Shown in pieces: positions 1 through 32,000 of a stretch of 32,000 nt of DNA. Origin of the DNA: Pyrobaculum aerophilum str. IM2 (lineage in GTDB: Archaea; Thermoproteota; Thermoprotei; Thermoproteales; Thermoproteaceae); contig NC_003364.1 of assembly GCF_000007225.1 (NCBI RefSeq), positions 1,890,001 through 1,922,000 on the forward strand, in the 5' to 3' direction. Within the stretch, counting starts at the first letter, position 1, and each line of letters begins with the position of its first letter. A program made the translations under genes and the position numbers. Below the pieces are notes generated by a model. That model saw nothing but the letters and a program-made list of their open reading frames with translations, was not told the DNA's origin and did no database searches.

Positions 1-1647
<1,647 letters not shown>

Positions 1648-1677
1648 AAACTTAAATAGTGAAATGTTGATAGGCAT

Positions 1678-2205
1678 ATGTCAATCTTTGACGAGTTTGA
1701 GAGATTTATGAGGAGGTGGCAGAAATTCTTCGAGGAAATTGAGAGGCAAATAGAAGAGGATTTCAGGAGATTCTCGGCACAGCCCCCTAGCTTTGGCAGC
1801 AGGCCTAGGTATTACTACTACGGCTTTGAGATAACCGTGGGCCCCGACGGCAAGCCCGTGGTGCGGGAGTTCGGCAACGTCCGCAGGAGGAGCGACGTGG
1901 AGAAAATAGAGGTAGTAGACGAAATAGATCCCCTGACTGACATAGTCGAGGAAGACGACAAAATTAAAGTGGTGGTTGACATGCCGGGCGTGGAGAAGGA
2001 CGACATAAAGCTGTACATCAGCGAGGACGGCAAGACTCTGACAATAGACGCAAAGGGCAAGGAGAGAAGGTACCACAAGGAAATTAAGCTACCCGCGGCC
2101 GTGGACCCCAGCAAGGCCAAGGCCACTTATAAAAACGGCGTTTTGTCAATAGAGTTGGAGAAGACGGAGAAAAAGAAAAAGGGATTTGAGATTAAAATCG
2201 ACTAG
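1678..2205 (+). CDS. hsp20: small heat-shock protein, Hsp20/alpha-crystallin family
   Basis: Alpha-crystallin domain VVDMPGVEKDDIKLYISEDGKTLTIDAKG...YHKEIKLPAAVDPSKAKATYKNGVLSIELEK. A TATA-like CTTAAATAG lies about 20 nt upstream of ATG 1678. Confidence 0.9.
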   Translation: MSIFDEFERFMRRWQKFFEEIERQIEEDFRRFSAQPPSFGSRPRYYYYGFEITVGPDGKPVVREFGNVRRRSDVEKIEVVDEIDPLTDIVEEDDKIKVVVDMPGVEKDDIKLYISEDGKTLTIDAKGKERRYHKEIKLPAAVDPSKAKATYKNGVLSIELEKTEKKKKGFEIKID

Positions 2206-2651
2206 GGGATTTCCTGGAGCAAAGCCTCTATCTTTTTCCTAATCTCTGCCACCTTCTTTTCGCAGTCCTCCACCCTCCTCTGCAACTCGCTATACGGCAC
2301 GAACCACTCGATTTTTGGCTCGCCGAAGGCCAACTTACCCCCCTCGATAGAGGCCTCCACAGATATTCTAACAATGTCAAGTTTGCCGACGCCCATTGAT
2401 ATCAGCTTTTCATAAATCTTTTTATTCAGCTCAGAGGTCGCCCTGACAATCTCCTCCCTCGGGACTACCCCTCCAAATACGGCGAAGGCAGTCCTCCTCA
2501 ACTTGTCGGCAAATCTAGCCGCGACGACTACTCCAGTTCTGATCTCATACCTATTAGGCTCTTTGAGGAGGTGGCCTCCATATAGCTCTATATTTTCCTG
2601 TGCCTTTTCCATGTCGCGTTGTATATTTTCTTCTAATTTCCAAGTAGCCAT
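2202..2651 (-). CDS. hypothetical protein (149 aa) with a C-terminal coiled-coil-like helix
   Basis: Clean ORF with an ATG start. It converges on hsp20 with a 4-nt overlap and shares an AT-rich divergent promoter region (2652-2690) with the next gene. I recognise no motif with confidence. Confidence 0.6.
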   Translation of the reverse strand: MATWKLEENIQRDMEKAQENIELYGGHLLKEPNRYEIRTGVVVAARFADKLRRTAFAVFGGVVPREEIVRATSELNKKIYEKLISMGVGKLDIVRISVEASIEGGKLAFGEPKIEWFVPYSELQRRVEDCEKKVAEIRKKIEALLQEIP

Positions 2652-2659
2652 ATGTAAGT

Positions 2660-3820
2660 ATGAGACTATATTTAAATTATTGCGATATGTTTTTTACCGC
2701 ATTTCATTTAATCGCCGTGGATATTATCGTCAAGACGAGGAGGGAGTTTGAGAGAATAGCGGCGTCGCACATAAGGGAGATCCTGGGCCCCGGGGTTGAG
2801 GTAGAGCCGGCGCCCATGGGGTATTTGGGAGTGGTATTTGTAAAGGGGTTGGGAGAGGGGAAGTGGAGAGCGGCGGAGCAAATAGCCAATAGAGTCCCGG
2901 AGGCAGACAGAGTGCTTGTAGTCGAGGGCTTAGTAAAGGCGGAGCTGGGGGAGATAGAGAGAGCCGCCGCCGAGGTGGCCAGGCGTTACATTACGGCCAG
3001 CGACACCTTTGCCATAAGGACGACGAGGAGGGGGGCTCACAGCTTTACGTCAATAGAGGTAAACGTGAGGGCCGGGGCCGCCGTTAAAGAGGCCACGGGG
3101 GCTGAGGTGGATTTAGAAGAGCCGTCAAAGCCCCTGTATATAGAAATTTTCCAAGACACAGCCGCTATATGCATCCCCGCCACTAAGGAGTACAGAAAAC
3201 TACGCCGCGATAAGCCGCTGGCGCTTCACGTGTTTAGAAAAGTTGCTCTGGGGCAGTTCGTGTACGAAGGAGATGAAGAGGCCGTGCGCAAAATGGGCGA
3301 GAGAATTGGACGCGCCGTGCAGACCTTTGAAGTGGGGGAGCTGACAATACTCCTGCACAAGCCGGTGCAAGGCCGCGCCCTCCGCGCATTTATACAAGCT
3401 GTTGAAGAGGGAATAGAGAGCAGGTACCAGATACAAGTCAAGAGCTACGGCAGGGCCGTCTGGAAAGTCCCCGTCTACGTCTACGAGCTTTACCAGTATG
3501 TCAGGGCCAGAGAGGGCGAGCCCATAGTGGTCACCGACCCCAAGGGGGATTATATAACACACGTCAAGGAGAGGCTGGCAGAGCTGTTCGCCAGGGACAG
3601 AGTGAACATTCTCATAGGCGCAAGAGAGGGCGTGCCGCCGGGGGTGTTCAGATTCGCCTCCCTAGTGGTAGACCTCGTGCCTGAGGTGACAATCGCCACA
3701 GACTTCGTAGTGCCGTCGCTGGCCATAGCCCTCATAAGCGCGCTGGAAGAGGCAGGAGCCCTGCCAAAATACGCGGGGAAAAGGCCAAAGACGCCGACAC
3801 ACGCACGTCATGACCGCTAA
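2660..3820 (+). CDS. THUMP-domain RNA-binding protein fused to a SPOUT (SpoU-like) methyltransferase domain; putative tRNA/rRNA modification enzyme. The start is uncertain (2660, ATG 2687 or GTG 2717).
   Basis: THUMP-like segment: TFAIRTTRRGAHSFTSIEVNVRAGAAVKEATGAEVDLEEPSKPLYIEIFQDTAAICI. C-terminal SPOUT knot-like motifs: ILIGAREGVPPGVF...LVVDLVPEVTIATDFVVPSLAIALISALEE. The first codons overlap a TATATTTAAATTA element, so the true start is probably downstream. Confidence 0.6.
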   Translation: MRLYLNYCDMFFTAFHLIAVDIIVKTRREFERIAASHIREILGPGVEVEPAPMGYLGVVFVKGLGEGKWRAAEQIANRVPEADRVLVVEGLVKAELGEIERAAAEVARRYITASDTFAIRTTRRGAHSFTSIEVNVRAGAAVKEATGAEVDLEEPSKPLYIEIFQDTAAICIPATKEYRKLRRDKPLALHVFRKVALGQFVYEGDEEAVRKMGERIGRAVQTFEVGELTILLHKPVQGRALRAFIQAVEEGIESRYQIQVKSYGRAVWKVPVYVYELYQYVRAREGEPIVVTDPKGDYITHVKERLAELFARDRVNILIGAREGVPPGVFRFASLVVDLVPEVTIATDFVVPSLAIALISALEEAGALPKYAGKRPKTPTHARHDR

Positions 3821-3886
3821 GTGTTCAACGAAAAAAGACAAAACATGTGAGAAGTTAGGGCTACGGCGGCTTTTCGATCCCGCGCA

Positions 3887-4225
3887 ATGAGAATAAAGTG
3901 GATAGTTATTGTAATCGCATTAGTCCTTTCTTGGCTCGTCGCGCTTTATTTGAGACTCTCGTGGGGGTGCAGTCTGAGTTATGACGTCGAGTGTTTCAGC
4001 ACAGCGCCCGGCGGGGGTGTTGTGTGGTCGCCGTGTAGCTACGACGGCGAAATAAAAATTGAGCCCGACATCCCGCTCAACTGGTTGGAGTGGGCCAAAT
4101 TTACGTGCGTCGCCGGCGGGAGGGTTGGGAACAAGACGTACGTAGTTTTCACGAGGGAAGTCGGCCTAATTATGTTGGAAGACTCGCCTTCTCACTGGAA
4201 GACACCGTCAGGTGCTACTGCGTGA
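3887..4225 (+). CDS. hypothetical membrane-anchored protein (112 aa)
   Basis: N-terminal hydrophobic anchor IKWIVIVIALVLSWLVALYL followed by a Cys-containing ectodomain. It overlaps the upstream extension of the next ORF in another frame. Confidence 0.45.
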   Translation: MRIKWIVIVIALVLSWLVALYLRLSWGCSLSYDVECFSTAPGGGVVWSPCSYDGEIKIEPDIPLNWLEWAKFTCVAGGRVGNKTYVVFTREVGLIMLEDSPSHWKTPSGATA

Positions 4226-4254
4226 GGCATTGCTGTATAACCGTCGCCGTGCCG

Positions 4255-4575
4255 ATGGCGGTGAAAATCGCCAGTGACGTCGACAGCGGCACGGGCCTCT
4301 TGGGGCTGAAAACGGGATACCGCGACGTTGTGGAGAACGGCACATGGCGCGGCGTGCCTCTCCACTATTCCGACGTGGCGTTTGGGCCCGACGGCGTGTA
4401 TCTGGCGGTTAGGAATACCTGGGTTGTGAAGGAAATAGCCGGCGAGCCCTTGTCAAATTGTTTTTACGTCGTAAAAGTCAAGCTTGATAAAGAGAGGCTG
4501 AGGCTCGGCAGACTTGTAAATCTCACATCGGGGACTTTTATAAAAATCGAGGCGACCGATAGGAGGAAAAAATAA
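4255..4575 (+). CDS. hypothetical protein (106 aa from ATG 4255; the ORF track extends it to 4090)
   Basis: Beta-rich-looking sequence [63 protein letters not shown]... The 4090 start lies inside the preceding ORF, so ATG 4255 (30 nt after its stop) is more plausible. Confidence 0.45.
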
Positions 4576-4598
4576 ATAGACGTTTGAACTTGCGTCCG

Positions 4599-5000
4599 AT
4601 GTCCTCAGAGCAACAAAAACTGAGGTGGGGAATTGCGTGGATATACTCCTCGTCAAACAACACTATAATAACAATTACCGACTTAACCGGGGCGGAGACA
4701 GTGGCGCGCGTAAGCGGCGGACAAGTCGTGAGGGCAGATAAAGACAAGCCATCTCCGTGGGCAGCCATGCAGGCCGCGTATAAAGCGGCGCAACTGGCCC
4801 TGGCCAGGGGGATAAACGCAGTACATATAAAAGTCAGGGGGCCAGGCGGATATGGTATGAAAGTGCCTGGACCCGGCGCCTCGGCCGCTATAAGAGCGCT
4901 GGCCCGGTCAGGCCTAGTCATCGGCCGCATAGAGGACGTCACGCCGATTCCGCACGACATAATCAGGCCGCCCAGCGGGCGCAAGGGCAGGAGAGTCTAA
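4599..5000 (+). CDS. rps11: 30S ribosomal protein S11 (uS11)
   Basis: [30 protein letters not shown]...KVRGPGGYG...[31 protein letters not shown]...[11 protein letters not shown] is typical uS11. The TATA-like AAAAATAAATAG at about 4568-4580 favours ATG 4599 over the track's TTG 4584. Confidence 0.92.
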
Positions 5001-5272
5001 TGGAGAAGAGAGACTGCCTCATCGCCGTTATTGAAAACTGCGGCGGCCAGCCGGCCGCCAGCTCTCTAAAAGACCTCCTCAGACAAGCCCGCATAAAGGC
5101 GAGGAAGTTAGTAATAATAAGCGCTTGCGGAAAGCTCGGCAAGGTTTTCCCAATTGTGAGACAGATAGCCAGCGACAACATGGACTTCCCCGTGAGGCAC
5201 TATCACCAAGTGGAAATACCGCAAGCAGCCGCGCTTGAAAACTGCGCCGCCTATGAAGTTATAAAAGTGTGA
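5000..5272 (+). CDS. hypothetical protein (90 aa), translationally coupled to rps11
   Basis: The ATG overlaps the S11 stop (TAATG at 4998-5002). I recognise no family. Confidence 0.5.
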   Translation: MEKRDCLIAVIENCGGQPAASSLKDLLRQARIKARKLVIISACGKLGKVFPIVRQIASDNMDFPVRHYHQVEIPQAAALENCAAYEVIKV

Positions 5273-5284
5273 CTATTTCTAAAT

Positions 5285-5334
5285 GTGATGAGGAGGCATT
5301 TGCGGCAGTAGATGGCCGGCGCCGGAAAAGCTGA
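5285..5334 (+). ncRNA. candidate C/D box sRNA (about 50 nt)
   Basis: Canonical C box GTGATGA (5285-5291) and D box CTGA (5331-5334) lie 50 nt apart, followed by TTTT. The internal D'/C' boxes are poor. It sits directly after the stop of the 90-aa ORF. Confidence 0.35.
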
Positions 5335-5551
5335 TTTTACAGGCGCGCGGCTTTCACCAGCTGTACCTACTCCCCTTGCCAGTCAACGCCTTTAACACAG
5401 CGGCTTGTCGTCCCTGAGAAATTTTTCACCGCCCCAGCTATTTCTATACGCCACTCTCACTGAGATATTACCAGGCTTTAACAAGAGTCCTTTAATTGTT
5501 TAGCATATGAGCAGTGGACTGTAAAGTTTTTAAACTCTTTTTTTTGAACGT

Positions 5552-7057
5552 ATGCGAAAGTTAAAGACCACGGCTAGACTCGTAGCGTTTGCCGCGCTGT
5601 TTGTTGTGATGTTGTCCGCCCTCCTCTTCATGACCGCACACCAGCAACCTAAATTGAAAGAAGGAGAGGCGTCAGAGCCGCCTACAGTAGGAGGGATGGC
5701 GACTACAGCTGTGTCGAAGGAGGCGGCGCCCACACCGCCAGTTGCAGCGGAGGGCTCGACAGCTACTCCGTTAGCAGAGGCGCACGCGGGGGACGGTATG
5801 GCGTCAGCCCGGCGCGGCTCGTTGAGGGTGTACATAGAGGACGACCTCGGGCCTATAAACGGGTCAGTGTTTGTATTGCCGGCGGCTCCGCCTAATTATA
5901 CAATGCCCGCCGTAGTTAAGCCCGTGTCTGTGATCAAGGGCAGTGGGACTGCGCCGAAATACGCAGTAGAGGTCATAAGGAACTGGACTGCCCACAAAGC
6001 CCATAAAATCGGCGTGATGTTAATAGTCATCAACGGGACAGATGTGGCCATCACCACGGCGGCAATAGACCCAAGGGAAGTAGCCAGAGCACTGGAGTCT
6101 GGACAGGACTACGAAATAAAGGCGAAGGTAAGGGGCAAGGTGAAGAGGCAGAGCCAAGAGCGAGGCCAGTTAAGCTTCGCGGCATGCCCCGAAGCTGAGA
6201 TGGTTAAGGAGGATGAATTTGAAGGGGGCTGGATTATGACTCCGCTAATACGCGTCAAAAACAACGCAGATGTATACGGCACTTTCAGCATTAGCCTTGC
6301 TTCAGTGTATGAGAAGAGGTTCAGCTTTGGCTTTGCCATACAAGAAGATATAAAAGATTTGATAAATGTAAACTTTGGGATAGAAGCCTACGCCTATAGC
6401 TTAGGCGGACAATACGCCGGTTCAGACAGTTCCACAATACCTCCCAAAGGTGGCGTATGGGCCATTTCTATTTACACGTGGGGGAGATATGAGATTTATA
6501 GAATTGTGTACTACGCCAGTGATCCAAAAGGTTGCCTCATATTAGATGAGGACTGGCTCTACAGGGTGTACCCAAATAGCGTATTGACAGATGGTAACAC
6601 GATAGTCATGAGCGTCGCTGATGTTACTAATATGCCCGAGGCAGTGGTGCCGGGGACCGAGGCCATAGTATATGCGTACTACGGCGGCACAGGCTCATCG
6701 CCACCATACTATAAAATCGATACGATTAATCTAGCTGGCTGGTTCTACCAAGAGTGTCCGGGTTCTATCCCTGCGCCTGATGTGGGCGCTGGGATGGATT
6801 TAGGCAAGTTGATAAAGGACTACGCCTCAAAGGTGGGCAGGATTATTGCAGAGAGATTTACGAAAGTGTTGGAGATGGTGGGCACAGACGTTGCTTGGAC
6901 TGGCGGCACTAGTGTCTTTGTGGTACTAGGCAATGTGAGATTTGACGCACCGCGAGGTGCGCAGTTCTCCGTCTACTTCTACACTACGCAGACCAAGGTG
7001 GAGATACCGAGTTGCGGAAAGGTAGACCTGCCGTTTATATACGCCGAGTTTAGGTAA
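5552..7057 (+). CDS. hypothetical surface/secreted protein (501 aa) with an N-terminal anchor and a Pro/Thr/Ala-rich linker
   Basis: Signal-anchor LVAFAALFVVMLSALLFMTA, then linker EPPTVGGMATTAVSKEAAPTPPVAAEGSTATP, then a large beta-rich-looking domain. The promoter-like AAAGTTTTTAAAC lies about 20 nt upstream and a T7 run follows the stop. Confidence 0.75.
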   Translation: MRKLKTTARLVAFAALFVVMLSALLFMTAHQQPKLKEGEASEPPTVGGMATTAVSKEAAPTPPVAAEGSTATPLAEAHAGDGMASARRGSLRVYIEDDLGPINGSVFVLPAAPPNYTMPAVVKPVSVIKGSGTAPKYAVEVIRNWTAHKAHKIGVMLIVINGTDVAITTAAIDPREVARALESGQDYEIKAKVRGKVKRQSQERGQLSFAACPEAEMVKEDEFEGGWIMTPLIRVKNNADVYGTFSISLASVYEKRFSFGFAIQEDIKDLINVNFGIEAYAYSLGGQYAGSDSSTIPPKGGVWAISIYTWGRYEIYRIVYYASDPKGCLILDEDWLYRVYPNSVLTDGNTIVMSVADVTNMPEAVVPGTEAIVYAYYGGTGSSPPYYKIDTINLAGWFYQECPGSIPAPDVGAGMDLGKLIKDYASKVGRIIAERFTKVLEMVGTDVAWTGGTSVFVVLGNVRFDAPRGAQFSVYFYTTQTKVEIPSCGKVDLPFIYAEFR

Positions 7058-7073
7058 AATTTCAACACTACTC

Positions 7074-7080
7074 TTTTTTT
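7074..7080 (+). terminator. oligo-T run (T7), likely archaeal transcription terminator of the 501-aa gene
   Basis: ctcTTTTTTTaag lies 17 nt after the stop at 7057. Confidence 0.5.
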
Positions 7081-7386
7081 AAGAAACGAAACAGCTCTTA
7101 ATCAGCGCTTGTATTTTTAATTATAACGGTATATGGGCTCAGCCTTAAACCCTCGCTTCGTGTTTGTAAAAAGAATAGAGATCTAACCGTTGCTGAAATC
7201 CCCAAAGAGGCGCTTTAACCTATCCTGCCACTAGCCCGACACGCCGACGCAGTAACTAACATCTCCGCCGCAGAGCTCTTCAGTGCCGAAAACTCCCAAT
7301 TTAACGCGCTTTGAGCTCAACAACGCGGGACTCTCCAGCGGCACCAGAAAAGCTGATTTTTAAACCTCTATTTTAACAGTGTATAG

Positions 7387-7433
7387 TTGATGAAGACAAG
7401 GGTATGACCGGTGATTACGCTGAGCTACGCTGA
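7387..7433 (+). ncRNA. candidate C/D box sRNA
   Basis: Box layout: C box TTGATGA (7387-7393), 10-nt guide, D'-like ATGA (7404-7407), 3-nt spacer CCG, C' GTGATTA (7411-7417), 12-nt guide CGCTGAGCTACG, D box CTGA (7430-7433). The spacing fits the archaeal C/D architecture. Confidence 0.5.
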
Positions 7434-7478
7434 AACGCGCCTCGTTAAAGCCTTTTATATAAATATCATTGTATAGAC

Positions 7479-8570
7479 GTGGAGGCCGTTTTGAGCAGGG
7501 CTTTGCCCGACGGCAGAGTGGAGTGTACTGCGTGCGCCAGGAGGTGTAAGCTCAGGGAGGGGCAGACGGGGTTCTGCGGCGTGAGGACAGTCAGAGGGGG
7601 GAGGCTCGTGCTAGACGTATATGGGCTCATCTCGGCAATAGCCATAGACCCCATTGAGAAAAAGCCGCTGACCCACTTCTACCCGGGCGCCCTGGTCCTC
7701 TCCTTCTCCACGTTTGGATGCAACTGGGCCTGTCAATACTGCCAGAACTTTGAAATAAGCCAGAGGAGGCGCGCCGAGGGGTTTGAGGTCACCCCCGAGC
7801 TCTTAGTAAAAATGGCCGAAAGCTACGGAGCCCACGGCATTACTTATACGTACAACGAGCCGACGATATTTATGGAGTTCGCCCACGACGTGGGAGTCCT
7901 GGCCAAGTCTAAGGGGCTGTTCAACACCTTCGTCACTAACGGCTACATGACGCCGGAGGCTGTGAAATACGCCAGCGAGTTTCTAGACGCGGCCACGGTG
8001 GACTTCAAGGGAAATGCCGACGAGAAGTTCATGAGGAAGTACATCTACGTCCCAGACGCCGAGCCCATATTTGAAACCCTCGCCGAGATGAAAAGATACG
8101 GGATATGGGTAGAGGTGACAGACTTGGTAGTGCCCAAAGTCGGCGACGATTTAGAAAAGGCGAGGAGGCTCGTGAGGCGCGTCATAGACATAGTAGGCCC
8201 CGACGTGCCCATTCACTTCCTGCGCTTCCACCCAGACTACAAAATGATGGACCTCCCCCCAACGCCGGTGGAAACGCTGGAAAAACACGTAGAAGTGGCG
8301 AAAAAAGAGGGGGCGAGGTTTGCGTACGTGGGCAACGTGCCGGGGCACCGCTATGAACACACCTACTGCCCCGAGTGCGGCAGAGTCGTAATAAAGCGGA
8401 GGGGCTTTGACATATTAGAAATAAACCTGGTGGAGAAGGGAGGCGAGTACCGCTGTAAGTTCTGCGGCGCGAAAATACCCATAAAGGGGAAGATCATGCC
8501 CACTTGGAGAGACGAATTCCGCTTTGTCTACGTCCCAATACAGACCTTCGCCAGGTGGGTAAGGCGGTAG
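7479..8570 (+). CDS. radical SAM enzyme, AmmeMemoRadiSam-system / PflA-like activase family
   Basis: N-terminal Cys cluster [23 protein letters not shown], then [14 protein letters not shown], then the radical-SAM motif [11 protein letters not shown] (CxxxCxxC), and a C-terminal CPECG...CKFCG zinc ribbon. The start is GTG, about 20 nt after TTTTATATAAATA. Confidence 0.88.
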
Positions 8571-8721
8571 CCGCGCTCAAAATCAAGCGCCGACGGGCTG
8601 TATTTTGGCCCCCCATCCCCACTGCGCCTTTAACAGCCGCTCGACATGCTCACTCGCACTGCCAGGAGTTCAAAACACAGCGCCGAGAGGCGCAGACAAT
8701 TTAACACGCTTTACAAATATC

Positions 8722-9654
8722 GTTTCAACTATCTTTATGATTGATTTCTGGTGTCGTTGAGTCCAGGTACTATTAGGCATTTCTTGCCCTGGCGCGTTTC
8801 AACTATCTTTTGATTTCTGGTTGATTTCTGGGCAAAAAGGAGTCATGCCCAAAAAGCCAAAAAACCCAATACTGTTTCAACTATCTTCTGATTTCTGGGA
8901 TGTTTACTTTCTGGTACAGAGCAAGGATGTCGAAGTATTAAGGATACGCATAGAGACAAAAGATGTGTTTCAACTATCTTTTGATTTCTGGATTATGAGG
9001 CCCTTAATTCTCGCCGGGCCTCCAAAGGCGGGGTTTCAACTATCTTTTGATTTCTGGACAGTGCTCTATATCGAGGGACGCGGTAAACTGAAGTTAAGTT
9101 TCAACTATCTTTTGATTTCTGGTACTCCTATTGAATTTCTGCCGAGCAGTTTTGCCTCTATGAGTTTCAACTATCTTTTGATTTCTGGATATTTATCTTG
9201 TTTGCGCTCGCATGAGTAGAGTGGAAACTGTTTCAACTATCTTTTGATTTCTGGTGGTGTAGATAACAGAGAATTATTAGATACGCTCTTTGTTGTTTCA
9301 ACTATCTTTTGATTTCTGGATATCAATGGCAGGAGGCCGAGCAACATGACTCCTATCGCCGTTTCAACTATCTTTTGATTTCTGGATCAGGCCCGACAGA
9401 CTCATAGTCGTAACGGACAAATACCTGTTTCAACTATCTTTTGATTTCTGGATAGTGGTGGAAAAGTGATTGTAGTCACTTGGGACGCAGAAGTGTTTCA
9501 ACTATCTTTTGATTTCTGGCTTATTCACTGATATCCGCTTAAGTTACCACGAGCCAGCGTTTCAACTATCTTTTGATTTCTGGCAAGCTGGCCGGCAGGC
9601 ACCCTGCGGCCTTGGATAGAATTATACAAGTTTCAACTATCTTTTGATTTCTGG
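8722..9654 (-). CRISPR. CRISPR array, 14 repeats of 25 nt. Plus-strand reading is GTTTCAACTATCTTTTGATTTCTGG; the transcribed sense is probably CCAGAAATCAAAAGATAGTTGAAAC.
   Basis: Repeats start at 8722 (degenerate, 5-nt insertion), 8796, 8874 (1 mismatch), 8967, 9033, 9098, 9164, 9230, 9295, 9361, 9427, 9495, 9559 and 9630. Spacers are mostly 39-46 nt and all differ. The minus-sense repeat ends in GTTGAAAC, resembling the ATTGAAAG-type 5'-handle of crenarchaeal crRNAs. The degenerate repeats are all at the 8722 end, which is therefore the trailer. Confidence 0.97.
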
Positions 9655-9888
9655 GGCTTGCGTTTAAAGTTCTTTTGGGTTTTTAAGTTTTTCTTTGGTT
9701 TTTTGTCTTGCGGCAAGCGCCTTTTCACACTCACTTTACATTCATATATTTCCCTGTCCGCCGACGGCGTATGTCATTTTTCGCCGTGATGATAACGGCA
9801 GAGGGCAGAAACGGCGCATATCCAACGCCGTTTTTCGCCGCACTATCTCGCCGTTCCTTTACATTCATATAAACAAATGTTTTAAAAT
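9655..9888 (-). promoter_or_regulatory. probable CRISPR leader (AT/T-rich, with internal direct repeats)
   Basis: It adjoins the intact end of the array. On the minus strand AAAAACTTAAAAACC lies about 30 nt upstream of the first repeat. CTTTACATTCATATA occurs twice (9734-9748, 9857-9871) and TTTTTCGCCG twice (9777-9786, 9831-9840). Confidence 0.6.
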
Positions 9889-10284
9889 GTGGAGGATGTG
9901 GGGGGCATGTACCTCTACATAGGCCTGGTTGAGATAAGGGGCGTTAGGGGTTACATGTGGCTTTTGGGGAGGAGGCTGTATTTAAAGTTCAGCTGGCGGG
10001 CGCGGGACACTTATTTCCTCGGCAATCTCGCAAATCCCCTTTCAATTGCGGTGAGGTTGAAAAGGCTGTTGCCAAAGCCAGTTGACGTGAGGGCGGCGGC
10101 TTATGCGGTGGCGAGAGCGCTGGCAATGGCGAAATACGTGGCTGAGAAGTGCAGAGACAGCCCGACTTGGAAAGTTAAGACTTGGGAGTTGAAAATGGCC
10201 GTTGAAGACGCAATTACGTACTTGCAGTGGATTTGGCCGCGGACAACGCGGTTGTTTTCGCCAAGGGAGCCGCCGTGGGCCTAG
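9889..10284 (+). CDS. hypothetical protein (131 aa; alternative ATG start at 9907)
   Basis: ORF diverging from the CRISPR leader. CATATAAACAAA lies about 25-30 nt upstream of ATG 9907. I recognise no motif. Confidence 0.45.
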   Translation: MEDVGGMYLYIGLVEIRGVRGYMWLLGRRLYLKFSWRARDTYFLGNLANPLSIAVRLKRLLPKPVDVRAAAYAVARALAMAKYVAEKCRDSPTWKVKTWELKMAVEDAITYLQWIWPRTTRLFSPREPPWA

Positions 10285-10587
10285 CTTAAGGCTGGAGATT
10301 GCTGGGGCTAGTTGGCTTTAAGCGGTGGGGCCTCGTCGCAATACTATCATGCAAGCGCTTAAGTTTTAAAACCGCCGCTGAGGCGTAGGCGGCACGGGGC
10401 CCTCAGAAGAGGCGCTGGCGCCGAGTTGCGGGGGATTAGGACGGGGCGTATATACATTATATACCGCCTTATGGCCCCACATAGGCGCCGTGTGGAATCG
10501 CGGCGTGAGTATTGCGCCTGTGGGGGCGTTCGGCGCCGCCGGGCGCGAGGGCGTTGAGTTTAATAACCTGGCATATATTATGTACGA

Positions 10588-11244
10588 GTGCAGAGGCTGA
10601 GGAAAGTCTTCTCAAGCGGCTTGGACGAGTTAAAAGAGCGTATTGACAGCCACTTGCGCCTGTCCCAAGACTCTTTGCGAATACTGCAAGAGACAATCGC
10701 CAGCCGCAATCTGGACAAATCCGCAGTGGACGAGGCCGTGAGGAAAATCACCGCCCTTGAGAGAGAAGGCGACGAGATTGTGAGAGACGTTGTGGACAGA
10801 GTCGCCCAGGGGGCCGTGGTGCCCACTGTCACAAACGTCGTGTTAGTGTTGCTGGACAACGTGGACAACATCCTCGACATGATTTACTTCGCCGCGAAAG
10901 AGATCAGGAGGGGCCGCCACTTGTGGACAAACGACGCGATATACTCTATAGTGTCGGCTGAGTTGAAGGAAATGTTAGACCTCGTCAGGACAATGCTTGA
11001 GTATCTGCAGACTATGATAAAAACAAACAAGGCTGAGGACTTGCGGCGCTACGCGAGGATTATAAGCTCTCTGGAGGAGGAAATAGACGAGATTAAGGAG
11101 AATATTTTGGACAAGGTCTACGCCCTGTCTCTAAACGCCGTGGAGTTCAACCACATTGTGTCGCTGATTTACACGGCGGATAAAATCGCGGACAATATAC
11201 AAGACGCCGCGTACCACTTGGCCACCGTGGTGACTTCAGTCTAA
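10588..11244 (+). CDS. DUF47 / PhoU-like putative phosphate-transport regulator
   Basis: 218-aa all-helical protein with the size and repeat architecture of the DUF47 (TIGR00153-like) family. It contains the pair (A)LEREGDEIVRDV... and ...LEEEIDEIKENI.... Its stop overlaps the start of a membrane-protein gene (TAATG at 11242-11246), which is the usual DUF47-PiT pairing. Confidence 0.65.
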   Translation: MQRLRKVFSSGLDELKERIDSHLRLSQDSLRILQETIASRNLDKSAVDEAVRKITALEREGDEIVRDVVDRVAQGAVVPTVTNVVLVLLDNVDNILDMIYFAAKEIRRGRHLWTNDAIYSIVSAELKEMLDLVRTMLEYLQTMIKTNKAEDLRRYARIISSLEEEIDEIKENILDKVYALSLNAVEFNHIVSLIYTADKIADNIQDAAYHLATVVTSV

Positions 11245-12008
11245 TGGAGCTCTACGGCCTTATCCTCGCCGCGTTGCTGATATACAACAACTCGCTGGTG
11301 TTGCTGGGGCCCACGGCGTGGGGGGCGGGCATCGGCGCGAGAAAGGCCTTTGTAATAGCGGCGGCTGCCCAGCTGTTAGGAGTCTTGACGAGCACAATGG
11401 CGCAACTCCCCATAAGCCTGCCCGAGTTTTTATACATCGGGGCCCTCTACTTACTCCTATCGCTGGTCAAAATAAGCCTCCCGATATCAGTAATCGGCTA
11501 CAGCATACACGCCCCCAGGCCGGAGGCAGTGGCGCTGTGGCTCCTGTCCCCGCTTGTATCCGTAGCGACTGTGGCCTTGTGCAAAACGCTGAAAAGGGGA
11601 AGGCCGCTGGCGGCCCTCTCCCTCTTTCTAGTGATGTACTTATTCGGCTTTAACAACGTGGCCTTGTTCACCCGCGACGCGGCGCTGGCCGCAGCCGCAG
11701 TAGTCGCGGGGACTTACTTCGGCCTGGGCTTCTCCCGCTGGGTAATTGACATAGCCGCGCTGAGGCCGAAAACCGCGGCCGCGGTAAACCTCACGGTGGC
11801 CCTCGGCGCGCTTGCCGGCATACTGCTCTCAGTGCCCATATCCTTCACCCTCGTGGCCTACTCCTCAATACTCGCCGCCTCTTACAGCCAGGGGATGAGG
11901 ATAATAAGAGTGGAGAAATTCGCAAAGGCCTATTTGGCGACTCTACTCGCGCTGGCCGCCGCCCTTATATTTCCCTATCTAAAATCACTACTTGCACCTC
12001 GGGCCTGA
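11244..12008 (+). CDS. polytopic membrane protein, possibly a short divergent PiT-like permease
   Basis: The 254-aa protein is hydrophobic throughout. GAGIGARKAFVIAAAAQLLGVL resembles the region after the PiT GANDVAN motif, but the ND signature itself is absent. The gene is coupled to the DUF47 gene. Confidence 0.5.
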   Translation: MELYGLILAALLIYNNSLVLLGPTAWGAGIGARKAFVIAAAAQLLGVLTSTMAQLPISLPEFLYIGALYLLLSLVKISLPISVIGYSIHAPRPEAVALWLLSPLVSVATVALCKTLKRGRPLAALSLFLVMYLFGFNNVALFTRDAALAAAAVVAGTYFGLGFSRWVIDIAALRPKTAAAVNLTVALGALAGILLSVPISFTLVAYSSILAASYSQGMRIIRVEKFAKAYLATLLALAAALIFPYLKSLLAPRA

Positions 12009-12636
12009 CAAGCCTCTTGAACTCCTCCGCCTCTCTCCTCGACGCGACTATAGAGCCGTAGTGCATTGGAATTGCCACTTTGGGCATTACGGCGTTGACA
12101 AACTCGGCGGCCTCTTGCGGAGTCATTACGTAAACCCCCGAGACCGGCACTAACACGACGTCAGCCCTCACTTCTCTAAACTCGGGGACGAAGTCGCTGT
12201 CCCCCGCGTGGAATATCCTAACCCCGCCCCACTCTATTAAATACGCCACCCTCCCGTCCTCCTTGGGGTGGAACACCACGCCGCGGGCCGGGTCTCTGAA
12301 TTTGTTTATATTATAAGCGGGGAACGCCCTGATTTTTAACGGGCCCACCTCCCTCTCCTCCCCCGGGGAGATCTCCGCCACGTTGCGGGCGGCCTTGAGG
12401 GCGCACTGCCTGGCCACTCTAGGCGCCACGACTACAGTAGAGGGCTTTAAAATCCGCTGAATAGAGGGGGGATCGCAGTGGTCAAAATGCTCGTGAGTAA
12501 TAAGGATCGCGTCGGCCTTCGGGTCCCCCACTTGTAACTGATAGGGGTCTATGTACAGCACGAAGCCGCCCCCCGTAATTCTAAACGAGTCGTGCCCGAG
12601 CCAAGATATGAGGAGCTCCCCGTATGAAAAAGGCAT
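11965..12636 (-). CDS. metallo-beta-lactamase-fold metal-dependent hydrolase (UPF0173-like)
   Basis: ISWLGHDSFRI...ILITHEHFDHCD (HxHxDH motif), later HAGDS and a C-terminal IPMHYG. The size is 223 aa. Confidence 0.85.
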   Translation of the reverse strand: MPFSYGELLISWLGHDSFRITGGGFVLYIDPYQLQVGDPKADAILITHEHFDHCDPPSIQRILKPSTVVVAPRVARQCALKAARNVAEISPGEEREVGPLKIRAFPAYNINKFRDPARGVVFHPKEDGRVAYLIEWGGVRIFHAGDSDFVPEFREVRADVVLVPVSGVYVMTPQEAAEFVNAVMPKVAIPMHYGSIVASRREAEEFKRLVRPEVQVVILDREI

Positions 12637-12667
12637 AAGAGGAAAAAAAGGTGGGGGAATTTATTTG

Positions 12668-12841
12668 TTATTTCTTCTTGCCTAACAGTCTGTATACTTT
12701 TATGCCGGTGTACGGCGATTTGGCCACGGCGAACATCATCGGACCGCGGGCAGTCTGCTTCTCAATAACCTCGTACTGGTCAGTCTCAAACGCCTGCTTC
12801 GCCTTTATGTCGTAGAACTTTAGTTTCTGCTTCTTGGACAT
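12668..12841 (-). CDS. small basic protein (57 aa), probable CC1-type crenarchaeal chromatin/DNA-binding protein. Not in the supplied ORF track (below its length cut-off).
   Basis: Hand translation: MSKKQKLKFYDIKAKQAFETDQYEVIEKQTARGPMMFAVAKSPYTGIKVYRLLGKKK*. A strong promoter CTTTATAAATAAG ends about 20 nt upstream of the ATG (complement of 12839-12841). The size, basicity and lineage fit CC1, which I recall as a roughly 6-kDa Thermoproteus/Pyrobaculum protein. Confidence 0.7.
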   Translation of the reverse strand: MSKKQKLKFYDIKAKQAFETDQYEVIEKQTARGPMMFAVAKSPYTGIKVYRLLGKKK

Positions 12842-13035
12842 GACTCCGTGAAACGCCCACTTATTTATAAAGAACGGTTAAAATAACTGGAGGAAAACAT
12901 ATAAATAGGGGCGTGGGCGTTAATATGGACTACGGGCTACTGGCGCTTCTATATATAGCCGCCCTGGCCGCCTCTATACACTTCGTGCCGCGCACGGCGG
13001 GCGCCCGCAGGTAGAAATACGCCTTCTACGGCTCC

Positions 13036-13951
13036 ATGGCGTTAATACTGGCGGCTATAGTCGCCGTTGCCTACGCGGTGCTGGCCCCGCTCCTCTTCCC
13101 GGCGGTAGTGCTGACCCAAGCGGCGCTGGGCATTAAAGACTACATAACGGCCTTCGCAGTGCTCGCGGCGGTGTCAGCCGCGGCTATGTACATAATCTCG
13201 CCCTACATTATAAACGCCGTATTCGGCCCCAGGCCCGACCCAGGGCTCCAGCAACTAGTAGACGCAGTGGCCGCCAAGCTGGGCGGGAGGGTCAAGGCCA
13301 GGGCGGTGGTGGTGGAGGGCCCCCCCAAACGCCTTCGCCTACGGCAACTTCCTAACGGGGAAGTACGTGGCGGTGACCACGGGCTTGTTAAACACGGCGA
13401 GCCGCGACGAGCTGGAGGCCGTCATAGGCCACGAGCTGGGACACCACATAAATAAAGACATGCCCATTATGACGGCCCTAGGCATACTGCCCTCCATCGC
13501 CTTCTTCACAGGCGTAGCGGCAATACACCTAGGCCTGGCCGACAGAGAGAGGCCCTCAATACTCGCCATAGCCTACGGCGTAGTTATGATCGTCGTCTCT
13601 TTCATTGTACAACTGCTAGTGCTCTCCTTCAGCAGGCTGAGAGAATACTACGCGGACATGCACGGGGCCAGGGCCGCGGGAAAAGACGCCATGATGCGCG
13701 CCCTAGCCAAAATACACAAATACTACGCCCAAAACCCGGAGGCCCTCGCGACCTCGCCGAAGATCTCCGGCTTTAAAGCCCTTTTCATATACGCCCTAAT
13801 AAACGCCGCGGCCAACCCCCTAATTGACATCACGCCCGAGGAGGTGAGGCAGCTGATGAGGCTACAAACCAGCTGGCTCGACGAAATCCTCTCATCGCAC
13901 CCGCCGATACCAAAGAGGCTCAAAGTGCTCTCAGCCCTGGCAGCCCCCTAA
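13036..13951 (+). pseudogene. htpX: HtpX-like M48 zinc metalloprotease split by a 1-nt frameshift in a C7 tract (13320-13326)
   Basis: Frame A (13036-13455) reads ...VVVEGPP|KRLRL. Frame B (open back to about 13328) reads NAFAYGNFLTGKYVAVTTGLLNTASRDELEAVIGHELGHHINKD. Removing one C restores EGPPNAFAYG, the conserved PNAFA motif upstream of HELGH. Confidence 0.85.
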
Positions 13952-14040
13952 ACCAACCCCCTTTTTCCTCCCTCCCCCGGCGGTGCGGAAAAATTTAAAA
14001 AGATACTGATACAAGCTTACGGCAGGCCGCCGCCGCGTTG

Positions 14041-14116
14041 GCGGCGGTAGTCTAGCCTGGTTTAGGATGGCGGCCTGCCAAGCCGTTGATCCCGGGTTCA
14101 AATCCCGGCCGCCGCA
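14041..14116 (+). tRNA. tRNA-Gly (anticodon GCC), no intron, CCA encoded at 14117-14119
   Basis: Hand-folded cloverleaf. Acceptor stem GCGGCGG/CCGCCGC; D stem GTCT/GGAT; anticodon stem GCGGC/GCCGT with loop CTGCCAA; 5-nt variable loop; T arm CCGGG-TTCAAAT-CCCGG; discriminator A. TTTAAAAA lies about 40 nt upstream and a T5 run is at 14122-14126. Confidence 0.93.
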
Positions 14117-14251
14117 CCACGTTTTTCTCCCTCAAAAAACTAGCACTTGCGTTCGCGTCTCTTCACGGACGAAAACGCAACTCTTCCCCAGAATTTCAAA
14201 AACACTCTTTAGGCGGCGCTAAAGCTGAAATACTCGTATTGTCTTAGCGGC

Positions 14252-15253
14252 GTGGGAGTTGAGATCTGCCGCTCTCTCCTTGAGTGCTTGGGCGCGCTGG
14301 GGCGCTCGCAGAGGCTTTACGCGGCGGCTGGCCTTGTGGACGAGGAGGGCCTTGAGGCGGCGTCAAGGGCGGCGGGGGAGCTGAGGGTTTTAGTCGGCGA
14401 CTCGGGACCTGTGCCCAGACCTGTGTACGAGAGGTGGAGAGAGGTGGTGCGCGTCTACCCAAGCCTCCACGCTAAGTTCTACATCTTTGCAGAGGACGCA
14501 GGCCCCTCAGCCGCCTTAGTGGGAAGCGCCGACCTGACAGCCGGCGGGCTTAGGGGGAATTTAGAGGCGGTAGTCTTAATCAGGGGGGAGGCCGCCCGCC
14601 CCCTCGCTGACATGTTTAACAGGCTGTGGGCCAGGGCGCTCCCGCTGACCGAGGACTACGTGGCCGACTGGGAGGGCCCGGAGGAGGCGCTCCGGAAGCC
14701 TTGGGGGGAGGCCGTTAAGCGAGCCAACGAGAGGCTGGCAGAGATCCTCGGCGTGAGCGCGCACTGCCTCTCCCGGCACGACCCGCTGAACTGCGCCAGG
14801 CTGGTTGCCAGGGCTGTCCGCTCCCGGTTTGAGGGTTGCGGGGATCTGCCTGAGAACTGCGCCGCGAGGGCGACCGGCGTTAGCGCCAAGGCCCTCCTCT
14901 CTGCGCCGCCCTCAGCGGTGCTGGCGGGGCACTACGTCTGCTGGGCCAGGGCGCTGGCCGCCAGGTTACTAGAGGGCAAAGTAGGGCGCTTGGACAGCGG
15001 AATGGAGGCGTACGAGGCCGCTGTGCAGGCTGGTGCCGAGAGTTGCTGGGGAGAGGCAAAGAGGGCGGCGGAGGAGGAGCTGGAGAGGCTGGAAGACAGC
15101 AACTACAGAGACAACTACGTGAGGTGGCCAATACCCTACAGGCTTCTCTTCCTAGCGATGACTCTGCCTGCTACGGGTTGCCGCATATTGGGCAGAGAAG
15201 TGAGGACAAAGAAGAGGGGTGTAGCCAGAGTGGAAAGGGAGCTCTACTGCTGA
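14252..15253 (+). CDS. PLD-superfamily (single HKD motif) nuclease-like protein with an Ala/Arg-rich C-terminal extension
   Basis: HKD-type motif LHAKFYIFAEDAGPSAALVGSADLTAGGLRGNLE (14468-14566), i.e. HxK...GSxD/N-LT...N-E as in PLDc_2/Nuc-like nucleases. The gene is very GC-rich and has a GTG start. Its 3' end overlaps the convergent 670-aa gene by 10 nt. Confidence 0.7.
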   Translation: MGVEICRSLLECLGALGRSQRLYAAAGLVDEEGLEAASRAAGELRVLVGDSGPVPRPVYERWREVVRVYPSLHAKFYIFAEDAGPSAALVGSADLTAGGLRGNLEAVVLIRGEAARPLADMFNRLWARALPLTEDYVADWEGPEEALRKPWGEAVKRANERLAEILGVSAHCLSRHDPLNCARLVARAVRSRFEGCGDLPENCAARATGVSAKALLSAPPSAVLAGHYVCWARALAARLLEGKVGRLDSGMEAYEAAVQAGAESCWGEAKRAAEEELERLEDSNYRDNYVRWPIPYRLLFLAMTLPATGCRILGREVRTKKRGVARVERELYC

Positions 15254-17256
15254 GGCGCTTGAGGACACAGCATTCTTAAAAACATAATAGCCATTCTCTT
15301 GGACACTTTCATCTCTTCGTGAAGCGGCGGATAAACGCAGAGATTTCTCTGCATTAATACACGCCGCTGACACCCATCACTACAGCTGGGAATGTGGCGA
15401 GGCCACACGTACTGCAGAATTTTGCTACTGCTCTGTCCTGCACTCGCGCCAATGCCTCTAATTATGTCGCGTAACATAAACCTGAATATATCCCTCGGCG
15501 GAGTTACTTCCTGCGGTCTGCGTTTGAGTTCTTGGTCCAGGCTTGAGGCGAGCTGGTCTTGCGCGGCTATAACGCGGTACATCCTCTCTACGCGCCTACT
15601 CTCCTCCTCCCACGCGCGCTTGCATGCGTCCCTGGGCGAGCCGCAACCGCCGATGTCCTGCAGTAGTTTGCCCAGCACACTTGACAGATCCTGACAGTTC
15701 ATCATACTAGTCCCTTTTAAGTCGTATACTGTGATCTCTACTTCAGCCACACTGTTTAAACTGGTATTGACCTCTATATTAAACAATCCGTCTATGTTGA
15801 GGGGCTCGTAGCTCTCCCACCCGAACATGGCGCAGTTAAGCATAGGTAGCTTGCGCGGATTCAGCTTCACAGCGATCCTTTCGCTGAACTCATCCCGGCC
15901 GAGACCTGCTGACTTGCCTAGCAAGTGCGCAACGCCGTGTGAGCCGAGAAGAATTGCAGAGAAGGCGAGCGTGTCATAAAGGGTCAGCGCGGCGAAGAGC
16001 TCTTTGCTTCGCGATTCTATTAATCTGCACTCAAGTCTGCCCGTATACTGAAATCGCGTCATTAAACAGCTTCTAAAGTCGTTCGGCGTCTGCGAGTTCT
16101 CTATACAGTCTGTAAAATAATCTATCCACCGCTGGCGCTCCTGGCTTATACTAAGATCTCTGCACTTATATTTTACTACCGCATTTTGCCACCTCTTTAA
16201 CAGACTTCTGAGCCCTCCAGAGCCGCTGTAATTAGCACCACTTCCGTATATCTCGCTGTATATGCCTAAAATTCTGCTGATAATGGGGGTTGTGATTACA
16301 ATTTCTCTTCCAAATATAGATGCGCTGATTTCCCTCTCGGTTACCCAGCGTCCGCAACCAAAGGCCCTAAAAACACTTCCAGCAACGACGTTTTGCAACA
16401 GCAACTTCACGGCAACTTTCTTATCGCTGTCTAGCAGTACGCTCCGTACATTACTGTATAGGAGGTCGTCAGAGATGTTCAGCTTGATTCTATAATACTT
16501 TGCGCTTGGGTGCAGTGTTCTGGGACTTGAGCTACCGACAATGTCGTAATGCACTACCACCGGCAGATAAGCGGCTCTATCTTTTGTCCTCAGCGAAATA
16601 AGCGATCCCATATAGATAGCCTCAACAACGGCTTCTCCTAACTCCAGCGTGCCGCCCAAACACTGAGAACGGCTGAAGGAAGAAACCTCGTCAACAAAGG
16701 CTTTGCCAAACACATTCAGCTTCTCAACTGCATCAACCGTCGCCGTAAAGCTCCAAGATGCGTGTCTTCCCGATATGGTTAGCTGAAATCTTTCACTCCT
16801 ACCTTTTGCAAGCGGAATGTTTCTTGTTATTGCAACAATCCACGGTTCTCCCCGCCTTCCAAAATTCTTAACTACGGCGTATGTCTGACTCTCTGACTGT
16901 CTCTCGCTACAAGAGGTTAAGAACAGCACGGCGTAACTGAGCCACCCAGCTTCGCCGTTGCGGTATACATAATATCCGCATATGTCGAAATTACGGCGCC
17001 CTGTACTGCTTCTGCAAAGCCCGCACAGCCTGTCTGCAAGATAGTCAATATCAAAAGACACGGTATATGTAAACTCGGCAACAGGAGACTGATCAACTGC
17101 AACAGCTGATCCTCCTTGTTGCGCGGGTGTTAATTCTCTTATTTCCGCTTGTCTTAAGACTGTTAGGATGAGTACGTTTACGTTGTCTTGTCTGGTGATG
17201 CTTCCGCCGACAAGGTAGAACCTGTTGCCCCCGTAAGCCGGCAAGTATATTTTCAT
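15244..17256 (-). CDS. 670-aa Cys-rich protein, partner of the nuclease-helicase. The C-terminal half resembles DUF1998 (MrfA/DrmB-type Zn-binding domain).
   Basis: Its ATG overlaps the stop of the upstream 1287-aa gene (ATGA, 17253-17256). These elements occur in the order I recall for DUF1998: SHGVAHLLGKSAGLGRDEF, then ITVYDLKG, then GGCGSPRDAC, then CSDGCQRRVLMQRNLC...LHEEMKVSKRMAIMFL. This has not been verified by an HMM. Confidence 0.8.
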   Translation of the reverse strand: MKIYLPAYGGNRFYLVGGSITRQDNVNVLILTVLRQAEIRELTPAQQGGSAVAVDQSPVAEFTYTVSFDIDYLADRLCGLCRSSTGRRNFDICGYYVYRNGEAGWLSYAVLFLTSCSERQSESQTYAVVKNFGRRGEPWIVAITRNIPLAKGRSERFQLTISGRHASWSFTATVDAVEKLNVFGKAFVDEVSSFSRSQCLGGTLELGEAVVEAIYMGSLISLRTKDRAAYLPVVVHYDIVGSSSPRTLHPSAKYYRIKLNISDDLLYSNVRSVLLDSDKKVAVKLLLQNVVAGSVFRAFGCGRWVTEREISASIFGREIVITTPIISRILGIYSEIYGSGANYSGSGGLRSLLKRWQNAVVKYKCRDLSISQERQRWIDYFTDCIENSQTPNDFRSCLMTRFQYTGRLECRLIESRSKELFAALTLYDTLAFSAILLGSHGVAHLLGKSAGLGRDEFSERIAVKLNPRKLPMLNCAMFGWESYEPLNIDGLFNIEVNTSLNSVAEVEITVYDLKGTSMMNCQDLSSVLGKLLQDIGGCGSPRDACKRAWEEESRRVERMYRVIAAQDQLASSLDQELKRRPQEVTPPRDIFRFMLRDIIRGIGASAGQSSSKILQYVWPRHIPSCSDGCQRRVLMQRNLCVYPPLHEEMKVSKRMAIMFLRMLCPQAPQQ

Positions 17257-20200
17257 AGTGTCTCGTATCTGTCTGTCTTCAGGGGAGCTGATTTCAGATA
17301 CGCCTCTCTAAGCTCTCTGCTCCGCCTCCTAATACCTCCGCTTTCTACTGTGTAGTGAGCCAGCGAGTATTCAATTATGCGCGGATCCGGCATTGGCGGC
17401 ACAAACGTCAGCTGAAGCAGTATCTCCCTTGTCCTCCATCCGCTGTAGCTTGGTGCCCTAGGAAAGTACTGCAGTATCAACTCTCTAGCAACGTGTAAAG
17501 CGTCTCTCACATAATCGCGCACAATATTGTAAATTCTTATATCATTGTTAATAAAACATTTTGAAAGATCAGGTAAAGAATCAAGTTGTGACAAAACATT
17601 GCCTAACGTAAAGTAAAGCTCCCAAGAATACTTTAGCGGATCTGTTGCATATATGTTTATTATTTTTGATAAATTTTCATATAAACTACACGTATTATTA
17701 ATATTTTGTAAAACATTTCTAATATTATCAATGTATTGATTTATTTGATTAACAATATCTCTCAAGAGCCGGTGAGCTACTTGCTGCATTGAGCCTCCGA
17801 GCGCTTGAAGTGCGCTACACATTGTTTGAAGTCTCGAAGATATAACATGATACAGCTGATTCGCTTGGTTAGCATCTGAAACTAGAAATTGGAGAGAGCT
17901 CTCTACTACTTTCTCCACCTTGTTTATTACATTGCTGTTTCTAAACCACCCTAATGCTCTGATTGTCGTGTAGGCTATGAGTTGCTCAATGCTTATAATT
18001 CTGCTTTCGTCTCGCGGAAGCACAGGCGTTCGCTTAAAGGCGAAGAGTCTGGCTACGGCGTAGTCCTCGTCAATAAGCGCCACATCCTCCCCAGTATGCT
18101 TAGCAAACAAGATGCCAAGCGCGGTATAGAGAACGGATTTGTCCCTACCCCCGCGGCCAAACCTCTGTATAACGTTTTCTGCAAGCTTGGGAAGACCCAG
18201 CTGGCCCACTGCTCCAACGCCGGTAAGATTAACGCCGAGCTCCAGTGTCGATGTTGAAAGAACTACAGACCATGCACCAGGTCGCTCCAGCTTTTCCTCT
18301 ATACTATACCTTACGTTATCGGACAGATCTGCATGGTGTATCAGCAATGTGTGCCTGTTCTGTATATTTCTGCCGTTATTCCTGATATCACTTATGATAT
18401 CTATAGTAGCATCAATTGCCATATTGTAGCACTGCGGCCCCCTTGCTACCGAACTATCTGAATTATAGGCTCTTTTTGCAGAGCCATATGCGTTATTCAG
18501 CTCTGCCAGCGATGTGCAGAACAGCGTAAGGTGGCTGAAGTCTTCCAGCTCAGCCAGGCTACCAGAGTTGAGGATATTTCTGACTAGATTCAAACCATAT
18601 GATGCTATATTTCCGTTGATCAGATTCATTACAAACGGTTTGGTAACGGTCTTGTCAGATGGAGATCCCTCTTTAAGCACCAGCCTGTCCCTTACATATG
18701 CTTCAACTTCGCTTAGACTCTCTTTGCTGTCAAAAAATATTACGGACGAGAAGTTTCTCAGCACTTCTGCCGAGAGCTTGCGCCTGGCACTTGACGCTAT
18801 CATTAAAGACACCACAGCCTCTTGGACTGTGCCGCTGGGCGACTCCGCGGGATTTGTAAAGACCACCATTGGTGCGGTCAGCTTTGCAACTGTTACAGTA
18901 CTGCCACTCCCTTGGATGCTGCCCAGCATGCTATAGTAGTCTATTGGTTCGACAGCATATTCTTGCACCAGCCTTTCGCCGAGTAGCGCATTAGCGAGAC
19001 TTTCTGAAAACTCCCTTACCATTCTCGGATCGGGCGGCTCCGTTCTCTCAACTGCACCTACAGAGCGGAAGGTAATAGGCGCGCCGCTTGCGTCGCTGGC
19101 TATTCTGTCAGCAAAGGGCAGACCTGAGCTTGTAACTGTCGCGCTTGATAATATTATTGCAGGATACTTTTTCACGTCTCCAAGCAGATAAAGGCGGTGG
19201 AGGAGCGCCGTGAAGAAGTCTAGGTGCTTGGGCTCCAGCATTGTGTGTACTTCATCGATTACTAGCAGTGCAAGACTGTTGGCTAGCTTCTTTGCGCTAT
19301 CAGCGCTCCTCATGAGCATCGAAGACAGCTTATATGGATTGGTAACTATTATTGAAGAACTCAGCGCGTCGTCGTCCTCGCAATCTGTGAACCAGCTTAC
19401 TTGACTGGCCGCTTGATTTGTCCTGCATATATACTGCCCGCCTTGATACTCTAAGCTACCTCTTCCTCCATCGCACCTAAGGGCGCGCACGCCTCCTTGG
19501 GGTCGCCTGCCGCATCTTTTGCTGTCGCCATCTAAGACGGCGAGGCTTATATTCGCACCATGTCTATTAAGACCTTCTACTATGTAGTAAATCTGCTGAA
19601 CTTGTTGCAACGCCAGCTTTTTGCTTGGATACATTATCACAGCTTTGAAACCGTGTAGCGCAACAGCAATTGCAACGATTAAGAACACGAGAGTTTTTCC
19701 AGTGCCTGGAGGCGCCGTCAGAATAATGAGCGGGGAGCGCCCCGATTTTTCAAGCCATGCGGTAATGTTTTCTGCAATCTTTCTTATCGCCTCGTTCTGA
19801 AAGCCGCTTATATTAGTAATCGGCTGTCCTTTTTCATCAAATAGATTACTTACTAATTTATTAATCCAGTTCTCGTTCCATAAATTTCTTGAAAAATAAT
19901 TACTAATTTGATCTACTTTTATGTCTCTGCTACCTATATGATCAATTATAATTGGCAGGTAGTAGGCCTCAAAAGTTCTTCTATTGCCTGGTAGTGCGGA
20001 TATATTACGGATGAGTCTTGCAACTTCTCCGTGGAAAGTTCTGTAGCACCTCTCCGGTCCATTCAGCAACTTCCGCACATCTATCCTAACACCGCGCCTT
20101 CTCAGAGAGTTCAGCAGAGATACATACTCTAACATTATCAGGTAATCATTCCTTGTTACTTGAAATGCCACTACGTAACGTCCGCTGGAATCTATCTGAA

Positions 20201-21116
20201 TTTTCTGAAGGGGGATTCTATATTGATAACAGCTCTTTTCAATGAGCAATTTCTGCGCTTTGAGGTACTCTGCGATCTGCGACGCATTTTGAGAATTAAT
20301 CACATAATGAATGTGTTCCTCTGTAAGTGGCAAATTGTCTCTATGAAGCGTAGTTTGTGAAAGCGCGATGTAAAGAGGTCCGCATTTGACGCACCTAGTG
20401 CCGTGACGCGCGAGACACCACTCAGTTTTAAACAGCTCTTGATATGCAACTTCAGCGCTGGCGGCTCTGACCTGAGCAGTGCCTTGTGCGATATAGCTAC
20501 GCATTTTCTCACGTATTGGACAGTCTGTGTTCCTACATCTGGCGCACTCAGGGCCTGGCTTATACGCCAGCTCTGCCGACGTAGTTGTAGATGCGCCTTC
20601 TTTACGCGCTGTCTCAACATCAATGAATATAAAAAACGGCGTATTTTCTAAGCCCTCCACCGGTATTCCTCTATATACCAGTACGGGAATTACTTCAGGC
20701 GAGCTGAACCTTCTTCTTATCTCCTCTCCATACAGAACAGCTTGCTCGAAATCGGCGATGTAGGATCTTGTAAATCCCCTTTGACAGTACGATTCTTCAT
20801 TTATCTCCGCGAAAGGGTAGCTTTTAATCTCAAGCACGTATATTTTATCAATGCACCTAAGAACAGCGTCAGCAACTCCTCTCTTCACCAATGGGTTTTC
20901 CTCTATGCATTCGCTACCGATTATATCCCTAAATATCCTAACAACACGCGCTACTAGTTCGTCGTGTTCTCTCGACTTAGCCTCAAGCACTTTCTTAGCA
21001 TCCTCAGTAATATCCTCCTTAAAGTGATAACAGTGCAGAAGGCTTCTAATTCTTCTTGCTTCCTCTCTAGCGGCCATCATGACGCACACTAAAATCCAGA
21101 GCTGTTGAACACGCAC
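17253..21116 (-). CDS. 1287-aa fusion protein: N-terminal Cas4/RecB-like PD-(D/E)xK nuclease with Fe-S cysteines, an SF2 DEVH-box helicase, and a long helical C-terminal region
   Basis: Nuclease motifs: C70...D82/D90...VLEIKS (E96-x-K98, nt 20823-20831)...QAVLY (QxxxY)...CARCRNTDC (nt 20520-20546). Helicase motifs: I APPGTGKT (19692-19715), II DEVH (19245-19256), III SAT, then HHADL, V STSTLELGVNL, VI QRFGRGGR (18144-18167). The start is GTG 21116 or ATGATG at 21080. Confidence 0.9.
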   Translation of the reverse strand: MRVQQLWILVCVMMAAREEARRIRSLLHCYHFKEDITEDAKKVLEAKSREHDELVARVVRIFRDIIGSECIEENPLVKRGVADAVLRCIDKIYVLEIKSYPFAEINEESYCQRGFTRSYIADFEQAVLYGEEIRRRFSSPEVIPVLVYRGIPVEGLENTPFFIFIDVETARKEGASTTTSAELAYKPGPECARCRNTDCPIREKMRSYIAQGTAQVRAASAEVAYQELFKTEWCLARHGTRCVKCGPLYIALSQTTLHRDNLPLTEEHIHYVINSQNASQIAEYLKAQKLLIEKSCYQYRIPLQKIQIDSSGRYVVAFQVTRNDYLIMLEYVSLLNSLRRRGVRIDVRKLLNGPERCYRTFHGEVARLIRNISALPGNRRTFEAYYLPIIIDHIGSRDIKVDQISNYFSRNLWNENWINKLVSNLFDEKGQPITNISGFQNEAIRKIAENITAWLEKSGRSPLIILTAPPGTGKTLVFLIVAIAVALHGFKAVIMYPSKKLALQQVQQIYYIVEGLNRHGANISLAVLDGDSKRCGRRPQGGVRALRCDGGRGSLEYQGGQYICRTNQAASQVSWFTDCEDDDALSSSIIVTNPYKLSSMLMRSADSAKKLANSLALLVIDEVHTMLEPKHLDFFTALLHRLYLLGDVKKYPAIILSSATVTSSGLPFADRIASDASGAPITFRSVGAVERTEPPDPRMVREFSESLANALLGERLVQEYAVEPIDYYSMLGSIQGSGSTVTVAKLTAPMVVFTNPAESPSGTVQEAVVSLMIASSARRKLSAEVLRNFSSVIFFDSKESLSEVEAYVRDRLVLKEGSPSDKTVTKPFVMNLINGNIASYGLNLVRNILNSGSLAELEDFSHLTLFCTSLAELNNAYGSAKRAYNSDSSVARGPQCYNMAIDATIDIISDIRNNGRNIQNRHTLLIHHADLSDNVRYSIEEKLERPGAWSVVLSTSTLELGVNLTGVGAVGQLGLPKLAENVIQRFGRGGRDKSVLYTALGILFAKHTGEDVALIDEDYAVARLFAFKRTPVLPRDESRIISIEQLIAYTTIRALGWFRNSNVINKVEKVVESSLQFLVSDANQANQLYHVISSRLQTMCSALQALGGSMQQVAHRLLRDIVNQINQYIDNIRNVLQNINNTCSLYENLSKIINIYATDPLKYSWELYFTLGNVLSQLDSLPDLSKCFINNDIRIYNIVRDYVRDALHVARELILQYFPRAPSYSGWRTREILLQLTFVPPMPDPRIIEYSLAHYTVESGGIRRRSRELREAYLKSAPLKTDRYETL

Positions 21117-21259
21117 TCAATGTTGCCGTGCTACATAGAGCCAAGTAATCAAGTGGCACATCTCTAGCGGCAAAGTTATATATTAAGTTTTTCTGCATAA
21201 ATTACAGCGTTAGATCTAGCCTCTTCTGCCTAAAAATATCTTGCAGTGAGCGCAGACGT

Positions 21260-21952
21260 TCAGACGCGCTCTCGCTTCTGATAGAATACGCACACATTAT
21301 TGGCCAGAGGGCACAGACTGCACTTAGGCGATTTGGCAGTACACACCTTTCTCGCAAAATCTAGCACTCCAAAGTTAAACTCTTTGGCCAGCTCTGGATC
21401 TCGGGGAACGAGAGATCTCGCAAAATTCCAAAGCTCCCTGTCGGTATGAGGCCTCCTCTTTTTAGATTTGATGCCAAACACTCTTTCAATAACCCTTATC
21501 ATATTTCTGTCGAGAAGCGGTTCCGGCTTCCCACACGCCGTAAGGAGGACTTCGGATGCGGCATAGTCGCCCACGCCCGGCAGTGACTTCAAAGCGTCTC
21601 TGTCGCAAGGAATCTGTCCATTAAATCTCCTGACCAGCTCCTCCGAAAGCTTCTTGAGGAGCGTTGCGCGGACGTGCTCCATCCCCAGAGGCTGTATAAT
21701 TGCTTTAATCTCCTCAACACTGGCGTCTGCAAGGCGAGCCGGCGATGGGTACCGTCTCAAAAATTCCCTATATATATCGACAACTTGCTTTACCGTAGTC
21801 TTCCTCAGAAGCAGGGCCGCGACGAGCACAGCCCACGGGTCGCCGGCTTTCCGCCACGGCAGGTCTTTCTCGCCGAATTCTCTATACCACTTAATGATGG
21901 CATCACGGAATTTAGTATAATCTACACCACGTGGTATAAGATCTGAACACAC
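21260..21952 (-). CDS. mig: HhH-GPD/[4Fe-4S] DNA glycosylase of the EndoIII/MutY superfamily, Mig-like (T/G and U/G mismatch glycosylase type)
   Basis: Motifs: LPWRKAGDPWAVLVAALLLRKTT; HhH LPGVGDYAASEVLL, with Tyr where EndoIII has its catalytic Lys, as in Mig; catalytic-Asp segment LLDRNMIRVIERV; Fe-S loop CTAKSPKCSLCPLANNVC. It is adjacent to a C5-MTase, as for Mig.MthI. Confidence 0.85.
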   Translation of the reverse strand: MCSDLIPRGVDYTKFRDAIIKWYREFGEKDLPWRKAGDPWAVLVAALLLRKTTVKQVVDIYREFLRRYPSPARLADASVEEIKAIIQPLGMEHVRATLLKKLSEELVRRFNGQIPCDRDALKSLPGVGDYAASEVLLTACGKPEPLLDRNMIRVIERVFGIKSKKRRPHTDRELWNFARSLVPRDPELAKEFNFGVLDFARKVCTAKSPKCSLCPLANNVCVFYQKRERV

Positions 21953-21992
21953 CGGCTTGATTCTCAGAGCATAGTATATAAAAATGTAACAT

Positions 21993-23024
21993 ATGGCCTC
22001 GTTATATATGGCCGTTAGTGTTTCAACATGCGAGCCCTATGTTTCTAGAGCGGTTAAGCAGGACTCCACTCTTGCGATATACGCCGAATACGTCAGCGAT
22101 CTCTGTGAAGGCGCTGTAAGGAGCGGAGACGTAGAACGCTTCTCAAAGCTAGACGAGTGGCTTGAGTGGCTTAAATGGAGCTCCGTCGTTTTGAACCATC
22201 ACGATTACTTAGAGGTAGCAGTGCGTACACTGAGGCTTGCACCATATCTGAGACCCACAGACTATGGAACAGCTAGACAGCGAGATCTGGGTCAGCTGTG
22301 GACCGATGCTATAAGGGGACATTTGGGCGAGATAGCCTTTGCAAAATGGATTAGCGAGAAATTTGGTATAGCCATAGAAACGGGACTCAGCGAGCTTGGT
22401 CCGCTTGAGGAATTTCTACCATCTGATGTAATAAAGGTAAACAACAGGCCTCCACAGCTTAAGGTCAGTATTAAAACTACAAAATTAAGGGGAGTGTGGC
22501 TTGATATTCCGTATAAGCAGATAGATCACAGTGACATTTTTATACTAGTGAGAGTCGGCGTAGCTAGGGAGCATTTCATAGCTTTTCTGAAGGCTATCAG
22601 TGTTATTAGAGACAAAATTCTAGCAACAGCACTGCAACAAGGTATCATAAGTGAAAAAGAGAGCGAGGAAATCTGGAATTTGCTACCCGACTTTAAGCCG
22701 ATACCTGCGTATATTGTAGGTTATTTTGACAAAAGATTGTATATAGATTATATTCAGAGCGAAGACGTTATTGAAGTTGATGGAATCATTGGAACAAGAA
22801 ATATAACAGTTAGAAAGTACTTAGGTTACTGGCATCCCGAAGACAACAGAGTGAAAGAATCGGTTCTCGCAAGGCTGGAACAAAAGTACGGCACAAAGAT
22901 TTCTGGTTACAAAATTCGGTTTGAAGGAATTGGAGATTTTTCAAAAACAAAGCACTTCGTAGTTAGCTCTGGATTTCTAAAACGCACAGAAAGGGATTGG
23001 AGAGAGCTATTAGCTCAGCTGTAG
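21993..23024 (+). CDS. candidate type II restriction endonuclease (PD-(D/E)xK-like); otherwise hypothetical
   Basis: The putative catalytic pattern is GE113IAF ... PSD145VIKV ... KVS159-I-K161 (nt 22329-22475). The gene converges on and overlaps the C5-MTase gene by 10 nt, a typical R-M arrangement. The start could be ATG 22008. Confidence 0.5.
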   Translation: MASLYMAVSVSTCEPYVSRAVKQDSTLAIYAEYVSDLCEGAVRSGDVERFSKLDEWLEWLKWSSVVLNHHDYLEVAVRTLRLAPYLRPTDYGTARQRDLGQLWTDAIRGHLGEIAFAKWISEKFGIAIETGLSELGPLEEFLPSDVIKVNNRPPQLKVSIKTTKLRGVWLDIPYKQIDHSDIFILVRVGVAREHFIAFLKAISVIRDKILATALQQGIISEKESEEIWNLLPDFKPIPAYIVGYFDKRLYIDYIQSEDVIEVDGIIGTRNITVRKYLGYWHPEDNRVKESVLARLEQKYGTKISGYKIRFEGIGDFSKTKHFVVSSGFLKRTERDWRELLAQL

Positions 23025-24406
23025 AAATCTGCTAAAATTCTGGCCAGCGTCTCCGCTATCTTCATAGCCGCCAGCGGCGGCACAGCCTCTCCAATTTGCG
23101 CCCTTATCTGCGTCTTTGAACCGTAAAAGAGGAAGAGATCGGGAAACGTCTGGAGCCTAGCCCTCTCCCTCAATGTCAGAGTCGCCCTGTCTCTGTCGTA
23201 ATGATAGCCGTGAGTTCCGCCGCCGCCGTATGCCACTACAGTATAGGCAGGTATCAGCGGATGCAACCTCCTGTAGATTAGGCTGATGCCTCTCCCCTTT
23301 ACTTCCCACTTTGTCCCTTTGACAAACTCGTGGTTTTCGCCGGGCGGGATCCGCTTCATCCGCTCTACTACCTCTGTACTGTCGTCGGGGGGGTCGGTCG
23401 TGCCGTCGGGAAGTTTTAGGAGGCTGACAGGCGTGTTGTAGTATCCGAGAAGCTTCAGCACCACCTCGTGTTCTCTAAATGCGGCGTCTAGCTCCTCACT
23501 GTCAGTCCTCTGCACTCCATTCAGCCTTAAATAGTCTTGGACTGCGTCAAAAGTCAGATCGTCCCACACTTTCTGCTTCCACATGAGAGCGGTTTCTGTG
23601 CCCACTTCTTCCCACACTCCGCGCCACTTCTCCATAATTTCTCTATACTCTTCCTGCAACTCATCAAGCCTCCTGCCTTCAAAGACTTCCAGCGGCGTGA
23701 GGGGAAATTTTGCAAAAACAGTCTTACGCAGAGCGCGGTCAATTACAGCCCTGGCATGCCAGATCTGCTCCGCAGAGCGGATTAAATCTCGCCTTATGCC
23801 GATTATTATCAGCCTCTCCCTCTTCTGGGGAACGCCTGCGGCCGCAAAATCGACTATATCACTAAATACTATCTCATAACCTTTAACGCCAGCACCTATT
23901 TTCTCTTGCGTCATGATCTCCTTTACCTCTTCCCATCTGGTATTCAGCCTGGCGAAATCTTCGATAATGGTCTTGTACGCAAGGCCCCCGTTCGCGCTCG
24001 TCAAGCCTGGGACGTTTTCAAAGACAAAAGCTTTGGGCTGAAGTACTGCGAGCGCTCTGATGAAGTGGGCATACAGCCTCCCCCTCTTTATCGTTATGCC
24101 GACACGGGCGGGCCCCCTTACAATTGAAAAGTCTTGACACGGCGGGCCGCCGACAACTACGTCAGCCTCTCCAGCTAGCGGCGAAAACAGTACTTTCTCT
24201 ACGTCGCAGGACAGCACAACATTCGGCTCGGCCTCAGTTAAGCCGCCGCACTTCAGCAACTTCATCTCGAAGTTCTTGGCATATGTTGTGGTAGCGTACA
24301 GATTTACGTCATTTGCAAATATTATTTGGTACATTCCGCTCATCTTAAAGCCTAAGTCAAGACCTCCGGCGCCCGAAAAGAGCGAAACGACTCTGAAGGG
24401 TTTCAT
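23015..24406 (-). CDS. DNA (cytosine-5)-methyltransferase
   Basis: Motifs: I LFSGAGGLDLGF; IV GGPPCQDFS; VI FVFENVPGL; VIII QKRERLIIIG; a long variable (TRD) region; IX/X TLRERARLQTFPDLF...GEAVPPLAA. Confidence 0.95.
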   Translation of the reverse strand: MKPFRVVSLFSGAGGLDLGFKMSGMYQIIFANDVNLYATTTYAKNFEMKLLKCGGLTEAEPNVVLSCDVEKVLFSPLAGEADVVVGGPPCQDFSIVRGPARVGITIKRGRLYAHFIRALAVLQPKAFVFENVPGLTSANGGLAYKTIIEDFARLNTRWEEVKEIMTQEKIGAGVKGYEIVFSDIVDFAAAGVPQKRERLIIIGIRRDLIRSAEQIWHARAVIDRALRKTVFAKFPLTPLEVFEGRRLDELQEEYREIMEKWRGVWEEVGTETALMWKQKVWDDLTFDAVQDYLRLNGVQRTDSEELDAAFREHEVVLKLLGYYNTPVSLLKLPDGTTDPPDDSTEVVERMKRIPPGENHEFVKGTKWEVKGRGISLIYRRLHPLIPAYTVVAYGGGGTHGYHYDRDRATLTLRERARLQTFPDLFLFYGSKTQIRAQIGEAVPPLAAMKIAETLARILADFYS

Positions 24407-24420
24407 AGCGTTGCTGTACG

Positions 24421-24696
24421 CTAATGGCGATTGACCAGGCGAGTGGCAGAGAGGTCACAGCGTAACAGCATTTTTACTCCTTCTTCGTTTGTACTTTCTA
24501 ATATGTTTGGAAGTGCCACCACCTTTACCTGAGACTCCCTGTACCGCATCTTCCAAGACTTCACTGGTATTTTCTCCGATGGCTCACTATATAAGTGCAT
24601 ATGTCTTAAAGTCGTTGTATTGTACAGATATCCCACAACCCTAACTATGGGGTATAAAACCAAATTAACGGGGAAAGAAGTCCTTGATTTTATCAT
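24421..24696 (-). CDS. hypothetical protein (91 aa) immediately upstream of, and co-oriented with, the C5-MTase gene
   Basis: ATAAAGATAAAAG lies about 24 nt upstream of the ATG on the minus strand. There is a 14-nt gap to the MTase start. The composition is AT-rich like the rest of the block. I recognise no motif. Confidence 0.45.
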   Translation of the reverse strand: MIKSRTSFPVNLVLYPIVRVVGYLYNTTTLRHMHLYSEPSEKIPVKSWKMRYRESQVKVVALPNILESTNEEGVKMLLRCDLSATRLVNRH

Positions 24697-24868
24697 ACAG
24701 GGGTGGGCATTCTCCTCACTTTTATCTTTATGCTATCTTATTACTTTGTAAAGACTCATTTGTGCGCCTTCCTCCTATAACATGTTCACAAAAAGCTTTA
24801 CTAGCGCCGAGTAGTGCTCCGGCTTCTAAAGTCGGTTACCTATATATTAGTGCGGTTTAATGTAAGGT

Positions 24869-25129
24869 GTGGCATCTCTGTACTACTTAGACAGATTCAT
24901 GCCATCACCCTGCTATGCAGTAGATGTTAAGTGCGCCTTAGAGTTAGCCAGAAGAATGGTGTCCTTCTGCAAGCCTGTTAGGATCTGCGTCTGGCCCGGG
25001 GACGCGCCGGAGGTAATCGAGGTTTTCTGCGAGGGCGGGCCCTCTCTAAAGCTCATGCGCGAGGCATCCCCCAGCCTGCTGGCCGAGTACTACGCCGGGG
25101 AGAAGGACTGCTTTGAGCCGGAGATGTAG
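24869..25129 (+). CDS. hypothetical Cys-rich protein (86 aa)
   Basis: GTG start about 22 nt after CTATATATTAG. The protein contains six Cys. I recognise no family. Confidence 0.4.
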   Translation: MASLYYLDRFMPSPCYAVDVKCALELARRMVSFCKPVRICVWPGDAPEVIEVFCEGGPSLKLMREASPSLLAEYYAGEKDCFEPEM

Positions 25130-25177
25130 CCTGCGGTCTCGCAGAGAATTGGCATACCGCAGAGAGGAGGGAGTGTT

Positions 25178-26245
25178 TTGAAACTTTTACCTATCCCCCT
25201 TTTACTTTTATTTACTACTACCTTTATATTTGTATTTTTTCTCGGGGCTATGGGTTGGTTTGTTGCGCTTGGCGTTGACGTAAATAGAGACTACTTGGCG
25301 TTCGGCTGGCTGACTAACGACGCCGACTACGTGGCCTCTGTGCTGGGCGGCTGGGGGATGCACCCGCTTACTAGCTGGCTGTTTGAAGAGCACGTGGAGT
25401 TCGAGGGGCCGCTGGCGTTGGACCACAGCGTCACTGTGCCGGCGGTTAAATACGTGGGGGTTTTAATGTGGCTCCCTGGGCGTAAGAACAGGAGGCAGAA
25501 GCGGTGGCGGAGGCTGGCGTTGGGTAAGCTCTTCGCCCAGCTTACGCCGTGGCTGAGGTTTTTGGCTGACGCGGGGACTCCGGCAGTTGTGGGACTGGAG
25601 GACCTCAGGGGCATGGCGGAGAAGAGGGGCATCCACGAGATTGAATACGCCAAGATCTGGAAAAAGGCCATGGGCTCCTTCGGCGCTTTGCTCAAAGAGG
25701 GAGACGGCTACCGAGCTTACGTGGGCAGGGGGAGGTCTGTGGTCATCGCGCTCGACCCGAGGGGCACTTCGTCCATATGCGCTATATGCGCCGCCGAGGG
25801 GAAGACGACGCCTGTTAAGGAGAGGCCCGACAGAACCGTCTACTGTCCAATACACGGCGCCATGAACCGCGACATTAACGCGGCCTTTAACATTGCCATT
25901 AGGGCCGTGAGGATCTACGCGGGGGATCCGCCGGGGGGCGCCCGCGGGGGACTAGAAAATCCCCAGCCGCGGGTGCTCCCCACGGGTCTCCCGCGTGATG
26001 ACAGAGGAGTACAAGATGCGCACGGAGATGAGACCGTAGAAATCAGGCAGGCGCCGAGGCTAGACTACCGCCGCAACCCACACCTGAGAGCGCCCCCCGG
26101 CGCCCTATACGCGTATTTGGAGGAGGTATTTAAATGTTTCGGCTGTGCTGAGGGATTTGGCGTTGCGCCGTCGTTAATCGCGGCCTTCTCGAGCCCGTCT
26201 GGAACCGCACACACGCCTGTTTTTTCGCCCCATGTGGGCGCATAA
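25178..26245 (+). mobile_element. tnpB: IS200/IS605-family TnpB (OrfB) remnant: RuvC-like core retained, N-terminal about 150 aa missing, aberrant C-terminal read-through
   Basis: RuvC-I ALGVDVNRDYLAF; RuvC-II VVGLEDLRGM; zinc finger CAICAAEG...CPIHG; RuvC-III NRDINAAFNIAIRA. The first roughly 30 codons are low-complexity (LLLLFTTTFIFVFF). About 110 codons follow the normal C-terminus. No TnpA and no obvious IS ends were seen. Confidence 0.8.
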
Positions 26246-27500
26246 AGTCGCGGCTAATTCTAGGGAGGAGTTTGTAAGCGTTTTGCTGTCGCGTAAGTTT
26301 TTCGGCCTGGATTTGTCAAGGGGGGTTGTCCTCCTGGAGCGCAGGGCTGACCACCCCTTTGTCCCCCTGGGGAAAGAGAGGCGGCTTAGGGTGTGTAGGG
26401 GCTCTCCGCCCCTCCCGGCGGCGGCGTGGCGGGTTAACGGGGAGAGGCCTCTGACTTTTAAGTCAGGCCTGGGGGTGGGGATCTACTGGTTTGAGCAACT
26501 CGGCCTCTTCAAGAGGGGGAGGGAGTGGGCGGTGGCATCTAGCTGTAAGAACAGGCCTCCTTTCTTCGGCTGGGAGAGAGTGGCCGGGTGGGCGGTGGCC
26601 GAGCTCTTGAGGGAGGCGCCCTATTGGCGCTTCTGGCCTCCCCTCAAGGGCCCCGTGGAGGGGCACCTCCTTATTGCCGGCAGTAGCGGGTCGGGGAAGA
26701 CCACGTTTTTAAAGCGCTATCTATCGTGGGTTGGGAAGTGGTACGTGGTGGACCTCACAGAGGAGGGGGAGTACGTGGGGCTTGCGGCAACTGTGGAGGG
26801 CTCTGTGGACTTGGCCTCTCTCAACGCCGAGGAGCAGGCGCTTCTCTACAGCCTAGGCGTGGCGGCCACTGTGGGGGCGAGGGAGGCCGCGGTCTCCGCC
26901 GTCCAGCTGGGCGCCTTGAAGCTCTTGGCCCGCAGGGGGCTGGGCCTCGACGGCCTTTTAGAGGAGCTGCGCACGGCGGGGGACATCCCGCAACTGACTA
27001 GAGAGGTTTTGTTCACAAAACTGTCGGCCGCTTGCGAGGGGTTTGAGAACGGCAGGTGCAGGCCGCACCCGGCGTTGACGAAAGACGTCGACTTGCCGCC
27101 TCCGCCTGCTGTTATTAGAGTGAGCCCCTCCAACCTGCTCGTGGCGGCTATAGTCGCCCACGGGGTTTTGGCCAAGTTGCTCAAGAGAGGCGGCGTTTTC
27201 GTGGCCGTGGACGAGTACCACAAAATTGCCCCGAGGCTCCCGGTGGAGGACCCTGTGGAGAGGGCGTTGAGAGAGGGCAGGCACCGGGGGGTGGCCTTGG
27301 CCGTGGCCACTCAGAACCCCCTGGACGTCAAGGAGTCTTTGGCGTCTGTGGTGGGGAACTACGTGTTTTTCAACTTGGCGGGACCCGCGGCCCGCTTCGC
27401 CGCCGAGGTTTTAAACGTGCCCCAGTGGGCCGTGGAGTCGTTAAAGCCCGGCGAATACCTGGCCAAGTTGCGCCATGGCCCAGCGGCGGGGGCTGTTTAG
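26232..27500 (+). CDS. HerA/FtsK-like P-loop ATPase (DUF87-like)
   Basis: Walker A HLLIAGSSGSGKTTFL, Walker B VFVAVDEYHKIAP, sensor-like AVATQNPLDV. The gene is very GC-rich. Confidence 0.75.
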   Translation: MWAHKVAANSREEFVSVLLSRKFFGLDLSRGVVLLERRADHPFVPLGKERRLRVCRGSPPLPAAAWRVNGERPLTFKSGLGVGIYWFEQLGLFKRGREWAVASSCKNRPPFFGWERVAGWAVAELLREAPYWRFWPPLKGPVEGHLLIAGSSGSGKTTFLKRYLSWVGKWYVVDLTEEGEYVGLAATVEGSVDLASLNAEEQALLYSLGVAATVGAREAAVSAVQLGALKLLARRGLGLDGLLEELRTAGDIPQLTREVLFTKLSAACEGFENGRCRPHPALTKDVDLPPPPAVIRVSPSNLLVAAIVAHGVLAKLLKRGGVFVAVDEYHKIAPRLPVEDPVERALREGRHRGVALAVATQNPLDVKESLASVVGNYVFFNLAGPAARFAAEVLNVPQWAVESLKPGEYLAKLRHGPAAGAV

Positions 27501-28131
27501 GATAGTGACGCCTAAGGGCTGGGCAGTTCTGCCGCCGGGCGCAGAGGCAGTGTTGTGGCCCCCAGTGGACCTCCCCAAGGCCAGGGCGCTCGACCTCGCC
27601 GAGCACAGAGCGCTGTTGCCCATTTCAATCTCCGTGGTTAAAGTGTTGGCCGAGCCGGGCCGCAACATGTACTTGCTTAAGGCGGGGAGGACGTATATGC
27701 TTTCGGCGTCGCGGACCGCTAAGTCCTCAACGCCTCCCGCCGGCGTTACCCACGAGCTGAGGCTTTTCTGCGGAGGGCCCTGCGACTTGTCCCCCCTGTA
27801 TTTCTTGTCACTGCCCAGGGGGGCCACGGCCGTGGTCAGGGGGTTTATTGACGTAGAGCCCGCGGGCAGGTGGGCCCTCGCCCCGCCGCCCCCCGAGGGG
27901 GACCCCAAAGGCGGTTTGGACATTTTGGCCGACCCCCAGAGGGCAAAGGCCCTTCTGGCCCTAGTTTACGACAAGTCTAAAGAGACTAGAAAACTGGCCT
28001 GCGACTTGGGGCTCTGGACTCCATGCCCCGGCGAGGGCCCGGGGAGGTTCACCACAGCAGCCCTGCACGCCCTGAGGCTGATCGCCCACTTCCTGCCGGA
28101 CCGCACAGAGGCGGCGGAGGACGAGGGGTGA
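27475..28131 (+). CDS. hypothetical protein (218 aa) overlapping the 3' end of the ATPase gene by 26 nt
   Basis: Same strand and composition as the ATPase gene, with an ATG start inside the ATPase 3' end. I recognise no motif. Confidence 0.5.
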   Translation: MAQRRGLFRIVTPKGWAVLPPGAEAVLWPPVDLPKARALDLAEHRALLPISISVVKVLAEPGRNMYLLKAGRTYMLSASRTAKSSTPPAGVTHELRLFCGGPCDLSPLYFLSLPRGATAVVRGFIDVEPAGRWALAPPPPEGDPKGGLDILADPQRAKALLALVYDKSKETRKLACDLGLWTPCPGEGPGRFTTAALHALRLIAHFLPDRTEAAEDEG

Positions 28132-28180
28132 GGCCCGCGCGGCTGGAGTTAAGGATAAAAATAAACGCGGCCACGACCTC

Positions 28181-28636
28181 GTGGCGATATCCCCCTACGT
28201 CCTGGAGGTCTTGCGCAAGGCGGCGGGAGGTCGAGATCTCGACGAGTTTCTGCTGGAGTTGGTGGCGGATAAGCTGGATCCCCGGGACCGCGTTGAGGCG
28301 TATCTCGCCTTACACGAGAAGTACTTGAGAGAGGCCGAGGAGCTTTACGCAAGGGGCGATCTCCCTCAAGCCGGCGAGAAATATTGGGGCGCCGTAACTG
28401 CCCTACTCAACGCCATAGCCGAAAAGCGTGGAATGCCCCACTACAGCCATCGCGACTATTCGCTCATCGTCGGAAGGCTCTATAAGGAGACGAGAGACCG
28501 GGATCTCGTGGTGGGCTTCAGGATGGCGGAGGGGTTGCACGCCAATTTCTACAACAACTTCATGGAGAGGGAGGAGTTCGACTTACACAGAGAGGCCGTT
28601 AAGATCTTAATTGAAAAGCTAAGGCGTTTCCTGTAG
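28181..28636 (+). CDS. PaREP1-family protein (151 aa), copy 1
   Basis: GTG start about 20 nt after AAGGATAAAAATAAAC. Four-helix-type sequence ...YLREAEELYARGDLPQAGEKYWGAVTALLNAIAEKRGMPHYSHRDY...AEGLHANFY..., recognised as the Pyrobaculum PaREP1 family. Highly similar to the next gene. Confidence 0.8.
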   Translation: MAISPYVLEVLRKAAGGRDLDEFLLELVADKLDPRDRVEAYLALHEKYLREAEELYARGDLPQAGEKYWGAVTALLNAIAEKRGMPHYSHRDYSLIVGRLYKETRDRDLVVGFRMAEGLHANFYNNFMEREEFDLHREAVKILIEKLRRFL

Positions 28637-28767
28637 GGTGTAGCGCGATATTCGCAAAGCGAGACTCCCCGGCGACTTGGCGATGCGGCGAGATTACTCT
28701 CTGCGTCTTGCCAGAGCGTACGCGTCTCAAAGTTTTTATCCCATGCGCACTCATCATAGTGTCTCTA

Positions 28768-29223
28768 GTGATTTCCCCGCCAGTGGCTGAGCTCTTGCGC
28801 AAGGCCGCCGGCGGCCGGGACGTAGAGGAATTTCTCCTCTCGTTAATTGCAGAGAGGCTTGACCCCTCTGAAAGAGTTGATGTTTACCTCGCCCTTTACG
28901 AAAAGTACTTAAGAGAGGCCGAGTCGCTTTACGAGAAAGGCAATTTGGCACAGGCGGGGGAGAAGTACTGGGGAGCCGTCACGGCGTTGTTAAACGCCAT
29001 AGCCGAGAAGAGAGGAATGCCCCACTACAGCCAGAGGGACTACGCCGTGATAATAGAGAGGCTTTACCAGGAGACTAAAGACAAAGAGCTGTTAGTGGGA
29101 TTCCGCTTGGCCGAGGGGCTCCACGCCAATTTCTACCACAACTTCATGGGAAAAGAGAGTTTTGAGTTACATAGAGAGGCCGTATTGGGGCTGGTGGAGA
29201 GGCTGAAAAGACTCCTGGGCTAG
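28768..29223 (+). CDS. PaREP1-family protein (151 aa from GTG 28768; the ORF track starts it at 28708), copy 2
   Basis: It aligns end to end with copy 1 (VISPPVAELLRKAAGGRDVEEFLL...GEKYWGAVTALLNAIAEKRGMPHYSQRDY...AEGLHANFYHNFM). Both are 456 nt, offset by 587 nt. AAAGTTTTTATCCC lies upstream. Confidence 0.8.
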   Translation: MISPPVAELLRKAAGGRDVEEFLLSLIAERLDPSERVDVYLALYEKYLREAESLYEKGNLAQAGEKYWGAVTALLNAIAEKRGMPHYSQRDYAVIIERLYQETKDKELLVGFRLAEGLHANFYHNFMGKESFELHREAVLGLVERLKRLLG

Positions 29224-29554
29224 TACCCACCGCTGTGCGGAATCTGCCGCCCGGCGTTTATCTAGCTTGGGACAGCCATCTCCTTAGCTTTGCGATTTAT
29301 GGCGCAACCAGCTGGGCCGTCCGCGAGAGTCGCCGCCGGCCGCCCCGCAGTAAAAACCCGGTTCAGATCACGGGCTGACGTTTCGACGCGCCCCGGCTGC
29401 TTAAGCCGGTACGGGTACAGGCTATGGCCCCCTCTGGAGCCGCATGTGCTCTGATTTTAACGTTTGTCGCTATTTCGTTGCCGTATGCTTAAGGGGCTAC
29501 TGAACGGCGGGAGTAAATAACGAAATACTTTTAAGTTCTGAATATAGAACAAGC

Positions 29555-31105
29555 GTGGGCTATGACGTCGGAAGTAGAATTGCCGAGCTGAGGGAGAAGA
29601 GGGGACTCAGCCTAACGGCCTTGGCCAAATTATCAGGGGTTTCTAAATCTACTCTCTGGGGAATTGAAAGGGGGGAGGTAGTCCCCACAGTCTCCACCCT
29701 CTGGAATATCGCCAACGCGCTGGGGGTGACGTTTGGCGAGTTAATTACGTATGATATAGTCGTTAAAGAGGAGGGTGTCGAAGTTCGTTTAATAGAACGC
29801 GAGGGGAATAGAGAGGTGTATTTAATGAGGCTGGAGGGCGGTTCTTACAGAAGGGCTTCTGGACACGCCAATTCGCCCGTGGAGGTTGTGCATGTCATAA
29901 AAGGGGCCATGATAGTAGGCCCCGTAGACGCGCCGCTGTTTGTCTGGGCCGGCAAGACGGCGAGGTTTTACGGCGGCGTTGACCACATATATATGGCGGT
30001 CGGAGGAGAGGCCGAGGCCGTTGTGACAATGTGGTATTTCTCGCGGCCGGCAAGACGGCGGGTGTGGTATGTAGACACGCGCGAGCCGGCTAGGGGTAAA
30101 TACAGAGACCTCCTCAGCCCTGAGGGCGTGAGGAGCGAAAAGCTTGCCCGCGCTATTAAAGCTATCAACAATCGCGTAGCTCATGACGATGGCAGCTTGC
30201 TGTTCGACGTGTTGAGCTCTGAGTTTAAAACCCTCTCTGGAGAGCCCACTCTGCCGAAGGTAGTTTACAAGTCGGTGGAGAGATTAAAGGGAGTATCCGC
30301 CGAAAAAGCCACGAGTTTTGAACGCAATATCGACGTAATTAGATACTATATTTACGAGCCCCTCCGCCCCGGCTACGCCGAGCAGGCTGTGTACGTGGCG
30401 TACGAGTTAGAGAGGAGGGGGGTAGGCGAAGTTATAAGCATAGGCTGCGGCCCCGCTTACCGCGAGGTTATGCTCAAAGAGCTGATACCCGTTGACGTCA
30501 AGTGCGTGGAGCCCTCTCCGTTTTTCAAACAGCTGTCCCCCGTCCCTGTAATTGACGGCGTGCCGCAGGGAGTTAACGCTATAGTCTCCTTCGGATCTCC
30601 TCGCCACACAGCGAACTTTTTGAAAATGGCCTCGGAGAAATTAAAAAGCGGCGGCGTCTTGATCGTCTCAGACGAATTTATTGACGACTACGCCTCTGAG
30701 GGCGCGAGGAGGAGGAACGTAATTAAACACCACTTGGGCTATCTTTTAGACATCCCGCTGGTCTCGTACAGAGATGAGATGCTTTCGGCTTACAACGCCT
30801 CTTACAAGAATTTATCTCTCTCGCTTAGAATATTATCTAGAGTGTATTATGAAGTTTACGAAAGAGTTAAAACAGAGCTGTATACTACAGACGTTGAAAT
30901 GGCCTTTTTGAACTTTTACTTTTTGGAGTTAACTGCTATGTTGCTCGGCGTTGCGTATATTGAAGAGAGGAAAACCTCAGTGGAGAGGTTCATATCAGAG
31001 GCGTCGGAGGTTGGCTTGAGGCTTGAGGCTCACTATAAGGTCTACTCCACGGGCTGGGGGAAGGCCGGAGCCGGCACCCACGTGCTTGTTTTTGTCAAGA
31101 CATGA
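29555..31105 (+). CDS. three-domain fusion: XRE-type HTH, a cupin-like sensor domain, and a class I SAM-dependent methyltransferase-like domain
   Basis: HTH: LSLTALAKLSGVSKSTLWGIERGEVVPTVSTLWNIANALGVTFGELI. Cupin-like: HANSPVEVVHVIKGAMIVG...WAGKTARFYGGVDHIY. MTase motif I: VISIGCGPAYRE, then KCVEPS, AIVSFGS and GGVLIVSDEF. Confidence 0.75.
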   Translation: MGYDVGSRIAELREKRGLSLTALAKLSGVSKSTLWGIERGEVVPTVSTLWNIANALGVTFGELITYDIVVKEEGVEVRLIEREGNREVYLMRLEGGSYRRASGHANSPVEVVHVIKGAMIVGPVDAPLFVWAGKTARFYGGVDHIYMAVGGEAEAVVTMWYFSRPARRRVWYVDTREPARGKYRDLLSPEGVRSEKLARAIKAINNRVAHDDGSLLFDVLSSEFKTLSGEPTLPKVVYKSVERLKGVSAEKATSFERNIDVIRYYIYEPLRPGYAEQAVYVAYELERRGVGEVISIGCGPAYREVMLKELIPVDVKCVEPSPFFKQLSPVPVIDGVPQGVNAIVSFGSPRHTANFLKMASEKLKSGGVLIVSDEFIDDYASEGARRRNVIKHHLGYLLDIPLVSYRDEMLSAYNASYKNLSLSLRILSRVYYEVYERVKTELYTTDVEMAFLNFYFLELTAMLLGVAYIEERKTSVERFISEASEVGLRLEAHYKVYSTGWGKAGAGTHVLVFVKT

Positions 31106-31944
31106 GGCTTTTAGGGGTTTTAGAAATGGTCGTCGTTACTGCGATTTGGGGCAGTGTGTCCATACTCGCCATATGGTCAGGGCTGCCGTCGCCTGTCTTT
31201 GTATTTTTCAGAGTGTTTATCGCGTTCCTAATTCTGCTGGCATTTCTACGGGAATTTGACGCCAAAAATTTTCTCCGCATATCTGTATTTCTCTCAGGGA
31301 TTTTCCTCGCGTTGAACTGGATAGCGCTTTTCTACGCCGTTTTGTTAGTCCCGGTGGCTGAGGCAGTTATGCTATACTATACGGGCCCGCTCCTCGCCGT
31401 TGTCATCATGCACTTCTTAGGCGAGAGGGCGGGCTTGGCTAGGCTGGGGCTAGCCGCGGCGGCGTTTATAGGCGCCGTGGCTGTGATTAAGCCGTTTAAT
31501 ATAAGCGGCAGCGCCGGCGCGTTGATAGCCCTCGTCAGCGGCGTTTTGTACGGCCTCTTAATCGTCACAAATAAACTCGCCGTTAGGTCGCTTCCGCCAA
31601 TAAGGCTAGTGTTTTACCAAACGGCGATTGCGGCCATTGTCACTGCGCCTTTTCTTTTCACGACGGAATTCCGCCTAACGCCGAGCGGGCTCGCCGTGGC
31701 GCTCACGGCTGCGCTGGTCAATACTCTCCTCGCGCTGTACTTGTGGTACGACGCGCTTAAGAAAATAAGCGTCCACCTAGCCTCTGTGCTGAGTTATTTA
31801 GACCCCGTCTTCGCCACAGCATTCGCCTACTTCCTCCTTGGCCAGGCCCCCTCTGCGACGGCTCTTCTCGGAGGGACGTTGGTAATAACAAGCGGCGTGT
31901 TATCGGCCTTATTAGAAGCCCGAAAAAAGGGGAATTTGACTTAA
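31102..31944 (+). CDS. EamA/DMT-superfamily transporter (about 10 TM segments)
   Basis: The 280-aa protein is hydrophobic throughout with a two-halves EamA-like organisation. Its ATG overlaps the stop of the upstream fusion gene (ATGA at 31102-31105). Confidence 0.8.
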   Translation: MRLLGVLEMVVVTAIWGSVSILAIWSGLPSPVFVFFRVFIAFLILLAFLREFDAKNFLRISVFLSGIFLALNWIALFYAVLLVPVAEAVMLYYTGPLLAVVIMHFLGERAGLARLGLAAAAFIGAVAVIKPFNISGSAGALIALVSGVLYGLLIVTNKLAVRSLPPIRLVFYQTAIAAIVTAPFLFTTEFRLTPSGLAVALTAALVNTLLALYLWYDALKKISVHLASVLSYLDPVFATAFAYFLLGQAPSATALLGGTLVITSGVLSALLEARKKGNLT

Positions 31945-32000
31945 GGCCTTGCTAAAACACGCTGAATTTCATCACTACTCTTGTCGTCTCGATTTGTTTG

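Follow-up and report, generated by a model that had tools for sequence, protein, structure and literature searches.

The stretch of DNA analyzed here (the window) comprises 32,000 nucleotides of the Pyrobaculum aerophilum str. IM2 genome (NC_003364.1, positions 1,890,001 to 1,922,000), and all coordinates below are counted from its first letter. Within it, two long minus-strand genes encode a nuclease-helicase and a partner protein, and are accompanied by genes for a PLD-like protein, a mismatch glycosylase, a restriction endonuclease, and a DNA methyltransferase:

14041..14119, plus strand: tRNA-Gly(GCC), island edge (ARAGORN and Rfam)
14252..15253, plus strand: PLD-like protein, 333 aa (Pfam PLDc_2 and RE_NgoFVII, E 2e-7)
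15244..17256, minus strand: partner gene PAE3197 (AAL64744.1), ORF of 670 aa
17253..17256, minus strand: ATGA overlap of the helicase stop TGA and the partner start ATG
17253..21080, minus strand: nuclease-helicase gene (AAL64745.1), ORF of 1275 aa from the probable start ATG 21080, present as an exact protein in the databases
21260..21952, minus strand: Pa-MIG (PAE3199), HhH-GPD T/G and U/G mismatch glycosylase (Pfam HhH-GPD, HHH, EndIII_4Fe-2S)
21993..23024, plus strand: Type II restriction endonuclease, 343 aa (PADLOC REase_II PDLC03411, E 5e-116, full length)
23015..24406, minus strand: C5 cytosine DNA methyltransferase, 463 aa, AAL64748.1 (Pfam DNA_methylase, 4e-51)

The boundary of the two long genes reads GAG ACA CTA TGA AAA ATA, so that the helicase TGA shares positions 17253-17256 with the partner ATG. 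This bears out the ATGA overlap proposed in a first-pass annotation made from the sequence alone. In related loci the two genes likewise overlap by 4 nt or lie no more than 3 nt apart, and the pair is supported as a conserved, translationally coupled unit. The same annotation gave the helicase protein a length of 1287 aa, counted from GTG 21116, which is probably not the true start; ATG 21080 (1275 aa) is preferred because both AAL64745.1, whose locus tag is presumably PAE3198, and a 79%-identical homologue begin at M13/M14 of the alignment. Residue numbers of the helicase are given in the 1287-aa frame. Both ORFs are real genes and not chance ORFs, since the helicase family comprises 14 clusters and the partner family 24 representatives, with the side-by-side arrangement conserved. 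The two proteins were divided into the following regions:

20502..21044, minus strand: PD-(D/E)xK nuclease domain, helicase residues ~25-205 (homologue alignment, Pfam, Foldseek)
19827..20444, minus strand: linker, helicase residues ~225-430 (alignment and AF2 model)
18027..19811, minus strand: SF2 helicase core, residues ~436-1030 (Pfam DEAD, ResIII, and Helicase_C)
17256..18026, minus strand: helical, coiled-coil-like C-terminal region of the helicase, poorly conserved (alignment)
15262..15969, minus strand: candidate diverged MZB/DUF1998-like domain, partner residues ~430-665 (16-member alignment, Foldseek, Pfam, hhalign)

In the nuclease domain, D83, E96-x-K98, and Q125-x3-Y129 are invariant in the 13 aligned homologues and correspond to the D...ExK and QxxxY motifs of Cas4/RecB and NERD nucleases. 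C191-x2-C194-x4-C199 is likewise invariant and C29 near-invariant, so that the core is flanked by one N-terminal and three C-terminal cysteines, as in the Fe-S "staple" of Cas4, AddB, and Dna2; this Cas4/RecB-style pattern is predicted to hold an Fe-S cluster. The C-terminal cysteines of Cas4 are usually spaced CX2CX5C, from which the CX2CX4C found here differs by one residue, and, unlike Cas4, the Pyrobaculum nuclease is fused to a helicase and has no linkage to cas1/cas2. In Pfam searches of seven family members, NERD was matched by six (best E 4e-4), PDDEXK_1 by one (E 0.013), and Cas_Cas4 (PF01930) by none. Nearly all Foldseek matches are PD-(D/E)xK nucleases, with weak E-values, and they include the Cas4-family ACE1, MGME1, and RecB-family exonucleases. 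The initial label "Cas4-like" is thus only approximately right: it suits the fold, the Cas4/RecB-style motif, and the cysteines but not the best Pfam family, which is NERD, and NERD/RecB-like PD-(D/E)xK is the better label.

In the linker, helical and small beta domains come after an invariant Zn-knuckle-like element (EWC234-LARH238-GTRC242-VKC245-GP), and no family match was obtained for the region; the AF2 model of residues 13-452 reached a pLDDT of 73.7. The helicase core presents, in order, the motifs FQ, APPGTGKT, YPSKKLA, TNPYKLSS, DEVH, SSAT, STSTLELGVNL, and QRFGRGGR. The set recognized at first pass (APPGTGKT, DEVH, SAT, STSTLELGVNL, and QRFGRGGR) is entirely present in the translation and invariant in the 13 homologues. 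RecA1 holds a cysteine-containing insertion (C548 and C564), and a large insertion sits between motifs III and V. When the family profile was compared with the PDB, Lhr (8e-14), a 2108-aa DEAD/DEAH helicase (4e-9), and MrfA/YprA (1.5e-8) were retrieved, with Lhr and MrfA/YprA outranking eIF4A, RecQ, and Hel308. The best NCBIfam score of the helicase, 55.6 bits, falls far short of the cut-off (850), and TIGR03817 is matched with 42 bits where 874 would be required. Orthology to Lhr, Hel308, or XPB/XPD, core repair helicases against which the first-pass annotation had asked its reading to be checked, or to RecQ was rejected on these scores (at most 56 bits versus about 850), the sparse distribution, and the foreign GC3. 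Although the C-terminal region is poorly conserved, its tail (PPMPDPR ... RPLKxDRY) is strongly conserved and can still be recognized in the distant loci L013, L014, and L016; in the alignments of both families, the extreme C-terminus of the helicase and the extreme N-terminus of the partner are the conserved ends.

The N-terminal half of PAE3197 is rich in beta structure, its middle is helical, and a domain with a predicted Zn cluster forms the C-terminus (AF2 pLDDT 83.9, pTM 0.87). Only 24 representatives of its family were found among 1.84 billion proteins, and searches of Pfam, PADLOC, NCBIfam, and PDB sequences gave no significant match to DrmB, DUF1998, or any other family. The C-terminal domain comprises H440-G-x2-H444-x3-K448, the VEITVYDL strand, a helical insert bearing C545, and a Cys cluster, C625-x3-C629-x2-(C632)-x7-C640, followed by a terminal SK. 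Across 16 aligned members the H-x3-H and C-x3-C-x2-C-x7-10-C elements are invariant or near-invariant: C625, C629, and C640 occur in all, and C632 in 15. The top Foldseek match in the PDB is MrfA (6znp_A, E 0.02), with all E-values at 0.02 or worse and low TM-scores; MZB is the sole Pfam family matched by more than one member (two of 16, E 0.08); and hhalign places the H..H motif and then the Cys cluster of the partner and of a borderline-MZB haloarchaeal protein, encoded after a helicase on a Halobaculum plasmid, in the same order. The "DUF1998-like" pattern first proposed for this protein thus found no significant match; four weak, independent, sub-threshold signals suggest that its C-terminus may be an MrfA-Zn-binding (DUF1998) domain in diverged form. 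The IM2 copy has a strain-specific R at position 632 (C632R) and may be impaired, as an otherwise invariant cysteine is lost.

The nuclease-helicase family is equally rare, with 14 clusters at 90% identity in 5.8 billion proteins, and the pair is sporadic in distribution. The co-occurrence outside IM2 that the first reading called for was nevertheless found: in every related locus with context (about 12 distinct ones, mostly in Thermoproteales), the helicase is directly followed by a partner homologue, at identities of 33-79% for the helicase and 24-75% for the partner. Every related locus with context also has a gene for a DNA methyltransferase, for a Mig glycosylase, or for both beside the pair, often together with a PLD-like gene, and this linkage is kept down to 24% partner identity and across methyltransferase classes. 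C5 methyltransferase homologues occur in all Thermoproteales-type loci whose contig reaches there (L001, L003, L005/L006, L007, L018, and L020). Among the distant members, which are found beside N6 methyltransferases and an SF1 helicase, L016 has an Eco57I-type N6 methyltransferase and L014 a D12-type methyltransferase fragment. The Mig homologue adjoins the helicase operon wherever context is available, and in L013 its gene overlaps the partner gene. Type II restriction endonuclease homologues are found in L005, L006, and L020, whereas L001, L003, and L007 have the methyltransferase without this endonuclease. PLD-like homologues are present in L001, L003, L007 (fragments), L009, L018, and L020, with a degenerate HxK in the otherwise intact proteins of L001 and L003. 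The helicase operon is therefore the sole candidate restriction arm in L001, L003, and L007, where the endonuclease is absent and the PLD-like gene is degenerate or fragmentary. In most relatives the pair belongs to a four-gene operon with an nSTAND NTPase gene and an orphan 420-aa gene upstream, neither of which matches DrmD or DrmE. Flanking genes vary from locus to locus, and so does the way in which the genes of the R-M-V block are ordered and oriented with respect to the operon. The conserved PLD-like, methyltransferase, and Mig companions, the four-gene nSTAND operon, and C632R had all been overlooked in the first-pass annotation.

In P. aerophilum IM2, the block is compositionally foreign: the GC3 of its genes is 0.41-0.60 versus 0.58-0.80 in the other window genes and 0.69-0.79 in the genes immediately flanking it, in agreement with the AT-richer block described initially. 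The defence-island context described with it was also recovered, as the Mig glycosylase, Type II endonuclease, C5 methyltransferase, PLD-like gene, and TnpB remnant were all found, and a CRISPR array lies near the gene pair as well. The PLD-like gene and the partner gene run toward each other, and their ends share 10 nt; the PLD-like protein retains both HxK and GSxD, and in PADLOC matches ZacB (2e-8) and, weakly and over the motif region only, DrmC (best 8e-6). Pa-MIG, identified as PAE3199 in PMC5069365, is encoded immediately 5' of the helicase gene, in the same orientation, and matches the PADLOC model "Type II nicking endonuclease" (9e-39). The endonuclease and methyltransferase genes are convergent. 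Since the methyltransferase best matches ordinary Type II enzymes (MTase_II 1e-204, far ahead of DrmMII 2e-39) and has its own endonuclease, the R-M-V module could be a neighbour that is sufficient in itself. The tRNA-Gly gene, which lies at the island edge, has an inverted 18-nt copy of its 5' end 12 kb away, at 26057-26074.

DISARM consists of the helicase DrmA, the DUF1998 protein DrmB, the PLD nuclease DrmC, and a methyltransferase (DrmMI or DrmMII). The Pyrobaculum block resembles it in that a large SF2 helicase is immediately followed by a separate protein of ~650-700 aa whose C-terminus is a predicted Zn module of the Cys4 type, a gene for a PLD-like protein comes after the partner, and a DNA methyltransferase, of the C5 type as in class 2, is encoded in the same conserved block. 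Furthermore, the conserved helicase tail and partner N-terminus recall the pivot arm of DrmA and the N-terminus of DrmB. The C-terminal arm of DrmA wraps the N-terminus of DrmB (PMC9142583), and the OB-CON-DUF1998 module is, according to the available text of PMC12458937, consistently a gene of its own only in DISARM, where the PLD gene then follows. Membership in the DrmA family was not found, as the DrmA models match just ~75 residues of the RecA2 region (best E 1.3e-9, query residues 928-1002 only, against profile positions 808-883 of 1095). The PADLOC DrmB models do not match the partner, and DrmA or DrmB structures are absent among the matches listed in the comparison of the profile with the PDB and in the Foldseek search of the partner. 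DrmA has no counterpart of the N-terminal PD-(D/E)xK/Fe-S nuclease, and neither the DrmD SNF2 helicase nor DrmE is encoded in the window or the related loci. The PLD-like gene differs from that of DISARM in being convergent, not co-operonic, and often degenerate. Mig is a constant companion here and not in DISARM, most relatives add the nSTAND NTPase and the orphan 420-aa protein, and the host is a hyperthermophilic crenarchaeon, whereas DISARM is bacterial.

The wider YprA family (MrfA/YprA, DruE of Druantia, DpdJ of Dpd, ARMADA, BRIGADE, and TALON), as far as it is covered by the available text of Bell et al. 2025 (PMC12458937), has in common with the pair what is probably an Lhr/YprA-type core, a putative Zn-binding module with an H..H motif and a Cys cluster as in the partner, and ties to PD-(D/E)xK (NERD in TALON), Vsr, or PLD nucleases and to methyltransferases. 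There, helicase and OB-CON-DUF1998 module normally form one protein, and a nuclease domain is either C-terminal or encoded apart, whereas in Pyrobaculum the candidate module has a gene of its own and the nuclease occupies the N-terminus. The sequences of the pair showed no BrxA-like or MarR-like inserts, and that text describes no clade with this architecture or from Thermoproteales.

The best PADLOC match of the helicase is SngC (1e-22, 78 bits, partial), and further partial matches are BrxHI, DpdJ, DruE, and DrmA. Shango was rejected because the SngC match is partial and equivalents of SngA (TerB) and the ATPase SngB are absent. Hachiman, whose logic was invoked at first pass, was rejected as well, as the HamB models match only ~45 residues (E 3e-6) and a gene resembling HamA (a DUF1837 nuclease) is absent. 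The proposed novelty stands in that no defence-system model or literature searched describes the pair; as a variant of the split YprA/DISARM theme, it is less than a system with "no known logic".

Because the two genes are always together and beside DNA methyltransferase genes, the bacterial anti-virus system DISARM most likely has in this pair an archaeal relative, rare and so far undescribed, and the whole block looks DISARM-like because the association with the PLD-like gene, the methyltransferase, and Mig is conserved in other genomes. On balance, we favour a DISARM-like, methylation-linked helicase machine of the YprA/Lhr type that is split in two, with the nuclease fused to the helicase and PAE3197 as the "canopy" subunit; the genomic context suggests a role in defence. 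In this model, PAE3198 would provide the RecA1/RecA2 motor and an N-terminal Fe-S-type PD-(D/E)xK nuclease, and PAE3197 the separate canopy, ending in a diverged MrfA-type zinc-binding (DUF1998) domain. Coupled translation at 1:1 would yield a heterodimer, in which the helicase tail, by analogy with the DrmA pivot arm, probably grips the partner N-terminus. The complex might load on single-stranded or overhang-bearing invading DNA, translocate at the expense of ATP, and cut the invader with the nuclease of the helicase; in DISARM, DNA cutting falls to the separate PLD protein. The neighbouring methyltransferase would mark self DNA, and Mig may repair the T/G mismatches that arise from 5-methylcytosine deamination at ~100 C. 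In most relatives, the nSTAND NTPase and the 420-aa protein encoded upstream would probably act as sensor or regulator.

Rather than an offshoot of DISARM, the block might be a distinct hyperthermophile-adapted, methylation-coupled immune system with Mig as an integral part, which we consider rather unlikely. Its effector would be the Fe-S nuclease-helicase with an orphan Zn-cluster partner, and the methyltransferase would again mark self; Mig would either shield the methylated host from 5mC deamination or exploit deaminated or unmodified bases of the invader, and the nSTAND NTPase and 420-aa protein would form the infection sensor of the commoner four-gene form. There is a similarly small chance that the helicase-nuclease works in defence on its own (by Hachiman-, Nhi-, or Shango-like logic), that the R-M-V module, the PLD-like gene, and the CRISPR array only travel with it in a defence island, and that the partner is a lineage-specific regulatory or DNA-binding subunit and not a DUF1998 homologue. 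The top rank of SngC (1e-22), the weak HamB matches, the partner without a significant family match, the full-length Type II endonuclease of the window methyltransferase, and the variable position of the R-M-V block all fit this. However, the methyltransferase and/or Mig linkage persists down to 24% partner identity across methyltransferase classes, three loci (L001, L003, and L007) have a methyltransferase without an endonuclease, SngA/SngB and HamA are absent, and several weak signals agree on MZB in the partner.

DNA repair of the MrfA/MrfB or Lhr type, in which T or U opposite G is removed by Mig and strand excision is the task of the nuclease-helicase, would place the module on a mobile island together with the very C5 methyltransferase that creates the deamination problem. 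The Mig homologue beside the operon in every locus with context, its overlap with the partner gene in L013, and the proximity of the helicase core to Lhr and MrfA agree with such a role, as does the large repair branch of the YprA/MrfA family (available text of PMC12458937; PMC7797055). We nonetheless regard it as improbable: the extremely sparse and patchy distribution and foreign composition are unlike those of a core repair function, an nSTAND NTPase, a hallmark of conflict systems, lies in the operon of most relatives, 5mC deamination poses no problem for the distant members, whose companions are N6 methyltransferases and an SF1 helicase, and the neighbours are a CRISPR array, a restriction endonuclease, and a TnpB remnant. 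Very unlikely is a replication or maintenance function for an integrated mobile element (e.g., as a Dna2-like or Cas4-like nuclease-helicase), serving the element and not host immunity. The tRNA-Gly gene abutting the island, its inverted fragment 12 kb away, the low GC3, the TnpB remnant, and the differing flanking genes would suit an element, but integrase, replication initiator, capsid, and conjugation genes are absent from the island and the related loci, and the constant companions are components of R-M systems. Searches of 2.9 million viral contigs and of 72,556 plasmids also yielded no relative, which speaks against an element and neither supports nor refutes defence.

Among the closest known arrangements is also an uncharacterised, undescribed locus on a plasmid of Halobaculum marinum (NZ_CP119991.1), the source of the borderline-MZB protein compared with the partner above. 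It encodes, in this order, a 913-aa helicase, a 696-aa protein that matches Pfam MZB at the borderline and has the same order of H..H motif and Cys cluster, and a PDDEXK_1/Dna2-like nuclease. The nuclease is a separate 1091-aa protein and not an N-terminal fusion, and sequence similarity to the Pyrobaculum pair is marginal.

PAE3198 and PAE3197, an SF2 helicase with an N-terminal nuclease and its partner, form a genuine and uncharacterised gene pair that nonetheless lies within the established YprA/DISARM theme. The two long, overlapping open reading frames reported in the first-pass annotation were both found in the window:

15244-17256, minus strand: partner open reading frame (PAE3197), 670 aa
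17253-21116, minus strand: helicase open reading frame (PAE3198) as first quoted, 1287 aa counted from GTG

The overlap is the ATGA at 17253-17256, in which TGA ends the helicase frame and ATG opens that of the partner (junction sequence ...CTATGAAAATA...). All quoted helicase motifs are present in the translation and are invariant across 13 homologues. The 1287-aa frame stands as an open reading frame, although its start probably does not: the identical database protein (AAL64745.1, annotated as "ATP-dependant helicase, probable") has 1275 aa and the closest homologues start at a Met-Met 12 codons downstream of the GTG, which makes the ATG at 21080 the likelier start. The partner is annotated as "hypothetical protein PAE3197", the window methyltransferase is AAL64748.1, and the HhH-GPD gene upstream of the helicase is Pa-MIG (PAE3199), a characterised T/G-U/G glycosylase. 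Within the Pa-MIG/helicase intergenic region (21117-21259), an A/T-rich TTAATATATAAC element is located ~95 nt upstream of ATG 21080 and could be a candidate archaeal TATA box for the pair.

The helicase family is small, a set of 5.8 billion proteins yielding 14 clusters when grouped at 90% identity, and loci were recovered for most of these clusters, together with four more from metagenomes. A partner homologue is found 3' of the helicase at -4 to +3 nt in every recovered locus, and even the most distant partner homologues each have a helicase fragment upstream. The pair thus behaves as a unit, and the possibility that it never co-occurs elsewhere is contradicted. The commoner form of the operon (L001-L007 and L017-L020 among the related loci; helicase identity 39-41%) consists of four translationally coupled genes in the order orphan 420-aa protein (g420), 540-aa nSTAND NTPase, helicase, and partner (upstream genes at L001 7117-10004). 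The NTPase matches nSTAND_NTPase5/nSTAND3 and, weakly, mad8, while g420 gave no Pfam or PADLOC match. Both upstream genes are absent from the window, which carries the two-gene form of the P. aerophilum / P. ferrireducens type (helicase identity 50-100%), where there is neither a gene nor room upstream for them (in L013, only 191 nt precede the helicase). Peptide and degenerate DNA pattern scans of GTDB-representative genomes found no relatives, which is no evidence of rarity because the known carriers P. aerophilum and P. ferrireducens were also missed. A Halobaculum marinum plasmid (L010, NZ_CP119991.1, 155000-164173) carries an uncharacterised operon that is headed by a 358-aa protein and further encodes a 913-aa DEAD/DEAH helicase, a 696-aa borderline-MZB protein, a 1091-aa PDDEXK_1/Dna2-like nuclease, and a very large ATP-binding protein; compared with the Pyrobaculum pair, it is an unfused analogue.

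The first 200 residues of the helicase hold the invariant positions D83, E96-x-K98, and Q125-x3-Y129 across 13 homologues, in which C29 is near-invariant and C191-x2-C194-x4-C199 is invariant. One N-terminal and three C-terminal cysteines around a PD-(D/E)xK core match the RecB/Cas4/AddB arrangement of an Fe-S cluster staple. Residues 13-452, modelled with AF2 (pLDDT 73.7), matched in Foldseek, with weak E-values, almost exclusively PD-(D/E)xK nucleases, including Cas4-family ACE1, MGME1, NucS, Hjc, cap-snatching endonucleases, and phage RecB-family exonucleases. When seven members were scanned one by one against Pfam, NERD was matched by six (best E 4e-4), PDDEXK_1 by one, and Cas_Cas4 by none. 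The initial description of the nuclease as "Cas4-like" is therefore true of its architecture and not of its family.

The nuclease is joined to the motor by a linker with an invariant EWCLARHGTRCVKCGP Zn-knuckle-like motif, and the motor is followed by a poorly conserved helical region and a conserved tail (PPMPDPR...RPLKxDRY). Pfam finds the SF2 core alone in the helicase (DEAD, ResIII, Helicase_C). Partial matches to this core were all that PADLOC returned for the helicase (SngC at 1e-22, BrxHI, DpdJ, DrmA, Cas3, HamB, and DruE), and neither the partner nor g420 is covered by a model in PADLOC 2.0; assignment to a known defence system was accordingly rejected. When a profile of 13 family members was compared with PDB sequences, the best match was Lhr (E 8e-14), followed by a 2108-aa DEAD/DEAH helicase (9tu7, E 4e-9) and MrfA/YprA (6znp, E 1.5e-8), with weaker E-values for eIF4A, RecQ, and Hel308. 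Judged by this ranking, the core appears to group loosely with Lhr/YprA.

The partner has no match in Pfam, PADLOC, NCBIfam, or the PDB, even at E 1-10, and a PDB sequence search with a 16-member partner profile likewise gave nothing relevant. A word-indexed homologue search with the partner alignment recovered just two proteins, both already known. It represents an orphan family of only 24 proteins (exhaustive HMMER search with a two-sequence profile, 1.84 billion representatives), which is flagged for structural study. In distant homologues, conservation is confined to the C-terminal 240 residues, and the 16-member alignment is invariant at H440, G441, H444, K448, E459, C545, E552, R588, R592, P619, C625, D627, G628, C629, V633, C640, and S652, with C632 kept in 15 of the 16. 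The DUF1998-like character that had been proposed for this protein draws on four weak independent signals, each non-significant alone. The best Foldseek PDB match of the confident AF2 model (pLDDT 83.9, pTM 0.87) is "DUF1998 helicase MrfA" (6znp_A, E 0.02, probability 0.57); MZB is the sole Pfam family matched by more than one member (2/16, E 0.08); and the motifs run from H-x3-H through a beta strand with a terminal YD to C-x3-C-x2-C-x7-10-C, presumably the order of DUF1998. Finally, the 696-aa protein downstream of the Halobaculum plasmid helicase, which scores 22.2 bits against MZB (cut-off 24.2), aligns in hhalign with the partner profile over a stretch that starts at the H..H motif and ends at the Cys cluster (E 0.004-0.009, low probability). 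Taken together, a diverged MZB domain (MrfA Zn-binding, formerly DUF1998) at the partner's C-terminus is a reasonably probable reading.

The neighbours of the pair recur as well. Wherever the surroundings of the operon are available, a Mig homologue adjoins it. The window and L011 have this gene upstream in the same orientation, the four-gene loci have it divergent, and L008 has it downstream; in L013 (33% helicase identity) it overlaps the pair and shares its orientation. All Thermoproteales-type loci with a contig that extends far enough (L001, L003, L005/L006, L007, L018, L020) have the C5 methyltransferase, whereas the cases in which a Type II restriction enzyme (343 aa in the window; PADLOC REase_II, 5e-116) stands beside it are confined to the window, L005/L006, and L020. 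Homologues of the PLD-like gene at 14252-15253 occur in L001, L003, L007 (fragments), L009 (at the corresponding convergent position), L018, and L020. Its Cys/Trp-rich C-terminal domain is conserved throughout the family, and in all measured copies (window, L001, L003) the gene has a far higher GC content than the helicase operon. HxK...GSxD is intact in the window copy but replaced by GHVGNLYI...GGAP in L001 (3892-4872) and L003 (3914-4897), so that these two copies look inactive. We also considered the PLD-like protein, which occupies the restriction enzyme position in L001 and L003, as an NgoFVII-type restriction enzyme of the methyltransferase; this is unlikely there given the degenerate HxK, and L020 has a PLD-like gene and a restriction enzyme together. 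Among the most distant partner homologues, the one in L016 has an SF1 (AAA_11/AAA_12) helicase and an Eco57I-type N6 methyltransferase downstream of it (3912-7647), and the one in L014 a D12-type methyltransferase fragment (2315-2605); the methyltransferase linkage therefore extends across methyltransferase classes.

The window setting is a defence island, in agreement with the context originally described, and is horizontally acquired. Its features beside the pair and the R-M genes are:

5552-7057, plus strand: 501-aa protein, sole match a weak one to EACC1 (Effector Associated Constant Component 1), E 0.005
8796-9654, plus strand: CRISPR array, 14 repeats (Rfam CRISPR-DR26, period ~65 nt), ~5.6 kb from the pair
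14041-14119, plus strand: tRNA-Gly(GCC), one edge of the island
25178-27500: TnpB remnant open reading frame (Cas12f1-like TNB domain), then a 422-aa P-loop protein that overlaps it and weakly matches FtsK/AAA_22
26057-26074: perfect 18-nt inverted copy of the tRNA-Gly 5' end, inside the TnpB-remnant open reading frame, 12 kb off

GC3 ranges over 0.41-0.60 for the genes in block 15244-24406, compared with 0.58-0.80 for the other window genes and 0.69-0.79 for the immediate flanks. The tRNA-Gly and its inverted copy enclose this whole low-GC3 block and may have been left, as an att-like or pseudo-tRNA remnant, by an integration followed by an inversion, the copy being short (18 nt) and inverted. 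Unlike the island, the TnpB remnant and the 422-aa protein are GC-rich. The CRISPR array explains why GC is low and open reading frames are sparse at 9-10 kb, and the 501-aa protein may be a further conflict-system gene near it.

According to Bell et al. 2025 (PMC12458937), the YprA family combines an SF2 core with an OB-CON-DUF1998 "canopy", which is consistently a separate gene only in DISARM (DrmA/DrmB, with the PLD nuclease gene DrmC downstream), and its defensive branches are accompanied by PD-(D/E)xK (including NERD), Vsr, or PLD nucleases. In the DISARM structure, the DrmB N-terminus is wrapped by the C-terminal arm of DrmA, DUF1998 holds a four-Cys zinc site, and the ATPase is damped by 5mC on ssDNA (PMC9142583). 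The Pyrobaculum block appears to share the parts list of DISARM (helicase, split-off protein with a putative Zn module, PLD-like gene, C5 methyltransferase), and the helicase C-terminus and partner N-terminus are likewise conserved ends. It differs in that it passed none of the sequence-level tests of DISARM membership and in its additional N-terminal nuclease and Mig, joined in relatives elsewhere by nSTAND and g420. The block is therefore probably DISARM-like in logic, a very divergent split YprA-type system rather than a DISARM member.

As such a system, the coupled helicase and partner would form a heterodimer, load on ssDNA or overhangs, translocate at the expense of ATP, and cleave DNA with the fused nuclease; the linked methyltransferase would mark self, and Mig would offset 5mC deamination. 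A rival reading is a helicase-nuclease defence that acts autonomously, its neighbours being unrelated. The constant theme of the loci is a helicase, a partner, and a DNA methyltransferase, joined by Mig in all cases where this last enzyme is of the C5 class. The pair might also be a Mig-coupled repair module. Orthology to a core repair helicase was rejected because every NCBIfam equivalog (Lhr-type, RecQ, RecG, DinG, reverse gyrase) scored far under its cut-off, the best with 55.6 bits against 850. A mobile-element function is the third rival; a scan of viral contigs found no relatives, and a plasmid search returned, the Halobaculum locus excepted, only generic RecA2-motif matches.

Neither PAE3197 and PAE3198 nor a YprA/DISARM-like clade of Thermoproteales is mentioned in the searchable literature, and the accessions and "Pyrobaculum" are absent from the accessible part of the supplementary tables of Bell et al. 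2025. Archaeal immunity beyond CRISPR and classical R-M is little characterised, and almost nothing has been tested in Thermoproteales. The pair would carry the YprA/DISARM theme into hyperthermophilic crenarchaea in a new layout, with a nuclease at the motor N-terminus, a DUF1998-type module diverged past profile detection, a base-excision glycosylase as obligatory neighbour, and an nSTAND NTPase as optional extra. It also offers a small, concrete, and testable example of the organisation of a methylation-linked helicase system at ~100 C, a temperature that makes 5-methylcytosine deamination seriously costly.

The IM2 copy of the partner deviates from its family at codon 632 (15361-15363, minus strand), where CGT encodes Arg and the motif reads CSDGCQRRV. 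Two near-identical sequences of the same 90%-identity cluster, one annotated as P. aerophilum and one from ENA, read CSDGCQRCV. This residue is the third Cys of the C-x3-C-x2-C cluster and is Cys in all 15 other family members. The loss of this otherwise invariant putative Zn ligand is thus specific to the strain, and the IM2 partner copy may be impaired by it.

Follow-up and report, generated by a model that had tools for sequence, protein, structure and literature searches.

The first ~200 residues of a large helicase encoded by Pyrobaculum aerophilum str. IM2 are a genuine Cas4/RecB-type nuclease domain, judging from residue conservation and a fold model, and this domain is predicted to cut DNA. 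Since the N-terminus is truly of this type, the protein is probably a self-contained unwind-and-cut enzyme of a rare, methylase-linked defence gene cluster. In the window (the whole 32,000-nucleotide stretch of DNA analysed) the open-reading frame occupies positions 17253..21116 of the minus strand, and translation from a GTG at 21116 gives 1287 aa. One homologue, P0001, has 1275 aa, and the starts of the homologues coincide with M13, so that the real start is probably the ATG at 21078–21080, which would give a protein of 1275 aa. Residue numbers used here count from the GTG; from the ATG, every number is 12 lower. Three segments follow one another on the minus strand: the Cas4/RecB-like PD-(D/E)xK nuclease module (residues 13–208, 20493..21080), delimited by motifs, profiles and the fold model; a helicase-specific N-terminal region (residues ~209–439, 19800..20492), which begins the helicase protein in split homologues; and an SF2 DExH helicase core (residues ~440–1000, 18117..19799), recognised by its helicase motifs and domain matches.

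A reading made from the sequence only had recognised in this N-terminus the motif order of RecB-family and Cas4 nucleases, and that assignment is upheld by conservation, profile links and the predicted fold. RecB/Cas4 motifs II (D), III (ExK) and QhxxY occur in the right order, and an invariant H51 (20964–20966) completes RecB motif I. Among 13 full-length homologues with 39–80% identity, C70 (20907–20909), D83 (20868–20870), E96 and K98 (in VLEIKS, 20823–20831) and Q125 and Y129 (20730–20744; the span from D122 is 20730–20753) are invariant, as are C191, C194 and C199 (in CARCRNTDC, 20520–20546) and C234, C242 and C245 (20382–20417). C70, E96-x-K98, Q125-x3-Y129 and C191-x2-C194-x4-C199 are all there as originally read, and these catalytic and Cys positions are conserved throughout. 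Two aspartates fared differently: residue 82, read as Asp, is Ala, the motif Asp being D83 in GVADAV, and D90 is present but is not conserved among the homologues. Two further cysteines, C29 (21030–21032) and C88 (20853–20855), are also conserved, and the extended pattern C29-H51-C70-D83-C88-ExK-QxxxY-CxxCxnC is present in 11 of 11 related loci, split ones included. When residues 13–260 were shuffled 200,000 times with their composition preserved, an ordered C...D-x10-16-ExK...QxxxY...CxxCx3-6C arrangement arose 12 times. The predicted active site would comprise H51 (motif I), D83 (II), E96-x-K98 (III), D122 and Q125-x3-Y129, in a module (residues ~13–208) that we predict to be catalytically competent.

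Direct Pfam and PDB sequence searches with residues 1–300 of the window protein returned no match for the N-terminus. Its link to Cas4 and PDDEXK_1 is transitive, through relatives. An exhaustive domain-profile search of 1.84 billion representatives retrieved 20 proteins, 14 of them stand-alone and, like Cas4, 154–218 aa long. PDDEXK_1 (PF12705) was matched by 15 of 22 aligned members (the best at E 1.8e-9; several passed the gathering threshold, as did P0018, itself a distant fused helicase, at 23.7 bits) and Cas_Cas4 (PF01930) by four of the 22, whilst matches to HSDR_N_2 were faint (3/22). Searched against the PDB, the domain profile placed two Cas4 structures at the top, 4r5q (E 1.1e-3) and 4ic1 (E 9.9e-3), these direct E-values being marginal, at about 1e-3 to 1e-2. 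Its alignment to both coincides with D123/E136/K138/Q149/Y153, the catalytic residues of Pcal_0546 (PMC4176176). The iron-staple nucleases of the Cas4/PF12705 group (SSO0001, 4ic1; Pcal_0546, 4r5q; AddB; Dna2) share the same order of N-terminal Cys (CP), His (I), D (II), ExK (III), QxxxY and CxxCxnC as well as the alpha-beta3-alpha-beta core, and they provide the best PDB sequence matches. Unlike Cas4, the window gene has no cas1/cas2 neighbours and its own sequence lies below Pfam detection.

An AlphaFold2 model of residues 13–208, built with 22 sequences, reached pLDDT 85.4 and pTM 0.79 (an earlier model of residues 13–300 with 12 sequences had pLDDT 55.8). Its core is alpha-beta-beta-beta-alpha-beta-beta, a restriction-endonuclease topology, in which D83 opens beta2, E96-x-K98 ends beta3 and QxxxY lies on the next helix. 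Nearly all named Foldseek matches are PD-(D/E)xK nucleases. Most belong to the RecB/lambda-exonuclease branch, and the matches include lambda exo, AdnAB, AddAB, RecB, MGME1, viral PD-(D/E)XK and DUF2800 proteins. Scores were modest (TM 0.3–0.5), with eight BFVD matches below E 1e-3 and none below that value in the PDB. Structure prediction and fold search, which had been put forward as the check on the assignment, thus yielded a restriction-endonuclease-like fold, and the sequence links to the family do not depend on it.

The same reading had proposed that an iron–sulphur cluster is held by one N-terminal and three C-terminal cysteines. The 1+3 pattern of the iron-staple nucleases (Cas4, AddB, Dna2, Exo5) stands, as C29 and C191-x2-C194-x4-C199 are conserved in all complete homologues (CxxCxnC spacing x3–x5), but C70, which had been taken as the N-terminal ligand of the staple, was set aside as less likely: C29 is the more likely ligand of the putative cluster on account of its spacing and its CP motif (L-x-C-P-x-F), and the run C29, H51, D83 parallels C64, H94, D123 in Cas4. 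C70 and C88 are instead an extra conserved pair flanking beta1/beta2, at adjacent ends in the model, and like the 13-residue insert with C111 in the fused clade they are additions relative to Cas4. The four-Cys metal site would most likely be C29 with C191/C194/C199 and would fasten the start of the module to its C-terminal end, like the Fe-S 'iron staple' in Cas4, AddB and Dna2. Because six cysteines are conserved (C29, C70, C88, C191, C194, C199), the ligand set is ambiguous, and an alternative without Fe-S has to be weighed, in which the cysteines of a PD-(D/E)xK fold bind Zn or form disulfides and the domain is an ordinary RecB-like nuclease whose Cys site is structural. Disulfides are common in cytoplasmic proteins of hyperthermophilic Crenarchaeota. 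That alternative draws on the six conserved cysteines, against four in Cas4, on the adjacent C70 and C88, on the usual C-x2-C-x4-C spacing, which departs from the C-x2-C-x5-C of Cas4, and on the abundance of Zn-binding modules in YprA-family defence helicases (PMC12458937). We consider it unlikely, given that an N-terminal CP with a C-terminal CxxCxnC-P fits the iron-staple nucleases (PMC4176176) and that the x5 spacing occurs exactly in one homologue, P0032. If an Fe-S cluster is present, as we prefer, it need not matter for catalysis, since Cys-to-Ala mutants of Pcal_0546 and SSO1391 lost the cluster and kept nuclease activity (PMC4176176). A second Cys cluster reported further downstream does exist as C234, C242 and C245, but it lies outside the nuclease module, in the N-terminal region of the helicase, and in split homologues this region belongs to the helicase protein. 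It reads C234-x3-H238-x3-C242-x2-C245 and is specific to the close clade, to which C245 is confined.

The nuclease and the motor are separable. In distant relatives the nuclease is a gene of its own directly upstream of the helicase, so that the fused and separate forms are a fusion/fission pair; the stand-alone nuclease genes overlap a DEAD helicase gene, encoding 1144–1281 aa, at its start. At L006–L007 nuclease and helicase are followed by a 656-aa partner. Alignment of the L006 helicase with that of the window begins at window residue 223 (E 1e-48), and the L006 and window partners are homologous (E 7e-20). Comparison of fused and split forms places the domain boundary at about residues 205–223, which helps construct design. 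With only the 20 matches above, the family is extremely rare and patchy: no relatives were found in 185,579 GTDB species genomes scanned twice, nor in IMG/VR, and word-indexed homologue searches run with the domain and partner profiles added almost nothing. Its members so far come from metagenomes and MAGs, one of them a named Pyrobaculum, which suggests a small ecological reach.

The motor is of the SF2 DExH type (DEAD/ResIII/Helicase_C domains) with intact motifs I (PPGTGKT, 469), II (DEVH, 621), III (SAT, 658) and VI (QRFGRGGR, 984), and by sequence comparison it is Lhr/YprA-like, its closest solved structures being Lhr (5v9x, 7e-14) and MrfA/YprA (6znp, 4e-9), followed by a 2108-aa DEAD/DEAH-box helicase that is possibly DruE (9tu7, 1.6e-8). 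PADLOC matched it to DpdJ, DrmA and SngC, the DrmA match (E 1.3e-9) being limited to RecA2; the L006 helicase matched DrmA at E 2.8e-12 and DpdJ at E 1.2e-20. Shango (SngC), BREX BrxH, Hachiman HamB and Cas3 were rejected as assignments, these matches spanning only generic helicase motifs. AddB, Dna2 and RecB nucleases are joined to an SF1 helicase or helicase-like domain, and fusion to an SF2 motor had accordingly been called unusual. This overstates the case, as an N-terminal PD-(D/E)xK domain on an SF2 motor is standard in type I HsdR and a related gene pair was published in 2017. That pair is a Cas4-like nuclease linked to a YprA-like (COG1205/DUF1998) SF2 helicase in defence islands (Hudaiberdiev et al. 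2017; PMC5704561), and the split relatives L006–L009 have the same two-gene form. The window protein differs in that its nuclease is fused to the helicase N-terminus, with any DUF1998-like part in a separate downstream protein, and in that its family is hosted by thermophilic Thermoproteota-like archaea, whereas the published pairs occur in bacteria or mesophilic archaea.

That downstream protein is a partner of 670 aa (15244..17256, minus strand). Its start and the stop of the helicase share 4 nt. A protein of ~670 aa follows every homologous helicase. It ends in a motif, WPxxxxSCxDGC...C...SK, that may be a divergent DUF1998/MZB: one of seven partner homologues matched MZB (PF09369) at a non-significant E of 0.083, and hhalign gave a probability of 18% against the DUF1998-type motif. 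DrmB/DUF1998 was not matched in the partner by PADLOC (C-terminal part included) or in two PDB profile searches.

Around this gene pair lie a PLD-family gene convergent with the partner gene (14252..15253, plus strand; HxK motif LHAKFYIF), an HhH-GPD/EndoIII-type Fe-S DNA glycosylase gene (MutY/Mig-like; 21260..21952, minus), a type II restriction endonuclease gene (21993..23024, plus) and a C5 cytosine DNA methyltransferase gene (23015..24406, minus). The conserved helicase neighbourhood usually holds the C5 methylase, the HhH-GPD glycosylase beside it, the PLD-like protein and a STAND NTPase: genes for PLD-like, C5 MTase, HhH-GPD, X422, nSTAND, helicase and partner proteins recur in rearranged form in five loci (L001, L003, L005, L013, L015), and two more (L012, L014), ended by contig edges, show part of the set. 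In the related loci the PLD homologues adjoin the methylase and their HxK motif is degenerate. A tblastn search of the window for the X422 and nSTAND genes showed both to be absent. One alternative, which we hold to be somewhat doubtful, is that the nuclease-helicase acts with its partner as a two-gene effector in its own right and that the methylase, endonuclease, glycosylase and PLD genes are an unrelated R-M module that moves with them. The split relatives L006–L009 are without MTase, HhH-GPD and PLD genes, the window and L015 alone carry the endonuclease gene and with it a complete type II R-M trio, and the relatives have their genes in another order than the window. A type II R-M unit of MTase, REase and glycosylase could be independent and travel in the same island. 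Against this alternative, the loci have been rearranged and their proteins are ~40% identical, yet the genes for the PLD-like protein, the MTase and the HhH-GPD protein are still found no more than ~10 kb from the helicase, and the restriction endonuclease is absent in four of five related loci that have the methylase.

The segment has a G+C content below that of its flanks and adjoins a tRNA gene, an orphan CRISPR array (8796–9654) and a TnpB-like gene. The flanking ORFs scanned held no cas genes, cas1/cas2 included, and the Pfam-matched upstream ORFs scanned for a true cas4 were housekeeping genes. This setting bears on whether the protein is an immune effector at all. A housekeeping helicase-nuclease for repair or end resection, comparable to AddAB/AdnAB, MrfA–MrfB or Lhr–nuclease pairs, with the glycosylase as part of a repair neighbourhood, would agree with a helicase core that resembles Lhr and MrfA/YprA, which are repair helicases, most closely, and with a glycosylase gene adjoining the helicase. 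HhH-GPD glycosylases beside C5 methylases are, though, a known Vsr-equivalent, and PADLOC files this one as a type II nicking endonuclease. DNA-end resection by Cas4-type nucleases (PMC4176176) likewise suits a repair role, but one would not expect it of a family this rare and patchy, with no member in the GTDB species genomes, set in DNA of lower G+C with an R-M system, a TnpB-like gene, a tRNA and a CRISPR array next to it, and sharing its cluster in relatives with a STAND NTPase and a C5 methylase. We therefore regard a housekeeping role as improbable. The explanation we favour, and think likely overall, is a Cas4-type module on a YprA-like motor that serves in defence by unwinding and cutting, with methylation marking self DNA.

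The layout of helicase, partner, PLD protein and methylase resembles DISARM, which comprises DrmA (helicase), DrmB (DUF1998), DrmC (PLD) and DrmMII (C5 methylase). As in DISARM and other YprA systems (Dpd, Druantia, ARMADA; PMC12458937), the large DExH helicase comes before a separate large partner whose end is Cys-rich. A PLD-family protein and a methyltransferase, both DISARM components, are found in this cluster and recur in the relatives, where the PLD HxK is degenerate, and there are weak matches to DrmA, DpdJ and DrmC models, those to DrmA and DrmC being partial as well; the PLD protein also matched PLDc_2. There are differences from DISARM too. DrmB/DUF1998 is not matched significantly by the partner, the N-terminal 4-helix bundle layout is missing from the PLD protein, and DISARM does not include an N-terminal Cas4-like nuclease, an HhH-GPD glycosylase or a STAND NTPase with a ~420-aa protein. 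In known YprA families the nuclease is C-terminal or downstream, whereas here it is N-terminal.

In the favoured reading an Lhr/YprA(DrmA)-like motor carries the nuclease module at its N-terminus and is translationally coupled to the ~670-aa partner. This partner may correspond to the OB-CON-DUF1998 'canopy' of DrmB, split off as a protein of its own. The motor would load on invader ssDNA or 3'-tailed DNA and translocate 3'->5', a polarity we infer by likeness to MrfA, Lhr and DruE, and the Cas4-like nuclease in cis would cut the threaded DNA, like the HD domain of Cas3 or the AddAB nuclease; a processive DNA-degrading effector, as first suggested, is plausible. Cas3 and type I HsdR share this nuclease-then-SF2-motor layout, which is suggestive of a reel-and-cut mode. 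The Cas3 nuclease is however an HD domain, of which the window protein has none, its Cas3 model matches covering helicase motifs only, and the PD-(D/E)xK domain of HsdR is without a Cys cluster and works with HsdM/HsdS, for which the window holds no genes. In this scheme methylation by the linked C5 enzyme would identify self DNA, T:G mismatches from 5mC deamination would be left to the HhH-GPD glycosylase for repair, and the PLD-like protein and, in relatives, the STAND NTPase may be accessory or regulatory.

In the literature searched, no N-terminal Cas4-type fusion on an Lhr/YprA-like helicase is described, and such a nuclease and motor are known only as a neighbouring gene pair. If active, the protein would unite a Cas4-type Fe-S nuclease and an SF2 Lhr/YprA-like motor in one polypeptide, add an N-terminal RecB/Cas4 module to the nucleases of YprA-family defence (DISARM, Dpd, Druantia, ARMADA) and provide a compact thermostable helicase-nuclease for biochemistry. 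We tentatively suggest that the cluster may go further and represent an undescribed, DISARM-related archaeal defence core, in which a DrmA-like YprA-family helicase with an Fe-S Cas4-type nuclease works together with a C5 methylase/glycosylase pair, a STAND NTPase sensor and a DUF1998-like partner that has been split off, in which case it would be the first YprA-family effector with an N-terminal iron-staple nuclease domain. Were this so, the STAND NTPase sensor would have been lost in the lineage of the window.

The nuclease-helicase open-reading frame lies at 17253-21116 on the reverse strand and is 1287 aa long from its GTG, from which residues are numbered throughout. The sequence-only reading had placed an iron-staple nuclease signature of the Cas4/AddB/Dna2 type at 20517-20921 (residues 66-200), and translation of the frame reproduced C70, D90, E96-I-K98, Q125-AVL-Y129, C191-ARC194-RNTD-C199 and the further cysteines C234, C242 and C245; residue 82, claimed as an aspartate, is an alanine, the aspartate being D83. 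When residues 13-260 were shuffled 200,000 times with their composition preserved, the ordered motif turned up in 12 of the shuffles. The GTG is 36 nt upstream of an ATG-ATG where close homologues begin (window 21078-21116), equivalent to M13 (homologue P0001 has 1275 aa), so the true start is probably the ATG at 21078-21080 and the first 12 residues are probably untranslated.

The N-terminus of the protein itself had no match in Pfam or the PDB. An exhaustive search of 1.84 billion representative proteins with a profile of residues 13-300 returned only 20: three members of its own family, three remoter large helicases (P0015, P0016 and P0018) and 14 proteins, 154-218 aa long, in which the domain stands alone. 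Among 22 aligned domains (eight helicase N-termini and the 14 stand-alone proteins), 15 matched PDDEXK_1 (PF12705; best e-value 1.8e-9, several over the gathering score), which the P0018 N-terminus clears on its own, and four matched Cas_Cas4 (PF01930) below threshold. Searched against the PDB, the profile of fused and stand-alone domains recovered the Cas4 structures of Pcal_0546 (4r5q, e-value 1.1e-3) and SSO0001 (4ic1, 9.9e-3) first, then McrC and MGME1, likewise PD-(D/E)xK enzymes. After correction for a three-residue tag offset, D83, E96, K98, Q125 and Y129 align on Pcal_0546 D123, E136, K138, Q149 and Y153, of which D123, E136, Q149 and Y153 are essential for nuclease activity by mutagenesis (PMC4176176). 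The identity of the domain as a Cas4/RecB-type nuclease is well supported.

A first model (residues 13-300, 12 sequences) was poor (pLDDT 55.8), while a domain-only model (residues 13-208, 22 sequences) was confident (pLDDT 85.4, pTM 0.79) and predicts a canonical PD-(D/E)xK core: alpha1 (38-66, with H51), beta1 (71-73, C70 just ahead), beta2 (84-87, D83 at its start), beta3 (91-98, ending in E96-x-K98), a clade-specific insert helix (107-113, C111), a helix carrying Q125 and Y129 (119-136), beta4 (141-148), beta5 (161-164) and short helices bearing the C-terminal cysteines (189-193, 202-207). Foldseek of this model found nothing in the PDB below an e-value of 1e-3 (TM-scores 0.3-0.43), the list being mostly lambda exonuclease, AdnAB, MGME1, AddAB, RecB, NucS, Hjc and cap-snatching endonucleases; in BFVD eight matches fell below 1e-3, the named top ones mostly PD-(D/E)XK endonuclease-like, DUF2800 or RecE-type proteins. 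The top match of the poorer first model was ACE1, an Argonaute-associated Cas4-family protein. Prediction and Foldseek together agree qualitatively with the restriction-endonuclease-like fold that the signature implied, at scores that are not strong.

A word-indexed search found 13 homologues at 39-80% identity, full-length or nearly so, plus one identical copy. C70, D83, C88, E96, K98, C111, D122, Q125, Y129, C191, C194, C199, C234, H238, C242 and C245 are invariant in their alignment, bearing out the conservation expected of the catalytic residues and cysteines except at D90, which varies; C29 and H51 are absent only from P0005, an N-terminally truncated homologue. A metagenome scan added four further relatives, and the extended pattern C29-H51-C70-D83-C88-ExK-QxxxY-CxxCxnC was present in 11 of 11 related loci checked. 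The family was not found in 185,579 GTDB species genomes and is very rare.

The cluster ligands of Pcal_0546 are C64 and C200/C203/C209, and a conserved histidine, H94, lies close to the metal (PMC4176176). C64 and H94 are 30 residues apart and H94 and D123 29, against 22 for C29-H51 and 32 for H51-D83 here. C29 usually stands in an L-x-C-P-x-F/Y context, in fused and stand-alone members alike (the window protein has Tyr for Pro), similar to the CP setting in which Cas4 and AddB have their N-terminal cysteine. C70, originally assigned as the N-terminal ligand, is only 13 residues ahead of D83, where Cas4 has no conserved cysteine. By spacing and motif C29 is the likelier ligand, and the predicted iron staple is more likely C29 with C191/C194/C199, through which the nuclease domain would bind an Fe-S cluster; for the C-terminal spacing, most members have x4 and P0032 has x5. 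Since C70 directly precedes beta1 and C88 ends beta2 in the model, these two are an extra neighbouring pair; stand-alone proteins have a cysteine at D+3 in place of C88. C234, C242 and C245, proposed as a second cluster, are present but fall in the helicase's own N-terminal region; some remote relatives keep C234, H238 and C242, none of those keeps C245, and P0018 lacks all four.

The genes of stand-alone homologues P0022 and P0027 lie directly upstream of, and overlap, a 1144-1281-aa DEAD/Helicase_C gene, followed in P0022 loci by a 656-aa gene. The helicase of L006, a split locus, aligns to the window helicase from residue 223 on (e-value 1e-48), and the window's partner, of 670 aa, is a homologue of the 656-aa protein (7e-20). 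As split loci encode a solo nuclease and a helicase matching from residue 223, the nuclease is a separable module, either fused or separately encoded, with a boundary near residues 205-223.

The SF2 core spans residues ~440-1000 (motifs I PPGTGKT, II DEVH, III SAT, VI QRFGRGGR). Its nearest solved structures are Lhr (5v9x, e-value 7e-14), MrfA/YprA (6znp, 4e-9) and 9tu7 (1.6e-8), a DEAD/DEAH-box helicase of 2108 aa that is possibly DruE. PADLOC gave partial matches to SngC, BrxH, DpdJ and DrmA; the L006 helicase matched DpdJ (1.2e-20) and DrmA (~1e-12). The partner (15244-17256, reverse strand) starts 4 nt ahead of the helicase stop, and its gene comes after every homologous helicase. It had no family match, and PDB and PADLOC searches were empty; its C-terminal motifs LGAHGxxH, VYDLxG and SC-x-DGC-x-LC...C...SK-x-x-A faintly resemble DUF1998/MZB (MZB matched by one of seven partner homologues at 0.083; hhalign probability to a DUF1998-type motif 18%). 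Six of six homologues have C-x-DGC-x-[LI]-C where the window partner reads CSDGCQRRV, thus lacking the third cysteine of the putative four-cysteine motif, a loss shared by P0035, a 100%-identical metagenomic copy.

Cas4-like PF12705 nuclease genes have been linked to YprA-like (COG1205/DUF1998) SF2 helicases in defence islands, and UvrD-Cas4 fusions found beside Dcm and Vsr (Hudaiberdiev et al. 2017, PMC5704561). DISARM, Dpd, Druantia, ARMADA, BRIGADE and TALON are all built around YprA-family helicases, with nucleases as C-terminal fusions or downstream genes; DISARM is the branch whose OB-CON-DUF1998 array stands apart as a protein of its own, with a PLD gene after it, and the text does not mention Cas4 or RecB-type nucleases (Bell et al. 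2025, PMC12458937). DruE is a YprA-like helicase-nuclease loading on 3' ssDNA (PMC13192584). From this comparison, we conclude that the protein would work like a member of this class: the motor may, like MrfA, Lhr and DruE, translocate 3' to 5', the nuclease domain would act on DNA by reel-and-cut, and methylation may protect self DNA. The gene set is DISARM-like, though its match to DrmA is partial and its resemblance to DrmB/DUF1998 faint, so that it is at most a candidate DISARM member. An N-terminal Cas4-type nuclease, a STAND NTPase and a glycosylase would each be new to the class.

The window order is PLD(+), partner(-), helicase(-), HhH-GPD(-), REase(+), MTase(-). Locus L015 reads PLD-like, REase, C5 MTase, HhH-GPD, X422, nSTAND NTPase, nuclease-helicase, partner; this order, minus the REase, is kept in L001, L003 and L013, L005 is as L001 with the PLD gene fragmented, and the split locus L006 begins with an nSTAND gene of 1080 aa and two small genes, then solo nuclease, helicase and partner. 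Most relatives carry two further genes between glycosylase and helicase (L001 7117-10004): X422 (~420 aa), which matched no family, and an nSTAND3/nSTAND_NTPase5 NTPase of 533-540 aa that weakly matched mad8 in PADLOC; tblastn found neither anywhere in the window, which has only ~140 bp at 21117-21259. The type II REase (21993-23024; PADLOC PDLC03411, 5e-116) occurs only in the window and L015 among loci compared; four others keep C5 methylase and glycosylase without it, and there the methylase either serves the helicase system or is an orphan. The PLD-like protein (14252-15253) has the canonical HxK...GSxD only in the window (LHAKFYIF...VGSADL); its ~45%-identical homologues in STAND-NTPase loci L001, L003, L013 and L015 are probably catalytically dead, because GH[AV]GNLYI...GGAPL replaces it.

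A tRNA-Gly(GCC) gene (14041-14119) lies directly upstream of the PLD gene, and 18 nt of its 5' end recur as an exact inverted copy (26057-26074) within a TnpB/Cas12f-like ORF (TNB domain, 25178-26245). Between the copies (~16-25 kb) G+C is 41-52%, against 55-64% in the flanks, which suggests an acquired or rearranged island. After the TnpB-like ORF, 26232-27500 encodes a P-loop protein of 422 aa that weakly matched FtsK/AAA_22 and is unrelated to X422 by tblastn. A CRISPR array (8796-9654, ~14 repeats, Rfam CRISPR-DR26) had no cas gene among the scanned flanking ORFs, and the Pfam-matched ORFs beside it are housekeeping genes (CDC48-like AAA, Hsp20, ThermoDBP, THUMP-SPOUT and radical SAM).
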